Source: Candidatus Yanofskybacteria bacterium (GTDB taxonomy: Bacteria > Patescibacteriota > Minisyncoccia > 2-02-FULL-40-12 > GWA2-44-9). From it: a stretch of DNA of 64,000 nt. The notes under the pieces are model-generated. The model was not told the origin of the DNA and ran no database searches. It saw only the letters and a list, made by a program, of their open reading frames with translations. The stretch covers positions 2,885-66,884 of the forward strand of contig JACPNL010000019.1 in assembly GCA_016185505.1 (NCBI GenBank). Reading direction: 5' to 3'. Both the position numbers and the translations under genes were made by a program. Of this stretch, positions 1 through 64,000 are shown piece after piece (the first letter of the stretch is position 1; the number at the start of each line of letters is the position of its first letter).

Positions 1-84
1 TTTGTTGAGATTATTAAACCATATATATTGCCATCAATGAGATACAAGTTGGGAATATTAGGAACACAATTGCCTAAAAAGTAA
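1..84 (+). CDS. 3' end of an intron-encoded LAGLIDADG homing endonuclease (partial; starts upstream of the window)
   Basis: Frame-1 translation FVEIIKPYILPSMRYKLGILGTQLPKK* matches the C-terminal ...IGPYIIPSMIYKL... of the two LAGLIDADG ORFs at 518 and 1422, implying a further upstream intron in the 23S gene. Confidence 0.45.
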   Translation, partial: FVEIIKPYILPSMRYKLGILGTQLPKK

Positions 85-414
85 TGGAGGCGTTCATCAA
101 GGTCGGCTAGCTTCGGATGGACATCGAAGCGATAGCGTAAAGGCAAAAGCCGGCTTAACTGCAAGGCGGATGTGCCGCGCTTCGAAGGGCAACCTTCGAA
201 GATGTGTGGAGAGGGCCTTCTTATGCTGGATTATGAGGTGCTTGCACTTCGTAGCTTTAGCGAAGAAGTGAGATGCGAAAGCAGGACTTAGTGAACCGAC
301 TCTAGCTCGTAGGAGCGGAGAAGATCATCAGATAAAAGCTACCCCGGGGATAACAGGCTGGTACCACCCGAGCGTTCCTAGCGACGGTGGTGTTCGGCAC
401 CTCGATGTCGGCTC

Positions 415-1296
415 AAATTGGGCCGTACTCGAAGTAATTCGAGTTGGTAAGTTGGATTCCAATTTGCAACTTCAGCTAAAAACGGTGAAGTCATAATAAA
501 GTCAACCCAGATGTGTTATGATAATACCGTGGGAAGTAAGAGAAACTTTATACAGTATGCTATTATCACAAAGACAAACAGATATACTCATTGGTACAAT
601 TTTAGGCGACGGCCATTTGGAGAAAAATGGCCACGGTGTTCGCTTAAAAGTGGGTCATGGTAAAAAACAAACAGAATATACTTATTGGAAATATTTTGAA
701 ATGAAAAACTTAACTCCAAGTCCGCCACGATCAGTTAAAGAGTTTCATAAAAGCAGAAAAATGTTTGATGAAAGTGTGCATTTCGCAACTTTTTCTGACC
801 TCGAGCTAGTAAAATGGCGTGATTTATTCTATGAAAGTGGCGTTAAAGCAATACCCAAAAATATAAGCGATATTCTAAGGTCGCCCTTATCGTTAGCAGT
901 TTGGTATATGGACGATGGCTATAAGAGAAATGACTGCAATGCCTTAAGAATAAGTACAGATTCTTTTTCTCTTAATGATCATCACTTATTGGTCAATTGT
1001 TTGGAAAAGAATTTTGAAATTAACGCCCAGATCCATAAAAAAGACAAGACCAATAATATTTATATACCCAATAAATTTACTAAAAAGTTTTGTGATATTG
1101 TTAGACCATATATTGTTGATAGTTTATTGTATAAAGTTTCTCTTGCCCCGTAACGACTTTGTTCTTAATGAACAGGATAATTAACGATGAAGCGAAAGTC
1201 GATGGTTAATTATAAAAGGCTGACACCCCCTAATTAAATTAAACTTAGTGGGTGAATGTATAGTCTACACTTCTAGTGATAGAAGATTATTGTGCG
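415..1296 (+). other. Group I intron 1 in 23S rRNA (after GATGTCGGCTC) carrying a LAGLIDADG ORF
   Basis: Exon sequence breaks at 414 and resumes at ~1299. Intron core motifs are shared with the other introns: AATACCGTGGGAAGT, CCCCGTAACGAC, TATAGTCTACAC...TAGTGATA. Boundaries are approximate. Confidence 0.6.
518..1153 (+). CDS. LAGLIDADG homing endonuclease (two-motif type)
   Basis: Motifs LIGTILGDGHL and AVWYMDDGYK. The ORF lies inside 23S intron 1. Confidence 0.8.
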   Translation: MIIPWEVRETLYSMLLSQRQTDILIGTILGDGHLEKNGHGVRLKVGHGKKQTEYTYWKYFEMKNLTPSPPRSVKEFHKSRKMFDESVHFATFSDLELVKWRDLFYESGVKAIPKNISDILRSPLSLAVWYMDDGYKRNDCNALRISTDSFSLNDHHLLVNCLEKNFEINAQIHKKDKTNNIYIPNKFTKKFCDIVRPYIVDSLLYKVSLAP

Positions 1297-1329
1297 GCTT
1301 ATCCTGGGGGTGAAGAAGCTCCCAAGGGT

Positions 1330-2187
1330 GAAAGAACAAACTCGCCCATCTAGAAGAGATTCTAGATAAAATAACCGACTAATAACGGTGGAGTCGTAAT
1401 TAAATTTATGTTAAAATTAATATGAATTTAAACGATAATACCGTGGGAAGTTTAAGGCAAAAAATAGATTTAAGCGATAGGGAAATGAGTGTTTTAATCG
1501 GCACCATTCTTGGCGATGCATATATTGAACAGTATCCCAAAGATGCTCGGATTAGTATTATGCATTCACTAAAACAAAAAGAATTTGTCGAATGGAAATA
1601 CAAAGAGTTGGGAAGATTCGTGAAAATGAAACCAATGCAGTCAGAATACTTTGATCCCAGATATGGTAAGAAGTATTTTTGGCGGAGGTTTCAGACTAGA
1701 AGATTTCCGGAATTTAAGGAATTGGCCGATATTTTCTACGTTGGAAAAACAAAAATTATTCCCCGTACTATCAGCCAAATATTAACACATCCATTAGCTC
1801 TCGCGGTTTGGTATATGGATGATGGCGGAAGAAGAAAGGACTGTCACGGAATGTTTTTGAACACATTAAGCTATTCAAAACAAGAACAGATAGTGCTACA
1901 AAAATGTCTCCTAAAAAACTTTGGAATTCACACAAGAATCCATTGGGTTACTGATGGATTCAGATTGTATATCCCAACGGCAGATGCTAAAAAATTCAGC
2001 ACTCTTATCGGTCCATATATTATCCCATCCATGATCTATAAATTACCTTATAACCCCGTAACGACTGAATCCGCCGGAATATGGCGGAGGAGATAGATTG
2101 AAATAATATCTATCAAACGTCGGGCCCGTCTCTCATGGAGAGCGGAGCAAGGTATAGTCTGTGCTCTTAGTAATAAGAGAAACACAC
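1330..2187 (+). other. Group I intron 2 in 23S rRNA (after CCCAAGGGT) carrying a LAGLIDADG ORF
   Basis: Exon breaks at ~1329 and resumes at ~2188 (GGCTGTTCGCC). Contains CGACTAATAACGGTGGAGTC and the TATAGTCTGTGCTCTTAGTAATAAGAG core. Confidence 0.55.
1422..2096 (+). CDS. LAGLIDADG homing endonuclease (two-motif type)
   Basis: Motifs LIGTILGDAYIE and AVWYMDDGGRR. Paralogous to the ORF at 518. Confidence 0.8.
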   Translation: MNLNDNTVGSLRQKIDLSDREMSVLIGTILGDAYIEQYPKDARISIMHSLKQKEFVEWKYKELGRFVKMKPMQSEYFDPRYGKKYFWRRFQTRRFPEFKELADIFYVGKTKIIPRTISQILTHPLALAVWYMDDGGRRKDCHGMFLNTLSYSKQEQIVLQKCLLKNFGIHTRIHWVTDGFRLYIPTADAKKFSTLIGPYIIPSMIYKLPYNPVTTESAGIWRRR

Positions 2188-2237
2188 GTTGGCTGTTCGC
2201 CAATTAAAAAGCTACGCGAGCTGGGTTCAGACCGTCC

Positions 2238-3018
2238 GATTACAAATCATCGGGGCGGCTCTGTCAAGTAATTGACAGATGTTAAATCGACTCATATCGG
2301 AGAAGTCCTATTGCTTCAAAACCAACCGAAGCAAGGGTAATTCCGAGGGAAGTCTTCCGTTCAAATTTTTGGAAAAGAAAAACCGCGATTATTTACTCGC
2401 GGGCGTGGTCGGCGATGGGCACTGTGCAATAGAAAGCATTATGCCACTCATATAAGCACCATTCCACGAAGAAGAAGGCAGTAAAGAAGAAGGCAATGAT
2501 AGATGGAAAAAATCTGCAGCATTCTCTGCGTCTTTATCAGATAAAGAAAAACTAGCCAGCTCTTTTTTGTCGATACTGATAGTAAATTTATAGTTCATCT
2601 TTCGTTGCCTATTGTAAATATTAAGAACTTGAATCAGGGTATTAAATTATTTAAATTTTGTCAATTAAAAATTGACTCCAAAAATTTGAACGGAATGACC
2701 CCGTAGAGACTTGTTGAGTTAAACTCAACGGACGAAATCTATAAATTTCGTAATATGTCGATCAACCATTGTTTTGCATTGGGAAACTCTAAATTCAAAA
2801 CCCTAAACTCTAAACAATATCAAATATCAAAATCTAAAACTCAAAACTTTTAAGATTTTAAATTTGTAATTTGTTTAGAAATTAGAAATTAGGATTTAGA
2901 AATTCCACTGCTTTGCAGTGGCTGGTGGTATAGTCCATACTCTTAGTAATAAGAGATGTTCAGAGTTCAGATTTCAGATATCGGACATCCGATATCTGAT
3001 TTCCGATGTCTGATTATG
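2238..3018 (+). other. Group I intron 3 in 23S rRNA, ORF-less and filled with low-complexity repeats
   Basis: Exon breaks after GACCGTC (2237) and resumes at CGTGAGACAG (3019). Shares the TATAGTCCATACTCTTAGTAATAAGAG core, but no LAGLIDADG ORF remains; instead it holds AT-rich tandem repeats and the palindrome CAGATATCGGACATCCGATATCTG. Confidence 0.5.
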
Positions 3019-3081
3019 CGTGAGACAGGTTGGTCCATATCTGGTGCGGGCGTTAATACTTGAGAGGAGTTGTCCCTAGTA

Positions 3082-3965
3082 AAGTATTGCTACTTCACGG
3101 AGTAATCCGTGATGACAACGCGACTAATAACGGTGGAATCTTAATATTTCTGGATCTGTTGATAGCCATAATTTCAATCGGTCCGTAAATTGTGGTACAA
3201 TTTACTTGAGGACCAGAAACTATTAAGACAATACCGTGGGAAGTCGATCTAAAATTGATCTAGCGTATATGGCCGGTTTTCTTGATGGAGACGGAAGCTT
3301 GATGTTCCAACTCAAGAAACGCAAAGACGGCAAAAAGAAATGGCGGTTTATGTGCACTGTCTGTTTTTATCAAGACAGCAGGCACGATAAGACACTTCAT
3401 TGGATAAGAAGCAAGCTAAATATTGGCTATGTGTCTAAACGCAATGATGGAATGTCAGAGTTGAGAGTAAATGGGTTTAAACAAATCCGAGATATTCTCA
3501 ATGACTTATTGCCATTTGTGAAGTTTAAAAGAGTCCAGGCAAATGCTATGCATAAAGCCACGACCCTTTTGAGCAAAAAGCATAGTGGTCAACTTAATAA
3601 AAATGAACTTATTAGATTAGTTGATTATATTCTAGAAATTCAGAAGAAGAACTATGTAACAAAACGCAAGAAAGGCAGAAAAGAGTTATTATCAATTTTG
3701 GGTTTGACCCCGTAACGACTTGTTCTCGCCAACGGCGGGACGGATAGAAGTTTTTTAGCTTCTATAATATGTCGCTGACCAATGGAGGTTGGAGATTAGA
3801 GATTGGATGTTGGATTTATTCTAACTTCTCATTTCTAACCTCTAACTTCCGTTGGTTAAAGATATAGTCTACACCCGTAGTGATACGGGATAATCAATTC
3901 GCAATTCGCGGCATTCGCATATCATTTGTAGATTTGCATTATGTTGCGAGCGGAGAGAGCATGTG
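3082..3965 (+). other. Group I intron 4 in 23S rRNA (at CCTAGTA^CGAGAGGACC) carrying a LAGLIDADG ORF
   Basis: Exon breaks at ~3081 and resumes at 3966 (ACGAGAGGACCGGG). Contains CGCGACTAATAACGGTGGAATC, CCCCGTAACGAC and a CTAACYTC repeat block at 3781-3860. Confidence 0.55.
3236..3715 (+). CDS. LAGLIDADG homing endonuclease (single-motif type)
   Basis: Motif LAYMAGFLDGDGSLMF. Starts directly after the conserved intron motif ATACCGTGGGAAGT (GTG start, or ATG at 3269). Confidence 0.7.
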   Translation: MGSRSKIDLAYMAGFLDGDGSLMFQLKKRKDGKKKWRFMCTVCFYQDSRHDKTLHWIRSKLNIGYVSKRNDGMSELRVNGFKQIRDILNDLLPFVKFKRVQANAMHKATTLLSKKHSGQLNKNELIRLVDYILEIQKKNYVTKRKKGRKELLSILGLTP

Positions 3966-4242
3966 ACGAGAGGACCGGGATGAACGAACCTCTGGTCTGC
4001 CAGCTGTTCTGCCAAGAGCAGCGCTGGGTAGCTATGTTTGGTTCTGATAAGCGCTGAAAGCATATAAGCGCGAAGCAGGCCTCAAGATTAGGTATCGGGA
4101 CGCAAGTCCCAAAATTTCCTTGTAGATGACGAGGTTGATAGGGCTTAGGTGTAAGCGCCGTGAGGCGTTGAGCCGAGAGCTACTAATAAATTTACTTTGA
4201 GTAATTTGTCGCTCCTCACTTTTGTTCGGAGCTCTTCCTACA

Positions 4243-4338
4243 AATTACGAATTTTTACAAATATACGAATGGGTTGAAAAATTTTAATTTAATCCTTCCT
4301 TCAGTATTCGTAAATTCGTACTGATTAGTAATTCGTAG
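4243..4338. repeat. TACGAAT / ATTCGTA repeat block in the 23S-5S spacer
   Basis: ATTACGAATTTTTACAAATATACGAATGGG ... TATTCGTAAATTCGTACTGATTAGTAATTCGTAG. The same motif family recurs at 23991, 28553 and 59885. Confidence 0.5.
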
Positions 4339-4460
4339 TAAAGGAGCCGCGAGCGGAAGCGAGGGGCGACGGGTGATTTCGGTATAAAATTAAGTTTTTT
4401 CCCCAAGAGTGAAACGAAGAGGGTGCGTTCCACCCCTTTCTGGAAAATAAAAATTATTGG

Positions 4461-4574
4461 CTTGGTGGCAATGCTGACGTTGTACTACCTGATCCCATTC
4501 CGAACTCAGAAGTAAAAGACGTCAAGGCCCATGATAGTCAGCATTAGCTGGCGAAAGTAGGTAGCCGCCAGACC
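4461..4574 (+). rRNA. rrf: 5S rRNA
   Basis: CTTGGTGGCAATGCTGACG...CCCATTCCGAACTCAGAAGTAAAAGACG...GGCGAAAGTAGGTAGCCGCCAGAC aligns with the bacterial 5S consensus. It is flanked by the inverted repeats CTGGAAAATAAAAATTATTGG / CCAATAATTTTTATTTTTATCCAG, which would form a processing stem. Confidence 0.8.
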
Positions 4575-4671
4575 AATAATTTTTATTTTTATCCAGAAAG
4601 CCCGTGAGTTTTTAACGGCTCCAGAGGACCTCCGCCTAAAACTCCCGCTTGAGTGAAGCAGTTCACTCGAG

Positions 4672-4806
4672 CCCCATTCCGAACCCGGAAGCGAAGTCCC
4701 GCACCAAATCCGCCCCCTTTCTGAATGGCGGTCAGCGGAAAAATTTGGTGCGGGATGAAATTCTCCAAGGCCCATGATAGTCGGCATCAGCCGGCGAAAG
4801 TAGTCC
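4672..4806 (+). other. Partial second 5S-like segment interrupted by a ~60-nt hairpin insertion
   Basis: CCCCATTCCGAACCCGGAAGCGAAGTCCCGCACC [insert with stem CCCGCACCAAAT/ATTTGGTGCGGG] AAGGCCCATGATAGTCGGCATCAGCCGGCGAAAGTAG parallels the 5S at 4461-4574 but lacks helix I. Confidence 0.4.
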
Positions 4807-4936
4807 CGATTTTCTTCCTGTCAAAGGCGGATTAGAAAATCGAGGATCCCCGATTTGTCATCTGCGCTTTGCGCAGGACAAATCGGGAGTAGCTGCCCTA
4901 TACTGACCGCGACTTTTTAGTTGTGTACATTAGTTG

Positions 4937-4966
4937 TTGACAGAAATTGAGTTGTGGATATAATTT
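4937..4966 (+). promoter_or_regulatory. Sigma70-like promoter (TTGACA-N17-ATAATT) plus an AAGGAGGA RBS at 4988
   Basis: GTTGACAGAAATTGAGTTGTGGATATAATTTG, followed by the RBS AAGGAGGA 6 nt before the ATG at 4999. Confidence 0.4.
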
Positions 4967-4998
4967 GCTAAAGATCCTTGAATTAACAAGGAGGATTC

Positions 4999-5274
4999 AT
5001 GGAAGAAAGGGCAGATCAGAGAGTTTCGGTAGAATTGCCGAAAGAGGTTGTCTTAAATTTCCGGGACCAATGTCATCGCGGCGCTCATCCCTGGAAGAAG
5101 ATTTTCGGGAGAATCCAGGGTTTCATGATGGCTGAAGTAGAAGTAGTGCGCTGGTGTCCAATTTGTGGCTCAGTTGTGATTGATCTTGAATGCGACGACA
5201 GAATCCAGCCGGGTGCTATCAGAAAGATTGAATCTTCGCAAATTTCCAGTCGAATGTCATACAAGGGCACATAG
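4999..5274 (+). CDS. Hypothetical small protein with a CxxC zinc-ribbon-like motif
   Basis: 91-aa ORF with a good RBS and the CPICGSV...C motif. No family recognised. Confidence 0.45.
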   Translation: MEERADQRVSVELPKEVVLNFRDQCHRGAHPWKKIFGRIQGFMMAEVEVVRWCPICGSVVIDLECDDRIQPGAIRKIESSQISSRMSYKGT

Positions 5275-5307
5275 CCCTTTTTTGTTTGAGTATGTTAGAA
5301 TAATGCT

Positions 5308-6114
5308 ATGGAACAACGGACTCAAAAGCAGTTAATTATCGGCCTTATTTTTGTTTTGATCATCGGCGTTATCGGCTATGGATTTGTTGACTATTTCTTT
5401 CTTACCGAGCCGACCTGTTTTGATAATGTCCAGAATGGTAAGGAAGATGGAGTTGATTGCGGCCTTTTTGCTTGCGGAGTTACCTGTGAACCAGCGATAG
5501 TACCTCTAAGCATAGTATCCCAGAAACTGATAGAAGTAAGGCCGGGGGATTACGACTTTATCGCCCAGATCCATAATCCTAACTCTTTGTTAGGCGCGTC
5601 AAGGGTCAGATATGAGCTGAATCTTGGCGCGGTTAAGACAACGGGCGCGTTTTTCATCCTTCCTGGACAAACTCGTTTTGTAATAATTCCGGGCATTCAT
5701 GCCGACGGCGGCGTATTAAGTGGTGCTTCTATTGATATCACTGAAGCGGAATGGCAGAAGGTTGAATCGTTTGAAAATATAAATTTTCCTGTCCAGAGAA
5801 AGAACTATACGGTGGTAGATAGGAACGGCGTTTTCAGCGAGCTTGAGGCGGTAATATTGAACAGTTCCGATTTTGATTTTGATAAAGTTGAAGTGGGAGT
5901 TATATTATTCTCGACTGGAGGAGAAATTGTCGCCGTCAATAGAACCGATATACGCACTTTTCTTTCCAGGACCGAAAGATCTTTCAAGGTAAGCTGGCCG
6001 GCAGAACTTCCAGAAAGTGTAAGGCAAGACATTGAGGTCTTAACTAATGTTTTCGAGAATGCTAATTTTATCCGGCGTTATGGGACACAGGAGAGGTTTC
6101 AAAAATACTACTAA
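5308..6114 (+). CDS. Hypothetical membrane-anchored protein
   Basis: 268 aa with an N-terminal TM helix LIIGLIFVLIIGVIGYGF. No recognised family. Confidence 0.5.
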   Translation: MEQRTQKQLIIGLIFVLIIGVIGYGFVDYFFLTEPTCFDNVQNGKEDGVDCGLFACGVTCEPAIVPLSIVSQKLIEVRPGDYDFIAQIHNPNSLLGASRVRYELNLGAVKTTGAFFILPGQTRFVIIPGIHADGGVLSGASIDITEAEWQKVESFENINFPVQRKNYTVVDRNGVFSELEAVILNSSDFDFDKVEVGVILFSTGGEIVAVNRTDIRTFLSRTERSFKVSWPAELPESVRQDIEVLTNVFENANFIRRYGTQERFQKYY

Positions 6115-6121
6115 TCCGTTA

Positions 6122-6268
6122 TAAATTATTCTAATTGACCTAATTATTCTAATTATTCTAAAGAAATCCCAATATCAAAATGTCCAATGTCTAAAATTAT
6201 TTAGTTATTGGGTCATTAGGATTTATTTAGGTCAATTAGGTTAATTAGTATAATTAGAATAATTTTCA
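6122..6268. repeat. Dispersed palindromic intergenic element (TAATTATTCTAATT family), copy 1
   Basis: CTAATTATTCTAATTATTCTAAAG...GTCATTAGGATTTATTTAGGTCAATTAGGTTAATTAGTATAATTAGAATAATT. Near-identical copies lie at 29817-29957 and 46100-46350. Confidence 0.6.
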
Positions 6269-6294
6269 GATGATTACATTCGACTACTGTATTT

Positions 6295-7392
6295 ATGGCA
6301 AACTTTTCAAAAAACATAAGGTCTTATTTCCGCGAAGTAGATACTCCGCTCTTTATCGCAGTGGTAGCAATTTCTTTATTGGGTGCTTTGAATTTGTGGG
6401 GTATTGCCGGCGCCGATAGTTTGCTTTTTAAAAAACAACTCGTTTTTATTGCCATCGGCTTGACTGTAATGTTGGCGCTGTCTTTCTTTAACTACAGGTA
6501 TCTTAAGAATTATTCCTTGCCGGTGCTGGGCTTTTACTTCGTTTCCGTATTCTTATTGCTTTTGACTTTTTATTCCCAGTCGGTACGGGGAGTCAACTCT
6601 TGGATAATTTTGGGCAGTTTGACGTTCGAGCCGGTGGAATTGGCCAAGTTGATGTTGATCGTGTTGATGGCCAAGTACTTTTCCCAGAGACACGTTCATA
6701 TAAATGATTTCCGCCATATAGTCGTGGCCGGAATATATTTCTCTTTGCCTTTTGCTATAATCTTTCTTCAGCCGGATCTTGGTTCTTCCATTATATTCTT
6801 GGCTATCTGGCTGGGAATGCTTATGGCTGCCGGTATAAATAAGCGCCACTTGTTTCTGCTCGTCTCCGTCGGGGTTTTGGTAGGATATACAGCATGGCTG
6901 TTTGCTCTCCAGCCGTATCAGAAGACGAGGATAACGTCATTTCTGGATCCCTATAACGATCCAAAAGGGAGCGGTTATAATATCATTCAGTCAAAAATAG
7001 CGATCGGTTCCGGATATTTTTTCGGTAACGGTTTTGGCCAAGGTTCTCAAAGTAAGCATGGTTTCTTGCCGGAGCCACACAATGATTTCGCCTTTGCCGC
7101 CTTTACGGAGCAATTCGGCCTTATGGGCATAAGCGCGGTTATGGTGATGGTTCTAATCATCATTTCCCGTATTCTTTATATCGGGTCTAGAGTCATTTCT
7201 AATTTCGGTAAGCTTTTTTCCATAGGCCTTGCCGTGTTCATTGGCTCCCACGTATTCATAAGCGCCGGGGTCAACATAGGGTTGCTTCCGGTAACAGGGC
7301 TTTCCTTTTCGTTCTTAAGTTACGGCGGTAGCCACCTTTTGTCACTTATGGTAGGACTGGGAATACTACAGAGCATCAAACGTTATGGGTAA
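6295..7392 (+). CDS. ftsW: SEDS-family peptidoglycan glycosyltransferase FtsW/RodA
   Basis: 10-TM protein with the SEDS-family motifs LQPDLGS and GYNIIQSKIAIGSGYFFGNGFGQGSQSKHGFLPEPHNDFAFAAFTEQFGLMG. Confidence 0.85.
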   Translation: MANFSKNIRSYFREVDTPLFIAVVAISLLGALNLWGIAGADSLLFKKQLVFIAIGLTVMLALSFFNYRYLKNYSLPVLGFYFVSVFLLLLTFYSQSVRGVNSWIILGSLTFEPVELAKLMLIVLMAKYFSQRHVHINDFRHIVVAGIYFSLPFAIIFLQPDLGSSIIFLAIWLGMLMAAGINKRHLFLLVSVGVLVGYTAWLFALQPYQKTRITSFLDPYNDPKGSGYNIIQSKIAIGSGYFFGNGFGQGSQSKHGFLPEPHNDFAFAAFTEQFGLMGISAVMVMVLIIISRILYIGSRVISNFGKLFSIGLAVFIGSHVFISAGVNIGLLPVTGLSFSFLSYGGSHLLSLMVGLGILQSIKRYG

Positions 7393-7859
7393 TACCGCAT
7401 TTGACAGTGGGTCAAGATTTTGATATTCTGTTGACAGCAGTACTTGACAAGTTTTTACAGAGTAATAAAATAGAAAGATTGTCTTTAAAAAGCGGCCAAG
7501 TATGCGGGGAAATGGCCTCCGGAGCCATTTTGGGCATGATATTGAAAACCATAGCCGAAGCGCTATAAAAATAAGAAATCGAGAAATGAATCGCAGAAAC
7601 ACAGAAGGAACGGAAGACGCGGAACAGGAAAGAAATTAAGATATTAAGAAATAGAGAAATTAATAAGCAAAATATCGTAAAAAGATATCTTAATTTCTAA
7701 ATTTCTTAGTTTCTAAGTTTCTGATTTTCTTGTCTCCCCATTTTAATTAAAATTTAATAAAAATATTAGTAACGCTGTAAAGTAGCGGATTTGTTTTGTT
7801 GCCACAAATTTTCACACTGACAGATACGGACAGGAAACGGACAATAACTGACAACTAAA

Positions 7860-10800
7860 ATGTCCGCAACTGTCCGCGTATTTATAATGCGGAAACTATT
7901 CTCAAAATATGGAGCTACCCATTTGGAATCAGACGCGCCTAACCTTGTTCAAGTGCAACTTGATTCTTATAATTGGTTTTTACGCCACGGGCTCAAAGAA
8001 TTGCTGAAGGAGGTTTCGCCCGTTGAGGATTGGACCGGCAAAGAACTTGAGCTTCGTTTTTTGGATTACAAGCTGGACGAACCTAAATACGACGAAAGAA
8101 CATCCATAGATAAGAACATTACCTTTGAGGCGCCACTGAAGGTAAAAGTCGGTCTCGTCAATAAAAGTACGGGCCAGGAAAGGGAGCAGGAACTTTTTAT
8201 CGCGGATTTTCCATTAATGACCCAAAGGGGGACTTTCATCATAAATGGAATTGAAAGGGTGGTTATATCCCAGCTTATCAGAAGCCCGGGGTCATTTTTT
8301 TCATTATCCAGATCCAGCCGGTATAAGAGATTTTTTGGGGCCAAGTTAATTCCGTCCAGAGGCGCCTGGCTTGAATTTGAGACGGAGTATAACGGTGTTA
8401 TCTCGGTGAGGATAGACAGAAAAAGAAAGGTGGCCGCTACCGCGCTTTTGCGCGCGTTCGGCATTAAAGATGACGAAGAAATAAAAAAACTTTTTGCCGA
8501 TGTTGACACTGATCCAAATGTAAAATATATATTGGCGACTATTCTTCAGGACCCGTCTTCTAATGAAGAGGAAGGTCTGATTGAACTTTATAAGCGTATC
8601 AGGCCTGGAGATCCAGCTACTCCTGACAACGCCAGGCAGATGATCCACAATCTTTTTTTCAACCCATCCAGGTACGATTTGTCTAAGGTCGGCCGCTTTC
8701 GACTAAATAAAAGATTCAACGAGAGCTTGGATATAGAAAAAGCCGAGAATCGGGTGTTAAGGCCCAAGGACATAGTGAATCTTCTGCGGGAGATAATTCG
8801 TTTGAACAACGATCCGTCGTCGGAACCGGATAACATAGATCATCTTGGCAACAGAAGGGTCAAAACATTGGGGGAATTACTTCAGGATCGTTTAAGGATC
8901 GCTTTTGCCAGGATGGAAAGAAATATAAAAGACAGGATGAGTACGATGGATCTGGCAATGGTTTTGCCGTCTCAACTTATAAACGCGCGACCTTTTGTCG
9001 CGGCCTTGAAAGAATTTTTTTCGTCAGGGCAACTATCTCAATTTATGGATCAAGACAATCCTCTTTCAGAGCTTGAGCACAAGAGACGTCTTTCCGCGCT
9101 GGGCCCCGGCGGTCTTACCAGAGAAAGAGCCAGTTTTGAAGTTCGCGATGTCCATCCGTCACACTATGGGAGAATTTGTCCTATAGCTACGCCCGAGGGC
9201 CCTAATATAGGTCTTGTGGGACATCTTGCTTTGCATTCAAAGATCTCTGATCTTGGTTTCATACTCACTCCGTATAGAAAGGTTGCAAAGGGCAGGGTTA
9301 CCGATGAGATACTATATATGGATGCCATAGAGGAGGAGAGGTATAACATTGCTTCAGCCGGCGCCTCGATGGATAAAGAAGGCAACCTTACCGGCGACAA
9401 GGTAACGGCCAGGATCAAAGGAGAGCCAGGCACGGCCGAACCGAAAAACATCGATTATATAGACGTTTCTCCGAAGCAGCAATTCTCGGTATCCACATCT
9501 CTCATTCCTTTTCTTGAACATGATGACGCCAACAGGGCGTTGATGGGTTCTAATATGCAGAGGCAAGCCGTCCCTTTGATAAAACCAGAATCGCCCTATG
9601 TTGGTACGGGTCTTGAATCGAAAGTTGCCGTTGACTCGGGCGTTATGGTTGTTGCACCGGATAACGGAACTGTAAAAGAAGCGGATGCTTCTCATATCGT
9701 CCTTGAATCCGATAAAAAGAAATACGAGTTCAAACTTCTTAAATTCGCCAAGTCAAATAAATTCACATCAATAAATCAGAGGCCGATTGTCTCCAGGGGC
9801 GACAAGGTCAAGAAGGGAGACGTTCTTGCCGACGGTCCGTCAACAGAGAACGGAGAATTGGCCCTTGGCGCAAATCTCGTTGTCGCGTATATGTCTTTCG
9901 AAGGAGCAAATTTTGAGGACGCCATCGTTATCTCCGAGCGTCTGATCAAAGAGGATGTATTTTCAAGCATCCATATCGAGGACTATGTGAGCGACGTGAG
10001 AGAGACTAAGCTTGGGCCCGAGTTAACCACTTATGATATTCCTAATGTCGCTATGGAGCGATTGAATGATCTGGATCCTGACGGAGTGGTGAGAATAGGC
10101 GCCGAGGTCAGATCGCAGGATATTCTGGTGGGCAAGATTTCTCCGAAAGGAGAAAGCGACCTTACGGCCGAAGAGCGATTGCTGCGAGCCATATTCGGTG
10201 AAAAATCCAGAGACGTTAAAGATACTTCGCTTCGTCTTGATTACGGAAAGCAGGGCCGGGTCGTGGGCGTGAAAACATTCTCCAGAGATGAAGGGGACAA
10301 GCTGGATGTTGGGGTTATTAAAAAGACCCAGGTTTCTGTGGCGCAGTTGAGAAAGGTTCAAATAGGAGACAAGTTGGCTGGACGTCACGGCAATAAGGGA
10401 GTCATATCGGTCATACTTCCTGAAGAAGATATGCCGTTTATGGAGGACGGCACTCCGGTTGATATCGTTTTATCGCCTCTTGGCATTATTTCACGTATGA
10501 ATATCGGCCAGGTGCTTGAGGCTCACTTGGGCATGGCGGCCAAAAAACTTGAATATAAAGCCGCGACTCCTTCTATGGCCGGTCCGAGCGAGGATATGAT
10601 AATGGAAGAGTTAAAGAAAGCCGGCTTTCCCGTTGATGGAAAGGTCCAGCTTTACGATGGAAAGACGGGACTGTCTTTCGCGCAAAGATCCACTGTGGGC
10701 ATTACCTACTTTATGAAGTTGAGCCATATGGTTGAAGACAAGCTCCACATGAGGTCTATTGGTCCATATTCTCTTATCACCCAACAGCCGCTTGGAGGCA

Positions 10801-11045
10801 AAGCTCAGTTCGGAGGGCAGAGATTCGGAGAAATGGAGGTCTGGGCACTTGAAGGTTATGGCGCCTCTCATACTTTGCAAGAGATGTTGACCATCAAATC
10901 AGACGATGTTTTAGGCCGAGCGAAGACATATGAATCAATAGTGAACGGAGAAGAAATACACGCCCCCCACTTGCCGGAGTCGTTCAAGGTTTTGCTGTCG
11001 GAGATAAAGGGGTTAGGGTTGAATGTAGAATTGATTGAAAAGTAG
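7860..11045 (+). CDS. rpoB: DNA-directed RNA polymerase subunit beta
   Basis: Full-length RpoB homology (e.g. GDKLAGRHGNKGVIS, NIGQVLE). The start may instead be the ATG at 7887. Confidence 0.95.
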   Translation: MSATVRVFIMRKLFSKYGATHLESDAPNLVQVQLDSYNWFLRHGLKELLKEVSPVEDWTGKELELRFLDYKLDEPKYDERTSIDKNITFEAPLKVKVGLVNKSTGQEREQELFIADFPLMTQRGTFIINGIERVVISQLIRSPGSFFSLSRSSRYKRFFGAKLIPSRGAWLEFETEYNGVISVRIDRKRKVAATALLRAFGIKDDEEIKKLFADVDTDPNVKYILATILQDPSSNEEEGLIELYKRIRPGDPATPDNARQMIHNLFFNPSRYDLSKVGRFRLNKRFNESLDIEKAENRVLRPKDIVNLLREIIRLNNDPSSEPDNIDHLGNRRVKTLGELLQDRLRIAFARMERNIKDRMSTMDLAMVLPSQLINARPFVAALKEFFSSGQLSQFMDQDNPLSELEHKRRLSALGPGGLTRERASFEVRDVHPSHYGRICPIATPEGPNIGLVGHLALHSKISDLGFILTPYRKVAKGRVTDEILYMDAIEEERYNIASAGASMDKEGNLTGDKVTARIKGEPGTAEPKNIDYIDVSPKQQFSVSTSLIPFLEHDDANRALMGSNMQRQAVPLIKPESPYVGTGLESKVAVDSGVMVVAPDNGTVKEADASHIVLESDKKKYEFKLLKFAKSNKFTSINQRPIVSRGDKVKKGDVLADGPSTENGELALGANLVVAYMSFEGANFEDAIVISERLIKEDVFSSIHIEDYVSDVRETKLGPELTTYDIPNVAMERLNDLDPDGVVRIGAEVRSQDILVGKISPKGESDLTAEERLLRAIFGEKSRDVKDTSLRLDYGKQGRVVGVKTFSRDEGDKLDVGVIKKTQVSVAQLRKVQIGDKLAGRHGNKGVISVILPEEDMPFMEDGTPVDIVLSPLGIISRMNIGQVLEAHLGMAAKKLEYKAATPSMAGPSEDMIMEELKKAGFPVDGKVQLYDGKTGLSFAQRSTVGITYFMKLSHMVEDKLHMRSIGPYSLITQQPLGGKAQFGGQRFGEMEVWALEGYGASHTLQEMLTIKSDDVLGRAKTYESIVNGEEIHAPHLPESFKVLLSEIKGLGLNVELIEK

Positions 11046-11190
11046 TTTCAACCAATTCAACTAAATGTAAAATGCAAATATCAAAAATCAAAATGACAAT
11101 TCAAAATGTAAAGAATAATCAGAAATCAGAAAATTTTAAATTTTATACTGTCATTTTACACTTTGATTTTTAAATTTTAAATTTCTTATC
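11046..11190. repeat. AAAATGTAAAATGACA-family AT-rich inverted repeat element in the rpoB-rpoC spacer
   Basis: AAATGTAAAATGCAAATATCAAAAATCAAAATGACAATTCAAAATGTAAAG...TATACTGTCATTTTACACTTTGATTTTTAAATT. Related copies lie at 32043-32190 and, in frame, inside uvrC at 33541-33600. Confidence 0.5.
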
Positions 11191-14100
11191 GTGGATTTAT
11201 CCAGCATAAAACTTAAAATCGCGTCTCCCGAGGATATTTTGTCTTGGTCATACGGTGAGGTCACGAAGCCCGAGACCATCAACTACCGAACCCAGAAGCC
11301 GGAAAGGGAAGGTCTTTTTTCAGAGGCCATTTTCGGGCCGGTCAAGGATTGGGAATGCTATTGCGGAAAATATAAAAGGATAAGGTACAAGGGTATCATC
11401 TGCGACAGATGCGGTGTTGAGGTTACCAGATCCATAGTCAGACGAGAAAGAATGGGTCACATTAAACTGGCCGCGCCGGTGGCTCATATTTGGTTTCTGC
11501 GGGGCGTTCCTTCCAAGATAGCCACCGTTTTAGGCGCCAGTTTACAGGAACTTGAAAAGGTCGTCTACTTCGCGAGCTATATAATAATGAAAGCGAATGA
11601 AGACCTGAAAGCGGAAGCGATGAAAAGGATTGAGAACGAGTTTAAGACAAAGATCAAGAATTCTAAAAATGAAGCCGAACAAGAGAGTCTGAAAGAACAA
11701 AAAGATAGGGAGAAGAATAATTTAAGGAATTTAAGAAAATATCAGATTGTTTCGGAGCTTGATTTCCGCGACCTGTCTCTAAAATACGGGGAGGTGTTTG
11801 AGGCGGGCATAGGCGCGGAGGCGATAAAGCGTTTGCTTGAAGAGATAAACTTCGAAGACCTTGTTGCCGAAATAGAAAGCGAAGTAAAAAGCGAATCGAA
11901 TCCATTAGAGCAAAGAAAGCTGACAAGACGCTTGAGATTCATAAAAGGAATGAAGAAAGCGGAGATAAGGCCCGAGTGGATGATTTTGAGCACATTGCCG
12001 GTCATCCCCCCCGCTTTGAGGCCGATGGTACCTCTGGACGGTGGCCGCTACGCGACGTCAGATCTTAATGACCTATACAGGAGGGTGATCAACAGAAACA
12101 ACCGCTTGAAGCATTTGCTCGAACTTAAGGCTCCGGAAGTCATTACAAAGAACGAAAAGAGAATGCTTCAGGAGTCGGTTGACGCTCTTATAGACAATGC
12201 AATGAGAAGGGGGGGAGGAGTTACTACTGCTGCTTCAACGGGGCAGAAAAGGGCGCTCCGCTCTCTTGCCGATATGTTAAAAGGCAAACAGGGAAGATTC
12301 AGGCAGAACTTGCTTGGAAAACGAGTTGATTACTCCGGTCGTTCGGTTATCGTTATTGGTCCGGAACTTGGTATTGCCGAGTGCGGTCTTCCCAAAAGAA
12401 TGGCTTTGGAACTTTTCAAGCCGTTCGTGATAGGGATTTTGATAAGAAAAGAATTGGCTCACAACATTAAATCGGCGAGCCGTCTGATAGAGCAGGAAAC
12501 ACCGGATGTCTGGACGGCATTGGAAGAAGCGATGGAAGGCAAGCTGGTATTGCTCAATCGCGCGCCGACATTGCATCGTCTGTCTGTTCAGGCATTTAAG
12601 CCGACACTAATAGAAGGTAAAGCGATCAAAATTCCCGCTATGCCCGTGCATGCTTTTAATGCTGACTTTGATGGTGACCAGATGGCGGTTCACTTGCCGC
12701 TTACGAACGAAGCTCAAAAAGAAGCCAAGGACTTGATGCTATCCAGCCACGGCATACTGAAGCCGGCCACGGGCGAACCCGTCGCTATACCGAGCCACGA
12801 TATGTCATTTGGAATTTATTTTATTACTAATATGCTTGAGAACGCCAAAGGCGAAGGCAAGATATTTTCTTCCCGGTATGAAGCGCTTCTTGCTCATGAG
12901 AACGAGTTTATTGATCTTCGGGCAAAGATAAAAATACCGAACCCCGACTATAAAGAGCCAGGCGACAGAGATTCCCGGCTCCGCACGGGAACCTTATCCG
13001 AGCAAGGTTCACGCCGAGGAACTTCGGCGGGAATCGCCTCAGGTAGCGACGCGGAGAAGATCATTGAGACAACCGTAGGCCGCGTAATATTCAACAAAAT
13101 ATTGCCTAAGGAATTTCGATATGTGAATAAAACCCTCACTAAACCCGACTTAAAAGCTATCAGCTCCGATATATGGGACGAATACGGCGAGGAAGTAATG
13201 GTGGATTTCTTAGACAAAGTTAAAAACCTTGGCTTTCACTATGCAACGGTATCCGGCGTCTCCTGGAGTATGAGTGATTTGAGAGTTCCTCAAGAAAAGC
13301 AGCAAATCATAGAAGAGGCCGACAGGGTTATAGAAGAGAACAGGCACTTGTACGAGAACGGCTTGTTGACAGACCATGAAAGAAAGTCAAAAGCGATTGA
13401 AGTATGGAACAATGCTAAAGCCAAACTTTCTGCGTTGGTAAAAAAAGAGTTGGCTATTCAGGACCCGGTTTATATGATAGTTGATTCCAGGGCCAGAGGC
13501 AGTTGGGGGCCAATCGACCAAATGATGGGCATGAGAGGTATCGTGGTTAATCCTTCAGGTGAACTCATAGAACTGCCTATCAGGAATTCTTTGAAAGAAG
13601 GGATGACATCTCTTGAGTACTTCATTTCTACTCACGGCGCCAGAAAAGGTCTAGTGGACACGGCTCTCAAAACAGCCGAGGCCGGCTACCTCACCCGTAA
13701 ATTGGTTGATGTGGCGCAAAGCGTGGTTGTGCTGGAAGATGATTGTAAAGATAAAGAAGGATATGTGGTTTACGCTGAAGACAAAAAAATAAACGGGGAA
13801 ACACTGGGCCGTCGTTTGAAAGGTCGGGTAGTGATGGAGGACTTAATAGATAAGAATGGCGAAGTTATCGTAAAAAAGGGTAAAATGGTTGACAAAGAAG
13901 CCGCGGTCAAAATAGATGAAGCCGGGATAGACCAAGCGAGGATAAGATCTCTTGTAAGATGTAAGGCGCTTAATGGTGTTTGTCGTATGTGTTATGGCCA
14001 CGATCTGTCAAAGGGCGAACTTATAAATATCGGAGAGGCCGTCGGTATTGTCACCGCGCAAGCGATCGGAGAGCCGGGGACCCAGCTTACAATGAGAACG

Positions 14101-14844
14101 TTTCACACCGGAGGTATTGCCGGCGGAGCGGACATTACTATGGGTCTTCCCAGGGTTGTGGAGATATTTGAAGCGCGGTCTCCGCAATTCAAAGCGCTGG
14201 TAGCTGATGTCGATGGTCAGGTTTTGTCGGTAGAGGATACTGGCAAACAGAAGGTTATAACCGTAGAAGTTAAGGATACCCATGATAAAAAGGAATTCGT
14301 AATTGCTCCCAATTTAGCTGTATCTGTCGCCAAAGGAGATCTCGTAGCTGTTGGCCAGCAGTTAAGTGAGGGTCATATTGATCTTAAAGAATTATTCGCG
14401 ACGACCAATGATATTGATGTTGTCGCCAGATATATAATCAGAGAAGTTCAGGCCATTTACTTCCCAACGGGCGACAGCATAAACGACAAACACGTGGAGC
14501 TGATAGTAAGACAGATGTTCTCAAGGGTTAAGGTATTGGATCCCGGCGATACCGATCTTTTGTCCGGCGACATAATTGAAAAGAGGCGTCTCTGGCAGGA
14601 GAACGAGAAAGCAAAACAGAGAAAGAAAATCGAGGCAACGGCAGAGCAGCTGCTCTTGGGTATGACCAAGGTTTCGCTGACCACGGACAGTTTCCTTTCG
14701 GCCGCGTCGTTCCAGGAGACGGCAAGGGTGCTCATAGACAGCGCTACCGTCGGCAAAGAGGACTTGCTCAAAGGCCTCAAAGAAAACGTCATCATCGGCC
14801 GTCTGATACCGGCAGGGACGGGACTGGGAGCAGAATTGGAGTAG
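11191..14844 (+). CDS. rpoC: DNA-directed RNA polymerase subunit beta prime
   Basis: NADFDGDQMAVH catalytic motif and full-length RpoC homology. GTG start. Confidence 0.95.
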   Translation: MDLSSIKLKIASPEDILSWSYGEVTKPETINYRTQKPEREGLFSEAIFGPVKDWECYCGKYKRIRYKGIICDRCGVEVTRSIVRRERMGHIKLAAPVAHIWFLRGVPSKIATVLGASLQELEKVVYFASYIIMKANEDLKAEAMKRIENEFKTKIKNSKNEAEQESLKEQKDREKNNLRNLRKYQIVSELDFRDLSLKYGEVFEAGIGAEAIKRLLEEINFEDLVAEIESEVKSESNPLEQRKLTRRLRFIKGMKKAEIRPEWMILSTLPVIPPALRPMVPLDGGRYATSDLNDLYRRVINRNNRLKHLLELKAPEVITKNEKRMLQESVDALIDNAMRRGGGVTTAASTGQKRALRSLADMLKGKQGRFRQNLLGKRVDYSGRSVIVIGPELGIAECGLPKRMALELFKPFVIGILIRKELAHNIKSASRLIEQETPDVWTALEEAMEGKLVLLNRAPTLHRLSVQAFKPTLIEGKAIKIPAMPVHAFNADFDGDQMAVHLPLTNEAQKEAKDLMLSSHGILKPATGEPVAIPSHDMSFGIYFITNMLENAKGEGKIFSSRYEALLAHENEFIDLRAKIKIPNPDYKEPGDRDSRLRTGTLSEQGSRRGTSAGIASGSDAEKIIETTVGRVIFNKILPKEFRYVNKTLTKPDLKAISSDIWDEYGEEVMVDFLDKVKNLGFHYATVSGVSWSMSDLRVPQEKQQIIEEADRVIEENRHLYENGLLTDHERKSKAIEVWNNAKAKLSALVKKELAIQDPVYMIVDSRARGSWGPIDQMMGMRGIVVNPSGELIELPIRNSLKEGMTSLEYFISTHGARKGLVDTALKTAEAGYLTRKLVDVAQSVVVLEDDCKDKEGYVVYAEDKKINGETLGRRLKGRVVMEDLIDKNGEVIVKKGKMVDKEAAVKIDEAGIDQARIRSLVRCKALNGVCRMCYGHDLSKGELINIGEAVGIVTAQAIGEPGTQLTMRTFHTGGIAGGADITMGLPRVVEIFEARSPQFKALVADVDGQVLSVEDTGKQKVITVEVKDTHDKKEFVIAPNLAVSVAKGDLVAVGQQLSEGHIDLKELFATTNDIDVVARYIIREVQAIYFPTGDSINDKHVELIVRQMFSRVKVLDPGDTDLLSGDIIEKRRLWQENEKAKQRKKIEATAEQLLLGMTKVSLTTDSFLSAASFQETARVLIDSATVGKEDLLKGLKENVIIGRLIPAGTGLGAELE

Positions 14845-15086
14845 TCGCTCAAGCCAGCTCAGGGAAGCTCAGCTTCCTCAGCTGGCTCAATCCCACCCCC
14901 ATTTGCCGGCCTATTGGTTACGTCCTTCATCCGGCGTTTTGTAACTGTTCAAGGATCAATAGCTCCACAGAGAAGCTTTCACGAGCCCCCACACTAGTGT
15001 GGGGCAAGTAATATCTGTGGAGCTTTTCTTTTCTTGATTTAAGGTTTTAATACTATATACTTAATACTATATACTTAATACCAATA

Positions 15087-17318
15087 TTGATGGCTCGGCA
15101 TAAAAAGACCGACAAAAAGATGAAAGTTAGAAAGGAAAGAACGGCATCTGCCGTATCGCGGTTTGATATATCCCAGGAAACCAAGAATAGTATTTGGGGG
15201 ATTCTGGCTTTCAGCTTGGCCGTTCTTGCTATTTTGAGTTTTACTGGCAAGGCGGGGACGGCGGGCACTCTTTTCAATATTGCCGCAAGGTCTCTATTTG
15301 GCTGGGGATTTTTTATCGTTCCGGTTGCCTTCATTGTGCTCGGGTTTGCTTTTCTAAAATCAATTTCAAGGCAGATTTACCACAGCGCTGTTTTTGGGAC
15401 GGCTTTATTTATATTTTCTTTTCTGGCCCTGTTTTACATATTCGGTGGAGGCAACTTTGACGCTCGTCTTGTCCAAGGCGGATACTTTGGTATAGTTCTG
15501 GGTTTTCCGCTGCTTTACTCGTTAGGGTTCTGGGCTTCTTTGTTAATTTTATTGGTTCTGGTTATTGTCGCTCTCCTTGTTGCTTTGAATGTCCCTCTGT
15601 ATGGTTTAATCACAAAAAGCAAAGAAGAGGAAGAGCTGGTTGATCATGTCGTAATTAAAAAGAAGGGGGAAGTTGTTGATACTCACAAGTCAGCCATTGT
15701 TTCTGCTTCTCAACGCCAAGTCAATGTTCCCGGTGGGGCGGTCAAGCCGGTAAAAGTTGAACTTACCGACAAAGAGTTCGTCATTAAAAATTTGAAAAGA
15801 GGCAAGTGGACATTGCCGCCGTTGGAATTGTTGCATCATGACCAAGACGAAGCGGTGACGGGGGATATTAATGCCAGCGCTAACATTATCAAAAGGACTT
15901 TGGCCAATTTCAGTATAGATGTAGAAATGGGCGAGGTTTCTGTCGGGCCGACGGTAACTCAATTCACGATGAGACCGGCGGTGGGAGTTAAGTTGTCCCG
16001 TATTACGACTCTTAACTCTGATCTATCGCTTGCTCTTGCCGCTCACCCCATCCGTATTGAGGCTCCTATTCCGGGCAAGTCACTGGTCGGGATAGAAGTT
16101 CCTAACAAGAAGGTCTCGACTGTTGGTTTGAGGGATATGTTTGAGAATGACGAATACAAAAAGTCGGGATTTTTCCTTCCCGTATCCATCGGTCGAGATG
16201 TTTCCGGTACTGCTGTTTTTGCTGGTCTTGAAAAAATGCCCCACATTCTCGTCGCGGGAGCGACTGGAACGGGCAAGTCGGTTTCTATCAACTCGCTTCT
16301 TCTCTCAATGCTTTATAAACATTCACCGGATATTCTTAAGATGATACTCATTGATCCCAAACGGGTGGAACTTACTTTATATAATGGTATTCCGCATTTA
16401 ATAACTCCGGTAATAACTGACAATAAAAAAGTCCTTGGCGCGTTGAAGTGGGCTGTAAGCGAAATGGACCGCCGGTATGACACGCTTTCAAAAAACGCGT
16501 CAAAGGATATATTTTCATACAACGCTAAACTTACGGAAAAACGCGGTCGAGACGGCGACGATACTCAAATCATGCCCTTTATCGTGATAGTTATTGATGA
16601 GTTAGCCGATTTGATGGCTTCTTACGGACGGGACGTTGAAGCGGCGATAGTCCGGCTTGCCCAGATGTCTCGAGCGGTGGGAATTCATTTGATACTTTCA
16701 ACCCAAAGACCTTCGGTGGAAGTTATCACGGGGCTGATAAAAGCTAACATAACCTCCCGCGTTGCTTTTCAGGTGGCAAGCCAGGTGGATTCGCGAACGA
16801 TTTTGGATATGGCCGGAGCCGAGAAGTTACTGGGGCGAGGGGATATGCTGTTTATGGCCGGAGATGTGGCAAAGCCAAGGCGTCTTCAAGGCGCGAATGT
16901 AACCGAAAAAGAAGTCAAAGATGTCGTGAAGTTTCTGAAAACCCAAGCGGAAGCACTGGAAGTCGGCGAAGGAGAAGGCGAACTTCATGTTGATTTCAAC
17001 GCCACCGGCAGTTTCGGCGAAGGAGGGGGTTTCTCCGGTTCCGATGAGGGCGACGACCCTTTATATGGTGACGCCAAAGAGGTGATATTGGCTGCCGGCA
17101 AGGCCTCGGCATCATTGTTGCAGAGGCGGCTAAAAGTCGGCTATGCCCGAGCGGCGCGTTTGCTGGATATTCTTGAAGAAAACGGCGTTATTGGTCCCGG
17201 GGAAGGGGCTAAGCCGAGAGAGGTCTACGCAACGAGATCGGCTATGCCCGCGCAAGCAGAGAGTGCGTCCGAGGCGACAGTTATTTCGGCGGATATGGCG
17301 GAAGCAGAGCTTAAGTAG
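15087..17318 (+). CDS. ftsK: DNA translocase FtsK
   Basis: N-terminal TM helices, an FtsK/SpoIIIE ATPase domain (VAGATGTGKSV Walker A) and a C-terminal gamma domain. Confidence 0.9.
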   Translation: MMARHKKTDKKMKVRKERTASAVSRFDISQETKNSIWGILAFSLAVLAILSFTGKAGTAGTLFNIAARSLFGWGFFIVPVAFIVLGFAFLKSISRQIYHSAVFGTALFIFSFLALFYIFGGGNFDARLVQGGYFGIVLGFPLLYSLGFWASLLILLVLVIVALLVALNVPLYGLITKSKEEEELVDHVVIKKKGEVVDTHKSAIVSASQRQVNVPGGAVKPVKVELTDKEFVIKNLKRGKWTLPPLELLHHDQDEAVTGDINASANIIKRTLANFSIDVEMGEVSVGPTVTQFTMRPAVGVKLSRITTLNSDLSLALAAHPIRIEAPIPGKSLVGIEVPNKKVSTVGLRDMFENDEYKKSGFFLPVSIGRDVSGTAVFAGLEKMPHILVAGATGTGKSVSINSLLLSMLYKHSPDILKMILIDPKRVELTLYNGIPHLITPVITDNKKVLGALKWAVSEMDRRYDTLSKNASKDIFSYNAKLTEKRGRDGDDTQIMPFIVIVIDELADLMASYGRDVEAAIVRLAQMSRAVGIHLILSTQRPSVEVITGLIKANITSRVAFQVASQVDSRTILDMAGAEKLLGRGDMLFMAGDVAKPRRLQGANVTEKEVKDVVKFLKTQAEALEVGEGEGELHVDFNATGSFGEGGGFSGSDEGDDPLYGDAKEVILAAGKASASLLQRRLKVGYARAARLLDILEENGVIGPGEGAKPREVYATRSAMPAQAESASEATVISADMAEAELK

Positions 17319-17562
17319 GGGGAGTGAGACCGTCAATTAATTTTTAACATTGAAATCCTTTAACAAATCCTTTGATATTTGTTCATAATGCGGATAAAAA
17401 TTCAGCAACCGTTCCTCCCTCCCCAGTTTCAGAAAACTGGGGAGGGATTTTCCGGCTAAATTTTTATTTCCGCCTGCTGGTGGACCGCATTATCTCTCAA
17501 ATATCTTAGTATTTGTGCCAAAGGATTTCAGTTGCTAAAAATTAATTGACGGTCTCACTCCC
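17318..17562. repeat. Long imperfect inverted repeat (~75-bp arms, ~80% complementary) around a central hairpin; MITE-like element or giant hairpin
   Basis: Left arm GGGGGAGTGAGACCGTCAATTAATTTTTAACATTGAAATCC...ATAATGCGG. Right arm CCGCATTATCTC...GTTGCTAAAAATTAATTGACGGTCTCACTCCC. The centre holds the stem CTCCCCAGTTTTCAGAAAACTGGGGAG. Confidence 0.5.
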
Positions 17563-17612
17563 TGGATGTTTTGTGTGGTTTTGAAAATCGACTGTTCCCT
17601 TAGTTTTACTTT

Positions 17613-18020
17613 ATGCCGGTGTGTGCTATCCTATACGGTAGCACTTTTGGTTTGAGACAAAGATCTATGAGTTTGCCCGATGATCCCACCCTTCAAGAAG
17701 TTTTGCTTTCTGAAAGTAAACAGCTTCGAGACGAAATTTCTAGTATTAAAGTTCGGCTTGGACAACTGACCGTTGATCTGATGAGAAAGTCGGCTGAAGC
17801 AAGCGAGGCGCAAGAGATATTAAAACGCTGGCGGACTGAACTGGAGATATTGGCTGACCAGCAAGGTCATAACCTGTGCTGGGCCGGAGTGCCGAGATTG
17901 CTCAAGAATACCATCGGCCATACCGGCAAATATCCCGATCTTGAGAACGTAACAAGAGGTGAATTCGAGATCGGCTGTAGAGCGTATCAGGATGATATTT
18001 TCGGACCGGTAGAGAAGTAG
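17613..18020 (+). CDS. Hypothetical protein, predicted coiled coil
   Basis: 135-aa ORF (possible start at M18 MSLPDDP), followed by the hairpin terminator AGCGACTTGCGTCGCTTTTTT at 18017-18040. Confidence 0.4.
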   Translation: MPVCAILYGSTFGLRQRSMSLPDDPTLQEVLLSESKQLRDEISSIKVRLGQLTVDLMRKSAEASEAQEILKRWRTELEILADQQGHNLCWAGVPRLLKNTIGHTGKYPDLENVTRGEFEIGCRAYQDDIFGPVEK

Positions 18021-18101
18021 CGACTTGCGTCGCTTTTTTAATTTGTTAGAATATGTAAGTTAATTAAACACCCAACGTCTGGAGGGGCGTTATAAAAATA
18101 A

Positions 18102-19004
18102 ATGGCAAAAAAACAAGACGATTCAAAATCAAAACAGGTCGATCTGACTGTTAAAGAACTTCAGGAGAAATACGGCGAGGGGTCAATAATGAAGCTTGGC
18201 GAAGCCAAGAAAGTAGATATCGACGCCATATCGACTGGCTCCATATCTTTGGATTTAGCATTGGGAGTAGGCGGCATACCCAGGGGTAGGATAATAGAAA
18301 TCTACGGGCCGGAAAGTTCCGGTAAGACAACTTTGTGTTTACACATAGTATCTGAAGCTCAAAAGCTTGGCGGTATTGCCGCTTTTGTGGACGCAGAGCA
18401 CGCGCTTGATCCGGAATATGCAAAAAAAATAGGAGTTAAAATAGACCAGCTTTTAATTTCCCAGCCTGATACGGGAGAGGGTTTGCAGGCGCGCTTGATG
18501 TCCCACGCGTTAAGGAAACTTACGGCTATTGTGGCCAAGTCCAATACCACCGTAATTTTTATAAACCAGTTAAGAATGAAGATAGGCGTTATGTTCGGTA
18601 ATCCCGAAATTACCACCGGCGGTATGGCTTTGAAATTTTATTCTTCGGTTCGTATTGAAGTCCGTCGCGCGGCTCAAATACAATCAGGAGAAAAAATAGT
18701 GGGGAATAGGGTGAAAGTAAAAGTGGTTAAAAACAAAGTCGCGCCCCCGTTCAGAACTTGCGAATTCGATATTCTCTATAATGAGGGCATCTCAAAATAT
18801 TCCGATGTTGTTAACGCCGGAGTTAAATACGGCATAGTGGCTAAAGCGGGAAGTTGGTACAACTACCTGCCTGCGCAGGCAGGTGGCGAACCAATAAGAT
18901 TGGGTCAAGGTATAGACGGCTCGAGATTGTTTCTCAAAGATAATCCCAAAGTGGAGCGGGAAATTCTAAACAAAATTAAGGAGGCCGCAACGCGCGAGGC
19001 ATAA
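18102..19004 (+). CDS. recA: Recombinase RecA
   Basis: GPESSGKTT Walker A and full-length RecA homology. Confidence 0.95.
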
Positions 19005-19046
19005 AATATCGAAATTTCGATATGTCGATATTTCGAAATATCTTTT

Positions 19047-19346
19047 GTGGCGACCATTTCTAAATTTGAGGACCTGATTTGCTGGCAAAAAGCCAGAGAG
19101 TTGGCCAATTTTATATTTGATATTACAGATAATGCTCAATTTAGGGACTTTGATCTTAAGCGCCAGATCAGACGTGCGGCAATTTCACCGATGTCTAATA
19201 TCGCGGAAGGTTTTGACAGAGGTACGAGAGGAGAGTTTGTTGATGCCTTGTTTATTGCTAAAGGAGAAGTTGGTGAAGTAAGATGCCAACTTTATATTTC
19301 AAGCGATAGGCGATATATCGAAATGTCTAAATATCGAAATTTCTGA
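19047..19346 (+). CDS. Four-helix-bundle protein of the 23S-rRNA-IVS / Avd-like family (TIGR02436-type)
   Basis: MATISKFEDLICWQKARELANFIFDIT...IRRAAISPMSNIAEGFDRGTRGEF matches the family signature (DL.vWQKA.EL; R.A.Si..NIAEG). It is flanked on both sides by ATATCGAAAT palindromic repeats (19003-19046 and 19312-19345). Confidence 0.7.
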   Translation: MATISKFEDLICWQKARELANFIFDITDNAQFRDFDLKRQIRRAAISPMSNIAEGFDRGTRGEFVDALFIAKGEVGEVRCQLYISSDRRYIEMSKYRNF

Positions 19347-19350
19347 CCTA

Positions 19351-19380
19351 TTGACAAGGTATAGGGCGGTATGCTATACT
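19351..19380 (+). promoter_or_regulatory. Strong sigma70-type promoter TTGACA-N18-TATACT driving the downstream non-coding RNA block
   Basis: TTGACAAGGTATAGGGCGGTATGCTATACT. The predicted transcription start is near 19387. Confidence 0.55.
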
Positions 19381-19386
19381 GAAAGG

Positions 19387-19530
19387 GATGCTGGAGGATG
19401 GCTAGTCACGCTTCACGGCTGGCGGCCTGCGAAAGCAAGTCCTCGCAGCAGGTGTTTGAATCGTCGGGCAGATACGGCGTTCGTCAGGGTGGGGGTTCTG
19501 GGGACTCCCGGGGCCTCCACCCGCCCTTTT
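19387..19530 (+). ncRNA. Unassigned ~140-nt structured small RNA with its own intrinsic terminator (SRP-RNA-like features are speculative)
   Basis: GC-rich against an AT-rich genome and no credible ORF. Contains the GNRA hairpin UGCGAAAGCA and ends in the terminator GGGTGGGGGTTCTGGGGACTCCCGGGGCCTCCACCCGCCCTTTTT. Confidence 0.3.
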
Positions 19531-19589
19531 TCAATCTTGGCCTCGCGAAATTGGTTCATCCTGAGCTTGTCGAAGGGTGGCTCAATTCC

Positions 19590-19950
19590 GCGAGGCCTGG
19601 AAACATTGAGAAATGGGAGATGTCTCCGGGGTAAAGGTCGAAAGACCCTCCGGAGTAGGTCTGGTTCAAGCCCAGACCCAGTGCCTCGCCGCGTTCTTTC
19701 CGGCACAAGAGGGGTGGAAGTCGGGAAGCAGTACTGTACTACTGTTGCCATCCCGTACCTAGTTGAATCAACCGGGGGAACGATGTGCAGATCGTTCCTC
19801 CTCGCTACCAGGTTTATCAAGTAGTGGTTCAAGATCAGCTTGACAAGTCTGGTAGCGAGGCCGATAAAAAGTCGCTGGATGGCGACTGGCTGGCCAGTAA
19901 CAAATCTGGTCTTCGACGTTCGGGGTTCGTGTTGGAGCCTCGGCCTCGCT
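19590..19950 (+). ncRNA. rnpB: Candidate RNase P RNA (divergent type-A-like)
   Basis: Motif matches in the collinear order of E. coli M1 RNA: GAAAGACCC (cf. GGAAAGUCCGGGC, P4 5' strand); CCAGUGC; AGAGGGGUGGAAGUCGGGAAGCAG (cf. AGGGUGAAAGGGUGCGGUAAGAGCG); GCUGGCCAGU (cf. GCUGGCCUAG); ACAAAUCUGGUCUU (cf. ACAGAACCCGGCUU, J18/2 plus P4 3' strand, complementary to AAGACC). Possible P1: CGCGAGGCC / GGCCUCGCG. Boundaries are approximate. Confidence 0.35.
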
Positions 19951-19986
19951 CGTTCTTTCAATAAAAACTTGTGTGTGGACGGCTGT

Positions 19987-20068
19987 GGACGCTTAGCTCA
20001 GCGAGAGAGCGCCGGGGAGGTCTTAGTGACCGAACTGGAGGTTGGAGGTTTGATCCCTCCAGCGTCCA
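19987..20068 (+). ncRNA. tRNA-like element (perfect 7-bp acceptor stem plus T-arm; no canonical anticodon arm)
   Basis: GGACGCT...GGAGG-TTTGATC-CCTCC-AGCGTCC-A. A D-arm is possible (GCTC/GAGC), but the ~34 nt between the D and T arms do not form an anticodon stem. Confidence 0.35.
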
Positions 20069-20135
20069 TCAACCAAACCAAGCTCCGCTTGAGCAGCACT
20101 GCTCGCGGAGCCAGATACCATTCGGTATCTGACCA

Positions 20136-20170
20136 GTCCCGCATCGCATGGTGCGGGGTTTTTGTTTTTA
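20136..20170 (+). terminator. Rho-independent terminator closing the ncRNA block
   Basis: CCCGCATCGCATGGTGCGGGG followed by TTTTTGTTTTT. Confidence 0.6.
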
Positions 20171-20474
20171 ACGAGAGGTCTGGCCGCGGGTATATGGCAT
20201 CAGCGCCATATACCTTGCGAGTTTGACGGCTTGGGCTATCATTCGCTGATGGGAACTGCAAAGTTTGTTCCTTCGGGATGCGCCGATCTTGAATTGAGAC
20301 GTGACAAATTTCCGCAAAAAGCGGGTATTTTTATAATCAACTCTATTTATGTTGTCCTGACAGAAAATACATTGCATGTTTAGAAACAAGCGACAAGAGA
20401 CAAGATACCAAGTAAGCAAGTAAGAATAATTTACGGTTTCACTACTTGGTCGCATGTCCCTTGTTTCTTGGTTG

Positions 20475-21014
20475 CTAGAACGGGAGGTCTTCTTCTTTTA
20501 TCTTAACCTCATCTTCCTCAATCCCGTACGAAACAGAGGCGCGCTGCGAGCCCTCGCGGTTTCGTTCGGAATCAACACCGCTTGATACCGGGTCGTTGGC
20601 GTCTATTATGGGGATATCGTCGTCCTTGACAGGCGTTGGGCTTACTCGATTTGGTTGAATATCTGACACCGTTGCGTTTGCGTTTCCCATTCTTGGCCCA
20701 AGTTGAAGTCCTTCAGCCACTATTTCGGTTGTGTATCTCTTAATATTATTTTGGTCGGTCCAACTTCTTGTCTGAATTCGCCCCTCTATCATTACTAGTC
20801 CGCCCTTTTTCAGGTATTGATTGACTATCTCGCCCAAGCGCCCCCAAGCAACAACTCTGTGAAATTCAGCCGCTGTTTGTTTTTCTCCATTTTTGTCTGT
20901 CCAGGCCCTATTCGTCGCCATATTCAAAGTCGTGACGGTCTGACCGGTTTGGGTTGAGCGCATTTCCGGGTCTTGGGTTAGGTTGCCTATCAAAAAGATT
21001 TTATTCAGATTCAT
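20475..21014 (-). CDS. ssb: Single-stranded DNA-binding protein
   Basis: OB-fold N-terminus (LIGNLTQDPEMRST...) and an acidic C-terminal tail ending DLPF. Confidence 0.9.
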   Translation of the reverse strand: MNLNKIFLIGNLTQDPEMRSTQTGQTVTTLNMATNRAWTDKNGEKQTAAEFHRVVAWGRLGEIVNQYLKKGGLVMIEGRIQTRSWTDQNNIKRYTTEIVAEGLQLGPRMGNANATVSDIQPNRVSPTPVKDDDIPIIDANDPVSSGVDSERNREGSQRASVSYGIEEDEVKIKEEDLPF

Positions 21015-21117
21015 ACGCTTACGCTAGTACCGCTGAGTTAACGCTGATTTTTACGCTGATTCGACGCTGACTATCAGCGACTTATCGGCGTACCTATCAG
21101 CGACCCATCAGCGGTCT
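21015..21117. promoter_or_regulatory. rpsF-ssb intergenic array of CGCTGAT / ATCAGCG repeats (candidate operator)
   Basis: On the top strand there are 4x ACGCTGA(T/C) and then 3x ATCAGCG(A/G) in inverted orientation: TACGCTGA, AACGCTGAT, TACGCTGAT, GACGCTGAC, TATCAGCGA, TATCAGCGA, CATCAGCGG. Confidence 0.4.
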
Positions 21118-21546
21118 TTATAGGTTGCCTATTATGTCTTCAAGTTCCTTATCAAGCTCCTTGCTTTGTTCAGGCGTTGGTTTTTCTGCCGGTTTCTCGG
21201 GCGCAACTCTTGGTTTTTGCGGTTTGAACCTGAATTTAACTTTGCCCGTATCGGCCGGTACTTTGACTGTTAAGTGCCGCAGAATGTCATTGTTAAGCCG
21301 CATCTGCTCGTCAATAATAGCCATTCCTTCCTTGTTGTCAAGATTGAAATGGACATATCCGAAATATGCCTGATTTTTGTGTTTGATGGGGTAGGAGAGA
21401 CGGGTTTTTTCCGGTTCCTTTTTAAATGAAACAACCCCTCCGGCAGAGGTTATGTAACTCTCTATATTTTGCGCCAACTGTCGCGTTTGCGCCTCTTCAA
21501 GATCAGGATTTACGTGGAAGGCAAGTTCGTAAATTACACTCTTCAC
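21118..21546 (-). CDS. rpsF: 30S ribosomal protein S6
   Basis: S6 homology (MKSVIYELAFHVNPDLEE...) with a charged C-terminal extension. Confidence 0.9.
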   Translation of the reverse strand: MKSVIYELAFHVNPDLEEAQTRQLAQNIESYITSAGGVVSFKKEPEKTRLSYPIKHKNQAYFGYVHFNLDNKEGMAIIDEQMRLNNDILRHLTVKVPADTGKVKFRFKPQKPRVAPEKPAEKPTPEQSKELDKELEDIIGNL

Positions 21547-21714
21547 TTATGCTTGTGGCTTTAGTCCGACAGATAGGCAATAGAAGTTGCGCTAATGGGT
21601 ATTCTGTCGAGTTCCAAAGCCATTGTTTAATGATGTCGGCATGTTATCAGTTTGGTCTCTGGTTGTCAAATTGTCATTGAGTAACCCAAGGTCACTAAAT
21701 TACGGTTTATTTTA

Positions 21715-22797
21715 TCATATCTTTATCTCAACGACATCCCCCTCTTGGATAATGTGGTCGCGACCCACTGTTTTAAGAAGTCCTTTGCTACGCGTTACGC
21801 TCCACGCGCCACTTTCCAATAAAGTTTTCCAATTTATCACTTCGGCTCTGATGAAGAGTTTTTCAAAATCGGTATGTATGGCGCGGGCGGCTTTTGGTAT
21901 CGGGTCGCCGATATGAGCGGTCCAGGCGCGGGTTTCGTCTTCGCCGGTGGTCAGAAAGGTGACCAAGCCGAGTGTCCTATAGCTTTGTTTTATTAATTTA
22001 TCCAAACCAGATTCTTTGATATTAAAAGTGGTTAGGTATTCTTTTTTCTCATCCTGTGTGGCTTCGGACAGGATTAACTCAAGCGGAGTAGATAAGACCA
22101 CATACTCTCTACCATTGATGGCCTTTAGTAAATTATCATCCGTCTGCCATCCGTCGGCAAGCTGCTTTTCTGAAACATTAAGTATGTAAATTACTTTTTT
22201 AGCGGTAAGCAAGTTTAATTCTTTGGCTAAATCAATCTCTTCTGATTTTATGATACTATGATATATCATAAAATTTGAATTGAGGGTTTCTTTAAACTTT
22301 TTAAGTATTGCCAACTCACTTAATGCCTTTTTGTTTTCTGACTTTGTCTCCTTTTCCGATTTTTCCAATCTCTTAATGACCGTTTCGAGATCAGTCAATA
22401 TTAATTCTGTGTTTATTATATCAATATCTTCAGCTGGATCGATTTTATTATGAATATGAGTGATATTCTTGTCGTCAAAAACCCTTACCACGTGAGCGAT
22501 AGCATCTACTTCCCGGATATTAGCGAGGAATTTATTACCTAAACCTTCGCCTTCCGCCGCGCCTTTCACCAGACCGGCGATGTCAACGAATTCAATGGTC
22601 GTATAAACCTTCTTTTTTGAACCGGACATCAAAGCAAGTGCGTCAACTCTTTCATCGGGTACGGCAACAACGCCGACATTCGGGTCAATGGTAGTGAACG
22701 GATAATTCTGTATATCCACTTGTTTGTTCGTCAGGGCCTTGAAAAGGGTTGATTTACCGACATTGGGAAGGCCGACAATTCCTATAGATAAAGCCAT
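21715..22797 (-). CDS. ychF: Ribosome-binding ATPase YchF
   Basis: [24 protein letters not shown]1 motif plus a TGS domain; 360 aa. Confidence 0.9.
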
Positions 22798-22829
22798 AGC
22801 AGGAGTAATTTTATGATATACTTTGAAAT

Positions 22830-24248
22830 ATGTCTAACATATTTCGAGCATACGATGTAAGGGGAGTTTATCCCGACGAACTGAATGAAGAAATTGCGGG
22901 CAAAATTGCCGCTGCTGCGGTTAAATTTTTGAATGCTAAAAAACTGGTAGTAGGGGAGGATGCCAGAATTTCTTCGCCGACGATAAGGGACAAGGTTTTA
23001 AGGGGTATTGTTGCGGCTGGCTGCGATGTTCATTATATCGGCCGATGTACAACTCCGCTTTTTTATTTTTCGGTCAATAACCTTGATGTTGATGGTGGAA
23101 TTATGATTACCGCTTCTCACAATCCACCCGAATATAACGGTCTTAAAATAGTAGGCAAAAAATCAAAGCCGATAAGCGGAGATTCAGGATTAAAAGAAAT
23201 TGAGAAACTGATAGAAATTAAGCCAATAAAGCCCCGTGGGCCACTGGCCTTTACGGGGAAATTAAGCGGACTTCGCAAGTCCATTGGACTTGCGAAGTCG
23301 TTAATCAAAGAAATATCGCTTAACAAAGAATATGTAGATTTTCTGCTCAGCGAATCAAAGGATATTCCCGATAATGGCAAAGATCTCAAAATAGTGATAG
23401 ATGCGTCCAATGGCATGACACCGCTTGTGCTGAATGAACTTTTGCCAAGAACAAAACTCAATGTTTCGCCTTTGTACTTTCAAATAGACGGTACGTTTCC
23501 CAATCATTTGTCCGATACTTCCCGTGAAGAGAACTTGAAAGACCTGAAAGACAAAGTTATTGCCGAAAAAACAGATGTCGGTATCGCCTTTGACGGAGAC
23601 GGTGACCGGATGGCTGTAGTGGATGAAAAAGGAAATATTGTAAGGGCGGATATAGTCGCCGGCCTGATATACAAACATTTTTATGACGGCGATAGGGTTG
23701 TATATGACTCTAGGTTTTCAAGAGCGGTCAGAGATATTTTTGGAGCCAGCGGTATAGCAACAAGGACTGGCCATTCTTTTGGCAAAACAGCAATGAAACA
23801 GAATGATGCCGCTTTCGGCGGAGAGCTTTCCGGCCACTTCTTTTTTAAGGAAATGCTTTACGCCGATGCGGCGATATTGGCGATGCTTCGGCTTGTGGAA
23901 ATGTTGGCAACAGAGAACAAGCCATTATCCCAACTAGTTGCTCCTCTGCTTATCTATGCCAATTCGGGGGAGATAAATATACCACTACCAATTACGAATC
24001 AGTACGAATATACAAATCTACAAATAAAAATTTTAGAAATGTTAAAAAATAAATATCGAGACGGTAAACAGAGTTTTTTGGACGGGATTACGGTAGAGTA
24101 CTGGGACCCCGACGCTCCGGTCGGGACAGGCTGGTGGTTCAATGTGAGATTCTCCAACACAGAACCGATAGTGAGAGTCGTTGTTGAAGCAGATACACAA
24201 GAATTAATGGAAGAAAAAGTTAAAGAAATAACTCAACTTTTACAGTAG
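22830..24248 (+). CDS. Phosphomannomutase / phosphoglucomutase family protein
   Basis: Active-site ITASHNPPEYNGLK and Mg-binding FDGDGDR. Carries an in-frame TACGAAT-family repeat at 23991-24025. Confidence 0.85.
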   Translation: MSNIFRAYDVRGVYPDELNEEIAGKIAAAAVKFLNAKKLVVGEDARISSPTIRDKVLRGIVAAGCDVHYIGRCTTPLFYFSVNNLDVDGGIMITASHNPPEYNGLKIVGKKSKPISGDSGLKEIEKLIEIKPIKPRGPLAFTGKLSGLRKSIGLAKSLIKEISLNKEYVDFLLSESKDIPDNGKDLKIVIDASNGMTPLVLNELLPRTKLNVSPLYFQIDGTFPNHLSDTSREENLKDLKDKVIAEKTDVGIAFDGDGDRMAVVDEKGNIVRADIVAGLIYKHFYDGDRVVYDSRFSRAVRDIFGASGIATRTGHSFGKTAMKQNDAAFGGELSGHFFFKEMLYADAAILAMLRLVEMLATENKPLSQLVAPLLIYANSGEINIPLPITNQYEYTNLQIKILEMLKNKYRDGKQSFLDGITVEYWDPDAPVGTGWWFNVRFSNTEPIVRVVVEADTQELMEEKVKEITQLLQ

Positions 24249-25298
24249 CCCCATTTTCTCTTTCACTTCAGTGAGGGTTTTGTCGGCGAGTTGTCGGGCT
24301 TTTTCTTCAGATGACTCAAGTATTTGGATAACTTTCTTTGGGTCATCTTCAAACTCCTTTCTTTTTGCCTGAAACGGTTGGAGGAAATTAACTACGACTT
24401 CGGCCAGGTCATTTTTGAAGTCAACGTAGGATTTGCTTTCGTATTGGTTTTCTATTTCCTTAATACTTAATACTTGCTTCTTAATACTATCTTGGGAAAG
24501 TAGGTGATAGATGGTGAGCAAATTTGAAATTGCCGGCTTTTCTTTCTCGTCGTATTTAACTTCTTTGTCGGAGTCGGTAACGGCTTTCTTTGTTTTTGCT
24601 CGAATAATATCCGGAGTATCAACAAGGAAAATACAACTTTCGTCTCCCGCTTGTCCTGAGCTTGCCGAAGGGGTTTTAGACATCTTCTGTGTCGGATCTT
24701 TGAGCGACATTATGCGGGCACCCTCTGCTAAATGCGGCTTTACTGGCTCAAACACCTCACCAAACATAGAATTGAATTTCTTGGCGATTTCATTGGTTAG
24801 ATCTATGTGGGGTAACTGATCTTCACCGACGGGGACGAGATTTGATTTATAAATCAAAATATCGGCCGCCATTAAAACCGGGTAATCTAACAAGCCCACA
24901 TGATTATATTTAGGCGCTTTGGCTAGCTGTTCCTTATATGTTGGCAGGCGGTCTAACCAACTGACCGGCGTAACCGTATTGAAAAGCCACGCGAGTTCCG
25001 TGTGTTGGGGGACTTTTGACTGGCGGATTAGCAATGCTTTGTCGGGGTCAATTCCCGCGGCGAGATAATCCAAAACCACATCCATTATCTGCTGTTGGTA
25101 TGTCTTGGGATCGTAAGGGGTAGTGATTGCGTGGTAGTCAGCAACCATAAAAATTACCTGTGCGGGCTTTGCTGTGCCCTCCGAAGCTTTATGCGAAGGA
25201 GGGTCCTGCAATTCCATCCAATTCTTTATCGCCCCGAGATAATTGCCAAGATGTAATTTCCCGCTCGGACGGATGCCCGAAAATACTTTTAATTTCAT
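24240..25298 (-). CDS. trpS: Tryptophan--tRNA ligase
   Basis: Class I HIGH-type motif (GKLHLGNYLG) and a KMSKT motif, with typical TrpRS N-terminus and length. Contains a small low-complexity insertion, SASSGQAGDES. Confidence 0.85.
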   Translation of the reverse strand: MKLKVFSGIRPSGKLHLGNYLGAIKNWMELQDPPSHKASEGTAKPAQVIFMVADYHAITTPYDPKTYQQQIMDVVLDYLAAGIDPDKALLIRQSKVPQHTELAWLFNTVTPVSWLDRLPTYKEQLAKAPKYNHVGLLDYPVLMAADILIYKSNLVPVGEDQLPHIDLTNEIAKKFNSMFGEVFEPVKPHLAEGARIMSLKDPTQKMSKTPSASSGQAGDESCIFLVDTPDIIRAKTKKAVTDSDKEVKYDEKEKPAISNLLTIYHLLSQDSIKKQVLSIKEIENQYESKSYVDFKNDLAEVVVNFLQPFQAKRKEFEDDPKKVIQILESSEEKARQLADKTLTEVKEKMGLL

Positions 25299-25356
25299 AA
25301 TAAGTATTATATACTAAATTTTAGTTTTTTACAGTTTAATAGCGAGGTAGGGAAAG

Positions 25357-25788
25357 GTGGTAAAAATTCCCAAGATAGTCCAGAAAGAAATCGAGCTTCT
25401 TTTAAGAGGTAAACGAAAAACCAGGAAAGAGCCGATACAAGTTAACCGCGAAGAGTTAGTGAAGAGAGCATTAAAGGTTATTGAACTTATAAATGAAATT
25501 GCTCGGATAGATCTTGTTAAAAAATACTTAGCCCTAATGGACATCAAGATTTTTGGCCATCATCCGTGGAATATTGTTATTACTGGCCTTGGAGCAATTC
25601 CTGGTTGTTATGCCAGATTTGATATAGACAGGTACATGGAACATAAGAGGGATTATGTTGAGATGAAGAATAGAGATTCTTTTCACTTTTGGAGCATAGA
25701 CGAACTCGATCGATTTTCCAGTTTAACCGAGAGACAAATATGGAAAATAATTCTTGAATGGGTTCAAGCTCATCGCGAAAGAATTTAA
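25357..25788 (+). CDS. Hypothetical protein
   Basis: 143-aa ORF in an AT-rich islet. No family recognised. Confidence 0.45.
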   Translation: MVKIPKIVQKEIELLLRGKRKTRKEPIQVNREELVKRALKVIELINEIARIDLVKKYLALMDIKIFGHHPWNIVITGLGAIPGCYARFDIDRYMEHKRDYVEMKNRDSFHFWSIDELDRFSSLTERQIWKIILEWVQAHRERI

Positions 25789-25880
25789 CTCTCTATGCAC
25801 ACAGTATACTAGCGGGCAACTAAGCTCGCTTTTGTTTTTTATTATTCGCTACTCCGCCTCACTACCTACCATATTTGCTA

Positions 25881-25914
25881 TTACACAAATTTATCATATG
25901 ATAAATTTGTGTAA
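25881..25914. repeat. 34-bp perfect palindrome TTACACAAATTTATCAT|ATGATAAATTTGTGTAA
   Basis: Exact reverse-complement symmetry. A near-identical 42-bp perfect palindrome, CTTATTACACAAACTAATCAT|ATGATTAGTTTGTGTAATAAG, lies at 26539-26580 on the other side of the ORF at 26051. Confidence 0.6.
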
Positions 25915-26050
25915 TCAAAAAAGAGATGAAAAGAAAACAAGTTTTTGCAAATAAACTTCTTAAGGTCCTTGTTGTCGGAGGAGAGTAGTTACTATCGCGG
26001 CAGTTAACCCGTTCTTCGGTCTTCTGGCTGCTAAGGTAATTGAAGAGGAG

Positions 26051-26500
26051 TTGAAAAAGAGAAAGTGGCAAAGATTTAGACGGGACTTATATTACTTAAA
26101 GCGTCGGGGCTTTATTGAAGCTAATCAAAATCTAGACGGTTCCTATTTGGTAAGGGTTACTTCTACCGGAAAGCGGCAGGCCAGGAAATACGAGTTGGAT
26201 GATATTGTCATAAAGAGTCCTAAAAGGTGGGACAAGCAATGGCGGTTAGTAATGTTTGATATTCCAGTTGTCAAACAAAAAGGAAGATTGGCTCTGTTGT
26301 CTAAATTGAAAAATCTTGGATTTATAATGCTTCAGAAAAGTATTTGGACGCATCCTTTTGAATGTCAGAACGAAGTCGCTGTTTTGGCTAGGGCTTTTGA
26401 GGTTGATAAGTACGTTCACCAACTTACTTGTGATAATATTTCAGCAAGAGAATATTTAAAGAATGAGTTTGAAAAAAGAAACAACACAAAATTGAGTTAA
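26051..26500 (+). CDS. wHTH plus Cas2/VapD-like-fold protein (PaaX-like architecture?), hypothetical
   Basis: N-terminal winged-helix-like region (LYYLKRRGFIEANQNLDGSYLVRVTSTGKRQARKY), then WRLVMFDIP...GRLALLSKLKNLGFIMLQKSIWTHPFE, which resembles the Cas2 beta1 / loop / GxxxQxSVF pattern. Confidence 0.45.
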   Translation: MKKRKWQRFRRDLYYLKRRGFIEANQNLDGSYLVRVTSTGKRQARKYELDDIVIKSPKRWDKQWRLVMFDIPVVKQKGRLALLSKLKNLGFIMLQKSIWTHPFECQNEVAVLARAFEVDKYVHQLTCDNISAREYLKNEFEKRNNTKLS

Positions 26501-26538
26501 AGATTAGCATTACCTTTTGTTAATTAAACCAGTTAAGT

Positions 26539-26580
26539 CTTATTACACAAACTAATCATATGATTAGTTTGTGTAATAAG
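26539..26580. repeat. 42-bp perfect palindrome, partner of the one at 25881
   Basis: CTTATTACACAAACTAATCATATGATTAGTTTGTGTAATAAG. Confidence 0.6.
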
Positions 26581-26621
26581 TAGTCAGGTAAAGAGGTAAG
26601 AGGCGATAAGAATATTATTGG

Positions 26622-28541
26622 TTATACCTCTATAACTACCGGTAGTACCATCGGCCTTCTTTGGGTTTTTTGGAACAGGAAGAGGCCTATCTGGTTGCGG
26701 ATCTGGTCTTTCAGATAGGCAAAATCATGCTTGTGGCCCGGCGGTTTATGGTCTTCGATGATGCGTCTTATTCTTTTCCTTATTTCCATTAGCAGTTCCC
26801 GATTCTCTTTCAGATAAATAAATCCACGCGATATGATGTCGGGGCTGGTTTTGACTTTACCCGTGCTTGAATCAATGAGTGTGACTATGGTGACAAACCC
26901 GTCCTCGGACAATATTTGCCTGTCGCGCAAGACGACATTGCCTATATCACCGACTCCGAGACCGTCAACGAACACGTAATCAAACGGTGCTCGTTCTTTG
27001 TCAAACCAGAATTTATCTTTTTCCAAATTTACTATAGTGCCGTTATCGGCGATTATCACATTTTCTTTCGGTATGCCTTCTTCGTTGCCGAGAAAACCGT
27101 GATTGACCATCATTGAGTATTGGCCGTGGATGGGCATTAAGAATTTGGGCCTTATCAATTTTAACATCGTACGCAGGTCTTCTTTGTTCCCGTGTCCGCC
27201 GGCGTGAATATCCATCATTCGGTAATTATATACTCTGACGCCGTTGCGATAGAGCTGGTCTTTAAGGAATTGGACGTTCCTCTCATTGCCCGGTATGACC
27301 GACGAGGAGAAAACGAAAGTGTCATGTTTGCGGGGAAGAATGTATCTGTGCTCGCCGTTAGCGATACGCATAAGTACGGCGTTGCCCTCGCCTTGAGCGC
27401 CGGTGCAGATGACGGTCACTTTTTCTCTCGGATAGTTATCAATCTCGTCCATGCTTATCTGGGTACCCTTTTGCATTTTGAGGTAGCCAAGTTTTTTGGT
27501 TATTTCAACGTTACTTTTCATTGAATAACCGTCGACGACGACTTTTCGGCCAAATTTTTCAGATATCGTGATTGTCTGCTGGATGCGGTTTATCAGAGAA
27601 GCAAATGTGCCGATAATGAGCATTCCGGTTGCTTCAGTGAATATTTGTTCCAGATTTTTGGTTATGTCCTGTTCGGACAAAGAATGGCCCTCATTCTCCG
27701 CGCCGGTAGAATCAGACATCATCAGAAGAACTTCTTTATTGTCGCCCATTCTTTGCATTTCTTCTATCTGGGCCGGTTTGTCATTCACGGGTGTCTCGTC
27801 AAACTTAAAGTCGGATGTGTGAACTATCTTGCCAAGAGGCGTGGTTATGACTATCTGAAGGTCATCAGGGATACTGTGGCTGACGCGCAGAACTTTGACC
27901 GAGAGCTTGTCGCTTATTTTTATCTCGTCCCCGGCTTCTATTTGGATTATGTTAACTGGTTTCCTGCCCTTGTACTCTTCAAGGCGCTTTATGATGAGGG
28001 CTCTTGTCAGGGCGGCGGCGTAGAAGTCGGGGTCGCCGATCTTGTCAAGGACGAAGGGGAGAGCGCCAGTGTGATCCATGTGGCCGTGGGTAAAGAACAT
28101 CGCTTTGATCATATGTTCTTTGCCTCGTAGATATCCGACATTTGGCAAGATAAAATCAATGCCCGGCATTTGCTCGTTTGGGAAACTTATGCCGGCATCT
28201 ATGAGAATTATCTCGTTGTCATATTGGATGGCCGACATATTCCGGCCGACTTCGCCAAGTCCGCCGAGGTGGACTATCTTAAGACCGCCGACCTTTTCTT
28301 TTTCGGCTTCTTCTCCGCCATAAGCGGACCCGCCTCCGACGGGACCTCTTCCTAAGACCTTAACTCTGCGCACAGTGGGTTTCATCCATCGGCGCTTTGC
28401 GTCTCTTTCTTGCCTGCGGGAGCCGTCTCCCGGTTTTCTATAATTTCGACCATGAGTTCCAGAAGCTGTGCCTCTGGAAGGGGTTTCTTTGGCAGAAGCA
28501 AGGATTGCTTCGCCTTGAGAAGTATTATTGTTTTGTTCCAT
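26622..28541 (-). CDS. rnj: Ribonuclease J (beta-CASP metallo-beta-lactamase) with a basic N-terminal extension
   Basis: FTHGHMDHTGALP zinc motif plus beta-CASP / RNase J C-terminal domains. The first ~90 residues are Arg/Lys/Gly-rich. Confidence 0.9.
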   Translation of the reverse strand: MEQNNNTSQGEAILASAKETPSRGTASGTHGRNYRKPGDGSRRQERDAKRRWMKPTVRRVKVLGRGPVGGGSAYGGEEAEKEKVGGLKIVHLGGLGEVGRNMSAIQYDNEIILIDAGISFPNEQMPGIDFILPNVGYLRGKEHMIKAMFFTHGHMDHTGALPFVLDKIGDPDFYAAALTRALIIKRLEEYKGRKPVNIIQIEAGDEIKISDKLSVKVLRVSHSIPDDLQIVITTPLGKIVHTSDFKFDETPVNDKPAQIEEMQRMGDNKEVLLMMSDSTGAENEGHSLSEQDITKNLEQIFTEATGMLIIGTFASLINRIQQTITISEKFGRKVVVDGYSMKSNVEITKKLGYLKMQKGTQISMDEIDNYPREKVTVICTGAQGEGNAVLMRIANGEHRYILPRKHDTFVFSSSVIPGNERNVQFLKDQLYRNGVRVYNYRMMDIHAGGHGNKEDLRTMLKLIRPKFLMPIHGQYSMMVNHGFLGNEEGIPKENVIIADNGTIVNLEKDKFWFDKERAPFDYVFVDGLGVGDIGNVVLRDRQILSEDGFVTIVTLIDSSTGKVKTSPDIISRGFIYLKENRELLMEIRKRIRRIIEDHKPPGHKHDFAYLKDQIRNQIGLFLFQKTQRRPMVLPVVIEV

Positions 28542-28552
28542 TTTCTATCTAC

Positions 28553-28605
28553 TAATTACGAATGCAAGTACGAATATACGAATTGTAAATTCGATAACTT
28601 TGTAT
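28553..28605. repeat. TACGAAT-family repeat immediately upstream of the rnj start
   Basis: ATTACGAATGCAAGTACGAATATACGAATTGTAAATTCGATAAC. Confidence 0.5.
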
Positions 28606-28623
28606 TTAGAGATTTATTTTGAC

Positions 28624-28710
28624 TGGTGCCCAGGGGGAGATTTGAACTCCCACGGGATTGCTCCCATACGGCCCTGAACCGTACATGTATACCAGTTCCA
28701 TCACCTGGGC
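28624..28710 (-). tRNA. tRNA-Leu (anticodon CAG)
   Basis: The reverse complement GCCCAGGTGATGGAACTGGTATACATGTACGGTTCAGGGCCGTATGGGAGCAATCCCGTGGGAGTTCAAATCTCCCCCTGGGCACCA folds as a type II tRNA: 7-bp acceptor, TTCAGGG anticodon loop, long variable arm, CCA encoded. Confidence 0.85.
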
Positions 28711-28833
28711 TTGATGAGTTAATGTCGTTGTGTTAAGTTGTTGCTAAATTGGAAACTTGAAATTTAGGAGGAGAAATGATCGTAATTGTTATCTGTATAC
28801 TTATTATACTTATACTTTTTAGCGAAGATACAA

Positions 28834-29814
28834 TTAACCCTTCTTAAGCTCTTTATATCTCTCAATAAGTTCAATTTTTTCGGGGTCAACCCCGATTTTT
28901 TGCGCCAGATAAAAACTCGTCCAAAGGCCTAAAATGTAGTTATTTAGGACTATTTCGAGAGGTAGAGGGTCAGGTACTTTACTTGAGAGTACCTGACCCT
29001 CTCTTAGGTTAACGATACTATAATTATACTCCTGTTTGTCTAAAATTGCAATAGCAGCATCCAGATCGCGGATATAGCGGGGCAAGTCCCTTTCGTCTTT
29101 AAAAATTATGGGATAAAACGGCAGGTCTTTACGAATATACATAGCGAGCTCATCATGGGCTAAAATAGGCAGATAGTTCCAATAAGCCGGCGTCTTGGCC
29201 GTCTCGTTAAAATTTGATTTCCATAACGCGCCCAATTTGCGCCACGAATAAGATGTATAAATCAAAGGCGTCGCGGAGCCGATCTTATCAGCTAGTTCTT
29301 TTCCTGTATTTTCATGGTGTTGGGGATCAAGGGCAATGTCTAATTCTTTTTCCAATCCAAGTACGGTGAACAGCGCGCCGACCATATATCCAACGCTCAA
29401 GCGAGGGGCTGTTGACTGGTCGGGGAGAACGACTAGTGGAGTATTATTATCTTTGGCTAATTGGCCGAGTTCTCCTCCTTTGGTTATAGCAACTGGTTTA
29501 ATACCGCGTTTCACTGCGGTTTTGAACGCGGAAATTGTTTCTTCGGTTGTTCCCGACCATGAAATGCATATGACCAAGTCATCGGCGTCAACATCCGAAG
29601 ACAGATCATAGTTGTTATTGATAATAATAGGAACACCCGGACCCTTGTTCTTGTGTTCTTTGTAGGTCAATAGCATCAGGCCTGGCATGATGGAGCCGCC
29701 CATACCGCATATGACGACTTTCTCGTAGGTTTTGTCTATCTTAATATCTCGGGCAATTTCCGCGCCCTTGGATAGTTGTGATGGGAAGGTTAGGATTTGT
29801 TCACGCATAACCAA
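28834..29814 (-). CDS. SIS-domain bifunctional phosphoglucose/phosphomannose isomerase-like protein
   Basis: SIS motif VVICGMGGSIMPG and archaeal-type PGI/PMI architecture; 326 aa. Confidence 0.7.
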   Translation of the reverse strand: MVMREQILTFPSQLSKGAEIARDIKIDKTYEKVVICGMGGSIMPGLMLLTYKEHKNKGPGVPIIINNNYDLSSDVDADDLVICISWSGTTEETISAFKTAVKRGIKPVAITKGGELGQLAKDNNTPLVVLPDQSTAPRLSVGYMVGALFTVLGLEKELDIALDPQHHENTGKELADKIGSATPLIYTSYSWRKLGALWKSNFNETAKTPAYWNYLPILAHDELAMYIRKDLPFYPIIFKDERDLPRYIRDLDAAIAILDKQEYNYSIVNLREGQVLSSKVPDPLPLEIVLNNYILGLWTSFYLAQKIGVDPEKIELIERYKELKKG

Positions 29815-29816
29815 AA

Positions 29817-29957
29817 AATTATTCTAATTATTCTAATTGCTCTAATTATTCTAAATAATACCCAATATCTAATTTCTGAATGTCTAAAAAATATTTAGTC
29901 ATTTAGTCATTAGGATTTATTTAGGTCAATTAGGTTAATTAGAATAATTAGGTTAAT
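29817..29957. repeat. Dispersed palindromic intergenic element (TAATTATTCTAATT family), copy 2
   Basis: ATTCTAATTATTCTAATTGCTCTAATTATTCTAAATAATACCCAATATCTAA...GTCATTAGGATTTATTTAGGTCAATTAGGTTAATTAGAATAATTAGG. Confidence 0.6.
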
Positions 29958-31769
29958 TTATCTCCACACTCTTTTCGTGTCTATATACCACCCCTCAATA
30001 TTTATGAATCTGTCCGAAGGCAACGATATTAATTTGCCATTTGAGCTTTTTATTTTTTTGGCTTGGCCGTGAATGTAAAGCGGATTATATAGAAATACCG
30101 CCGGAATGTCTTCTATGGCTAATTTTTGGAAGTCGTCGTATTTCTTGGCCCGCTCAAGAGGGTTAAGCGTCTGTCGAGCGTCCTCAAGGAGAGTGTCGGC
30201 GGCTTTATTATCGTAAAGGGCGAGGTTCAGGCCGGGGTCTCTTTTTTGCGAGGAATGCCACAAGCTGAAAGGGTCAGGGTCTATGTTGAGCACCGTTCCG
30301 AAAAGCAATGCTTCGTAGTTCCTGTCCTTTATCGTTTGCTGGAGTTCTGGCGTAGGCAGGACTTCAATGTCAACTTGGGCTCCGACGTCTTCCCACTGCT
30401 CTTTTATTATTTTAGCAACTTCCGTCAGTTCAGGCCAGGTTGATGTGGTGATCTTTATGCTCAACCTCTGGTCTTTCTTGGACAAAATACCGTTCTCGTT
30501 TGCTTTCCACCCCGCTGTTTCAAGTATCGTTTTTGCCAGTTCAGGGTCATGTTCATATTTTTTAACGCTATTCGGTATGTCGAGGACTCCTCCCATCATC
30601 GGAGAGTGTACGGCAACGCCCCTTGATCCCAAGACCTTTTCTATCAGGGTGTTTTTGTCGGTGGCGTGACTTAAGGCCAAGCGTACGTTCTTGTCCGATA
30701 GTATGGCGCTCTTGTTCTGATTAAAGAAAACGGCAAAGTAGCGGGGGAGTTGGAGTTCTCTTAGGTTGAGACGCTGTTTGAATTTGGTTCTCTTTAAGTT
30801 ATCTGGTGAGACAAAACTTAGTCCCTCTATCTCATTTCTGTTGTAAGCATCTATCATCTCATCTTCGGAAACATAGAATTTTATCTCTATGTCATTGATG
30901 AACGGCCTGCCCCCGTAGAAGTCCTTATTAGCCAACAGTTGATATGATCGTATCCTGCCATCCTTGTCTTTTTTTAGCCGGTCGAATTTGTAAGGGCCGG
31001 AACCGATTGGCTTTAAGTTGAATTCTGAAAGAGCAAAGTTTATTGGTTTGACATCTTGCCAAATGTGTTTAGGTAGTATCTTCACGGTCAGATTATTGAG
31101 GAACTGGGCGTACCTTGCCTGGAGTTTGAACATCACCGCAAGGTCATTGACCTTTTCGATTTGGACGCCCTGCCAGTTGATTCGCTGAGGGCTTCCGTAA
31201 TCGGAATTCTGGGCCGTCTGGATGGTAAATATTATATCGTCGGCGGTAACCCGCTTGCCGTCATGCCAGCGGGCGTCTTCTTTTAAGTAAACGGTGTAAT
31301 TCAGGCCGTCGCTTGATATCTCATATGACTGCGCCAAATCGGGCACTATCTTGCCTTCGCCATTATACTCAAGAAGTCCGGAGTAGATGAGATATACCAG
31401 GTCTCTGTCGGTGTCGTTGGCTTGGGAAAGGAGGGGATTGATGTGGCGCGGTCCGTTAACCATACCTTCGGTGAACTTGCCGCCGTAATCAGGAGCTTGG
31501 ACGGTAAAGTGGAAATATGTTGTGAAGGGTATGGCAACAATAGAACCCAGTATCACAAGAACCAAGGCCGCGACAATATATCTTTCCTTCCTGGATAGCG
31601 CTTTGGGAATAAGCCGTATTTTGAGCTTGTTCTGGACCTTTTTGGCGAGGGTTTCTCGTATGCCGTGATTTTTGTCTTCCCCGTTCTTTAGACCAAAAAA
31701 ATCATCGAGTTGGTTGTTATCGTTCACGCGAACATAATGCAAAACTACAAATCTGCGCGAATGCCGCAA
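29958..31769 (-). CDS. ABC transporter substrate-binding protein, family 5 (OppA/DppA-like)
   Basis: SBP_bac_5 homology across ~500 aa after an N-terminal TM anchor. Confidence 0.8.
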   Translation of the reverse strand: MRHSRRFVVLHYVRVNDNNQLDDFFGLKNGEDKNHGIRETLAKKVQNKLKIRLIPKALSRKERYIVAALVLVILGSIVAIPFTTYFHFTVQAPDYGGKFTEGMVNGPRHINPLLSQANDTDRDLVYLIYSGLLEYNGEGKIVPDLAQSYEISSDGLNYTVYLKEDARWHDGKRVTADDIIFTIQTAQNSDYGSPQRINWQGVQIEKVNDLAVMFKLQARYAQFLNNLTVKILPKHIWQDVKPINFALSEFNLKPIGSGPYKFDRLKKDKDGRIRSYQLLANKDFYGGRPFINDIEIKFYVSEDEMIDAYNRNEIEGLSFVSPDNLKRTKFKQRLNLRELQLPRYFAVFFNQNKSAILSDKNVRLALSHATDKNTLIEKVLGSRGVAVHSPMMGGVLDIPNSVKKYEHDPELAKTILETAGWKANENGILSKKDQRLSIKITTSTWPELTEVAKIIKEQWEDVGAQVDIEVLPTPELQQTIKDRNYEALLFGTVLNIDPDPFSLWHSSQKRDPGLNLALYDNKAADTLLEDARQTLNPLERAKKYDDFQKLAIEDIPAVFLYNPLYIHGQAKKIKSSNGKLISLPSDRFINIEGWYIDTKRVWR

Positions 31770-31816
31770 ATAAATATTCGTGGTATTCGCATGTCATTTG
31801 CGGATTTGCATTACAC

Positions 31817-32029
31817 TTAAATAATTCTAAGAACCGAAACAGTCAGAAAGAGTATGGCAAGAACTATGGTCGCGTAAAAAAAGAATTTCTCCGCGCCTCT
31901 TTTGGTGCTGTACTCTATGCCGCTTCCTCCGAAAGCAGAGGATAAGCCGCTTCCTTTTTGCTGAACCAAAACAGCCATTGTCAGTAAAACAGCTAAAATT
32001 ATCTGCGCGTATGTTAATAGTTGAGTCAT
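31817..32029 (-). CDS. secG: Preprotein translocase subunit SecG
   Basis: 70 aa, two TM segments, conserved LVQQ(K)GSGLS...FGG. Confidence 0.8.
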   Translation of the reverse strand: MTQLLTYAQIILAVLLTMAVLVQQKGSGLSSAFGGSGIEYSTKRGAEKFFFYATIVLAILFLTVSVLRII

Positions 32030-32042
32030 GGTTATTTTAGTT

Positions 32043-32190
32043 AGTCGGCTTAATTAAAAATGTAAAAATCAAAATGTAAAATGACAGTTTAAAATGTCAA
32101 AATTGTTTTTCATTCTCGGGAACATTTTTTAATTTTGCATTGTAATTTTTCATTTTGATATTTAAATTTTACATTAAAGTTCGTGAGCTA
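32043..32190. repeat. AAAATGTAAAATGACA-family AT-rich repeat element
   Basis: AAAAATGTAAAAATCAAAATGTAAAATGACAGTTTAAAATGTCAAAATTG...TTTTGCATTGTAATTTTTCATTTTGATATTTAAATTTTACATT. Confidence 0.5.
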
Positions 32191-32192
32191 AA

Positions 32193-32543
32193 TTAATCTA
32201 CTATTTTGCTGAAAACGTTTATAACTCCATTTACCACCGCAACCACGACTGTTGCCCACACTAATGCCGTTATGCTCTCTATAATTACAAAATCAAAAGT
32301 ATAGTCAACCAGCCATAGCATCAGAGCGTTTATAACTACAAGAAAAAGCCCTAAGGTCAATATTATCAAGGGCATCGTGAGGAGCTTGATGGGCGGCTTT
32401 ACTATTTTGTTTAACAAACCCAGTAAAATACCCGCCAACAGGAATTCTTTAATACTGCCATTTATAACAAATCCGGGCACAAAATAAATAGCCGCGTAAA
32501 TTGCCACAGAATTGCCTAAAATACGTACAAGAAATCCTATCAT
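32193..32543 (-). CDS. Small integral membrane protein (YvlD / Phage_holin_4_2-like)
   Basis: 116 aa with 4 predicted TM helices and a typical YvlD-like hydrophobic pattern. Confidence 0.5.
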   Translation of the reverse strand: MIGFLVRILGNSVAIYAAIYFVPGFVINGSIKEFLLAGILLGLLNKIVKPPIKLLTMPLIILTLGLFLVVINALMLWLVDYTFDFVIIESITALVWATVVVAVVNGVINVFSKIVD

Positions 32544-32553
32544 AAGCTTGCCT

Positions 32554-33981
32554 TTATGATAGCGCTTTTTGGTGACGGTGTCTATAATAAGCTATTGCGA
32601 ACCGATGAGCTTCGGCATCAATATGGAGGATTAAATTGCGGACATCGGCCGGGAGTTTTGACAAAGAGATCGAATTTTTATTGCCGGCTACATAAATTTT
32701 ACTACCTCGGTGTCTCTCGTCCTTGGTTAAGGCAATGATCCCAAGATATTGGTTAATTGTTAATTGTAAGTTGTCAATTATTGAACGCGCCGCGTTCAAC
32801 TGCGCTTTTCCGCCATCTATTAATATCAAGTCAGGCAATGGCCACTCCGGATGGCTAAATCGGCGAGAGAGTATTTCTTTAAGCATACCAGTATCTCCTC
32901 CTACTGCGCTACCCGCTACTGCGCTACTGCGCTGTTTGATTTTGAATTTCCTGTACCCGCTCTTACTTGGTTTTCTGTTTACAAATACCGCCATTGCTCC
33001 AACGGCGTATTTGCCTTGAATATTAGCCACATCATAACCCTCAATGCGGTGCGGTACGTTTGACAGCTTAAATACCCTCCTTATTTGTTTCAAAGTATCC
33101 TTGTATTGATATTTTGATATATCAATAGATTTTATAATTTGAGCATTTTCAAAGACGTGCTTTATTTTTTCTATTTTGTTGCGTAATTCGATCGCTTCTT
33201 CGAACTCTTCTTTCCGGCCTAAAGCAATCATTTCTTTTTCCAGTTTTTTAAGCAGAGATGTCTTCTTGCCATTTAGGATATCTTTTATTGCCTTTACGTT
33301 TTTCTGGTAACGATTCTTTAATTCTACGAAATTATCATATGATAATTTCGTAGAACGATTTAATATATTCGTGGTTTTCAAGCAACAAATGCCGGGGCAC
33401 TTGCCTATATGATAGTTCAAGCAGAAGTTATTGTGGGGTTTCTTGCAAGTGCAGTAGGGGAATATTCTTCGCAGGTAGAGCAGAGTCGTCTTTAGTGCTC
33501 CAATATCTGTAAATGGTCCGATAAATTCGGCTTTAAAATTTTTACATTTTGAATTGTCATTTTGCATTTTGATTTTTGCATTTTGATTTTTTGTTGGCTG
33601 ATGTGTGATAAATATTTTGGGGTATGTTTCTTTTGTAAAGCCGACAAAGCCGAACTGCTTGTCGTCGCGGAGCATTATATTGAACGCTGGCTTGTATCTT
33701 TTTATGTACTGCGATTCCAATATCAGGGCCTCAATTTCGGAGTCGGTTTCAATGGTCTTAATTCTTTTTGCCAGGGAAACCATTTTCTGGAGCCGTGTAT
33801 CCGCGGTTTTTACATATTGCTTGATTCGATTTTTCAGATTTGACGCTTTGCCGATGTACAAATTCAGACCCGAAATATTTTTGAATAAATACACGCCGGG
33901 CTTAGCGGGTATTTTCCGCATTAATTTTATAAGATGGCTGCTTGTCATGATTAGGGCAATATTATAATATGTTTTTAGCAA
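32554..33981 (-). CDS. uvrC: UvrC-like excinuclease (shortened) carrying two in-frame repeat insertions
   Basis: GIY-YIG N-terminal (PGVYLFKNISGLNLYIGKASNLKNRI), Cys-rich CTCKKPHNNFCLNYHIGKCPGIC, and endonuclease-domain LILIDGGKAQLNAA. At 475 aa it lacks the usual C-terminal HhH region. In-frame repeats lie at 33541-33600 (AAAATG family) and ~32890-32940 (GCTACTGCG tandem). Confidence 0.8.
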   Translation of the reverse strand: MLKTYYNIALIMTSSHLIKLMRKIPAKPGVYLFKNISGLNLYIGKASNLKNRIKQYVKTADTRLQKMVSLAKRIKTIETDSEIEALILESQYIKRYKPAFNIMLRDDKQFGFVGFTKETYPKIFITHQPTKNQNAKIKMQNDNSKCKNFKAEFIGPFTDIGALKTTLLYLRRIFPYCTCKKPHNNFCLNYHIGKCPGICCLKTTNILNRSTKLSYDNFVELKNRYQKNVKAIKDILNGKKTSLLKKLEKEMIALGRKEEFEEAIELRNKIEKIKHVFENAQIIKSIDISKYQYKDTLKQIRRVFKLSNVPHRIEGYDVANIQGKYAVGAMAVFVNRKPSKSGYRKFKIKQRSSAVAGSAVGGDTGMLKEILSRRFSHPEWPLPDLILIDGGKAQLNAARSIIDNLQLTINQYLGIIALTKDERHRGSKIYVAGNKNSISLSKLPADVRNLILHIDAEAHRFAIAYYRHRHQKALS

Positions 33982-33999
33982 TTTGAAAAGGTCCTATCA

Positions 34000-34959
34000 A
34001 TGAGAAGAATTTGGCTTCTTTGTCTTACGCTTAGTGTCTCGAGCTCTTTGTTTTGGGGTTGCGAACCGCCGACAGAATTAAACCGGAATATATATCGAGA
34101 CGAGAATTTTTTCCCGCTTCCGGGTGATTTAAAAAATACAAGCGCATTTCTTGTTTTGGAGTGGAATGGCAGAAAGCCGTGGATAATGGCTTCGGGCAAT
34201 TTAATTGATAAGAAAGAAGGACTCATACGCACGGCTAAGCATTTCACTGATGATTTCGGTAAACTCGGTTTGGATTATTGCAGGGTCTTTTTAATGAACG
34301 GCAAGATATATAAAGCTACCCTTACCAAAGTTACGCCCATTCGCGACGCCGCAATTATAAAATTAATTCCGCCATTCTCGCCCGATGATTTTACTGACCC
34401 CTTATTGTCTGCTTCCGAAATGCCTAAATTCGGAGACACGGTCTATGTCCAAGGACTTCATCCCCATGCTTATGATATAAGGCGGGCAAATAAAGAAGAA
34501 GGTTTTTCGGATCAAGTGGTTAATATCTTTGAGACCTATTACGGACAACTGTTTAAAGATACAAGCCAAGAGTTGCAGGTTGTGTTTGATAACCTTGAGG
34601 GCAAAAGAGTAAAACCCGATCCGGACTCAATTCGTAATAATCCTTGGCTTAGCGTCGAAGACAAAAAAGCTCTGCTGGAGTTTGAAAACGACAGATACAT
34701 CAAAGTGTTAACGGCGCGAGACCATAAGTCTCCCTTTAGCGGATTGAGCGGCGGAGTCGCGCTAAACGGGAAAGGCGAGGCCTTCGGTGTCATAACTGCT
34801 CAAAACCCGATGAGGTTTGAAATTGACGATCAGGGGTTATTTTTTATCCCCGGGATCGGCCCGGCCAAGATGGGGGAAGTCAAGAAACAGTTTTGGGATA
34901 CAATATACATTACACCGTTAGATTCAATTAAGGACTTGGATAAATATCCTCAAAATTAG
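34000..34959 (+). CDS. Secreted/lipoprotein trypsin-like (S1) serine protease
   Basis: Signal peptide with a lipobox-like LFWGC. Catalytic-triad contexts TAKHF, RDAAIIKL and GLSGGVALN (cf. TAAHC / DIALLKL / GDSGGP). Confidence 0.55.
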   Translation: MRRIWLLCLTLSVSSSLFWGCEPPTELNRNIYRDENFFPLPGDLKNTSAFLVLEWNGRKPWIMASGNLIDKKEGLIRTAKHFTDDFGKLGLDYCRVFLMNGKIYKATLTKVTPIRDAAIIKLIPPFSPDDFTDPLLSASEMPKFGDTVYVQGLHPHAYDIRRANKEEGFSDQVVNIFETYYGQLFKDTSQELQVVFDNLEGKRVKPDPDSIRNNPWLSVEDKKALLEFENDRYIKVLTARDHKSPFSGLSGGVALNGKGEAFGVITAQNPMRFEIDDQGLFFIPGIGPAKMGEVKKQFWDTIYITPLDSIKDLDKYPQN

Positions 34960-35025
34960 GGATTGACACTCAATCTCTTTTTCATTACTCTTACTCCTAA
35001 AGTTCATTGAAAATTTGAGGTAAAA

Positions 35026-36138
35026 ATGCCGCTTACAGATCCGAATGAAGGAAGAAGATTACTAAGAAAATGGGAAGAACAACCGAACAAGGTCGTATTT
35101 GGAATTCCACGCGCAATTTTTAATTGTGTGTTGGCCATGATTACGCCAGTTGCCCGTGACGGCGATTTTGGCAAGGAGTATGCTCAAGCCCACGTGTATT
35201 TGCTTGATCTGATGGGCCGGGGGAAAACGGCTGTTCTCAAATATCTCTCCGTTGGAGTAAAAGCAAAACTTGGACGAGTTGACGGCCGGCCGGACATGAT
35301 GCCGTCGGACTTAACAGGATATGAATATGTTGACAGATTCACCGGCGCCAGGACCTTGTTAAAGGGACCCCTTCATAGCAACATTCTTTTCTGTGACGAG
35401 TTGAACAGAACCCCTCCAAAGGGTCAAGCAGTTATGTTGGGCTCTATGGAAGGCAGTTATGTGATTATGTATATAATCGATCCCAAAACAGGCAGGTTAG
35501 AAGCCAAATCGTTTCCTCTTTATCCCATATCGGATGATCCCAACGAAACAAGAACGTATTTTATAACCCTTGCTACGGGTAATCCGATTGAATTTGAGGG
35601 TACCTATCCGCTCTCGGAAGCGCAAAAGGAAAGATTTACTTATTCTTTCAGAATGGGGCTTCCTGATCCGGAAAGTGAGATGAAGATACGTCCCTGGAAC
35701 GTCATGAATGAAAAAATCGAAACAGTTATGGACTTGGCCACCCTTTTGGATATTCAGGGGATGGTTAAACAAATTCGGTTCGCTAGAGAAACCGATGAGT
35801 CCGTGAAGCGTCTCATATTGAATTCTAGGCCCCAGTCTCAGGACATGAAAGAATGGGGCGAAATAATACCTCGCCACGCAACACCCGATCTGGTGAAGTG
35901 TGTTAACAGGTATGTTGCTTCCGGCTGCTCTCCTAGGAGAAATTATCACATGGTTGGGGCGACGCAGGCGTGGGCTTTTATACGAGGCGAAGACAAAATA
36001 GCGACAGTTGATGACGTTAAAGCAATTGCGCCCATAACAATGGAGCATGTTATTTTGCTTCAGCCGTGGGCTGAAGGAGATGGCGTTTCGGCGCAAGCGA
36101 TTGTTCAAAAAATAATCGATGAAACGGAAATGCCATGA
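35026..36138 (+). CDS. MoxR-family AAA+ ATPase
   Basis: LLDLMGRGKTAVLKYLS...GRVDGRPDMMPSDLTGYEY...ILFCDELNRTPPKGQAVMLGSMEG matches MoxR Walker A and B and sensor spacing. The Walker A reads GRGKT rather than GVGKT. Confidence 0.75.
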   Translation: MPLTDPNEGRRLLRKWEEQPNKVVFGIPRAIFNCVLAMITPVARDGDFGKEYAQAHVYLLDLMGRGKTAVLKYLSVGVKAKLGRVDGRPDMMPSDLTGYEYVDRFTGARTLLKGPLHSNILFCDELNRTPPKGQAVMLGSMEGSYVIMYIIDPKTGRLEAKSFPLYPISDDPNETRTYFITLATGNPIEFEGTYPLSEAQKERFTYSFRMGLPDPESEMKIRPWNVMNEKIETVMDLATLLDIQGMVKQIRFARETDESVKRLILNSRPQSQDMKEWGEIIPRHATPDLVKCVNRYVASGCSPRRNYHMVGATQAWAFIRGEDKIATVDDVKAIAPITMEHVILLQPWAEGDGVSAQAIVQKIIDETEMP

Positions 36139-37073
36139 AACAATTTGAGTTCAATGAGGTCGTATCGGCGCTTACCCATATTCGAGGCGGTATTCCAGCG
36201 GTCAGATTATCAACGAGGATTCGTTTGGGCCAGCATAGAAGTATTTTCTTCGGTCCCAGTTATGATTTTTACGATATTCAGGAATATGACCCGGAGCGTG
36301 ATCCGCCGAATCAAATAATCCACTCTTCTGTCGGTTCAGACGAGGATATGATCTATGCTCGTAAATGTATCGAACAGCACGAAGTCAAGGTGATTGTTCT
36401 GTCTGACTTGAGTTCGTCTATCGATGCGGGTACGGACTTTGCTAGAAGGCGCTTACTTCTCGAATCGATCGGCTATATAGGGCTTACCGCGGCTCGCTAT
36501 CAAAATCCACTGGGTCTAGTTGGTTTTGCGGATAAGGTTATTTTAAAGTTGCCGGCCAGATGCGGCCAGAATAATTTTTATCATTTGCTTAGATTAACAT
36601 ATGATTTTTTGGCAGAACGCGATCCTGATCAAGCAAAGACCCTTGCTAGAAAAACAGATTTTTTCGTCGCCCTTGACTTCGTCAGAAGGTCTTTCGGCCA
36701 GCGATGTTTTATACCGATGGTCTCCGATTTTATTGGATTTGAGAATGTCGTTAATTCGTCTCTCTTGAGAACCGTTGCCGCAAAGCACGAACTGATATTC
36801 ATTTTTTTAGACGACCCCATGGAACTTATTGCCGCACAAGGTATAGGATATTTGCGGATGGAAAATATTGAGGACGAGGACGGCAAACAAGCCATTGTTT
36901 CTAGACGGAAACTGCCGAAACTTGAAAAGGACTTGCGTCAAAAAAGAAAAGAGTTGAGACGGGAGTTGGCAAGATTAAGTATCGGCTCCACTGTTCTAGA
37001 ATATGGCAAACACTTTAATCGCCTCCATAGATTTTTTACGAAAAGACACAAACTTTTAAATGTCAGACACTGA
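36135..37073 (+). CDS. DUF58-family protein (MoxR partner; vWA-like fold)
   Basis: Overlaps the moxR stop by 4 nt. Size and position are typical of DUF58 in Bat-type operons. Confidence 0.6.
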   Translation: MKQFEFNEVVSALTHIRGGIPAVRLSTRIRLGQHRSIFFGPSYDFYDIQEYDPERDPPNQIIHSSVGSDEDMIYARKCIEQHEVKVIVLSDLSSSIDAGTDFARRRLLLESIGYIGLTAARYQNPLGLVGFADKVILKLPARCGQNNFYHLLRLTYDFLAERDPDQAKTLARKTDFFVALDFVRRSFGQRCFIPMVSDFIGFENVVNSSLLRTVAAKHELIFIFLDDPMELIAAQGIGYLRMENIEDEDGKQAIVSRRKLPKLEKDLRQKRKELRRELARLSIGSTVLEYGKHFNRLHRFFTKRHKLLNVRH

Positions 37074-37134
37074 CATGCGCATCCTTGACGGTTGCGCTTT
37101 TTTTATTTATCTTTTTTCAAAAGCACATTAATAA

Positions 37135-38238
37135 TTGGGGAAAGCGATGCTGTATAAAGTGCTGTTTTGCGTCGCCGTGTTGCTTATCGGAACTCCTCCA
37201 GAAATTCAAGCCCAAGAAGTTGTTCCAACTGTCGTTGAAATGCAGAGGGATTCTACCAAACCGACTACCGTAAGAACAGGAGAGCCGTTTACCCAGGTTT
37301 ACAAAATAAGCTATATCCGCTCAAAAAACCCGAAAAGGTGGGGGAAAGAAGTTCTTATTCTTGAAGACCAGATGAGACCCCTCGTCTTTCCGGCGCCTCT
37401 CGGCGATTTTGAAATAATCGGCTGGGTTCTGGATGAACCGGTGGCTACTGAAGGCGAAGAGACAGACGAGCTTACGCGGTATCTGCGACTCACCTTAAGG
37501 ATTATCAAACCTAAAAAAGATGCTTATGAAGTGCCCAAATTCAATGTCTATTGGGCATTGAAGAATGGCGATAAAATCGAAAACCAAGATCCGATAGAGA
37601 CGGAACCAGTTCACGTCAATTACGTGACTACGGCAACAAAAGACCCATATCTTGATATTCGCGACAATATCGAATCTGGCGGCTATTTTCGAGAAGCAAA
37701 TATGTTCTGGTGGATATCTCGGCTAGGTTTCTTGGGCATATTTATCTCCTTATTTTTGCTGGTAGCGTCGCTGCGTCTGGTAAAACATCGCAAGATGGAA
37801 AGATCCAAAGAAAAACCGACTGAAGAAGAGGGTCAGGAGTGCGTGGTTGTATCCAAGCCGCTTTCTTTTAACCAAGCGTATAGAAACTTTTTTAAAGAAG
37901 CCGGTAGATTATCCAAAGAACGCGGATTATCAGATCTGACCATGGAAAGGAGTTTATACACGGCTGTTCGTAATGTTTTAGCAACTAGATTGGGAAAGAT
38001 TAAGCCAGGGGATACTGCCGCTGATATTGGACTCTATATTGAGAAAAATGTAAAAGCGGGGGTTTACAAAAACACCTTGTTTGAATTACAGAAAGCTCTT
38101 GTTTTTCATCGAAAAAATATTGAATCCGGTGTGGCATCTATGCTGACTGACTCCTATTTATACAAACTCAAGGGTTTGGTTCGTTTGCTTAAGCGTCGTT
38201 GGCGAATTATGGCATTTCTAAGGAAGAGAAAAGTATGA
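37135..38238 (+). CDS. BatD-like membrane protein (exported N-domain, single TM, cytoplasmic C-domain)
   Basis: Signal peptide, ~190-aa extracytoplasmic domain, TM helix ISRLGFLGIFISLFLLVASL, then a basic cytoplasmic domain. Confidence 0.45.
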   Translation: MGKAMLYKVLFCVAVLLIGTPPEIQAQEVVPTVVEMQRDSTKPTTVRTGEPFTQVYKISYIRSKNPKRWGKEVLILEDQMRPLVFPAPLGDFEIIGWVLDEPVATEGEETDELTRYLRLTLRIIKPKKDAYEVPKFNVYWALKNGDKIENQDPIETEPVHVNYVTTATKDPYLDIRDNIESGGYFREANMFWWISRLGFLGIFISLFLLVASLRLVKHRKMERSKEKPTEEEGQECVVVSKPLSFNQAYRNFFKEAGRLSKERGLSDLTMERSLYTAVRNVLATRLGKIKPGDTAADIGLYIEKNVKAGVYKNTLFELQKALVFHRKNIESGVASMLTDSYLYKLKGLVRLLKRRWRIMAFLRKRKV

Positions 38239-39374
38239 ATTTTTACGAAATTCTGGCTACCGGCTTAGATTCGTTGTCTGGTATTAGCCCTTCCGAAATC
38301 AAATATTCCCAGTGGCATATATCTGTCTGGCTGGCAGCTATACTGGCTATGCTAGTTATGCTGAAGTCATTGTTTAGCCGGAACAGCGATTCGCAAAAAT
38401 GTTCCGGCTATTTAATTCCCGCTTATTATCATCGGGGTTTCTCCCGTCAATTAGTTGATCTATTATTCAAGACAACTCTTGCGCTTGGCGTGGGTATGCT
38501 TCTCGTCGCGCTGGCTGATCCGTTTGTGCCGACAATTAAGACGGAGTCTGTTTTGAAAGAATCTAAGGAAAGGATAGATCTGATCGACGTTTCTACGTCC
38601 AAGGGCTGGTTATTTGAAAATATCGGCAAATCAGCCGGACGACTGGGGAGAGAAGCGCATCTTAAATTTCTAAAGATGCGCCAAGGCAAAAACGACAGAG
38701 TGTCTTTGTGGCTCTTTTCAACGAAAGCCACTAAGGTAGAAAGCTTTATCGCTGATGACGAACTTTATTATCAGCAGGTTGAAGATGCTCCGTATGTGAT
38801 CACCAGTCCGGGAAATCCTTGGCTGCCTCAGTTTAATTACCCTGCATCTTGCCACGTAAATATTCCCGAAAGCCGTTTGGAGTTAGTGTTCGCGGAAGGC
38901 GGGACTTTCTTAGATACCGGTCTTAGGTCGGTAATTAGACACTTTGACGAGGAAGGCGATAAAAGAATAAAAAGAAAAGCCGTTATCATAGAAACAGACG
39001 CCGCTGTAGACGTTTTTCCTAAAACAGAATTACAGGAATTACGCAAAAAAAATATTCATCCCTATTTTCTGTACATAAAACCAAACGAAGAATGCGAAAC
39101 ACTGGCTGGCAATATGTATAAAGGGCTTGTAAACGCGCAGAGATTGAAATTGGAAATTGAAAAATACGGGGGCAAATTTTATGATATTCAAAACGCAGAC
39201 AGTCTGAACAGGGCTTATCAGGATATTGACCGGCTTGAAGCGGTTGAACTCAAAGAAACCCATGTCGTTGACAAGCTGTACTTGTTTCAGGCGTTTATTC
39301 TGCTGGGTATCTTAATTGCGGTTATAGCAATTACCGGCATTTTAGTGGCTGAAATTTTTGGGATTTATCCGTAA
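38235..39374 (+). CDS. vWA-domain membrane protein (BatA-like), paralog 1
   Basis: N-terminal TM helices, MIDAS motif DVSTS and a C-terminal TM helix. A paralog of the ORF at 39481 (HLKFLKMRQGKNDRVSLWLF vs HLEFLKMREGKNDRVSFWIF). Confidence 0.6.
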   Translation: MNFYEILATGLDSLSGISPSEIKYSQWHISVWLAAILAMLVMLKSLFSRNSDSQKCSGYLIPAYYHRGFSRQLVDLLFKTTLALGVGMLLVALADPFVPTIKTESVLKESKERIDLIDVSTSKGWLFENIGKSAGRLGREAHLKFLKMRQGKNDRVSLWLFSTKATKVESFIADDELYYQQVEDAPYVITSPGNPWLPQFNYPASCHVNIPESRLELVFAEGGTFLDTGLRSVIRHFDEEGDKRIKRKAVIIETDAAVDVFPKTELQELRKKNIHPYFLYIKPNEECETLAGNMYKGLVNAQRLKLEIEKYGGKFYDIQNADSLNRAYQDIDRLEAVELKETHVVDKLYLFQAFILLGILIAVIAITGILVAEIFGIYP

Positions 39375-39480
39375 TCCCGTCTTCTCTTGTTTGAAGGCGG
39401 GTTTTTGTTTAGTATTGCGGCAAGTACGTTAAAAATTTAAGGGGCAGATTAAATGAAGCATTATTGTAGAGACAGAACTT

Positions 39481-40617
39481 ATGCTTAAGCGTATTTGGGA
39501 CACGGTTCTTATGATTTGGGAAGAAATTTATGATTTTTTGGGCATAAATTTTATGGAGATACATTATCCCGATATCAATTTTTCCATAGTCGCTGGTCTG
39601 ACTCTCTTATCACTGTTTTTGGTTAAAATTTTATGGCGGCGTCTTAAGCGGGACAAAAACGCGCAGAAACATTCCGGCCACGAAATAAGCAGATATTATT
39701 TGCGGGGGTTGATCGCCATGTTTTTAAGCGCTATTTCCAAAGGCGTGTTCGCGCTGGCGGTTGCCGGCGTTCTCTTGGCTCTAGCCGAACCGTTCTTAGA
39801 TCAGATAAGGGAAGACCAAAAGGTCATAGAATCAAGAGTCAGAGTTGACGTAAGGGACGTTTCGAGTTCGATGAAATTATTTTTCCCGAATGTTTCCAAG
39901 TCAAAAGCTCAAGTTGCCGCTGAAGCTCATTTAGAATTTTTAAAAATGAGAGAGGGTAAAAATGACAGAGTTTCTTTTTGGATTTTTGCTTCGTATCCGC
40001 ATCTGATTGAAGACTTTATCTCCGATGACGCCCTTTACTATCAGCAAGTTGAAGATGCTCCATGGTTAGCGCAGAGTATGAATATGGAATCTTCGTTCGG
40101 ATCGCAGGTGGTACCCGCAGAGAGATACGGCGCAATCTCCGGAGAAGGCGGAGGAACAGACATAGTTCTTATCCTTCAAGCGGTAATAAAACAGTTTGAC
40201 GAGGACGAAAAAAAGTTAGCAAAAGCGGGCATTAACATTAGAAGAATAAAAAGATCGGTGCTGGTGCTTACTGATGCCGAAGTATATGCGATACCTGATA
40301 ATGAATTAAACGGACTGCAACAAAGAAATATCAAGCCCTATGTTATCTGGATTAAAAGTTCGTTAGTGATTTCTACCCCTGATTTTATCAGCCGGGTACG
40401 CGCTTACGGCGGAGAGTATTTTGATGTTACCGACGAAAACAGTTTGGCAAGGGCCTACGAGTCAATCGACAAATTAGAAACCGCAAAGGTGGTGATTACT
40501 AGAAAATCATTTCAACTGCCTCTTTTTCAGAATTTTATTTTCATGGCTATCGTGATAATGTTTGTTGCCGTCTTTGTGGCTTTGTTGATTGAACCATTCG
40601 GTGTTTATCCAGAATGA
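39481..40617 (+). CDS. vWA-domain membrane protein (BatA-like), paralog 2
   Basis: MIDAS DVSSSM; same architecture as the ORF at 38235. Followed by the terminator AAACCTCCGTTATTGCGGAGGTTTTTT at 40628-40655. Confidence 0.6.
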   Translation: MLKRIWDTVLMIWEEIYDFLGINFMEIHYPDINFSIVAGLTLLSLFLVKILWRRLKRDKNAQKHSGHEISRYYLRGLIAMFLSAISKGVFALAVAGVLLALAEPFLDQIREDQKVIESRVRVDVRDVSSSMKLFFPNVSKSKAQVAAEAHLEFLKMREGKNDRVSFWIFASYPHLIEDFISDDALYYQQVEDAPWLAQSMNMESSFGSQVVPAERYGAISGEGGGTDIVLILQAVIKQFDEDEKKLAKAGINIRRIKRSVLVLTDAEVYAIPDNELNGLQQRNIKPYVIWIKSSLVISTPDFISRVRAYGGEYFDVTDENSLARAYESIDKLETAKVVITRKSFQLPLFQNFIFMAIVIMFVAVFVALLIEPFGVYPE

Positions 40618-40701
40618 TCAAGCGTCAAACCTCCGTTATTGCGGAGGTTTTTTAATTATTGTATAGTATCGCAAAGTTCATTTACATTGAGAAAAGCAAC
40701 T

Positions 40702-41442
40702 GTGGCAGAGAAAAGCGTGGCCAGGCGAGTTATCGGTTCAATTTTGGTTTTGATCACTGCTGTCGCTATGGGTTTTGTCGGCGACTGCCTGTATCAACTT
40801 AACGACCGCCGCAATCGGCTTCACTTGAATATCGCCAGTGGCGACCGCGAGCCATCTCGCGCCGAGCTGAATAATGTAAAATATTTTGACGGATTAGCGC
40901 GGCAATGGAAAATGCATTGGTTTGTCGCAGGCCGCTATCTGCTTAACAGCGATGATGCCATGCTTTACGAAGTGATTGTCGATGATTATTTGGTTGGTGA
41001 CTACAAGAAAGTGGCAGAATCAGAGCAGTTAAGGTCAAGCGACGACTATCGCGCCGCCCATCTTGTGGGAGTTGCCAAGGTTAGGCTTTTGCAGGCCGAA
41101 TACCGAGAAGAGAAAAAACCGGCGGCCCAAAAAAAGCTCATGGAGAAACTGGTCCAGCGCATGATTGATGACGTCAGTCCTTATTTTAAAAAAGCGGTTG
41201 AGAATAGCCCTGATTTCGAATTTCCCGATCCTAACTTTGGTGACCGCTTTAACTACGACTTAACAAGCGATAGGGATGCCGCCAAAAGACTGATTGAAAA
41301 CAAAAAGCCGGCCCGGAAATTTATTTTGGGAATTCCTCAATTGCCCGGAGATGAGTTTGGCGACAAGAAAGCGCCTGGGGAAAAGGGTCTTAACGAAGAA
41401 ACTCAACCGGGTGCCGGCGGTAATTCCAAGAAGAAGAGCTAG
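40702..41442 (+). CDS. Hypothetical membrane-anchored protein (possibly BatC-like)
   Basis: TM anchor VIGSILVLITAVAMGFVG followed by a charged helical domain. Start uncertain (GTG at 40702 or 40717; the ORF tracks from 40639 inside the terminator). Confidence 0.4.
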   Translation: MAEKSVARRVIGSILVLITAVAMGFVGDCLYQLNDRRNRLHLNIASGDREPSRAELNNVKYFDGLARQWKMHWFVAGRYLLNSDDAMLYEVIVDDYLVGDYKKVAESEQLRSSDDYRAAHLVGVAKVRLLQAEYREEKKPAAQKKLMEKLVQRMIDDVSPYFKKAVENSPDFEFPDPNFGDRFNYDLTSDRDAAKRLIENKKPARKFILGIPQLPGDEFGDKKAPGEKGLNEETQPGAGGNSKKKS

Positions 41443-41444
41443 CC

Positions 41445-42614
41445 ATGATAGCAAAACTGGCCGAATTCAGAAACCTTCAGTTTATTAGCCCGGAATATTT
41501 CAGTTTGTTTAACTTTCTTTATATTCTGCTTGTCGTCTGGCTTGTTGTTTTCGCTGTCCGATATAAAGAACGCGTGAACCGAACAGTCGGTTCGCGCCGT
41601 GTTCTGATTGGCAGAATGTTAAAATTTAACCTTGTTGTTATTGCCGTCGTTCTTCCTTTATCAATTCTGGCTTTATCCAGGCCATATCTTTCCGAGGGCG
41701 CTCTACAGTTTAAAAAAGGCGCTGTTGAGGTTATTTTTATTGTGGATGATTCGGTTTCAATGTGGGCGAAGGATATTGTGCCATCTCGGTTGGGAGTATC
41801 GGCTCGGGAAATTGCCCGGGTCTATGCGGACCAGATATTGAAAGAAGGAGATAAAGCGTCTCTGGTTATTTTCGGCAAGACGTCTTTGAAAAAATTGCGT
41901 CTTTCCACAGATTTTGAACGTTTTTATAGCGAGATTTTGAAAATAGGCCCGCCTGAAAGTCTGACCGGTGACGATCATCCGTGGGATTCCGATATCGCTT
42001 TGGCTCTGACGGATACTTACAACTTTCTTGATATGCAGGACAAGCGGTTAGCATATCGGACACGGTTTGGAAAAAATCCGCCCTTGGATTTTGATTGGGA
42101 AACATTTAGTTGGCAACCGGATAAAAAATCTAGCAGGATTGTCATATTTTTTGGTGATGGCGATTATCGTTTTGATGAATATACTGAAGAAAAAACAAAA
42201 CAACTCCAAGCATCTTTAGCGGAATTTCGTCGGCGAGGTCTTAAAATTTATTCGGTAGGCGTAGGCACTAAACAGGGTTACCCTGTGTACAGAGTCCTTG
42301 ATGATTATAAAAGAGGCGTTGATTATTTTGAGCAAACTGAAATTGAGTTGAAAGAGGAAGGAATGACCCGGCTTAATAGAATTACTCTGAATTTTCTAAG
42401 TAGCCAGACCGGCGGCAGTATGGCTACGATTGAAAATAGTACGGGAAGCGCGGCAAATTTTCTGCGCGTTGCTATTGACGGCCACAGGGAGTTAACTGTC
42501 ACTGTCGCCAGTGAACAACAAAAACAAGAATTTTGGAGAGAATTTTTGTACGCGGCATTACTGATTTTTGGGTTAGCTTTTCTCATTATTTTTGTATTGT
42601 CCCCCTATCTGTAG
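41445..42614 (+). CDS. vWA-domain membrane protein (BatA/BatB-like), paralog 3
   Basis: Two N-terminal TM helices, MIDAS IFIVDDSVSM, and a C-terminal TM helix. Confidence 0.65.
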   Translation: MIAKLAEFRNLQFISPEYFSLFNFLYILLVVWLVVFAVRYKERVNRTVGSRRVLIGRMLKFNLVVIAVVLPLSILALSRPYLSEGALQFKKGAVEVIFIVDDSVSMWAKDIVPSRLGVSAREIARVYADQILKEGDKASLVIFGKTSLKKLRLSTDFERFYSEILKIGPPESLTGDDHPWDSDIALALTDTYNFLDMQDKRLAYRTRFGKNPPLDFDWETFSWQPDKKSSRIVIFFGDGDYRFDEYTEEKTKQLQASLAEFRRRGLKIYSVGVGTKQGYPVYRVLDDYKRGVDYFEQTEIELKEEGMTRLNRITLNFLSSQTGGSMATIENSTGSAANFLRVAIDGHRELTVTVASEQQKQEFWREFLYAALLIFGLAFLIIFVLSPYL

Positions 42615-43685
42615 ATGGGGGCTTTTTATTACCGCTTCCATGCTGTACTCTATAGTTTGAGCATGTATTTGCGCGACTCTATTTTAGCGACCATTCTTTA
42701 TTATAATTCTTTTAATTTTCCGCTTACTTTTGCGGAGGTTTTTAAGTATCTTATAAATCCGCAAAGATTGAGGTTAAACCTCAATCAAGGGAGGATATTA
42801 AGGTCAGACTTCAATGAAAGGAGGTCTGACCTTGAATTTGGAGCGGCGGAGATTGCCGTCGAGTTGGAAAATATGGCCAGGGTAGATCTTATAGGTCATA
42901 AGAATGGGTTTTATTTTTTACCCGGGCGGGAAGATCTTTACGAAAAAAGAATAGAGAAAGACAAGTTGGCAAACAGAAAATGGAAAAAATTTCTCTCTAT
43001 AGCCAAATATCTTCAATTCGCGCCTTATTTGGGAGCTGTTTTTGCAAGCGGTTCTTTGGCGGCCAATAATCCCGAACCGAAAAGCGATTTTGATGTTTTC
43101 GTAATTGTTAGATCTGGTCGGCTTTATACCGGACGATTTTTCTTATGGCTGATCTCGTCGGTCCTTGGAGCCAGGCGTGGCCGGTTTGATGTCGTTGCTC
43201 CCGACAAGCTTTGCTTCAATCACTACTTAACCGACGATAATCTCGAATTGTCTCATCGCGGTCTCTATATCGCGCAGTCGCTTGCGAACATGAGGCCGGT
43301 CATTATGTCCGACGGGGTCTTGGAAAAATTCATAATATCAAATAAATGGGCCAGTTCTTATTGTTATAATTTAAGGCAGACAAGTTCCTACAGGAATGTA
43401 AAACCAAATAAAATTATGATTTCGACGGCTAGAATTTTTGAGTTGTTCCTAGATAATTTTGTCGGCGATTTATTGGAAAAAATCTTAAAAATTATCCAGC
43501 AAAAAAGAATAAAGAAAAACCCCGCTACTTACGAATCCGGCGGGCGGATTATTTTTAATGACAAGGAGCTTGAGTTTCACCCTCGTTCTTTCGAAAAAGT
43601 GGTTATTGATAATTATAACAGCGGACTCAAAAAGTTCGGCATATTGGGAGTCGAAGAAAAGGATTCGGGTTTGACCTGTGGATAA
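42615..43685 (+). CDS. Hypothetical protein with a minimal nucleotidyltransferase (Pol-beta-like) motif
   Basis: GSLAANNPEPKSDFDVFVIV fits the GS-x(9-13)-DhD NTase signature. Confidence 0.4.
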   Translation: MGAFYYRFHAVLYSLSMYLRDSILATILYYNSFNFPLTFAEVFKYLINPQRLRLNLNQGRILRSDFNERRSDLEFGAAEIAVELENMARVDLIGHKNGFYFLPGREDLYEKRIEKDKLANRKWKKFLSIAKYLQFAPYLGAVFASGSLAANNPEPKSDFDVFVIVRSGRLYTGRFFLWLISSVLGARRGRFDVVAPDKLCFNHYLTDDNLELSHRGLYIAQSLANMRPVIMSDGVLEKFIISNKWASSYCYNLRQTSSYRNVKPNKIMISTARIFELFLDNFVGDLLEKILKIIQQKRIKKNPATYESGGRIIFNDKELEFHPRSFEKVVIDNYNSGLKKFGILGVEEKDSGLTCG

Positions 43686-43801
43686 ACGACTTGCGAAGTC
43701 GTTTATCCACAGGTTGCTTTGTAATGTCGTTACGCTGTGTTGATTTCTCTTTGGATTGTGGTAGCGTTGGATAAAGTTCATTAACTACAAGAGGCAAAAT
43801 A

Positions 43802-45649
43802 ATGACGAGGATGCTTCGTCCGATTTTGCTGGCGATGTTATTCATATTTATGATCGGGCCTTCCGTTTTCGCGCAGACGCCGAAACCGAAGATATTGAAA
43901 ATGTCTGAAATTCAGTTTAACACCCCAGCAGTCGGATTCTCTGTTTTCAGAGGAGTTGAGCCGGAGAGATTCGAAGTCAAAATCAAGCACGTAACCGATA
44001 TCGAGGGATTTCCGATAATACTTGCCCGTATCTCGGGTGGTCCTATGGAGACGCCGTTGGAAAAAATCGGCGCTGTTGAGGCAATGAGCGGCAGTCCGAT
44101 ATTTGTCGGTTGCGTTGAACTTGAAGAATGTGTCAGAAAAGTGGTTCTTCCCGATAACGACGTGTTTCTTGTCGGGGCTTTGAGTTATGCCCTCGGTTAT
44201 TTTATAGAAGATGGTCCAAATGTCGGACTGACAACGGCAGAATATATGCTGGGAGCGCGGCTAGGCGGTTATGCGGCTACGAGGCAGTTCTCAATTCGCC
44301 CGCCGAATAAAATAATTGTTGACGGTCGGGAATTCAAAAATCTCATGCTTTTTTCGGGAATTGACGGTTTGCAGACGCGGGGGGCGCTGCCCGACGGCAG
44401 TTGCGGCGAATCAGTCCAAAGCGATATCGGGCCGGGTTCAATGGTAACGGTTTTTCTCGCGAGAGGTTCGCGCAATATCGGTGGTTCAGGCACGGTAACC
44501 TGGAGAGACGGCAATACCATCTATATTTTTGGCCACCCGTTTTTTGGCACCGGCGCGGTAAGCTACCCGTTTGCGCAAGTGTCTGTAGCGGATACGCTTC
44601 AGACACCGTTTCAGGCTCACAAAATTATCGGTTGCCGTCTTAAAACGGAAGGCGAGATGCAGATGGATGGAATGTTTGAGATGGCTGGCGTTATCGGCCG
44701 GTCCGCCCGGCTATTGCCGTTTCAAGTTGAGATAGGCGATGATCTGGCTGTTTTTTCTGAAGAGATTGCGGAAAGTCCTCTCGCTTCTCTAATTATCAGT
44801 CAGCTTCCGGTTGTATGGGCGCAGAGCTTCCTTGGCGACCTAAGCCAAGTATCCGCGATTTATCAGACGCGTATAGCGGTAACGGATCATCCCGAAATAT
44901 TTTTGAGCGGGCTGTCGCCCGCGCAAGTGGTTAAAAATCCTTTTGCCGGGATCTTTTCCGAAATTAACCCTGTGCTGGGAAAATTAAGAGACAGTGGCTT
45001 TAGGTATAATTTAGAAGGCATCAAGACACATATTGATCTGGCCAGAGGCGCGAGCGTGTGGACAGAAAAGCGATCATTTCTATCGCAAAATACGGCGAAG
45101 CCGGGAGAGACGGTTTATGTGAACATTGTGCTTGAAGAGCGGTCAAGAGGGTTGAGAAGGCAGGTTAGTATTCCAGTCAAAGTGCCCGACGACTTTAATG
45201 ACAGATTAACTTCCGGGATTCCTCCTCAATTTTCAGTGATCGTGCAAAGCGCCGATAAATTTGTTGATAAAAACGCTTCCAAAGAATTTGCGTCTTTGCG
45301 CGATGTAATCGAGGCGATCAACGAATCAGCCGCGCGGTGGCAGAACGTTTTGTATGTTCAGCAAATTATGCCGTTGACGAAAGCGAAACACGAAGCCGTG
45401 GAGGAGGCCGCCAAGTTATCGGTTCAGCCGGATTGGAGCTGGGTTGAGCTGGATCAGGGAGCCATGTCCAGATTGCCTAAAACGGAAGAGACAGAGATCA
45501 TATTGACAAGCACGCCGGGGTTGGCCCATTTCATTAGCTTCGACGCGACTTTTAAGATCTTAGTCAAATCTTCGGATACAGCATCAGGCGGATCTGTAAA
45601 GAAAAATAAAAGATGGTTTGATTATCTCAAAGTATGGAGAATATTTTAA
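43802..45649 (+). CDS. Secreted protein with a GxSGSP serine-peptidase-like motif (S55/SpoIVB-like?)
   Basis: Signal peptide MLRPILLAMLFIFMIGPSVFA and the motif AMSGSPIFVG. 615 aa, otherwise unassigned. Confidence 0.35.
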   Translation: MTRMLRPILLAMLFIFMIGPSVFAQTPKPKILKMSEIQFNTPAVGFSVFRGVEPERFEVKIKHVTDIEGFPIILARISGGPMETPLEKIGAVEAMSGSPIFVGCVELEECVRKVVLPDNDVFLVGALSYALGYFIEDGPNVGLTTAEYMLGARLGGYAATRQFSIRPPNKIIVDGREFKNLMLFSGIDGLQTRGALPDGSCGESVQSDIGPGSMVTVFLARGSRNIGGSGTVTWRDGNTIYIFGHPFFGTGAVSYPFAQVSVADTLQTPFQAHKIIGCRLKTEGEMQMDGMFEMAGVIGRSARLLPFQVEIGDDLAVFSEEIAESPLASLIISQLPVVWAQSFLGDLSQVSAIYQTRIAVTDHPEIFLSGLSPAQVVKNPFAGIFSEINPVLGKLRDSGFRYNLEGIKTHIDLARGASVWTEKRSFLSQNTAKPGETVYVNIVLEERSRGLRRQVSIPVKVPDDFNDRLTSGIPPQFSVIVQSADKFVDKNASKEFASLRDVIEAINESAARWQNVLYVQQIMPLTKAKHEAVEEAAKLSVQPDWSWVELDQGAMSRLPKTEETEIILTSTPGLAHFISFDATFKILVKSSDTASGGSVKKNKRWFDYLKVWRIF

Positions 45650-45803
45650 CCAAGAGCGGTTCTTGACACCGCTCTTTTATTTGCTAAAATGTTAACCGTT
45701 AGCGCTTAGACGGTCGGACTGCTAAATAGAGCGTAGAACGTGGAGGGTGGAACGTGGTTTTACTAACAACTTTCTACTATCTACATTCTACATTCAAGGT
45801 CGT

Positions 45804-46099
45804 ATGAAAATACAGCCATTAAGCGATCACATCTTGGTCGAACCCATTAAGGAGGAAAAGAAAAAGGGCGGCATAATCCTCCCTGACACTGTTGAAAAAG
45901 AACGGTCTGAAAAAGGCAAAGTTGTTGCTGTCGGTCCGGGCAAACGGGCAAGTTCATCAGCCGGCGAAGGAAAACGTGTGCCCCTAGATGTCAAAAAGGG
46001 CGACGTGGTGCTTTTCACCAAATACAGCCCCAATGAAGTTAAAGTTGACGGGAAAGAATATCTGGTCATTAAAGAAGATGATATATTAGCAATTATAAA

Positions 46100-46103
<4 letters not shown>
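45804..46103 (+). CDS. groES: Co-chaperonin GroES
   Basis: [14 protein letters not shown]...GGIILPDT...GKVVAVGPG. The tracked ORF begins at 45747, but the conserved start is M at 45804. Confidence 0.9.
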
Positions 46104-47994
<1,891 letters not shown>

Positions 47995-48037
47995 AAACTA
48001 AAAAATAAAGTAATTTAGAAATTGAGAAATAAAGACT

Positions 48038-48080
48038 CAAAACACGGCCACCAAGCCGTGTTTTGAGTTTAAATTTTTTT
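48038..48080 (+). terminator. Rho-independent terminator after groEL
   Basis: CAAAACACGGCCACCAAGCCGTGTTTTGAGTTTAAATTTTTTT. Confidence 0.6.
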
Positions 48081-48176
48081 GTTGCAATATTTACACGATC
48101 GTTGAATTATTGCAACTTACATCATTCTCATATTCTTGAGAATATGAGAATGATGTAAGGAGGGTCAAGGGTGTTC

Positions 48177-48204
48177 TTGACACATTTATTTGGTCCTGTA
48201 TAGT
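48177..48204 (+). promoter_or_regulatory. Putative promoter TTGACA-N16-TATAGT for the lipoprotein gene
   Basis: TTGACACATTTATTTGGTCCTGTATAGT. Confidence 0.4.
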
Positions 48205-48242
48205 TAAACTACTTCCTTGAAAACGTACAAAAAGGGCTAAAA

Positions 48243-48614
48243 ATGACCAGAACAAAAGCGCTTCTGTCTCTTGTTGTTATTTTGCTTGCAAGTTCGTTGA
48301 TTGTAACGGGATGCTCTACTAAACCAGTAGATGCCAGCACTGTTCTCACGCCACATCGTACAAGCGTTTATTTTGTTGTTGATAGGCCAAATGGCTTCGT
48401 GGCCTATGCGCCAGAGGGTTCTGTCTTTGTCAACATAAAAATTCAGCCAGATATTACTGAACCATACGTTGAAGTTCCAAGGACGCGGATTAATACTGAT
48501 TATTCCTCGAAGTTGTTGGATGGTACATATGTGGCTTGGATTTACGGTGGCACATTGTACGTGAAAGATTTAGAGCAGTTTAAGGGTCTTCTTTTGAAAG
48601 CCGAGCGTGAGTAA
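48243..48614 (+). CDS. Small lipoprotein, hypothetical
   Basis: Signal peptide plus the lipobox LIVTGCS. Flanked by the 43-bp direct repeat GTTTAAATTTTTTTGTTGCAATATTTACACGATCGTTGAATTA (48066-48108 and 48630-48672). Confidence 0.5.
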   Translation: MTRTKALLSLVVILLASSLIVTGCSTKPVDASTVLTPHRTSVYFVVDRPNGFVAYAPEGSVFVNIKIQPDITEPYVEVPRTRINTDYSSKLLDGTYVAWIYGGTLYVKDLEQFKGLLLKAERE

Positions 48615-48881
48615 CTCGCGCTTTTTTGTTTAAATTTTTTTGTTGCAATATTTACACGATCGTTGAATTAGTATCAACAGCCCACTTCCTGGCCGGGTTG
48701 TTGAAGGGACGTTGACATAAAGTTGTCCATAGATTATAATCCATACATAATATGGCTGACATATTTAAAAACGCCATAAACAGCGCTAAAACGCGTTTTA
48801 AAACCCACAAAATAGCCAACAATCTATAATCTAAAGAGCGGCGTTATCGCCGCTCTTTAGATTTGTGTTATTGTAATAATA

Positions 48882-50570
48882 ATGGAAACAAAATTTATCT
48901 TTGTGGCAGGCGGAGTGATGTCCGGAGTTGGGAAAGGCGTAGCCGTTGCTTCAATTGCTAAGATTTTACAAGCCAGAGGGCTGGAGACGACTGCGGTTAA
49001 AATAGATCCCTATGTCAATGTGGATGCCGGCACCATGAATCCTACCGAACACGGCGAGGTTTTTGTTTTAGACGACGGAATGGAGTGTGATCAGGATATG
49101 GGCAACTATGAGCGGTTCTTGGGGCGGAACTTGTCGAGCAAAAACTATATGACCACCGGCAGTATTTATCTTGATGTCATTAATCGTGAACGAAATCTAG
49201 ATTATGGCGGCAAATGTGTTGAGGTGGTTCCCCAGATCCCGCTGTTTATTATAGAAAAAATAAAAAGGGCGGCAAAAACAAATCGTGCAAAAGTCGTTAT
49301 TGTGGAGATAGGCGGGACCGTCGGAGAATATCAGAACATTTTGTTTTTGGAGGCTGTCCGTATGTTGAAAATAAAACAGCCGGATGATGTGGCGCTGGTA
49401 TTAGTCAGTATGCTTCCGGTTCTTGAAGCCGGCGGCACGGAGTTGAAAACAAAACCTACTCAATATGCCGTCAGAACCTTAAACGCCGCTGGTTTGCAGC
49501 CGGATATTATCTTAGCTCGGGGCAGTGTTCCGGTTGACGACAGCAGAAAAGAAAAACTGGCGTTAAATTGCAATCTTCGGAGGGAAGATATTATCTCTGC
49601 CCCGAATGTTAAAAATATTTATGAAATTCCGCTGAACTTTGAAAAAGACCGGCTTAGTGATTTATTGCTTAAAAAATTAAAACTAAAAGCAAAGAAAAAA
49701 GATTTTAGGAAATGGAAAAAGTTTATTCATAAATCAAACAACCCAACAAAAAAAGTCAGAATAGGCATTGTGGGGAAATATTTTAATTCTGGGGACTTTG
49801 TACTGACGGATTCTTATCTCTCTGTTTTGGAAGCGGTGAAGCATGCCGCATGGTCCTTAAGGGCAGATCCGGAGATAACATGGCTTAATGCCGAGAGTTA
49901 TGAAAATAATCCGACATCTTTGGAAGAACTGAAAAATTTCGACGGGATCATCGTGCCAGGGGGATTCGGTAAAAGGGGAGTTGAAGGCAAGATCGCCGCT
50001 ATCAAGTATGTCCGGGAAAATAACATTCCTTTTCTCGGGTTATGCTATGGACTGCAGTTGGCAGTCGTGGAATTTGCCCGCGATATCTGTGGATTAAAGG
50101 AGGCGCATACCACCGAAATTGACCCCGAAACGCCAAAGCCGGTAATCTGTACGATGCCGGATCAGCTGGTGAATATTAAAAAAAAGCAAATGGGCGGCTC
50201 AATGCGCCTCGGTGCATACAAGTGTAAATTGCACCCAAAATCTATAAGCTATAAACTTTATACTACAAGCCATCCCTCGACTTTGCTTGGGACAGGCAAG
50301 CTAACTCCTAATCTCCTAACTCCTAACTTCCTAATTAGCGAACGCCATCGTCATCGCTACGAAGTGAACAACCATTACCGCTTGAAGTTGGAAAAAGGAG
50401 GGATGCTTATCGCCGGTCTTAACCCCCAAAGAGAACTGATTGAAATTATAGAAATTCCGGAGCATAAATTCTTTGTTGCCACTCAATTTCATCCGGAGTT
50501 CAAGTCCCGGCCGTTATCGCCACACCCGTTGTTTGTGGGTCTTATCAAAGCGGCATCGGAAATTAAATAA
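48882..50570 (+). CDS. pyrG: CTP synthase
   Basis: N-terminal synthetase domain (FVAGGVMSGVGKGV) plus a GATase domain (GLCYGLQ, HPEF). An in-frame CTCCTAA-type repeat insertion lies at 50301-50336 (LTPNLLTPNFL). Confidence 0.9.
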   Translation: METKFIFVAGGVMSGVGKGVAVASIAKILQARGLETTAVKIDPYVNVDAGTMNPTEHGEVFVLDDGMECDQDMGNYERFLGRNLSSKNYMTTGSIYLDVINRERNLDYGGKCVEVVPQIPLFIIEKIKRAAKTNRAKVVIVEIGGTVGEYQNILFLEAVRMLKIKQPDDVALVLVSMLPVLEAGGTELKTKPTQYAVRTLNAAGLQPDIILARGSVPVDDSRKEKLALNCNLRREDIISAPNVKNIYEIPLNFEKDRLSDLLLKKLKLKAKKKDFRKWKKFIHKSNNPTKKVRIGIVGKYFNSGDFVLTDSYLSVLEAVKHAAWSLRADPEITWLNAESYENNPTSLEELKNFDGIIVPGGFGKRGVEGKIAAIKYVRENNIPFLGLCYGLQLAVVEFARDICGLKEAHTTEIDPETPKPVICTMPDQLVNIKKKQMGGSMRLGAYKCKLHPKSISYKLYTTSHPSTLLGTGKLTPNLLTPNFLISERHRHRYEVNNHYRLKLEKGGMLIAGLNPQRELIEIIEIPEHKFFVATQFHPEFKSRPLSPHPLFVGLIKAASEIK

Positions 50571-50671
50571 CTTGCTCAACTTTTAGCGTACGCTAAAAGT
50601 TGAGCAAGGGGCCGATACTTGATAAATTGTTCAATTTGGGATATTGCTGATGTATTATTCCGGGGAGGTCT

Positions 50672-51787
50672 TTGACATTGAAAAACCCAGTTTACGACAT
50701 CGTCATTATTGGCGCGGGAGTAGTTGGTTGCGCTATCGCAAGAGAAATATCTATCAGATATCCAAATCGCAAAATTGTTGTTCTTGAAAGATTGGGGAAT
50801 GTTGGGCTTGAAACAAGCCGTTTTAACAGCGGGGTTCTTCATTCCGGTTTTCACCAGAACCCTAAATTTTTAAAGTCGCGGCTTGCCAGAGAGGGCAGCC
50901 GTATCGCGGTTGATTATATGGCAGACAAGGGGTTGCCTATTTTGAGGCGCGGAATGCTGATAGCATTGTCGGGTCACAGTATCGCCGGCGCGTTAGCAGA
51001 AATTCCTTCGTTGGCGAATATGGCGAAAAGAGGATTTAATAAGGACTTAAAAGTTAGGTTTTTAACTTCATTCGGTGTTAGAAAATTAGAGCCAAACTTA
51101 AAATCATGGGGCGGAATTTTTATACCGGAAGTTGCTGTTATTGATCCTGCCCATTTGGTTAGAGCGTTGTTTGATGACGCTTTGGAGAATGGCGTTAGTT
51201 TCAGATTTAATTCTGGCGTTACTGGGATAGAGGTTTTGGACGACACGTATTTAGTTCGTACCGGAGCAGGTTACGTTCCCTGTAAAGTTATTATTAATGC
51301 CGCCGGACTTTATGCCGATGAAATTTCAGAAATGGCCGGTGTTAGCGGTTATACGTTATATCCTTGGCGAGGAGAATACTATGAGATTATTGGTGCCAAA
51401 AGAGAGCTTATAAAGCGGCTGGTTTATCCGGTAAATCCTTCTCACTATCCCGGCAAGGGTATTCATTTTAGCCCAAGAGTGGATGGCAGGTTATTTGTAG
51501 GTCCGAATGCTCGTCTTGTTCCGTCAAAAAATTATTATACGGAAGATAAGACAGACGTAAGTGTTTTTGTTGAACAGATCAAACGCTTTTGTCCTAATAT
51601 AAGAAGTTGCGATTTAAAGTGGGCTTATTCCGGAATAAGGCCGACGCTTTCAAGCGCTCCGGGAGAACTGGATTTTATAATAAAAGTCGACAGATTAAGT
51701 CCGAAACTAATCAACCTGATAGGAATTGATTCGCCGGGCTTGTCGGCAAGCATGGCCATTGCTAAATATGTTTGTGGTCTATTATAA
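50672..51787 (+). CDS. FAD-dependent oxidoreductase (DAO family; L-2-hydroxyglutarate oxidase / glycerol-3-phosphate dehydrogenase-like)
   Basis: Rossmann motif DIVIIGAGVVGCAIAREIS; 371 aa. Confidence 0.7.
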   Translation: MTLKNPVYDIVIIGAGVVGCAIAREISIRYPNRKIVVLERLGNVGLETSRFNSGVLHSGFHQNPKFLKSRLAREGSRIAVDYMADKGLPILRRGMLIALSGHSIAGALAEIPSLANMAKRGFNKDLKVRFLTSFGVRKLEPNLKSWGGIFIPEVAVIDPAHLVRALFDDALENGVSFRFNSGVTGIEVLDDTYLVRTGAGYVPCKVIINAAGLYADEISEMAGVSGYTLYPWRGEYYEIIGAKRELIKRLVYPVNPSHYPGKGIHFSPRVDGRLFVGPNARLVPSKNYYTEDKTDVSVFVEQIKRFCPNIRSCDLKWAYSGIRPTLSSAPGELDFIIKVDRLSPKLINLIGIDSPGLSASMAIAKYVCGLL

Positions 51788-51830
51788 CAGAGGCATTGCG
51801 CCCTCTTTTTTATTCTGTTAATATTTAAAC

Positions 51831-52394
51831 ATGAATACTACACTTATTTTACTCATAATCTTGGTCGTTGTCGGTCTTTGGTTGGCGGGCGCTTTCAATA
51901 TGCTTGTTCGTACGAGGAACAGGACGAAGGAAGCATGGGCGGATATTGACGTGCAGTTAAAGAGGCGATACGACTTAATTCCCAATCTGGTTGAGTCGGT
52001 CAAGGGCTATGCTTCACACGAGAGAGAGGTCCTTGAGAATGTTACCAAAGCCCGTTCGGCGGCAATGAACGCAGAGCAGGGCGGAGATGTGAAAGCGGTG
52101 GCGCAGGCGGAGAATATGCTTTCCGGAACGCTGAAAAGTTTATTCGCTTTGTCGGAGAATTATCCTCAATTAAGAGCGGTTGAGAGTTTTACAAAATTAC
52201 AGGACGAGCTTTCCGATACCGAGAACAAGATACAAGCCGCCCGCAGATTTTACAATACAAATGTAATGACCCTCAACACCCAGATAGAGCAGTTCCCGAC
52301 AAATATTGTTGCCAATATGTTCGGATTCAAAAAATCCGACTTCTTCGAACTCAACGAAGAAGCCGCTCGGGAACCAGTCAAGGTTAGTTTTTAA
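51831..52394 (+). CDS. lemA: LemA family protein
   Basis: N-terminal TM helix plus the LemA signature (LVRTRNRTKEAWADIDVQLKRRYDLIPNLVE). Confidence 0.8.
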   Translation: MNTTLILLIILVVVGLWLAGAFNMLVRTRNRTKEAWADIDVQLKRRYDLIPNLVESVKGYASHEREVLENVTKARSAAMNAEQGGDVKAVAQAENMLSGTLKSLFALSENYPQLRAVESFTKLQDELSDTENKIQAARRFYNTNVMTLNTQIEQFPTNIVANMFGFKKSDFFELNEEAAREPVKVSF

Positions 52395-52396
52395 AA

Positions 52397-52720
52397 ATGG
52401 CGGGAGAATATCTATTAATTCTTTTGTTTCTTTTTGCCAGCGCTTTTTATGTGGAGTGGAAATATAAGATTCACTTATATCATTCGTTCAAAGAAAGGTT
52501 GGTTATAACTTTACATTTCTTTGTTTTAGGAACAGCTTGGGATACTTTCGCGGTTTGGCGAAGCCACTGGTCTTTTCCCGGGGAAGGTCTTATTGGTGTC
52601 AAAATTTGGCTTTTACCGCTTGAAGAATACTTATTCTTTTTAATTATGCCGTTTTTTATACTTACGGTTTATAAGGCATACGAACATATTTTTCACCGTG
52701 GCAAACCTTTATCAACATAA
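52397..52720 (+). CDS. Lycopene-cyclase-domain small membrane protein
   Basis: ~100 aa with 3 TM helices and the W..W...G...PLEEYLFF pattern. Confidence 0.5.
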   Translation: MAGEYLLILLFLFASAFYVEWKYKIHLYHSFKERLVITLHFFVLGTAWDTFAVWRSHWSFPGEGLIGVKIWLLPLEEYLFFLIMPFFILTVYKAYEHIFHRGKPLST

Positions 52721-53570
52721 GGACTCAAATATCCGCAAGACATGGTTATTGATGACCGTGTTTTTGGTTTTGATAATTTTTATCGGATGGATTTTCGGCT
52801 ACGTGTATAATTCGCCCGGAATATTGTATTTTGCCGTATTTTTGGCGGTGTTTATGAATTTTTTCGCTTATTGGTATTCCGACAAGGTCGCTTTAGCTAT
52901 GTCGGGCGCGAAGCCGGCATCTCGCGAGACGCATCTGGAACTTTTCCGCGTTGTTGAGAATTTGTCAATTACTGCCGGATTGCCGATGCCGAGGGTGTAT
53001 ATAATGCATAGCCCGCAGATAAACGCTTTTGCTACCGGCAGAAATCCTGAACACGCCGCGGTTGCCGTGACAGAGGGAGCGCTAATGAAATTAAATAAAA
53101 ATGAATTAGAGGGGGTAATGGCCCACGAACTCTCGCATATCGGCAACAGAGATATTCTTATTTCAACCGTTGTTGTTGTTCTGGCTGGACTTATAGCTAT
53201 TCTGGCTGACTGGTTTTTGCGGATGAGTATTTTTGGAAATTTCAGCAGGGGAAACGATAACAGACAAGGAGGAGCGATAATTTTATTGCTTGGCATTGCC
53301 GTGGCCATAGTTATGCCGCTGATCGCGACAATAATTCGTTTGGCGGTTTCACGAAAAAGAGAATTTCTTGCCGACGCATCGGGCGCTTTGCTAACGCGTT
53401 ATCCCGAAGGCCTTGCCGGCGCGCTTGAAAAAATCGCTCACGACGAAACACCTATGCGCCATGCTCACAGCGGAACGGCGCACCTTTTTATCTCTAACCC
53501 ATTTAAGGGTAAGCAAAAAACCAGCTGGTTCGCCCGACTATTTCTCACGCATCCCCCTTGTGGTGTATGA
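52698..53570 (+). CDS. htpX: Zinc metalloprotease HtpX (M48)
   Basis: HELSHIGNRD (HExxH) and 4 TM helices. Confidence 0.85.
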   Translation: MANLYQHKDSNIRKTWLLMTVFLVLIIFIGWIFGYVYNSPGILYFAVFLAVFMNFFAYWYSDKVALAMSGAKPASRETHLELFRVVENLSITAGLPMPRVYIMHSPQINAFATGRNPEHAAVAVTEGALMKLNKNELEGVMAHELSHIGNRDILISTVVVVLAGLIAILADWFLRMSIFGNFSRGNDNRQGGAIILLLGIAVAIVMPLIATIIRLAVSRKREFLADASGALLTRYPEGLAGALEKIAHDETPMRHAHSGTAHLFISNPFKGKQKTSWFARLFLTHPPCGV

Positions 53571-53770
53571 ATACTAATATTGTGGGACAATATCAAAATC
53601 TGGTCAAAGAGCAAGAAAAGTTAAGAAAAACGCTTAAAGACAACGAGCGTAAGCTTTTGTTTCTTAAACAATATCTGAAACATGTTGAGGATATAAAAAT
53701 TAGTCGAAACCAAATTAAGAATAAAAAACTAATTTCACAGGAGGAACTGTTTAATGAACTTGGAATCTAA
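53558..53770 (+). CDS. Putative antitoxin (partner of RelE/ParE)
   Basis: Small ORF overlapping the start of the toxin gene by 17 nt; helical and charged. The start may be M at 53567. Confidence 0.35.
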   Translation: MWCMNTNIVGQYQNLVKEQEKLRKTLKDNERKLLFLKQYLKHVEDIKISRNQIKNKKLISQEELFNELGI

Positions 53771-54029
53771 GTGGAAGATAAAGTATACCGATAATGCCGC
53801 GGATGATTTAAGAAAACTGCCCGAAAAATTACAGAGGCGCATCGCCGAGAAGATGCGTTTCTTTGTTTTATCAAGCGCCATGATTGTGCATGCCAAAAAA
53901 TTGAAAGATAATAAATATGGCACTTATCGTCTTCGTGTGGGTGACTATCGTGTTATTTTTGATAAAAATGATAAAACAAAAGAGTTATATGTTCTTAAAA
54001 TAGGCAAAAGAGACGAAGTGTATAAATAA
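53754..54029 (+). CDS. RelE/ParE-family type II toxin
   Basis: 91 aa with a RelE/ParE-like pattern (...YRLRVGDYRVIFDKNDKTKELYVLKIGKRDEVYK). Confidence 0.65.
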   Translation: MNLESKWKIKYTDNAADDLRKLPEKLQRRIAEKMRFFVLSSAMIVHAKKLKDNKYGTYRLRVGDYRVIFDKNDKTKELYVLKIGKRDEVYK

Positions 54030-54030
54030 T

Positions 54031-54116
54031 GGAGGGGTGTACCGAATGGTAAGGTACCCGCTTGGAAAGCGGGCGCCCGCAAGGGCTTGCAGGTTCGACT
54101 CCTGTCCCCTCCGCCA
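54031..54116 (+). tRNA. tRNA-Ser (anticodon GGA)
   Basis: GGAGGGG acceptor, TTGGAAA anticodon loop, long variable arm, GGTTCGACTCC T-arm, CCA encoded. Confidence 0.85.
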
Positions 54117-54348
54117 GTTAGGATTTCGCAAGCCAGAGGAAGCCCCGCCTCGCTTCGCTCGGCGGCTAATTTGTATTGTTTTTTGGGCGAAAAGGAAAAG
54201 GATTTATTAATGAAGGGCAAAAGAACTTTTTTCATCAATTTTTTATAAGACTTAGTAAATAGCCTAAATAATGTCTAACGAGGTTGACGGACACAAGGAA
54301 TAGTCGTACTTTAAGCGTAATTTAGCTCATTGATAATGAGGGAAAGCC

Positions 54349-57300
54349 GTGCGAATCAAAAGCGTTTTTTTGATCCCGTTGGTTGTTGGTCGCGTAAAGC
54401 AACGTGGTCGCCACGCGACTTTACGTTGTTGGTTGCCGTGCCCTGTACTGTGCTTTGCTCTGGTACTGGGGTTGGCCATTAACTCTGCTTATGCTCAACT
54501 CGGGCAGTTCGGCAAGAACAATGTTCGTTATAACCAGCTGGACAAATTCTATAAATCATATCGATTTGATGTTCGGCACAACCTTGATACTAACGATCCG
54601 GTCCAGAAAGAATATCTGGAAATGGTCGTTGCTAATCTGGAGAACGCCCGTGATCGGATGAGCGGCCAGCAGTTTTATAACCATACGATAAAAAAAAGAA
54701 TTCCTATTTTTCTGTACAAGACCCATGCCGATATGGAGTCAAGTAATCTTGTCGGCGGGTTTTTGCCCGAAGGAGTCGGCGCGTTTGTGGAATGCGGAAG
54801 AAGGCGGGAAGTGCTTAAGGCCGATTTTTCAAAACCGTTGAGCCGAGCTATTGGTGTTCACGAGTTGGCGCATGAATTTCAGTGTGACATTTTGGATCCC
54901 GGTTTTGTTGATAAGGTAATGAATAACCGGCGCCCTCTTTGGTTTCATGAAGGCGGAGCTGAATTTATCGCCGGCCTGTACGAGCCGCATACGCGGGATG
55001 ACATTAGAAGGGATGGCCAGCGTATTGCTTCTTCTGACAGGCACTTTATTCCTACATGGGAAGCATGCAATCAAGGACGAGCAAATCCATATTCAGAGTG
55101 CGAAATGATTTTCGAATTGCTTGAGGAAAAATTTAGCGCGGGAGTGGCGTTTCAGGTTCAGGGATTCAAGCAGATCAAAGTCGGACTTGGCGAATTGCTT
55201 TATGACCTTACCAAAGGCGAACTTGGCAATCCGGATGTTGATTCCGAAAAGTTCAATCAAGGGATAACTCGTTTCTGGATGGACAAGTATGAGGACGAGT
55301 TTAATGCTCGGCCAAAGCCCGATGAAAAGAACGACAACTTTGAGGGACGTCTCGTTATGCCATGGGGTCATTCTGCTCCGATGAGCTCGCCACGCGTTTC
55401 ACTGGACGGTAAGCAACTCGCGGTGTTTACTGTTTTTAAGTATGGTGTGGGGTTAGGGAAGTACGAAATACCCAAAGATAAGATTTATGTTTCTAAAGAA
55501 GAAAGAGAAAAGTTAGCAGACGCAAACCAGGCCTTTGGTCCGAACGGCCATGAGCTGGTAAATCTTACGCCACAGCTTCCTCCTATTCCGTGGGAAGGAG
55601 TTATTAGTCAACTTGAGACATGGTCTTTTAACGGTTTTGACGAGAGCTGGTCTCCCGATGGAAGTAAGATGGCGTTTTTTGCCAAAACCAAAGATCACGC
55701 GCTGATGCTTATTGACGCCGAGACGGGTGATGTATTGAGAAAAATTGAATTGCCGCTTGATCAGGCATTCTCACCGTCATTTGCGTCGAATGGAGAGTCG
55801 CTGGTTTTCTCGGCGGCAAAGGATACCACGAGAGACATTTATATGATTAAACTTGAGAGCGGAGAATTTGAAAATCTAACTAAAGATGCCCGATATGACA
55901 CCGCGCCGCAGTTCAGTTCGGTGGAAGGAAAAGTTGTATATGTCGGTTCCGATGGCGATTTCCAGCACCTCTTTCTGATGGATTTGAGCAACGGCAATGA
56001 TCGTATTACGATCGAGCAGCTTACATTCGGCGATTTCAACGATAGCTGGCCGAGCTGGTCGGATGACGGCTCAACGATCGTTTACGCTTCGGACGAAGCT
56101 GACGGGATTTGGAATCTGTACACTCTTGAACTGTCTACACGAACAGTCAGGCAATGGACCGAATTTCTTTTGGGGTCAAAGACGCCCGTCTTTGCCAAAG
56201 GGACGACGGATACCGTTTACCACGTATCAGCCGCGGAAGATACTCAAAGCGGCGGTGTGTTTGACAAGGTTTTTGAGGCGAAGTTAAAAAAGCCGATCCG
56301 GGAATACACGGTTCGGGACACGGGATCGGCTGGAACGTATGTTTTCAATCCTTCGCGTGATTTGATCAAGTTTGAGCTTGATGAAAATCAACTTCTCAAC
56401 CCGACGCCGGCGCCGGAACAATGGGAATGCGGAGGCGGCGAAGTCGCTTTTGGCGCCAGTACTTATTGGGGAATAGTTAGTCAGGGTTTTGTCAGGTGTT
56501 CCAACATCCTTGAGACCAAACATCATCTTGGTCGATATGTTTCATACTACGGTATTAATATTTTTGACTATTCAAACATAAACCAAGAGAAACGTACGAC
56601 TTGGCTTTGGGGCATCAGCCACAATCAAATGCCTCTCTCTTATCGGCACTACGATATAGCGAAAAGATTTCCCAAACAGCCCATTCTTAACCGGACGTGG
56701 GTCAAAGAGTCGTCGCTTAATCTTTCTGCCGCGTATCCATTCAGCAAGTTCAAACGTTTGGAGCTTTACTCGAAACTCCGTCATCGCTCGTTCGCCAACG
56801 TTCTTAATCCCGACGAGCTTTCTGTTGATGACTTGCAAGTAAAAAGATTCCTTGACAACTCAACCGGTTCTAATTTTGTTTTTGGCACGGCTTATGTTCG
56901 AGATACGGTTCTGTCCTCCGGCAACACCTGGGGGCCATTCCATGGTAACGCGCTTCGGGCGCAGATTGAATTCGCGCCGCCATTGGGCGAGGAATTTCAG
57001 GGTTACACGTCCGTGAACATTTCGGGTAGAACTTATCGGCATCTTGGATCAAATTCGTTGTTTGCTGGCCGAGTCGATTTGATGGCTAACACGAGAGCCA
57101 ATGGCGATTATATACTGTTTGGCGGACCGGAATTCGGGCGTGGCGCCGAATACGGTGGTATTATCTGTAACCAATGCGCCTACGCCAGCATGGAATTGAG
57201 ATTCCCGATCCCGGGGACATATCTTCTGGGTGCACCAGTAAGAGCATTTCTATATGACGATATGGCTGTGGCCAGATTTAGTGACGAAAGATTTCCTGTC

Positions 57301-57429
57301 CAAAAATTCAATATACCCGGGATGGGTGTTCAGTTCTTTATTCCGTTCGTGGGTTTGCCCGCCCAGATGACGTGGCGGCTGGAAGATAAGAGGTTGATAC
57401 CGACTTTCTATGTTGCTATGCCCTGGTAG
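54349..57429 (+). CDS. Large exported multidomain protein: HExxH zincin-like N-domain, TolB-like beta-propeller, C-terminal Omp85/BamA-like motif
   Basis: Signal peptide ...LGLAINSAYAQ; HELAHEF plus FHEGGAEF. Repeated TolB-type blades (SWSPDGSKMAFF, SPSFASNGESLVFSA, SWPSWSDDGSTIVYASDE). The C-terminus FGGPEFGRGAEYGG...MELRFPIP...VRAFLYDDMAVA...GMGVQFFIPFVGLP...YVAMPW resembles the Omp85 barrel signature and ends in an aromatic residue. The start codon is uncertain. Confidence 0.7.
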   Translation: MRIKSVFLIPLVVGRVKQRGRHATLRCWLPCPVLCFALVLGLAINSAYAQLGQFGKNNVRYNQLDKFYKSYRFDVRHNLDTNDPVQKEYLEMVVANLENARDRMSGQQFYNHTIKKRIPIFLYKTHADMESSNLVGGFLPEGVGAFVECGRRREVLKADFSKPLSRAIGVHELAHEFQCDILDPGFVDKVMNNRRPLWFHEGGAEFIAGLYEPHTRDDIRRDGQRIASSDRHFIPTWEACNQGRANPYSECEMIFELLEEKFSAGVAFQVQGFKQIKVGLGELLYDLTKGELGNPDVDSEKFNQGITRFWMDKYEDEFNARPKPDEKNDNFEGRLVMPWGHSAPMSSPRVSLDGKQLAVFTVFKYGVGLGKYEIPKDKIYVSKEEREKLADANQAFGPNGHELVNLTPQLPPIPWEGVISQLETWSFNGFDESWSPDGSKMAFFAKTKDHALMLIDAETGDVLRKIELPLDQAFSPSFASNGESLVFSAAKDTTRDIYMIKLESGEFENLTKDARYDTAPQFSSVEGKVVYVGSDGDFQHLFLMDLSNGNDRITIEQLTFGDFNDSWPSWSDDGSTIVYASDEADGIWNLYTLELSTRTVRQWTEFLLGSKTPVFAKGTTDTVYHVSAAEDTQSGGVFDKVFEAKLKKPIREYTVRDTGSAGTYVFNPSRDLIKFELDENQLLNPTPAPEQWECGGGEVAFGASTYWGIVSQGFVRCSNILETKHHLGRYVSYYGINIFDYSNINQEKRTTWLWGISHNQMPLSYRHYDIAKRFPKQPILNRTWVKESSLNLSAAYPFSKFKRLELYSKLRHRSFANVLNPDELSVDDLQVKRFLDNSTGSNFVFGTAYVRDTVLSSGNTWGPFHGNALRAQIEFAPPLGEEFQGYTSVNISGRTYRHLGSNSLFAGRVDLMANTRANGDYILFGGPEFGRGAEYGGIICNQCAYASMELRFPIPGTYLLGAPVRAFLYDDMAVARFSDERFPVQKFNIPGMGVQFFIPFVGLPAQMTWRLEDKRLIPTFYVAMPW

Positions 57430-57469
57430 AAATTAAGAAATTCAGAAATAAAGACATTAAGTAATTAGT

Positions 57470-57535
57470 GAGGTCGAACCTCCCTCGGGAGGTTCGACCC
57501 CTAACCCTCGCTCTTGCGGGGGTTTTTAATTAATG
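57470..57535 (+). terminator. Tandem hairpin terminator
   Basis: GAGGTCGAACCTCCCTCGGGAGGTTCGACCCC followed by CCCTCGCTCTTGCGGGGGTTTTT. Confidence 0.5.
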
Positions 57536-57676
57536 AATTTTCCTATCATTATGATACGATGGTGTATCATAGTAAATGGGCAAGGCGACTTGCCCATTTA
57601 CTTTTAGCGAGATGTGGCGCGGGGTTGCTACCCATAAATTATTGGTATAGAGTTATGAAAAGTTCATTTACAAGGA

Positions 57677-58351
57677 TTGATAATGAGAAAAGGCCTTGTT
57701 TTAGCGCTGATTGTTTTCTTTTTCTGTACCAACTTTGCCAGAGCCGATACGCCGCCCGCGGTGAGCTTGTCGAAGCCGTTTCCGGCGAATTGTTCCGTGC
57801 CGATTCCCGATATGAGCAACTGGCCAATTATTCGAAAAACGCGCGTCGAATTTCGTATTTCCGACGAGACGCCGGCTTATCTCGGCGCGGCTATTGAATA
57901 TAAGAATTATCGCGGCTCTGCTGATTTCGGAGAATTTATACAGATGTTCGGTCGCCATACTCCTTTTATACCTCAAAGGCAAAAACCGGACGAGCAATCA
58001 TTTTTTCAGACCGCGGCTTTTCTTTATGCTCAACAGGAAGAAGAGACAACCCTCCGGCAGCTTGACAAACAAATTGACCCGATTCTTTATATAAGATGGC
58101 GGGTCAAAACAGATCAGCGCGTCAACGGAGACAAATTGGACGCGGATGTTGACGTATGGTTTTTACAGTCAAACGGACGATGTTTATTTGCTCAAAATGA
58201 AAAAATATCCATTCAGTTGCTGACAGAAAGTATGGGAGACGGCGAATCGCGTAATGTTTTTGCCGGAGTCAGATACAAAATAGACGATCTCTCTCATATT
58301 CTAAAAGCTGATCGCCGTGATATTGCTAACTTGATGAACGGAGGCCGCTAA
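57677..58351 (+). CDS. Hypothetical secreted protein
   Basis: Signal peptide MIMRKGLVLALIVFFFCTNFARA; 224 aa. Palindromic operator-like sites lie upstream (TATGATACGATGGTGTATCATA; AAATGGGCAAGGCGACTTGCCCATTT). Confidence 0.45.
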   Translation: MIMRKGLVLALIVFFFCTNFARADTPPAVSLSKPFPANCSVPIPDMSNWPIIRKTRVEFRISDETPAYLGAAIEYKNYRGSADFGEFIQMFGRHTPFIPQRQKPDEQSFFQTAAFLYAQQEEETTLRQLDKQIDPILYIRWRVKTDQRVNGDKLDADVDVWFLQSNGRCLFAQNEKISIQLLTESMGDGESRNVFAGVRYKIDDLSHILKADRRDIANLMNGGR

Positions 58352-59730
58352 TGACTAAAACATTGCGTCTTTCATTTGTTTCCTATCTCCTAATTCCTAT
58401 CTCCTGTTTCCTGCTTTTGTCCGGTTGCGCCGGCAAAAAGATCAAAATAGACCCGAGTAACCCCGTTTATGGGCCAAAGAACGATTTTGAACGAGATTAC
58501 GGTTTCTTTATTACTCCGGATGAGAAGAAAAACGGTTATGCCGCGGGGTTTTGCCTCGGGTTGGCGAGACCGGAAACGATTCAACCGTTTAATGAAATTG
58601 ACACACTGGCAGAGTTTCGCAAGTTTGAAAAATGCTTCTGGGATATACGGGATACTAATACGCAAACTTCGCAGAATGAATTTAAGGTGTTGATCGACGG
58701 CCGACTCAAAGATATCGAAAACGAGATCTTTGCTTCTGATATTGATATTCCGGGTACGCGTTTTCAGGGTCCCAGCGGCGGCCTGAAGGGGGACTTGGCC
58801 CATGTTTATCTGCTCTGGGGCGCGCCTGCGCCGGGCAATAAAGCAAAATTGAATAAGGGCAGTTATCATACCGAATTGACGGTTTGGTATTATTTTTTCA
58901 ACAACAGGGTTTTATTCAGTTTTCTCTTCTATAATGATCATGGCCGAGTCCGGTTGTTTAAGGAATATGGGGCCTTGTTTGGGCTGGATCTTTTTGATCC
59001 GCTGGCTTCTCCTTTGCGATTGATCGGCAATCGGCCGGCTAATACACGGGAAGAGATGATGGAGATTTGGAATGAACTTGAATATAATGATCCGGAAGAA
59101 ATATTTAGAAACGCTTTGTTTAGATTCTCGTCCTACAAGGACTGGGTGGTTGAGAACGGAAACGGCAAAGACAAATTTGGGGCTATTGATCCTCCCATAC
59201 CGATAATGCTGGCCGCGAAACGGTTTAGGCCAACAATTTTAGGTCAGCCGAATATCCCCGAAGGAACGGAGTTGTTCGAAAACGGGTATCACTCGTTTAT
59301 TCCGGTAGATCTCCAGATCGCCGCCGATCCGATCGGGGGCAGACCTTCTTTCTCGTTTACGGTGGCTTATGCCGACCTGGACTGGGAGGTTAAAGATAAA
59401 ACAGCCGAAGCGGTTCTGAATGTCAGGATCAGTTTTCAAAATAAGAAAACCCGAGCTCTGGATGAATTTGAAACCAGGGTAGTATTTAAGGGGCCGCGGC
59501 AAGCCGTTGAGTCCTTGATTCGCGGAAAGAATCCCAAAACAGGCGAACCAAATTCCAGAACAGTTGATCTGAATGGGATGATGAATTTTGCGGCCGGTAA
59601 GGATCAAGCCACTCTGCGCCAGTTGATCGATGGATTTGAACAGAGCGAGTATGTGGTCAATATCTACTTCCAGCACACTCTCACTAAGAAATACAATACT
59701 TGGCGAGAAGAGATAGAAATTAAGAAATAG
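58351..59730 (+). CDS. Hypothetical lipoprotein
   Basis: Signal peptide plus lipobox LLSGCAG; 459 aa. Start overlaps the previous stop (ATGA). Followed by the terminator GAAATTCCCTGCGGGGAATTTTTT at 59756-59782. Confidence 0.5.
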   Translation: MTKTLRLSFVSYLLIPISCFLLLSGCAGKKIKIDPSNPVYGPKNDFERDYGFFITPDEKKNGYAAGFCLGLARPETIQPFNEIDTLAEFRKFEKCFWDIRDTNTQTSQNEFKVLIDGRLKDIENEIFASDIDIPGTRFQGPSGGLKGDLAHVYLLWGAPAPGNKAKLNKGSYHTELTVWYYFFNNRVLFSFLFYNDHGRVRLFKEYGALFGLDLFDPLASPLRLIGNRPANTREEMMEIWNELEYNDPEEIFRNALFRFSSYKDWVVENGNGKDKFGAIDPPIPIMLAAKRFRPTILGQPNIPEGTELFENGYHSFIPVDLQIAADPIGGRPSFSFTVAYADLDWEVKDKTAEAVLNVRISFQNKKTRALDEFETRVVFKGPRQAVESLIRGKNPKTGEPNSRTVDLNGMMNFAAGKDQATLRQLIDGFEQSEYVVNIYFQHTLTKKYNTWREEIEIKK

Positions 59731-59884
59731 AGAAATTTAGATATTAAGATATTAAGAAATTCCCTGCGGGGAATTTTTTCTGGACATTTTTTATGCATTG
59801 GTATATAATTGAATAACATTTAAATATTCAGGCATCTCAAAGGGACCAAAAGTCCTTTATAATAAATACTTTCTTAAGTATTAG

Positions 59885-59913
59885 TATATTCGCACAAATT
59901 CGTAATTCGTAGA
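59885..59913. repeat. TACGAAT-family repeat immediately upstream of dnaG
   Basis: GTATATTCGCACAAATTCGTAATTCGTAG. Confidence 0.45.
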
Positions 59914-59914
59914 T

Positions 59915-61968
59915 ATGGATAATGTTTCTAAAATTAAGGATCGCTTAAGCGTGGTTGATGTCATTTCCGGGTACCTGAAACTCCAAAAAGCCGGAGCGAA
60001 TTTCAAGGCCTCTTGTCCTTTTCACAACGAAAAAACGCCATCGTTTTTCATATCTCCCGAACGCCAGACGTGGAAGTGTTTTGGTTGTTCCAAGGGTGGT
60101 TCGATCTTCGATTTTGTAATGGAGATGGAGGGGGTTGAGTTTCCCGAGGCATTGAGAATACTTGCCGCAAAGGCAGGCATAGAACTGGAAAAGTTTGACT
60201 CTACCATCAAGGACTCAAAAGATCGCCTCTATCAAATATGCGAGTCATCAGCCCGGTTTTTCGAAAAGCAATTAAGCTATTCCGGCGCGGGCCGACGAGC
60301 TATTGAATATTTGAAAAGCAGAGGGCTCCAGGAGACAACGATGGCAAAATTCCGTCTTGGGTTCGCGCCCGATACATGGGATGCATTGAGCGGATATTTA
60401 CGCAATTCTGGTTTTACTGAAAAAGAGATAGTGGATGCGGGAGTAGTGGTCAAAAGACAACCAACAACCAACAACCAACAACAGGGATCTACGACAGGTT
60501 TCGTTCGCGCATAATGTTTCCTGTTTCGGATGCTAACGGCAGGGTTGTGGGGTTCACTGGCCGCATCTTTGAAGACAAGGTCCCGACGCGCGAAGTGGTC
60601 GGGACCCCGACTTCTGATTTTGATCAAGCCACAAAGGGGCTCGACAACAGTCAGAGCGTCGTGGCCAAATATATCAATACCCCGCAGACGCTTATCTATG
60701 ACAAAAGCAGGATACTTTACGGCCTTGACCATTCCCGAACCGACATCAGAAAAAAGGATAAATGTCTTCTTGTAGAAGGCAATATGGACGCCATCATGTC
60801 TTATCAGGCTGGTGTGACGCACGTGGTTGCTTCATCGGGAACCGCTCTTACGCCGATGCATCTTGCCATCCTGAAAAGATTTACTAACAATCTGGACTTC
60901 TGCTTTGATACGGATTCTGCCGGAGTGATGGCGACCAAAAGGGGTATAGCAATAGCGCTCGGACAGGATTTTAACGTCAAGGCGGTCTCACTTGACGACC
61001 CCGTAAAATCGTCTAAAGACGATCACGGGGCAAGATGCAAGGACCCCGCTGATTATATTCAGAGGTACGGAAGCAACCTCGCCGCTTCGGGTCCCGGAGT
61101 GGGATCCCAAGCACTCCTTGGGAACTCTGTCGGGGCAAGCTGGATAGAAGTGGTTGAAAAAGCGAAGCCGGTCGTGGAATTCTACTTTGATAAAGCCAAA
61201 GAAAGTTATAATCCCGAATCGGCGGAAAGTAAAAAGAATGTCATCTTGACCGTTGCTCCTTTCGTCAAGCGGCTTGTCAGCAACGTGGAGAGAACTCACT
61301 GGGTGAACCAGTTGGCGTATCTGCTTCGTGTGAAAGAAGAGGCCGTTGAGGCAGATATAAGGGATGCTCCTGATATTGATGTTGGCTATGTTGGAAGTGT
61401 TCGAAACGTTGGAAATGACAACTCGAACAACTCGAACAAGCCAGCAGGCGATCAAACAAGCGAAGCAGGGTACAGTCCTGTACCCCGCGAAGCGGTCGAA
61501 CAAGTGTTGAACGAGGCTCTATTATCCCTTGTTGTTAAAAAACCGGTATTATTCAAACAAGAAATCATGACGCTTGATAAAAGTTTTTTAAACCCGTTGG
61601 CATCACAAGTTCTTGATGAGTTGGCGAAGGAAGACCTGGAGCAATTCAATTTCAGCAATTTCATAAAAAAATTCGATTCGGATCCCGAACAACAGCAAGT
61701 TGTATACGGGGCAGGTAAAACACTTGATGTAGAATTTGTTTATCTAAGATCGCAAGCATTGTGGGACGATTTCAAAGATGACGAACTTAAAATGGAATTT
61801 AAAAATATATTCAATAAATTAAAACAAAAAACGATCCATTTGCGTCTTGCCGATCTCGGGTACGAAATGAGAGCGGCAGAAGCGGTTGGAGATAGAGCAA
61901 AGATAGGCGAACTCGCGTCGGTGTTTAATAAGTTGGCGGGGGAGTTGGCGGAGATACACAAAATTTAA
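59915..61968 (+). CDS. dnaG: DNA primase DnaG, split into two ORFs by an apparent frameshift inside a CAACCAA repeat
   Basis: ORF 59915-60514 gives the CHC2 zinc finger (CPFHNEKTPSF...WKCFGC). ORF 60514-61968 gives TOPRIM (LLVEGNMDAIMSYQAG) and the C-domain. The conserved IYDRFRSRIMFPVSD motif reads through from frame 1 at 60487, so the shift lies within CAACCAACAACCAACAACCAACAACAG (60457-60486). Confidence 0.7.
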
Positions 61969-62075
61969 ATCAAATATCAAATATCAAAAATCAAAACGAC
62001 AAATCAAAATTCAAAATTTCTAATCTTTCATATGTATTTCTAATCTTTGATATTTAATTTTTAATTTATATAATC

Positions 62076-63332
62076 ATGTCTAAATCAAAAAAACATCATA
62101 AAAAAAGGAGTGTCAAAAAGTTGATAAAGAGGAGAACGTCCCGGCCGAAAAAAATTACCAAGAAAGTCAAAAAGGCTAAAGCCAAAGGAACCCATCCTTC
62201 GCTAAAGCTACGGAGGGCAAAGAAAAAGTCGGGAGCAAAAAAAGCAGGCGCAAAACTCGGCGAGAGCGCCATTTTGGCTTTGATAGAGAAGGGGAAACAT
62301 CGGGGCTTCGTTACACAGTCCGAGGTTTTGAATTCTTTTCCCGAGGTTGAGAGAGATATCAAGGGCCTTGAGATGTTGTACGAACGGCTTGAGTCGTCGA
62401 ATATCAATATCATAGAATCAGGCAAGGTTTTTGAAGAAGAAAAGACCAAAGAATATGAGGAAAAGAAAAAGATACAAGAAGAGTTCGGCGAATCAGCGGT
62501 ATCTGATTCGGTCCAGATGTATCTTAAAGAAATAGGCCAGTATCCTTTGCTGACCGGAGACGAAGAAGTGGAATTAGCCAAAAGAATAGCGAAGGACGAT
62601 GAGGCGGCCAGGCAGCGTTTGGCGGTATCCAATTTGCGCCTCGTCGTATCAATAGCGAAAAAATACGTCGGCCGCTCGGCAAATCTGACCTTGCTGGATT
62701 TGATACAAGAAGGGAACATAGGCCTGTTCAAAGCGGTTGAAAAATTTGATTACAAAAAGGGCTTCAAATTCTCGACTTACGCGACCTGGTGGATACGCCA
62801 AGCCATAACCCGCGCTCTTGCCGATCAGGGCAGGACCATCCGCATTCCTGTGCATATGGTGGAGACGATAAACAAATACCAGCAGGTGGTGCGTCGGCTT
62901 GTGCAGGATTTAGGCCGAGACCCGCTTCCGGAGGAAGTAGCTTCGGAAATGGGCGTTGAAGTGGAGAAGATCAGGCATATTCAGAAGATATCGCAAGAAA
63001 CGGTCTCGCTTGAAGCGCCGGTAGGGGAGGACGATGACAGCGATAGCGCGCTGGAAAGTTTTATCCCCGATGAGGATACCATTTCTCCTTCAACTTCAGC
63101 CGCGAGGAAAATCCTCAAAACATATTTGAATGAAATAATCAGTGATCTGACTCCGAGGGAGCAGAAGATACTTGATATGCGATTTGGCCTCGGCGATGGC
63201 GTGACCCACACCCTTGAAGAAGTGGGCAAGGTTTTTGTTGTCACCCGCGAGCGTATCAGGCAGATAGAAGCCAAGGCGCTTGAGAAGATTCGCCAGCATA
63301 CCAAACTCGGAAAACTCAAGGGATACGAATAA
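62076..63332 (+). CDS. rpoD: RNA polymerase sigma factor RpoD (sigma-70) with a Lys-rich N-terminal extension
   Basis: Regions 1.2-4 conserved ([40 protein letters not shown]; C-terminal HTH). The first ~60 aa are KKxK-rich and histone-H1-like. Confidence 0.9.
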
Positions 63333-63367
63333 AAATCAGCCCCGATTGGGGCTGATTTTATTTTTGG
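63333..63367. terminator. Bidirectional hairpin terminator between convergent rpoD and mscS
   Basis: AAAATCAGCCCCGATTGGGGCTGATTTTATTTTT. Confidence 0.5.
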
Positions 63368-64000
63368 TGTATTACTCTCTGTGGAAACGGTATCTCTATG
63401 CCGTTTTTGTCGAAGGCGATTTTGAGGCGCTTTCGCAGTTCGCCGGTGACGTCCCACTGTTTGATGGGTTTGGTCTCGCCGAGTATCTTAATGATTATCG
63501 CCGAGTCGGCGAAGTCGTCTACGCGCAGGAATTGCGGGGGTTTGGTTATCATATCGCGCCATTCCGGGTCTTGAGCCAGTTCGTTGCCGACCTCGTTCAC
63601 GACTCTGATAACTTTTTCCAGATCGGAATCGTAGGCGACGCCGACGTTCAGATTCACTCTAGCTATATATTTGGACAGGTTGGAAACGCGGGTAATGGAG
63701 CCGTGGGGGACATGGTGAACCGTGCCGTCCAGGTCTCGCAAGGTGGTCATTCGAAGAGAGATATCTTCCACCAATCCGCAAGTGCCGTCAAAGCATGCCA
63801 CATCATTAACACGGTACTGATTCTCCATTATTATAAACAGTCCGGATATCAAGTCCTTTATCAAATACTGTCCGCCGAACCCGAAAGCTAGGCCGGCGAT
63901 GGCGGCGGCGGCGACCAGCGGGCCGGTGTCTATGCCTAGTTCGGATAGAACCATCATCAGGGTTACTATAATTATGACAACATGAATAAGCCGCCGGATG
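63358..64000 (-). CDS. mscS: Small-conductance mechanosensitive channel (MscS family), C-terminal part; gene continues past the window edge
   Basis: MscS beta-domain homology (...GTVHHVPHGSITRVSNLSKYIARVNLNVGVAYDSDLEKV...) with TM3 at the window edge. Confidence 0.75.
   Translation of the reverse strand, partial: IRRLIHVVIIIVTLMMVLSELGIDTGPLVAAAAIAGLAFGFGGQYLIKDLISGLFIIMENQYRVNDVACFDGTCGLVEDISLRMTTLRDLDGTVHHVPHGSITRVSNLSKYIARVNLNVGVAYDSDLEKVIRVVNEVGNELAQDPEWRDMITKPPQFLRVDDFADSAIIIKILGETKPIKQWDVTGELRKRLKIAFDKNGIEIPFPQRVIHQK

Follow-up and report, generated by a model that had tools for sequence, protein, structure and literature searches.

The window analyzed here, a 64,000-nt stretch of DNA, opens inside a bacterial 23S rRNA gene whose 3′ end occupies positions 1-4193 and corresponds to E. 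coli 2263 to about 2904. Rfam matches to bacterial LSU rRNA cover 1-448 and 3947-4193, and a 5S rRNA lies at 4461-4573. With exon limits set by alignment to E. coli rrlB, which supplies the standard numbering, and by the junctions of same-site homologues, this part of the gene falls into five exons, and intron sites lie after E. coli 2262, 2511, 2546, 2593, and 2656 (I0 to I4; Table 1). The refined junctions are 1-3 nt from the insertion coordinates given in an initial annotation. A check set in advance was assembly of the exon blocks into a contiguous domain V-VI sequence; in the rrlB alignment the joined exons run colinear with E. coli 2438-2702 (80% identity and one 1-nt gap), and the universally conserved sequences of the peptidyl-transferase center (PTC), the A-loop, and the sarcin-ricin loop (SRL) are intact. 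The first exon in the window carries an insertion that is missing from relatives in a comparison of loci.

Table 1. Features of the intron-bearing 23S rRNA gene, in window coordinates.
Feature	Position	Strand	Details
I0, 3′ end of L2262 group I intron	1..72	+	last 72 nt in window; terminal G72
23S exon	73..413	+	E. coli 2263-2511; Rfam LSU; rrlB alignment
Two-hairpin insertion in first window exon	181-270		~90 nt; fold prediction
I1, L2511 intron	414..1294	+	881 nt; ωG 1294; IGS 421-425; P3 473-476/1219-1222; P4 482-486/526-530; P6 531-533/1146-1148; P7 1155-1158/1262-1265
I1 ORF, I-SceI-like LAGLIDADG endonuclease (predicted), in L6	518..1153	+	Pfam LAGLIDADG_2, E 3.9e-38, 131.5 bits
23S exon	1295..1329	+	35 nt; E. 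coli 2512-2546
I2, L2546 intron	1330..2188	+	859 nt; ωG 2188; IGS 1344-1347; P3 1375-1379/2119-2123; P4 1385-1389/1440-1444; P6 1445-1447/2054-2056; P7 2063-2066/2156-2159
I2 ORF, I-SceI-like LAGLIDADG endonuclease (predicted), in L6	1422..2096	+	Pfam LAGLIDADG_2, E 1.5e-36, 126.3 bits
23S exon, A-loop included	2189..2235	+	47 nt; E. coli 2547-2593
I3, L2593 intron, without intact ORF	2236..3018	+	783 nt; ωG 3018; IGS 2255-2258; P3 2286-2291/2757-2762; P4 2297-2301/2342-2346; P6 2347-2349/2699-2701; P7 2708-2711/2932-2935
L6 of I3, decayed endonuclease-gene slot	2350..2698	+	closed by 17-bp inverted repeat 2356-2372/2679-2695
Long imperfect hairpin of short repeats, L8 of I3	~2780..2912	+	fold -31.8 kcal/mol, z -5.1
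Hairpin repeats after P9 of I3	2958-3012		
23S exon	3019..3080	+	62 nt; E. coli 2594-2656
I4, L2656 intron, within SRL sequence	3081..3965	+	885 nt; ωG 3965; IGS 3089-3092; P3 3120-3124/3771-3775; P4 3130-3134/3233-3237; P6 3238-3240/3708-3710; P7 3717-3720/3866-3869
I4 ORF, I-CreI/I-MsoI-like single-motif LAGLIDADG (predicted), in L6	3236..3715	+	159 aa; Pfam LAGLIDADG_1, E 1.1e-9, 39.6 bits
Additional hairpins of I4	L8 3783-3853; after P9 3893-3958		
Last 23S exon	3966..4193 (end approximate)	+	E. coli 2657 to ~2900; Rfam LSU 168.6 bits

All five introns end in G, as do their same-site homologues, and U is the last nucleotide of the 5′ exon in all four complete introns (I1-I4). The fifth intron, previously deduced from a LAGLIDADG C-terminus at the window edge, is now established through homologous L2262 introns. 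Complete L2262 introns at two loci (L162 and L174) match I0 in their 3′ ends with 92-93% identity, and the 3′ junction of I0 (...aattg/CCTAAA, with the slash at the splice site) is found again in many loci. In the intron of locus L174, a complete LAGLIDADG_2 ORF of 217 aa lies downstream of a group I core. Window positions 1-84 encode a 27-aa peptide that shares 71% identity with the C-terminal end of that ORF. The whole of 1-72 is the end of an I-SceI-like LAGLIDADG ORF, whose TAA stop (82-84) falls within the downstream exon.

The four complete introns share the predicted architecture P1-P2-P3-P4-P5-P6(ORF)-P7-P7.1-P7.2-P3′-P8-P7′-P9. Three sequence blocks each occur exactly four times in the 64 kb: AATWCCGWGGGAAGT at 523, 1437, 2339, and 3230, and CCCCGTARMGACT at 1146, 2054, 2699, and 3708 (chance expectation 0 for each), and RTATAGTCY at 1258, 2152, 2928, and 3862 (chance expectation 0.7). 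These blocks had been listed as common to all the introns together with CGACTAATAACGGTGG(A/G)ATC, which is exact in the L2656 intron only and present as variants in the other three. The suggestion that the shared blocks act at the RNA level is borne out by their identity as group I core elements, namely P (P3-J3/4-P4), Q (P4′-P6), R (P6′-J6/7-P7), and S (J8/7-P7′).

Evidence for the group I fold, a second check set in advance, came from 45 homologous introns at 11 insertion sites. In this set, 79% of cells predicted to pair do so, versus 64% in shuffled and 38-45% in slid alignments, and the covariation score is 0.404 versus 0.168 for shuffled alignments, with none of 500 shuffles as high. Pairing reaches 96% in P3, where four of the five base pairs covary, and 99.6% in P4, where AU-to-UA swaps occur in both directions, and P2, P6a, P9, and P9.0 are 91%, 85%, 94%, and 89% paired, respectively; covariation backs P2, P3, P4, P5, P6a, P9, and P9.0. 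RNAalifold independently recovered P2, P3, P4, P5, P6, P6a, and P9, and single-sequence folds of I1-I4 place the P2, P5, P7.1, P7.2, P8, and P9 hairpins at the expected positions. P6 and P7 are present, and the pseudoknotted order P3-P4-P6-P7-P3′-P7′ is kept; these two helices are invariant in the intron set because the search patterns fixed them, and they therefore add nothing to the covariation signal. The cross-site alignment of P7.1, P7.2, and P8 is poor (48-69% paired), and their support comes mainly from the single-sequence folds. The Rfam group I model (RF00028, Intron_gpI) gave no match at its gathering score of 50 bits, the best scores being 28.9, 24.1, and 14.4 bits; the highest of these lies in I4 at 3712-3890 (E 1.6e-4). 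The core is divided by L6 inserts of 350-630 nt, and only 45% of the 23S insertions in a survey of CPR bacteria passed the Rfam group I model (PMC11270868).

The guide sequences of I1-I4 (GGCCG, GCCC, GCGG, and GCUA) each pair with their own 5′ exon, forming short P1 helices of 4-5 bp. Across 149 introns, this pairing averages 5.2 bp with the intron's own exon versus 3.2 bp with exons swapped between sites.

The initial annotation described four LAGLIDADG ORFs, one of them partial, and this holds, with Pfam matches for three (cut-offs 25 bits for LAGLIDADG_2 and 23.1 bits for LAGLIDADG_1) and the C-terminal homology described above for the peptide at the window edge. By sequence, the predicted endonucleases are I-SceI-like for the L2511 and L2546 introns and, by homology, for the L2262 intron, and I-CreI-like for the L2656 intron. 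Among PDB proteins, the I1 ORF is related to I-SceI (E 1.2e-14). The I1 ORF comprises 211 aa counted from the first ATG and stops at a TAA in J6/7; its true start may be ATG 557. The I2 ORF continues across P6′ and P7 into P7.1, and the ORFs of homologous L2546 introns are mostly ~219 aa. The I4 ORF starts with GTG within the Q element and also stops at a TAA in J6/7. It matches the I-CvuI, I-CreI, and I-MsoI monomers with E-values of 1e-13 to 1e-11, and its top matches (E 1e-27 and 1e-25) are to I-CreI/I-MsoI constructs in single-chain or fused form.

The L2593 intron had been described as having lost its ORF to simple repeats. The loss is real, but the repeats lie in hairpins in L8, between P3′ and P7′, and after P9, rather than in the ORF slot. 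Within the slot, the peptide FLEKKNRDYLLAGVVGDGHCAIES (2372-2443) resembles a LAGLIDADG motif, and a tblastn search of L6 with 92 intron endonucleases gave a best E-value of 1e-4 in a 380-nt search space; a Pfam search of L6 gave no match. A remnant of the LAGLIDADG motif is thus probably left in the decayed L6. Intact L2593 homologues at other loci encode I-CreI-like proteins of 151-174 aa with the motif AGFLDGDGS. The large hairpin insertions of I3 and I4, in L8 and after P9, might slow folding.

Searching with the core blocks yielded 169 bounded introns from 13 sites, of which 149 are distinct in sequence. Same-site homologues are common in CPR genomes (MAGs) and groundwater metagenomes. 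I1 is 83-91% identical to homologues at loci L045 and L141; I2 has roughly 25-30 homologues among metagenome contigs, with a top identity of 90% (locus L174); and I4 has many homologues with 70-76% identity. The possibility that I1-I4 are recent copies of one another was rejected, since the identity of each to same-site introns of other organisms (63-85% for the best match, with medians of 57-71%) exceeds that to its neighbors in this gene (47-52%). All five sites are also occupied by introns in an independent contig (L190), and three others (L174, L234, and L153) carry similar arrays. A ~45-nt module in the I4 tail is 95% identical to one in the tail of an L2593 intron from another organism.

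Comparison with known systems places these introns among described families. The Chlamydomonas intron Cr.LSU, which encodes I-CreI, is an L2593 intron with an I-CreI-family endonuclease gene, and L2593 introns carry this gene in a peripheral loop. I3 differs in that its gene is only a decayed remnant and in its long hairpin insertions. It shares its insertion site with known bacterial and chloroplast L2593 introns, and with them has a short P2, a short P5, and a predicted P7.1/P7.2 extension; the short P5 and P7.1/P7.2 are described for the bacterial (cyanobacterial) members (PMC1995217). The yeast mitochondrial omega intron, which encodes I-SceI, is likewise an LSU rRNA group I intron near the PTC, and the proteins of I1, I2, and the I0 homologue are distantly related to I-SceI (E ~1e-14); the omega intron, however, is inserted at L2449 rather than 2511, 2546, or 2262, and the host here is bacterial. 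Subgroup IA introns such as phage T4 td and Twort orf142-I2 bear P7.1/P7.2. The introns here share with them the location of the ORF in the P6 loop, and in each of I1-I4 two predicted hairpins, candidates for P7.1/P7.2, lie between the P7 5′ strand and P3′, with 48-55% of cells paired in the cross-site alignment. In contrast, the L2262 relative at locus L174 is without P7.1/P7.2 and has its ORF after P9.

A survey of CPR rRNA insertions (Tsurumaki et al. 2024, PMC11270868), whose authors present it as confirming an earlier study, describes the same pattern: multiple group-I-like insertions, more frequent toward the 3′ end of 23S, with LAGLIDADG_1 or LAGLIDADG_2 genes. Its sites include 2593 and 2657, and one CPR-encoded enzyme, I-ShaI, was demonstrated to cut its own insertion site. 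The surveyed LAGLIDADG proteins are mostly single-domain, as against three I-SceI-like (LAGLIDADG_2) ORFs out of four here; nothing essential differs. The five-intron 23S gene is therefore an instance of a pattern already documented for CPR (Patescibacteria) bacteria. The earlier attribution to CPR bacteria agrees with this survey and with the nearest matches, which are CPR MAGs and groundwater metagenome contigs. The view that four insertions within ~3.5 kb are notable does not survive, since such density is not unusual in CPR, with reports of as many as 16 insertions in one gene.

The anatomy, boundaries, covarying fold, endonuclease families, and distribution of these elements make it highly probable that the 3′ quarter of this 23S gene, probably from a CPR/Patescibacteria genome, carries five mobile group I introns at 2262, 2511, 2546, 2593, and 2656. 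By analogy with the established group I pathway, from which the splicing mechanism is taken, the introns would self-splice and the exons be ligated. Following transcription of the whole 23S gene, each intron would fold into its P3-P9 core, with the IGS paired to the last 4-5 nt of the 5′ exon and a U·G pair marking the splice site. Splicing would begin with the attack of an external guanosine, bound in P7, on the 5′ splice site. The terminal intron G would then replace it in this pocket, and the released 5′ exon would attack the 3′ splice site. Five such reactions would restore a continuous domain V-VI with the peptidyl-transferase ring, A-loop, and sarcin-ricin loop. Each LAGLIDADG protein, with its gene in L6 or, in the L2262 intron, after P9, would cut intron-less copies of its own rDNA site, leading to the intron being copied in. 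Such homing would explain the separate intron and endonuclease lineage at each site across organisms, and the L2593 intron would stand at the later stage of the homing cycle, at which the endonuclease gene has decayed and the ribozyme persists.

It has been considered for some CPR insertions, and is known for intervening sequences (IVSs) of bacterial 23S rRNA, that the insertion is excised (e.g. by RNase III) without religation, leaving a functional 23S rRNA in short fragments (PMC11270868). The ~90-nt hairpin insertion in the first window exon resembles such an element. Extending this explanation to the introns is very unlikely to be correct, because four of the inserts have a complete covarying group I core, U/...G/ boundaries, and exon-matched guides, which an IVS would have no reason to keep. 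Moreover, a fragmented PTC would include unattached RNAs of 35, 47, and 62 nt. Equally improbable is that the introns are relics that no longer self-splice, either within a dead rRNA copy or with splicing wholly dependent on host or maturase proteins. While the short P1 helices, the large insertions and missing endonuclease gene of I3, and the help that a Thermotoga 23S intron receives from a maturase (cited in PMC3984707) speak for such readings, the sequences universally conserved in the PTC, A-loop, and SRL are retained in the exons, and the core elements of I1-I4 fit the family consensus with compensatory changes; a dead copy is further disfavored by CPR 16S and 23S genes usually being single copy per genome (PMC11270868). 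An assembly chimera of intron-bearing alleles from different strains deserves almost no credence: the source is probably a metagenome assembly, the short conserved exons (35-62 nt) could mislead an assembler, and exact matches were found only to short contigs covering 4755-6000, with none for the window start, but contig L190 aligns continuously to window 271-2236 (77% identity) and similar arrays recur on other contigs.

Since multi-intron CPR 23S genes are already published, these mobile group I introns leave current understanding unchanged. They do provide a fully bounded case in which the catalytic center of rRNA is split into 35-, 47-, and 62-nt pieces between mobile ribozymes. Three stages of the homing cycle can be compared: endonuclease genes that are intact, one that has decayed, and, elsewhere, relatives lacking an ORF. 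With the splice junctions known exactly, the rRNA of such genomes can be annotated correctly and used in phylogeny, and the four conserved core blocks are a simple search key for introns of this kind. The I-SceI-like and I-CreI-like proteins are candidates for new meganuclease specificities with highly conserved rDNA targets. A more speculative and unlikely idea is that L8 and the post-P9 tails of the introns, as well as the 23S-5S spacer, have been colonized by a distinct class of small mobile hairpin modules, and that the decayed L6 of I3 now hosts a 69-aa gene on the antisense strand with a terminator of its own. If true, the introns would offer safe sites within an rRNA gene at which other mobile or coding elements could land.

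The insertions in the 3′ part of the 23S rRNA gene are, on the evidence of their sequence, group I introns that would be expected to self-splice and ligate their exons. They are called I0 to I4 here, and insertion sites are written as L plus the E. coli position. The initial annotation had drawn attention to four sequence blocks shared by the inserts, and the 64 kb indeed contain exactly four copies of each block, all within the inserts, against a chance expectation of about 0. Alignment of the four copies assigned the blocks to the classical core elements P (nCGAC-UAAUA-ACGGU-GAAG: P3 5′ strand, J3/4, P4 5′ strand, J4/5), Q (AAU-ACCGU-GGG-AAGU: J5/4, P4 3′ strand, P6 5′ strand), R (CCC-CGUAAC-GACU: P6 3′ strand, J6/7, P7 5′ strand) and S (GUAU-AGUC: J8/7, P7 3′ strand). 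Reading CGACTAATAACGGTGG as the R element, which would imply a permuted core, was ruled out by covariation: within this block, CGAC pairs with a downstream GUCG to form P3, and ACGGU pairs with ACCGU of the next block to form P4. P7 is followed by two hairpins read as P7.1 and P7.2, the P3 3′ strand (GUCGn), P8, P7′ and P9, a hairpin capped by a GNRA tetraloop-type sequence; the short P9.0 pairing then finishes at the terminal G. Every 5′ exon closes with U and every intron with G. Scores against Rfam RF00028 stay below the cut-off of 50 bits (28.9, 24.1 and 14.4 bits), as expected with 350-630 nt inserted in L6, the loop of P6.

Coordinates of rRNA exons, introns, endonuclease ORFs and neighbouring features
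Feature	Window positions	E. coli 23S position	Description
Intron I0 (partial)	..72	after 2262	
23S exon	73-413	2263-2511	
Insertion in exon	181-270	about 2369/2370	~90 nt
Intron I1	414-1294	L2511	
I1 ORF	518-1153		211 aa; LAGLIDADG_2, E 4e-38; closest structure I-SceI, E 1e-14
23S exon	1295-1329	2512-2546	
Intron I2	1330-2188	L2546	
I2 ORF	1422-2096		224 aa; LAGLIDADG_2, E 1.5e-36
23S exon	2189-2235	2547-2593	
Intron I3	2236-3018	L2593	
I3 L6 (ORF slot)	2350-2698		
Antisense ORF in I3 L6	2598-2389, minus strand		69 aa
I3 L8 hairpin	about 2780-2912		130 nt, imperfect
I3 hairpin after P9	2958-3012		55 nt
23S exon	3019-3080	2594-2656	
Intron I4	3081-3965	L2656	
I4 ORF	3236-3715		159 aa; LAGLIDADG_1, E 1e-9; I-CvuI/I-CreI/I-MsoI family
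I4 counterpart hairpins	3783-3853, 3893-3958		
23S exon	3966-~4193	2657 to about 2900	
23S-5S spacer hairpin	4204-4350		long, imperfect
5S gene	4461-4573		Rfam
Second 5S-like sequence	4673-4897		5S positions 34-109
rodA/ftsW-like gene	6295-7392		
rpoB, rpoC	7860-14844		1061 aa, 1217 aa

The Rfam bacterial LSU model matched the window at 1-448 (model positions 2101-2636) and 3947-4193 (model 2652-2912). The window was aligned to E. coli K-12 rrlB, whose landmarks lie at the standard numbers. The exon blocks join into a continuous 23S, as had been proposed, colinear with E. coli 2438-2702 at 80% identity with one 1-nt gap in a variable stem. The joined exons regain GAUGUCGGCUC, the A-loop hairpin GGCUGUUCGCC, GGGUUCAGACCGUCGUGAGACAG and the sarcin-ricin loop AGUACGAGAGGACC, and at the sites of the three intact ORFs the intron-less junctions (/) read GATGTCGGCT/CGGCTTATCC, CCCAAGGGT/TTGGCTGTTC and GTCCCTAGT/ACGAGAGGAC. 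The L2511 junction is ambiguous in the window alone because GGCT is present at both sides; it was settled by same-site homologues, whose 3′ exons start CATCTTATCC or CATCGCATCC, the window's starting CGGCTTATCC. A 5-nt loss from H90 at L2511, seen in an initial alignment, was ruled out, since the homologues' 3′ exon begins CGGCTT and nothing is deleted. The count of five introns covers the 3′ part of the gene, the upstream three quarters of 23S lying outside the window. The first 53 nt of the window had no exact match in metagenome contigs, and contigs matching a neighbouring 268-aa protein were all shorter than 1.4 kb and did not yield the upstream 23S part. The insertion at 181-270 folds into two hairpins and is missing in two related loci (L234 and L190). 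Rather than an intron, it resembles an expansion segment or an intervening sequence of the RNase III type.

Additional evidence for the core structure came from relatives. In a contig collection with one genome per species, GRYAATWCCGWGGGAAGT matched at least 119 stretches. Among the matches listed, the majority were from Patescibacteria/CPR MAGs and a minority carried other labels, including Gammaproteobacteria, Omnitrophota and Actinomycetes; those few that came without the remaining core look like chance matches. Judged by these relatives, the bacterium that carries the window is probably a CPR member. A metagenome scan (CCAAGGGT, a 92-122-nt gap, then AATWCCGWGGGAAG) found 112 stretches, roughly 25-30 of them L2546 introns like I2; L2584 introns make up most of the remainder, next to some L2575 and L2593 introns and a few matches outside rRNA. 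Exon alignment together with the rule that U precedes the intron and G ends it bounded 169 introns among the matches listed (149 distinct sequences) at 13 sites: 1951, 2262, 2449, 2473, 2500, 2504, 2511, 2546, 2575, 2584, 2593, 2604 and 2656. Most well-sampled sites have both ORF-containing and ORF-less introns. Guide sequences differ by site, each complementary to its own exon (for example GGGUGC with ..GCACCU/, GGCCG with ..CGGCU/, GCCC with ..GGGU/, GCGG with ..CCGU/, GCUA with ..UAGU/), and the guide helix averages 5.2 bp with the own exon versus 3.2 bp with exons swapped between sites.

For covariation scoring, 45 introns representing 11 sites were aligned after L6 had been trimmed, and a hand-drawn structure was projected from I2. 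Paired cells made up 79.2%; shuffling the columns gave 63.9%, and sliding the partners by 1-3 columns gave 38-45%. The covariation score was 0.404 versus 0.168 shuffled, a value reached in 0 of 500 shuffles, and double-change cells numbered 626 versus 257. Pairing was 91% in P2 (covariation in 5 of 5 pairs), 96% in P3 (one pair UA/CG/GC/AU, others GC/AU), 99.6% in P4 (11 AU-to-UA swaps), 85% in P6a, 94% in P9 and 89% in P9.0. P6 and P7 are invariant and uninformative here because the search patterns fixed both, and P7.1, P7.2 and P8, whose lengths vary by site and which align poorly (48-69% paired), were assigned from single-sequence folds. A blind RNAalifold run on the same alignment independently gave P2, P3, P4, P5, P6, P6a and P9, with compensatory changes in 29 of 38 pairs.

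The endonuclease ORFs of I1, I2 and I4 lie in the P6 loop, which explains why Q stands just before and R just after each ORF in varying frames. The alignment between the I1 ORF and I-SceI spans almost the whole ORF, which suggests that the I1 enzyme is monomeric and has two motifs. For the I4 ORF, I-CvuI, I-CreI and I-MsoI monomers match at E 1e-13 to 1e-11, and single-chain or fused I-CreI/I-MsoI constructs match best (E 1e-27 and 1e-25); on these matches its product is probably a homodimeric single-motif enzyme. The three intact ORFs are predicted to encode active endonucleases. Ribozyme core and ORFs overlap: the GTG start of the I4 ORF falls within Q, the UAA of J6/7 is the stop codon of the I1 and I4 ORFs, and the I2 ORF extends into P7.1, as do the ORFs of L2546 homologues, mostly of about 219 aa.

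The initial annotation had also proposed a fifth, upstream intron from the ORF remnant at the window's start, and homologues bear this out. Contigs L162 and L174 match window 1-180 at 92-93% identity, and L174 has a complete L2262 intron, with a guide sequence, P2 with the AGUAAU loop typical of these introns, P3, P4, P6 without an ORF, P7, P3′, P8, P7′ (GAUAUAGUC) and P9, followed by a 217-aa LAGLIDADG_2 ORF (E 7.5e-47) that reaches the 3′ splice site. The C-terminus of this ORF and the window's 27-aa peptide share 71% identity, and the ending ...aaca(n)aauug/CCUAAA is common to many loci. The stop codon is supplied by the conserved 3′ exon, as TAA 82-84 in the window and as the TAA of CC/TAA in L174 (reverse strand, about 2590-2600). 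The L2262 endonuclease gene is placed 3′ of P9, not in L6.

For I3, simple repeats had been reported in the ORF slot; the repeats exist, but they form hairpins in L8 and after P9. A perfect 17-bp inverted repeat (CCGTTCAAATTTTTGGA / TCCAAAAATTTGAACGG) closes the L6 loop itself, which contains no intact ORF and whose peptides had no Pfam match. A tblastn search of this stretch with 92 endonucleases encoded by introns of the collected loci gave a single weak match beyond the core-encoded region: the peptide FLEKKNRDYLLAGVVGDGHCAIES (2372-2443, then a stop), which lines up with the first LAGLIDADG motif, e.g., LIGTILGDGHLE (E 1e-4, for a very small search space). At the corresponding position, intact L2593 endonucleases have AGFLDGDGS. 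I3 L6 is, with moderate confidence, a probable decayed endonuclease gene. The minus strand of 2383-2660 in the same loop holds an antisense ORF, with a terminator-like hairpin and T-run on its strand (2402-2383); this ORF had no Pfam match and no promoter-like site in a consensus scan, and is probably spurious. The I3, I4 and spacer hairpins consist of short repeat units (fold z −2.8 to −8.2). A stretch of about 45 nt from the 3893-3958 module of I4 is found again, 95% identical, in the L2593-intron tail of L174 and, 91% identical, in locus L215, a possible sign of a small hairpin module that is mobile or recombines.

Downstream of the 5S gene, the second 5S-like sequence aligns in three blocks separated by two hairpin insertions (4692-4755 and 4804-4888) and scores 93, where the best of 200 shuffles scored 59. 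One of its stems has changed in a compensatory way, from GUCAGC..GCUGGC to GUCGGC..GCCGGC. No match to the 5′ third of 5S was found at this locus, and Rfam did not detect the 5S-like sequence; in PMC11270868, CPR 5S genes are reported to lack insertions. The rpoB and rpoC genes lie downstream of the rRNA operon at a distance of about 3 kb, with the rodA/ftsW-like gene and unknown ORFs in between.

Of the 348 CPR 23S genes surveyed by Tsurumaki et al. (2024), 82% had insertions, with as many as 16 in one gene; 45% of these insertions passed the Rfam group I model, with group I sites concentrated toward the 3′ region, and nearly all annotated insertion ORFs were LAGLIDADG or GIY-YIG (PMC11270868). 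The surveyed sites include 2593 and 2657, positions of sites 23IS9-11 are given in figures only, and one insertion-encoded enzyme cleaves its own insertion site (PMC11270868). Haugen et al. (2007) described bacterial L2593 introns with short P2, short P5 and P7.1/P7.2 (PMC1995217), an architecture that the window introns appear to share. A literature search by the site names L2546, L2511, L2656 and L2262 returned unrelated papers only; L2262, L2511 and L2546 are common in the scanned collections. The window array is a well-resolved new instance of an already published phenomenon.

That so dense an array is an assembly chimera is very improbable, given that L190 has introns at all five window sites and aligns unbroken to window 271-2236 at 77%, and that L174, L234 and L153 have overlapping sets of sites. 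In other metagenome loci, including L133, L134 and L139, an L2584 intron is followed by a 9-nt exon (TCAAACCGT) and then an L2593 intron; the many contigs with this arrangement indicate that micro-exons are common in these rRNA genes. In the 45-intron alignment, identity among the four window introns is 47-52%, compared with best values of 63-85% and medians of 57-71% against same-site introns elsewhere, and I1 and I2 have full-length relatives at 83-91% identity. This greater closeness by site than within the gene indicates that the window introns are old site-specific lineages, as homing predicts, and not the product of recent spread inside one gene.

What the first reader, a model, noticed from the sequence alone, without database searches (positions are those of the whole stretch)
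6122..6268. Three copies of a ~145-bp palindromic intergenic element (REP/MITE-like); the groES-groEL copy carries a 133-bp CG-rich insert
Near-identical elements built from TAATTATTCTAATT / AATTAGAATAATTA inverted termini around a TCATTAGGATTTATTTAGGTCAATTAGG core occur at 6122-6268 (before ftsW), 29817-29957 (between two minus-strand genes) and 46100-46350 (inside the groES-groEL operon spacer, so certainly transcribed). The third copy contains an extra segment (46165-46297) with a striking roughly 6-7-nt periodicity of CG dinucleotides (ACGCGT ATCGTC TGACGG TAGCGT TAAGCGT...), unlike the rest of the genome. Three copies in 64 kb implies a high genome-wide copy number.
Basis: seen in the sequence. 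Interest (0 to 1): 0.5.

Follow-up and report, generated by a model that had tools for sequence, protein, structure and literature searches.

The report
Dispersed word-built hairpin repeat in CPR genome
Three copies of a ~145-bp non-coding hairpin-forming repeat, whose arms are arrays of a 9-base "word", sit between housekeeping genes of an ultra-small (Candidatus Yanofskybacteria) bacterium; it is a real but fairly ordinary kind of selfish or regulatory repeat, with an unusual build and a second periodic hairpin nested in one copy.

Summary
Three copies (6122-6268, 29815-29959, 46096-46350) are 83-87% identical and share an invariant 37-mer. Each folds into a ~60-bp imperfect AT-rich hairpin (z about -7 to -8).

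Each arm is four 9-nt CTAATTNNN / NNNAATTAG words. The groES-groEL copy has its apex replaced by a ~130-nt coaxial quasi-palindrome with CG dinucleotides spaced 7 nt apart (0/5000 shuffles match).

The host is a CPR bacterium; its GroEL is 100% identical to a Ca. Yanofskybacteria MAG protein. Full-length family members occur at six further non-orthologous housekeeping junctions in other metagenomes, in both orientations. A Curtissbacteria genome shares the 25-mer core.

Orthologous spacers in relatives are empty, hold one-armed CTAAT arrays, or hold different word-palindromes.

The window holds about 11 other two-armed word-palindromes and several one-armed arrays, forming at least two more multi-copy families. 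One has an arm inserted in frame in uvrC; a single palindrome has a gene in its loop.

Best reading: a dispersed, non-autonomous MITE/REPIN-like repeat, co-transcribed within operons. An RNA punctuation role is inferred, not shown.

MITE and REP hallmarks (target-site duplication, GTAG/CGTC tag, transposase) were not found. Genome-wide copy number could not be measured.

The parts
6122..6268 (+). Family-A copy 1 (whole element), between ORF 5308-6114 and ftsW; sense to transcription
   Evidence: D2, D3, I3; -43.7 kcal/mol, z -7.3; nhmmer 116.5 bits
6124..6161 (+). Copy 1 left arm: 4 x 9-nt words AATTATTCT/AATTGACCT
   Evidence: (period 9, 4.2 copies)
6212..6248 (+). Invariant 37-nt core (inner right arm), copy 1
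   Evidence: longest invariant run, P=7e-4 by column shuffling
6227..6265 (+). Copy 1 right arm: 9-nt words AGGTCAATT/AGGTTAATT/AGTATAATT/AGAATAATT
   Evidence: 6227-6248 and 6234-6264, period 9
29815..29959 (+). Family-A copy 2 (same + orientation by sequence), between the minus-strand SBP (29958-31769) and PGI (28834-29808) genes; antisense to transcription. The SBP stop codon TAA is formed at the element's right terminus
   Evidence: I7; -39.8 kcal/mol, z -8.4 on the minus strand; 111.3 bits
29906..29942 (+). Invariant 37-nt core, copy 2
46096..46350 (+). Family-A copy 3 with nested insert, filling the groES-groEL spacer. The groES stop TGA (46101-46103) lies inside the first word AATTGACCT
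   Evidence: I2; -89 kcal/mol, z -7.9
46164..46296 (+). Nested CG-anchored heptamer quasi-palindrome that replaces the apex. Its inverted arms are 46178-46205/46255-46282 (79% complementary) and 46213-46227/46246-46260 (87%), coaxial with the host hairpin
   Evidence: unique in held data; GC 53%; CpG o/e 2.2; 7-nt CG periodicity, 0/5000 shuffles; inverted arms; no Rfam family; no ORF of 20 aa or more; its own fold is not significant, z -1.6
46297..46333 (+). Invariant 37-nt core, copy 3
45663..45690 (+). groESL promoter-like site TTGACA-16-TGnTAAAAT, followed by a CIRCE-like operator at 45699-45725
   Evidence: the operator was read from the sequence
45804..46103 (+). groES (Cpn10)
46360..47994 (+). 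groEL; 100% identical to MBI2674537.1 (Ca. Yanofskybacteria MAG)
48033..48070 (+). Canonical GC-rich intrinsic terminator after groEL, which closes the operon that contains copy 3

Best explanation
The three copies belong to one family of a dispersed, non-coding, non-autonomous hairpin repeat (MITE/REPIN-like in behaviour) in a Candidatus Yanofskybacteria (CPR) genome.

Anatomy. Each element is about 140 bp and is built from the word CTAAT. The left arm is four 9-nt CTAATTNNN units followed by 7-nt CTAATGN units. After a short apex, the mirror-image ATTAG arrays form the right arm.

Placement. The element fills the space between the stop codon of one gene and the start codon of the next, in either orientation, and sometimes supplies the stop codon itself.

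Consequence. Because it sits inside operons (groES-groEL here), it is co-transcribed. On either strand it can fold into a ~60-bp imperfect AU-rich stem-loop.

Shown: the family is copied between unrelated loci and between genomes, and orthologous slots in relatives are empty or carry other word-palindromes.

Inferred:
- The copying mechanism. No target duplication or transposase was seen. The invariant 37-nt inner right arm is the best candidate for a recognition site. Slippage and arm-to-arm templated repair would explain the gain, loss and shuffling of units.
- The effect on the host. By analogy with REP/BIME and Correia elements, the hairpin would act as RNA punctuation: partial termination, an RNase III-type processing site, or protection of the 3' end.

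The insert. The extra ~130 nt in copy 3 is a second quasi-palindrome of the same design, made of CG-anchored heptamers. It replaced the apex coaxially, either by nested insertion or by breakage and fold-back repair at the palindrome centre.
For: Repeat family is real:
- establish the repeats.
- The alignment of 9 members has 79% mean column identity and 76-91% pairwise identity.
- Window copies are no closer to each other than to copies from other metagenomes.

Dispersal to non-orthologous housekeeping junctions:
- dsRBD (RNase III C-terminus)-rpsP, def-fmt, Mur ligase-5'-3' exonuclease, class II (D/K/N-type) tRNA synthetase-scpA.
- Of the 11 copies scored, 6 are sense, 4 antisense and 1 (L012) probably sits between convergent genes.

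Patchy taxonomic spread:
- Among 185,579 species genomes, only one (Curtissbacteria) holds the 25-mer, inside a related word-palindrome.
- nhmmer gives E 1.7e-10 for that locus.

Slot turnover in relatives with 84-92% GroEL identity:
- groES-groEL spacers are 26, 40 and 42 nt with one-armed CTAAT arrays, or 129, 150 and at least 83 nt with other two-armed palindromes.
- The SBP-PGI spacer is 6 nt (empty) in L025 and holds different palindromes in L020 and L021.

Lineage-specific load: 0 long inverted repeats in 17 kb of L025, against about 11 two-armed word-palindromes in this 64-kb window.

Insertional behaviour of the class: a solo arm of a sister family is an in-frame 22-aa insertion in UvrC. 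It is absent in L020 and replaced by a GC-rich palindrome in L021.

Hairpin potential.

Co-transcription: promoter and terminator bracket groESL, and no + strand promoter lies in the spacer. The 12/12 consensus promoter at 4937-4964 lies upstream, with a terminator-like hairpin at 5263-5279 between it and ORF 5308-6114, so where the transcript through copy 1 starts is not settled. No comparably strong promoter-like site lies between that hairpin and ftsW; the best is a 10/12 match at 5879-5906 inside the ORF.

Sequence-specific constraint: a 37-nt invariant run, P=7e-4.

Insert: 7-nt CG period and coaxial inverted arms.
Against: - No target-site duplication is visible at any of nine junction pairs. 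The A/T-run termini limit resolution.
- No transposase or RAYT appears among the 38 window proteins screened. The rest of the genome could not be searched.
- There are no compensatory changes between arms. Left-arm middle triplets vary against a constant right arm, so perfect pairing is not selected.
- Forward and reverse RNA stabilities are similar and unrelated to transcription direction. Nothing therefore points specifically to RNA-level selection.
- None of the three copies is called as an intrinsic terminator.
- The same slots are filled repeatedly in different lineages, and CTAAT words recur upstream of groEL in all relatives. This could reflect function or in-situ growth rather than insertion.
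- The genome-wide copy number is unknown.
- The insert's own fold is not better than shuffles (z -1.6).
Confidence: 0.6

Rival explanations
1. Host-functional RNA hairpins that evolve in place. Each slot needs a long stem-loop (attenuator, RNase III site or 3' stabiliser). The sequence drifts by slippage and arm-to-arm correction. The similarity between loci would then come from occasional conversion rather than from a mobile element.
For: - The same slots hold palindromes in several relatives: groES-groEL in 4 of 7 genomes counting the window, and SBP-PGI in 3 of 5.
- Palindromes sit at classical operon punctuation points: rpoB-rpoC, dnaG-rpoD, 23S-5S and groES-groEL.
- T3-T6 runs follow the 3' side of the stem in the direction of transcription, shortest (T3) in groES-groEL (read).
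- One relative has an RNase III-type dsRBD gene next to a copy.
Against: - The slots are empty or tiny in other close relatives (26-42 nt; 6 nt).
- Density varies from 0 per 17 kb to about 1 per 6 kb.
- Both orientations occur.
- There is no covariation between arms.
- An arm sits in frame inside uvrC.
- Elements 76-91% identical lie at unrelated loci of different genomes.
Confidence: 0.15
2. Double-stranded-DNA protein-binding arrays. The CTAAT/ATTAG words, spaced 7-9 bp apart and facing each other, would be sites for an unknown DNA-binding protein (a nucleoid protein, or a recombinase/transposase acting in trans). The hairpin potential would be a by-product of the opposed arrays.
For: - Only the hexamer CTAATT/AATTAG is constant. 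The three middle bases of each unit vary freely and often do not pair.
- The 37-nt inner right arm is invariant while the rest diverges.
- Its 25-mer core recurs in distant CPR lineages, sometimes as a single arm without a partner (L002, L008).
- One-armed CTAATTT arrays occur in relatives.
- AATTAG and ATTAGA are the most noncoding-enriched hexamers in several of these genomes.
Against: - No candidate protein is known.
- Word spacing differs (7, 8, 9, 11 nt), and many unrelated words are used in the same genome.
- Stop-rich AT words are expected to be depleted in coding DNA anyway.
- The metagenome copies were ascertained through the 25-mer itself, which inflates its apparent conservation.
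Confidence: 0.12
3. 5'-leader repeat arrays that tune translation of the downstream gene, like the TAACTGA heptamer arrays upstream of start codons in Beggiatoaceae. The second arm would be secondary.
For: - Arrays end 5-27 nt before start codons that lack a Shine-Dalgarno sequence.
- L027 has (CTAATTT)x4 directly upstream of groEL.
- PMC4679880 describes intergenic heptamer arrays mostly within a few nt of start codons.
Against: - In the antisense copies and in the two-armed forms, the word next to the start codon is the complement (ATTAG).
- Sister-family arrays also lie right after stop codons next to terminators (47984-48048, 57427-57475, 59706-59762).
Confidence: 0.05
4. The CG-rich insert in copy 3 is an assembly artefact: a chimeric join inside a repeated palindrome of a metagenome-assembled genome.
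For: - The insert is unique in all held data.
- Its composition differs from the window average (GC 53%).
- Palindromic repeats are known to trouble assemblers (own knowledge).
Against: - Both flanks continue the same element in register, with groES and groEL correctly on either side.
- The insert is coaxially palindromic and has the same periodic-word design as other elements in the window.
- Analogous 'cargo in the loop' cases exist (19005-19346).
Confidence: 0.05

Closest known systems
Bacterial MITEs such as Neisseria Correia elements (CREE)
   Same: - About 100-155 bp, non-coding, with inverted arms.
- Dispersed in intergenic spacers, including inside operons.
- Co-transcribed into hairpins. 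Correia hairpins are RNase III substrates and can alter expression of neighbouring genes (own knowledge; the MITE reviews PMC3184786, PMC2229807 and PMC10969869 appeared in the search lists).
   Different: - No TA or other target-site duplication was seen.
- The most conserved part is a subterminal 37-mer, not the termini.
- The arms are arrays of a 9-nt word with a variable number and order of units.
- No cognate transposase is known.
REP / REPIN elements mobilised by RAYT transposases, and BIMEs of E. coli
   Same: - Extragenic palindromic repeats that form ~100-nt hairpins from two inverted halves.
- They lie between co-transcribed genes, and their positions recur between species while their sequences differ.
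- Proposed roles are mRNA stabilisation and termination (REPINs: PMC3116915; the REP roles are stated in the PMC3733652 abstract).
   Different: - REPs are GC-rich 20-40-mers tagged with GTAG or CGTC (PMC3733652). These arms are AT-rich and carry no such tag.
- No RAYT gene was found in the window.
- The copy number here is unknown.
Rickettsia palindromic elements (RPE)
   Same: - Palindromic repeats that insert both between genes and in frame within protein-coding genes of a reduced genome (own knowledge).
- A sister-family arm here adds 22 aa in frame to UvrC.
   Different: - No intragenic copy of family A itself was seen.
- RPEs are not built from short tandem words.
Intergenic heptamer arrays (TAACTGA repeats of Beggiatoaceae, cyanobacteria and Bacteroidetes; cyanobacterial STRR)
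   Same: - Short 7-nt words repeated 2-6 or more times in intergenic DNA, often just upstream of start codons.
- Patchy distribution that suggests horizontal spread.
- Function unknown (PMC4679880; STRR from own knowledge).
   Different: - Those are direct arrays (one inverted case among 170 sets in the Beggiatoaceae genome studied, BOGUAY).
- Here the arrays face each other to make long hairpins, and whole ~140-bp units are copied between loci.
23S rRNA intervening sequences (IVS)
   Same: - Long AT-rich stems that are transcribed and excised by RNase III, sometimes carrying a PF05635 four-helix-bundle gene in the loop (own knowledge).
- This window has exactly such a gene inside the loop of a word-palindrome, at 19005-19346.
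   Different: - Family A copies lie between protein-coding genes, not in rRNA.
- Excision has not been tested.
Repetitive hairpin-forming elements of sponge mitochondria (RHE)
   Same: Families of small hairpin repeats that invade intergenic regions of compact genomes without a known enzyme (PMC2800124, listed).
   Different: - Organellar, and GC-rich in many cases.
- No word-array arms have been reported (the paper was not read in full).

Membership tests
MITE | Small non-coding element with terminal inverted repeats | tested here: met
   About 145 bp; no ORF of 20 aa or more in the copy 3 spacer, the only copy scanned for short ORFs; arms of 57-70 nt, 76-77% complementary.
MITE | Target-site duplication flanking each copy | tested here: not met
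   Inspection of nine left/right junction pairs found no shared direct duplication. The A/T-run ends could hide a 1-2 bp duplication.
MITE | Multiple dispersed copies | tested here: met
   3 copies in the window. 6 further full-length members at non-orthologous loci, plus shorter or one-armed relatives.
MITE | Cognate autonomous element (transposase) with matching ends | not testable with these tools
   No transposase domain appears in the 38 window proteins screened.
REP / REPIN | 20-40-nt GC-rich imperfect palindrome with a GTAG or CGTC tag at one end | tested here: not met
   The arms are AT-rich CTAATTNNN arrays without either tag. GTAG and CGTC each occur once inside the insert only, which is what chance predicts.
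REP / REPIN | Association with a RAYT (Y1 transposase) gene flanked by the repeats | not testable with these tools
   No such gene is in the window. The genome is not searchable.
REP / REPIN | Two inverted halves that form one long hairpin; extragenic location | tested here: met
   All family-A copies are intergenic.
Intrinsic (Rho-independent) terminator | GC-rich stem of 5-20 bp with a short loop, followed by a U-tract | tested here: not met
   The terminator scan calls none of the three copies, although it finds canonical terminators elsewhere, for example 48033-48070. The stems are AU-rich with a T3-T6 tail.
Known RNA family (Rfam) | Match to a curated covariance model | tested here: not met
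   No hit at the gathering threshold. The best hit in the groESL spacer has E=0.37 (CRISPR-DR33, 18.9 bits against a gathering score of 39).
Structured functional RNA (generic) | Compensatory base changes that maintain pairs; strand-specific G-U pattern | tested here: not met
   Left-arm triplets vary against an invariant right arm. Forward and reverse folding energies and G-U counts are similar and unrelated to transcription direction.
RPE-like intragenic palindromic element | In-frame insertion in protein-coding genes | tested here: inconclusive
   Not seen for family A. Seen for a solo arm of sister family C in uvrC (33537-33591), which is absent from the L020 orthologue.

The most novel reading that the evidence does not exclude
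Family A may be one visible member of an undescribed class of 'word-array palindromes' in CPR (Patescibacteria) genomes. These would be elements built from opposed arrays of 7-11-nt words around a self-complementary anchor (AATT, CG, TCGA, TTAA).

On this reading they would:
- propagate between loci and between distant CPR lineages without a conventional transposase, for example by replication template-switching or by recombination anchored on shared words, or through an unknown protein that reads the invariant 37-mer;
- grow from their centres and capture cargo there (a CG-heptamer hairpin here, and an IVS-protein gene after recA);
- be tolerated in essential operons, rRNA and even coding regions because the cell's dsRNA processing turns them into operon punctuation.
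Probability: 0.2. Interest if true: 0.7.

Novelty: new variant of a known kind. Interest (0 to 1): 0.42.

Why it matters
CPR bacteria have some of the most streamlined genomes known. Yet about 3% of this window, roughly a quarter of its non-coding DNA, is made of these word-built hairpins. They sit inside essential operons (groESL, rpoBC, dnaG-rpoD, the rRNA operon) and once inside uvrC.

If they are selfish, they show that small mobile DNA thrives in reduced episymbiont genomes without visible transposases.

If they are used by the host, they would be a lineage-specific form of operon punctuation in organisms whose gene regulation is almost unknown.

Practically, they break assemblies, mark strains, and can be mistaken for regulatory RNAs. 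No description of such elements in CPR turned up in six literature searches.

Tried and rejected
- **Finding the source genome.** Exact look-ups of the window GroEL and of P0001 found no contig. The genome scan returned only a Curtissbacteria locus. A genome-wide census was therefore impossible.
- **Target-site duplications.** None is consistent across junctions.
- **Rfam at relaxed threshold and short-ORF scan of the insert.** Nothing was found.
- **BLAST of the insert against all held DNA.** Only 11-17-nt chance hits.
- **Promoter and terminator scans at all three copies.** No call above background.
- **Strand asymmetry (G-U against A-C) as a test of RNA-level selection.** No signal.
- **Covariation between arms.** None.
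- **Orientation tied to the replication strand.** All three A copies are on the + (positive GC-skew) strand. However, the family-C copies at rpoB-rpoC and secG-holin are inverted relative to each other, and for palindromes the 'A-rich arm on the left' is invariant under inversion. I dropped the idea.
- **Phage carriage.** The core is absent from IMG/VR and so is the insert. The left-arm pattern hit only plain (TAATTATTC)x6 tandem arrays in giant-virus-like contigs, which I judge coincidental.
- **TIGR-Tas arrays and Borg tandem repeats.** I considered both and rejected them, because period and architecture differ.
- **Resemblances noticed by eye, with no support.** These were a DnaA box (TTATNCACA against TTATTCTAA), an IHF site, T3/SP6/K11 phage promoters (AATTAACC, ATTTAGGT), and a sigma-70 -35 (TTGACC) plus -10 (TAGAAT). 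None met its full consensus or the tool's threshold.
- **attC/integron sites.** The flanking genes are housekeeping genes, not cassettes.
Full report
**Observation**

- The repeat finder groups their right halves at 85-90% identity and their left halves at 73-81% (D2, D3).
- It finds each to be an inverted repeat with arms of 57-70 nt, 76-77% complementary (I2, I3, I7).
- A 25-mer from the right arm occurs 3 times against 0.00 expected.
- A 37-mer is invariant in all three copies.
- With the insert removed, the copies are 83-87% identical.
- Each folds as RNA far better than dinucleotide shuffles. Copy 1 gives -43.7 kcal/mol (z -7.3), copy 2 on its transcribed minus strand gives -39.8 (z -8.4), and copy 3 gives -89 (z -7.9).

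**Anatomy**

The arms are not simple inverted termini. They are arrays of four 9-nt units (Tandem Repeats Finder period 9).
- The left arm reads CTAATT plus three variable bases (ATT, GAC, GCT, AAC, ACT, AGT, ATA, GAT).
- The right arm reads the mirror, three bases plus AATTAG.
- Further in, the units shorten to 7 nt (CTAATGN / NCATTAG), down to an apex of the form CTAAAA-N-TTTTAG.
- Only the hexamer is constant. The middle triplets of the left arm vary against an almost constant right arm and frequently do not pair, so there is no covariation.
- The number and order of units differ between copies.
- A profile of the family scores about twice as high in one orientation as in the other, so the element has polarity.
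- The 37-nt invariant run in the inner right arm is longer than expected if variable sites were scattered evenly (P=7e-4).

**The insert**

Copy 3 lacks about 20 nt of the apex and has about 130 nt in its place (about 46164-46296).
- GC is 53% and CpG observed/expected is 2.2, against 1.19 for the window.
- Nine of 21 CG-to-CG intervals are exactly 7 nt, against 1.3 expected (0 of 5000 dinucleotide shuffles).
- It contains its own inverted arms: 46178-46205/46255-46282 (79% complementary) and 46213-46227/46246-46260 (87%). They are centred on the same axis as the host hairpin.
- Its stand-alone fold is nevertheless no better than shuffles (z -1.6).
- It is therefore a second quasi-palindrome of the same periodic-word design, anchored on CG instead of AATT.

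**Organism and setting**

- GroEL is 100% identical to MBI2674537.1 from a Candidatus Yanofskybacteria MAG, on a 68.7-kb contig.
- The 23S rRNA gene is interrupted by about 3.5 kb that carries three LAGLIDADG genes, which is usual for CPR bacteria (own knowledge).
- The window is housekeeping DNA: ftsW, rpoB, rpoC, ftsK, recA, ssb, rpsF, RNase J, pgi, secG, uvrC, groESL, pyrG, dnaG, rpoD.
- groES-groEL is bracketed by a strong promoter-like site (45663-45690), a CIRCE-like operator (45699-45725) and a canonical terminator (48033-48070). No + strand promoter-like site lies in the spacer, so copy 3 is very probably transcribed.
- Copy 1 lies downstream of a 12/12 consensus promoter at 4937-4964. 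A terminator-like hairpin at 5263-5279 intervenes, and no comparably strong promoter-like site lies between that hairpin and ftsW; the best is a 10/12 match at 5879-5906 inside ORF 5308-6114.
- Copy 2 has the same sequence orientation but lies between minus-strand genes, so it is transcribed antisense.

**The family elsewhere**

- The genome scan found the 25-mer in only one of 185,579 species genomes, a Curtissbacteria MAG. There it forms the right arm of a different word-palindrome whose left arm is (TAAATCC)x4 (nhmmer E 1.7e-10).
- The metagenome scan found 18 stretches.
- After merging duplicates, six are full-length family-A members at non-orthologous loci (L003, L004, L009, L010, L012, L013).
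- There are also a short form (L005), a solo arm and a short element (L008), a diverged form (L011) and a one-armed form (L002).
- At least five loci come from one pair of samples (Ga0209541/Ga0209542). Those samples also hold a GroEL 92% identical to the window's.
- Contexts are housekeeping junctions: dsRBD (RNase III C-terminus)-rpsP, def-fmt, Mur ligase-5'-3' exonuclease, class II (D/K/N-type) tRNA synthetase-scpA.
- Of the 11 copies scored, 6 are sense, 4 antisense and 1 (L012) probably sits between convergent genes.
- Elements fill the stop-to-start space. In several, the upstream stop codon lies inside the terminal word: TGA in AATTGACC, TAA in AATTAACC.
- No target-site duplication is apparent.
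- Window copies are no more alike than copies from different metagenomes.

**Orthologous slots**

I compared relatives with 84-92% GroEL identity.
- The groES-groEL spacer is 26, 40 or 42 nt with only a one-armed CTAAT array in L020, L025 and L027.
- It is 129, 150 or at least 83 nt with two-armed palindromes built from other words in L021, L028 and L026.
- The native leader just before the groEL ATG (TAAAACTAYT) is kept in the window, L025 and L021.
- The SBP-PGI spacer is 6 nt in L025. It carries unrelated word-palindromes in L020 and L021.
- Density differs sharply. There are no long inverted repeats in 17 kb of L025, against about 11 two-armed word-palindromes in this window.

**A wider class**

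Family A is not alone.
- The window holds at least two more multi-copy families. Family B uses AGAAATTA words (7622-7729, 47984-48048, 57427-57475, 59706-59762). Family C uses AAAATGN words (11062-11199 in the rpoB-rpoC spacer, 32052-32185, 33537-33591, 61957-62067 in the dnaG-rpoD spacer).
- It also holds single palindromes with TTCGTAA, AAATTTCG and CGCTGATTTAA words.
- The 33537-33591 arm is an in-frame 22-aa insertion in UvrC. It is absent in L020 and replaced by a GC-rich palindrome in L021.
- The AAATTTCG palindrome after recA carries a PF05635 '23S rRNA intervening sequence protein' gene in its loop. This is the same cargo-in-the-loop layout as copy 3.

**Interpretation**

The evidence fits a dispersed, non-autonomous repeat better than a conserved regulatory RNA.
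- The same sequence is found at unrelated loci and in different genomes.
- Slots are variably filled, and the load is lineage-specific.
- Both orientations occur, and the arms show no covariation.
- There is no strand-specific folding signal.
- A sister family behaves insertionally inside a gene.

How it moves is unknown. The hallmarks of MITEs (target duplication, matching transposase) and of REPs (GTAG/CGTC tag, RAYT) were not met or could not be tested. Unit gain, loss and shuffling point to slippage and arm-to-arm templated repair. The invariant 37-mer is the best candidate for a site read by some protein.

Because the copies lie inside transcription units, their hairpins must form in mRNA. 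A role as partial terminator, dsRNA-processing site or 3' protector is plausible by analogy with REP/BIME and Correia elements. It rests on inference only, since the terminator scan calls none of the copies.

Three rivals are not excluded:
- in-place functional hairpins;
- dsDNA protein-binding arrays;
- 5'-leader translation arrays like the TAACTGA repeats (PMC4679880).

**Novelty**

Six literature searches found no description of MITE/REP-like or word-array palindromic elements in CPR bacteria. The kind of element (a small palindromic intergenic repeat) is well known. The build is a variant: opposed arrays of a short word, nested periodic palindromes, and cargo in the loop. I rate it a new variant of a known kind, of moderate interest.

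Noticed in passing
window 19005-19346: A PF05635 '23S rRNA intervening sequence protein' gene (19047-19346, E 2.8e-26) lies directly after recA. It sits inside the loop of a palindrome whose arms (19011-19042 / 19312-19343, 88% complementary) are AAATTTCG word arrays. This is an IVS-like element outside rRNA.
   Followed up: partly
window 33537-33591 (inside uvrC, 32554-33981, minus strand): A solo arm of the AAAATGN word family is an in-frame 22-aa insertion (KNQNAKIKMQNDNSKCKNFKAE) in UvrC. It is absent in the L020 orthologue. L021 has a different, GC-rich palindromic insertion at the same site.
   Followed up: yes
window 7622-7729, 47984-48048, 57427-57475, 59706-59762; and 11062-11199, 32052-32185, 61957-62067: Two further multi-copy word-palindrome families. 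AGAAATTA words are mostly one-armed and abut GC-rich terminators. AAAATGN words occur in the rpoB-rpoC, secG-holin and dnaG-rpoD spacers. The rpoB-rpoC and secG-holin copies are inverted relative to each other.
   Followed up: partly
window 448-3947: The 23S rRNA gene is interrupted by about 3.5 kb that holds three LAGLIDADG endonuclease genes (518-1153, 1422-2096, 3236-3715). It also holds four copies, about 900 nt apart, of a 30-42-nt motif (GGTATAGTCT...TAGTAATAAGAGA). This suggests several tandem intron-like insertions. Word arrays also occur there (2784-3015, 3819-3849).
   Followed up: no
window 4238-4345 and 59856-59919: Palindromes or arrays built from TTCGTAA-type words, one in the 23S-5S spacer and one upstream of dnaG, are 75% alike (D11, I14).
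   Followed up: no
window 17319-17612: A 294-nt spacer after ftsK folds into one very long hairpin (arms 17320-17349/17533-17562, 97% complementary; z -13.7). It has a GC-rich terminator-like apex and is not word-built.
   Followed up: no
window 19987-20068 (+): A tRNA matches Rfam RF00005 at 44.2 bits, with 19 nt where the model has 9 in the anticodon loop, possibly a small intron. ARAGORN missed it, and so did the whole-window Rfam run.
   Followed up: partly
window 25879-25915, 26541-26577, 33320-33356: There are three copies of a 37-nt near-perfect palindrome (TATTACACAAAnTnATCATATGATnAnTTTGTGTAAT). Two of them flank a gene with a PaaX/Cas2-like domain (26051-26500), so they may be an operator or a bidirectional terminator.
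   Followed up: no
window 21015-21117: The ssb-rpsF spacer is a GC-containing palindrome of 11-nt words (CGCTGATTTAA / CTATCAGCGAC). CG-bearing word-palindromes are therefore not unique to the insert.
   Followed up: no
window 59915-61968: The primase dnaG is split into two abutting ORFs (59915-60514: zinc ribbon plus N-terminal core; 60514-61968: Toprim plus DnaB-binding domain). This could be a frameshift, a sequencing error or a genuine split.
   Followed up: no
window 45699-45725: A CIRCE-like inverted repeat, TTAGCGCTT-N9-GACTGCTAA, lies between the groES promoter and the gene. This suggests HrcA-type heat-shock control (sequence; consensus from own knowledge).
   Followed up: no
L001 6625-6790 (Curtissbacteria MFCA01000025.1; the same locus appears in L006, L007, L014, L018, L019): A distant CPR lineage carries the same 25-mer core inside a word-palindrome whose left arm is (TAAATCC)x4. 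This hints at horizontal spread or deep sharing of the core.
   Followed up: partly
L008 262-320 and 2148-2249: One contig has a solo right arm in a divergent promoter region and, 1.85 kb away, a short complete element. Each is followed by a small GC hairpin (ACCCNNG...CNNGGGT plus T-run). Next to it is an ORF whose sequence, by eye, resembles a type IV secretion coupling protein (TraD/VirD4); no family search was run on it.
   Followed up: no
L023 3569-3617, L024 9935-9983 (IMG/VR giant-virus-like contigs): Plain tandem arrays (TAATTATTC)x6 lie between convergent genes. The word is the same, but there is no palindrome, so this is probably coincidence.
   Followed up: yes

Follow-up and report, generated by a model that had tools for sequence, protein, structure and literature searches.

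The four-helix-bundle gene that follows recA in the 64-kb stretch of DNA analyzed here (the window) is a remnant. Comparison with its relatives identifies it, with high confidence, as a decayed member of a PF05635 subfamily of CPR (Parcubacteria-type) bacteria that is strongly conserved and occurs in single copy. The intact members of this subfamily lie between arrays of short tandem repeats, and it is this wider pattern of arrays, not the window copy itself, that is of interest. The best overall explanation, on balance a probable one, is that the decayed cassette descends from an ancestor that worked like the intervening sequences (IVSs) of 23S rRNA. The elements of the window that enter into the argument are these:

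18102-19004, + strand: recA (context), identified by HMM; its stop codon abuts the upstream array
19003-19042, no strand assigned: upstream array, 4-5 units of 8 nt (ATATCGAA ATTTCGAT ATGTCGAT ATTTCGAA ATATC), found by repeat search
19011-19042, no strand assigned: left arm of an inverted repeat, 32 nt, 88% complementary to 19312-19343
19047-19346, + strand: truncated PF05635/TIGR02436 four-helix-bundle ORF, 99 aa, GTG start, from the ORF call and HMM matches
19310-19343, no strand assigned: right-hand array, defined by alignment with relatives
19312-19343, no strand assigned: right arm of the inverted repeat, 32 nt, 88% complementary to 19011-19042
19351-19380, + strand: near-consensus promoter TTGACA-18-TATACT of the GC-rich RNA block downstream (context, outside the cassette)

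The truncated gene and its relatives

The original prediction placed the ORF in the PF05635/TIGR02436 four-helix-bundle family, and an HMM search bears this out: the match to PF05635 has an E-value of 2.8e-26 and scores 92.2 bits against a cutoff of 33.8, and that to TIGR02436 (3e-24) scores 85.3 bits against a cutoff of 24. Coverage by the 99-aa ORF begins at position 1 of the PF05635 profile and ends at position 92 of 106, and ends at 89 of 109 in TIGR02436; P0001, a full-length relative, spans PF05635 positions 1-105 of 106. A protein search with the window ORF retrieves 1,812 relatives. The best 120 of these share 74-95% identity with the query across 90-99% of its length, and nearly all are 147-171 aa long, a typical relative having ~155 aa versus the 99 aa of the window copy. 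Where the window protein ends (...RRYIEMSKYRNF*), its relatives run on (...RRYIDISKFRNGLALTDECSRLIQSF...). The ORF had been taken at its face extent; the gene is real, and what had been missed is its 3' truncation and the 8-nt tandem nature of its repeats. (Exact-sequence protein look-ups for the window's four-helix-bundle protein, abbreviated 4HB, and for its RecA and SSB matched no database entry. The window sequence, at 43.7% GC, is CPR-like.)

An AlphaFold monomer model of P0001 (pLDDT 85) has helices at residues 11-27, 35-57, 61-87 and 93-119, followed by a low-confidence tail. The window ORF, ending at residue 99, retains helices 1-3 and no more than the beginning of helix 4; since helix 4 occupies 93-119 of the model, the window protein lacks it, and the ORF does not amount to a complete four-helix bundle. 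The function of the window copy has probably been lost, and any mechanism proposed below therefore concerns the ancestral cassette. Annotating the window ORF as an intact four-helix-bundle protein, or as Avd, should be avoided: the gene is a truncated remnant.

Comparison of folds was made with the model of full-length P0001 in place of the truncated window copy. Its best structural match is 2GSC (Xcc0516; TM 0.88-0.90), which is also recovered by sequence (1.5e-7), followed by 2RLD (BT_0352; TM 0.80-0.88) and, in third place, by the DGR accessory protein Avd (4DWL; TM 0.82-0.85, 11% identity). The Avd-like fold that had been predicted is thus seen in the full-length relative. 2GSC and 2RLD, both solved as pentamers of five chains, are closest to the CPR subfamily by sequence as well as by fold (rmsd 1.4-1.8 Å to the P0001 model, 27% identity). 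They differ from it in that the CPR subfamily carries a ~35-aa low-confidence tail, and from the window copy in that the latter has no helix 4. In the literature searched, no description was found of flanking arrays at proteins of the 2GSC/2RLD type, nor any functional work on standalone PF05635/TIGR02436 members.

Is the gene, then, an orphan Avd gene, left behind after a DGR lost its reverse transcriptase and its template and variable repeats? Avd shares the fold, is itself a pentamer that acts in a complex with RNA (the DGR RNP 8UB7 and related structures), and PF05635 is the commonest accessory domain beside DGR reverse transcriptases (PMC10053308). Such an origin is nevertheless scarcely credible: 1) no reverse transcriptase is found among the window neighbors, which are FtsK, a hypothetical protein, RecA, SSB, S6, YchF and PGM; 2) no direct repeat of at least 40 nt is present in 9000-30000 (±10 kb), whereas a template/variable pair measures ~100 nt; 3) no recurring reverse-transcriptase-like neighbor was seen in the other CPR loci, most of whose neighbors were simply clustered by similarity; 4) the nearest structures are those of standalone S23p proteins, Avd being far more distant in sequence, and the setting is that of a housekeeping operon. 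That the locus is not a complete DGR had been correctly noted from the outset.

How the gene came to be shortened can be read from its four closest relatives, all of which carry the cassette. In contigs L001 and L002, recA is followed by a 154-aa gene whose product is 93% identical to the window protein; contigs L003 and L054 hold the four-helix-bundle gene and the sequence after it; and recA-4HB synteny, 4HB-promoter synteny, or both, are common to L001, L002 and L054. The closest relatives hold three arrays: one upstream of the gene, one inside it that provides the codons for YIDISKFRN (TATATCGATATATCGAAATTTCGAAAT), and one downstream, after which comes TTCTGACCCCTTGACA..., where the next RNA has its promoter. 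Because the alignment of the window with L001 runs through the whole internal array, breaks off after window position 19340, and picks up again at TTCTGACC, the window is missing ~207 nt, corresponding to L001 2350-2556, between the internal and downstream arrays. Both breakpoints fall in arrays, and the ORF now ends at a stop codon supplied by what used to be non-coding DNA. The window's recA has an apparent deletion of its own, which is in frame and 123 nt long. With high confidence, on the strength of these alignments, recombination or slippage between the internal and the downstream array would have deleted the segment, leaving complementary arrays around a 99-aa ORF. What had been described as the right-hand flank of the gene does carry the repeat at the 3' end; it is in fact the ancestral internal coding array, with codons for RYI(D/E)xSK(F/Y)RN, fused at ~19340/19341 to TTCTGACC, which in relatives lies 3' of the downstream array and which gives the window ORF its new TGA stop (19344-19346).

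(A technical note: two other observations were considered and set aside. Database homologues of 100-110 aa do not show the same deletion again; their sequence is normal and is cut short by the end of a contig. Contig L003 starts with a palindrome, which was put down to misassembly rather than to an inversion.)

Repeat arrays in the window and beyond it

The upstream array begins at the recA stop codon and finishes 4 nt short of the GTG start, and homologous arrays occupy the same place in L001, L002, L003 and L054. Its period, like that of the right-hand array, is 8 nt, with TCGA cores at 19009/17/25/33 and 19318/(26)/34; the 64-kb window has just these two arrays, one at each end of the ORF. 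The gene had been said to be bracketed by copies of a palindromic decamer, ATATCGAAAT. The strings are indeed there, within 19003-19042 and 19312-19343, but the reverse complement of ATATCGAAAT is ATTTCGATAT, so that the decamer is not self-complementary, and the real feature is the 8-nt TCGA array. Exact copies at the cassette lie at 19006 (+), 19014 (-), 19315 (+) and 19331 (+), with near-copies at 19022 and 19030; the 64 kb hold a single further exact copy, at 13113. When at most one mismatch is allowed, the window has 22 matches, compared with 9.8 ± 3.3 in shuffled sequence. An Rfam search of 18900-20500 at a permissive E-value gave no match to the arrays. The cassette as a whole is predicted to fold stably as RNA (MFE -106.7 kcal/mol, z -5.5), with the arms as closing stem in both the MFE and the centroid structure; in L001 the upstream array is predicted to divide its pairing between the internal and the downstream array.

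The promoter at 19351 is conserved beside the downstream array in L001 and L054. One might ask whether such repeats simply belong to the neighbors, as a recA terminator, for example, or as an A/T-rich UP element of the RNA promoter, and have nothing to do with the ORF. What speaks for this is that the right-hand array lies before the -35 box of that promoter, at ~-10 to -40 nt from it. Nonetheless we consider the proposal very improbable, given that the window has no other arrays, that these lack the T-tract form of a terminator, and that arrays accompany the gene where its surroundings are unrelated, as at secA/secD, MazG/NUDIX and elsewhere.

When GTDB was scanned with each species represented by one genome, 23 CPR loci were recovered at 75-87% identity, together with 22 loci at ~50% that belong to Bacteroidota and other phyla. 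In 25 CPR loci, pairs of TCGA spaced by exactly 8 nt occur 62 times in the 7.5 kb of sequence that flanks the gene by ±150 nt, 12 times within the genes, and 10 times in the remaining 162 kb; further peaks of TCGA spacing appear at 16, 24, 32 and 40 nt. Arrays of at least three units are found at the gene in 24 of the 25 other CPR loci, and arrays of TCGA units in none of the 22 non-CPR loci. This upholds the expectation that the repeats are specific to the gene rather than terminators strewn over the genome. The typical CPR array has 4-5 units, often starts right where the preceding gene stops, and is separated from the start codon by 1-15 nt and from the stop codon by 0-5 nt. At L008, L010, L011 and L016 the upstream array stands alone, without a downstream partner. 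Across lineages whose synonymous sites are saturated the unit is conserved as wATwTCGA, and strict 8-nt phase is kept through degenerate units. A few arrays lie at a distance from the gene, in frame inside secA, gatB and proS, where they encode ISKFRN-like peptides.

From these loci the intact unit can be defined with high confidence as an 8-nt TCGA array, a ~155-aa ORF that often contains an internal three-unit array at codons ~89-98, and a second 8-nt TCGA array. With equal confidence, the cassette can be described as filling, with no sequence to spare, the gap that separates the following gene from the stop codon of a co-oriented housekeeping gene, which is recA in the window and mostly secA in other loci.

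The homologues outside the CPR are likewise bracketed by short tandem arrays, built from 7-10-nt units of their own: GTCRAAA / TTTYGAC in Flavobacteriaceae, GTAnAGTT / AACTnTAC in Cytophagales, a 10-mer in a Desulfobia MAG, and also AAATTTGA, CAATTTT and ATCTGATTA. In all of these cassettes, the upstream and downstream arrays are reverse complements of each other. The 22 non-CPR loci contain 30 PF05635 ORFs, 24 of which have at least one array, and 33 of the 61 arrays in these loci (at least three copies, 7-10-nt period) fall within the 5.6% of sequence that adjoins a PF05635 ORF. Several loci have two cassettes with different units; two cassettes of one and the same operon differ in unit. The upstream arm has more G than C on the coding strand in 13 of 16 cassettes. 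Many of the non-CPR genes sit at sufB-sufC or sufC-sufD junctions, as read from the start and end peptides of their neighbors. Cultivable bacteria with cassettes in the suf operon include Arenibacter troitsensis DSM 19835 (L036), Flavobacterium caeni (L039) and Maribacter arenosus (L043).

Gene context, selection and mobility

The gene is usually on the same strand as its upstream neighbor, and in 9 of 26 loci secA, its usual neighbor, precedes it directly or almost directly. Comparison of the window copy with that of L001 gives dN 0.048 and dS 0.97 (dN/dS ~0.05). In the subfamily the dN of 4HB is about half that of secA, and dS is saturated in both; in the close pair L017/L019, dS is 1.26 for 4HB and 1.08 for secA. 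Strong purifying selection says that the protein matters in the CPR subfamily. There is also no sign of recent transfer, since the dS of 4HB is saturated like that of secA and is equal to it in L017/L019.

These values bear on the proposal that the cassette is a selfish element. Its arrays would then be terminal inverted repeats, and it would transpose or home, with a preference for structured-RNA genes. Much about the anatomy invites this reading: inverted arms that hug one ORF, junctions that differ by lineage (recA, secA, sufB-sufC, sufC-sufD), solo arrays in frame within other genes, arrays that recombine, as the window deletion shows, and relatives within the IVSs of 23S rRNA, elements considered to be selfish (PMC4990558). 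It is, however, improbable on the evidence of the other loci. The 64 kb contain one copy, the GTDB scan turned up a single locus in each genome, and no relative was found in IMG/VR viral contigs; no transposase or recombinase accompanies the gene; the secA-4HB synteny is shared by the nine loci already mentioned; and dS is saturated as in secA, with dN/dS ~0.05. The original suggestion of an element that is currently mobile does not survive these observations. Nor does that of targeting to structured-RNA genes: in the other CPR loci no tRNA (ARAGORN, 25 loci) and no Rfam RNA (18 of those loci) adjoins the gene. (A metagenome scan with a 20-mer of the RNA downstream of the window cassette brought up four unrelated contigs that have nothing in common beyond the 20-mer.)

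(Another technical note: absence of a Shine-Dalgarno sequence was considered as a sign of a leaderless or processed mRNA and rejected. SD-like motifs are rare genome-wide, occurring before 8 of 34 window genes, 9 of 83 neighbor genes, and 1 of 25 4HB genes.)

Kinship with 23S rRNA intervening sequences, and what the arrays might do

The classical sites of IVSs are helices 25 and 45 of the 23S rRNA gene. The window cassette lies outside any rRNA helix, between protein-coding genes: fragments of 23S rRNA occur at 1-448 and 3947-4193, and the cassette is between recA and an unrelated promoter, and so is not in 23S. The window's 23S rRNA gene is interrupted by LAGLIDADG-type insertions instead. 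The kinship is one of anatomy. IVSs with an S23p ORF have been described in Coxiella burnetii, Leptospira and Brucella (PMC4990558). In Coxiella the ORF is enclosed in a 28-bp terminal stem that is cut by RNase III, and two to three tandem heptamers, GACAGAT, their number varying by strain, come directly before the S23p start (PMC4990558). The cassette described here shares with it 1) a PF05635 protein, encoded within terminal inverted repeats that could form a stem of ~28-32 bp; 2) tandem repeats right before the start codon, which in this case are 8-nt TCGA units; and 3) variable repeat number, no recognizable Shine-Dalgarno sequence, and an ORF prone to decay by deletion. The complementary termini that enclose the window ORF are, on in silico evidence, of the IVS type, and it is because the Coxiella IVS likewise places tandem heptamers before an ORF inside an RNase III stem that the anatomy of the whole cassette can be called IVS-type, in agreement with the original prediction (PMC4990558). 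A difference lies in the protein: that of the CPR, at ~155 aa, is the longer of the two, has an additional tail at its C terminus and is strongly selected, whereas the Coxiella S23p ORF is decaying, and the authors of that study think that its protein is not translated (PMC4990558).

By analogy, the intact cassette may act as the characterized 23S rRNA IVSs do, through processing of a stem combined with recognition of the units; we regard this as a serious possibility that falls short of being probable. Because no terminator-like site was found between recA and the cassette, transcription would be expected to read through from recA, and more generally read-through from the upstream gene would cover the cassette. 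The 5' and 3' arrays would then pair as a stem of ~25-35 bp around the ORF; the stem would be a site of double-strand-RNA processing (RNase III), freeing the ORF RNA from the host transcript; and a sequence-specific factor would additionally read the units, the putative pentameric product of the ORF being the obvious candidate.

Evidence for a selected RNA helix is weak. Mismatches in the arms, mostly transversions, show no excess of G-U over A-C (20 versus 21 in the CPR, 20 versus 17 in the others). Comparison of pairing within and across CPR loci found no compensatory covariation between upstream and downstream arrays: complementarity averages 18.8 within loci versus 17.7 between them (permutation p 0.08). 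Because complementarity within a locus is no better than that between loci, pairing of the arms follows from the near-palindromic unit that they share and not from compensatory change. A stem alone also leaves tandem periodicity and conservation of the unit unexplained. That the unit is conserved across lineages with saturated synonymous sites implies that something reads it sequence-specifically; periodicity, unit conservation and subfamily-specific units together argue for such reading.

If the units are read, is a stem needed at all? The arrays could chiefly be binding sites, on DNA or on single-stranded RNA, for the putative 4HB pentamer that the cassette encodes, with one 7-10-nt unit per subunit, giving rise to autoregulation or to a nucleoprotein complex; the stem would then be incidental. 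Unspaced short-repeat operators of small oligomeric proteins are familiar from the omega repressor heptads of pSM19035 and from TRAP with its 11 triplet repeats. The likeness, which is one of analogy, would lie in spacer-free units of 7-8 nt (or 3 nt), direct or inverted, beside the gene for the protein that binds them; in fold, these proteins are unrelated to PF05635. Several of the facts already set out fit binding sites well: phasing at 8 nt that is strict even through degenerate units, wATwTCGA that persists despite saturated dS, units that change with the protein subfamily and even between two copies in one operon, additional in-frame arrays within secA, gatB and proS, and the want of either a G-U signature or compensatory change. 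To these can be added the match between 4-5 units in a typical array and the pentameric state of the solved homologues 2GSC and 2RLD, and the participation of Avd pentamers in an RNA-protein complex (8UB7 and related structures). Binding alone, on the other hand, does not require the arrays to be inverted, nor the polarity that makes them G-rich upstream and C-rich downstream. Another trans-acting factor could read the units equally well, and nucleic-acid binding by standalone S23p proteins is itself putative. As the principal role of the arrays, binding sites are accordingly a doubtful choice. Processing of a stem would rank first and pure binding-site arrays second, and the two are compatible with each other.

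S23p, or 23S-IVS, proteins have been known for some thirty years and are very numerous; to our knowledge no function has been assigned to them outside DGRs. Arrays arranged as arms around PF05635 genes in operons appear to be undescribed in the literature searched, and the architecture of an ORF within a repeat stem exists beyond rRNA, in housekeeping operons of CPR bacteria and Bacteroidota. It is tempting, although we offer it only tentatively and think it rather unlikely, to see in the PF05635 protein and its arrays a widespread self-contained module, in which a putative pentamer would read lineage-specific 7-10-nt units, one per subunit, on transcript or DNA, and the classical 23S IVSs would be those examples of a general "operon intervening sequence" that reside in rRNA. 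If true, this would be the first function of the S23p/Avd-like family outside DGRs. The unit sequences co-vary with the protein, and the protein is strongly selected; what has been an annotation curiosity thereby becomes experimentally approachable.

Surroundings of the four-helix-bundle gene

The recA gene (18102-19004), which directly precedes the four-helix-bundle gene (19047-19346, plus strand), is itself abridged. By comparison with the close-relative contig L001, 41 residues have been deleted in frame, with the junction near 18476-18486, and the Walker B region is lost with them; RecA measures 300 aa in the window versus 351 aa. Together with the deletion in the four-helix-bundle gene, this makes two neighbouring genes that are both internally deleted in the window assembly.

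On the other side lies an RNA block (19351-20170) with these elements:

start of the block: near-consensus promoter, TTGACA-18-TATACT
19987-20068: tRNA-like element, matching the Rfam tRNA model at 44 bits in the small-window search only
20135-20170: strong terminator, ending the block

The approximately 600 nt that follow the promoter at 19351 are GC-rich (52-62%), and no Rfam match was found in this stretch. The anticodon arm of the tRNA-like element holds a 19-nt insert, and ARAGORN makes no call for the element. Part of the block (19684-19866) is found at 76% identity in the close-relative contigs L001 and L003; the 20-mer GCAGTACTGTACTACTGTTG, also from the block, turns up again in four metagenome contigs (L055-L058) whose sequences are otherwise dissimilar.

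The split 23S rRNA gene

The 23S rRNA gene of the window is interrupted by approximately 3.5 kb between model positions ~2636 and ~2652:

1-448 and 3947-4193: pieces of the 23S rRNA gene
518-1153, 1422-2096 and 3236-3715: three ORFs with LAGLIDADG-like motifs

The ORFs of the insertion are of the group I intron/homing endonuclease type; the insertion contains no PF05635 intervening sequence.

Paired, multiple and decayed cassettes

Some cassettes (a PF05635 ORF with its flanking arrays) have two upstream arrays, oppositely oriented and separated by a short GC-rich spacer:

L019 2716-2825, L023 67-169, L031 3924-3991 and L008 5867-5986
L037 and L041, upstream regions

The pair gives such a cassette an array-loop-array hairpin 5' of the ORF besides its downstream array, so that alternative pairings are possible.

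Nine Bacteroidota loci (L038, L039, L044, L047, L050, L051, L052, L040 and L032) contain at least two cassettes, spaced by a few kb and seemingly located within the suf operon, with a different array unit around each; at L038 5783-6405, seven GACGAAA/GTCTTTC-type arrays follow one another in a run without a recognised ORF.

A second decayed CPR homologue (L026 4001-4174) is broken after codon 57, its remainder lying in another frame, which may reflect a frameshift or a sequencing error. The opening stretch of contig L003 (2-143) repeats the first ~100 nt of the four-helix-bundle gene in reverse complement, with the palindromic upstream array as the joint; the likeliest cause is a hairpin artefact of the de Bruijn graph at this array.

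Arrays within coding sequences

In other CPR genomes, essential genes also contain TCGA 8-nt arrays in frame:

L017 2652-2679: secA, translated IDISKFRNIE
L017 7310-7329: gatB, translated MSTFRDFDM
L012 5246-5273: proS, translated TSKYRNVEM

Since three units make 24 nt, or eight codons, coding sequence tolerates these arrays.
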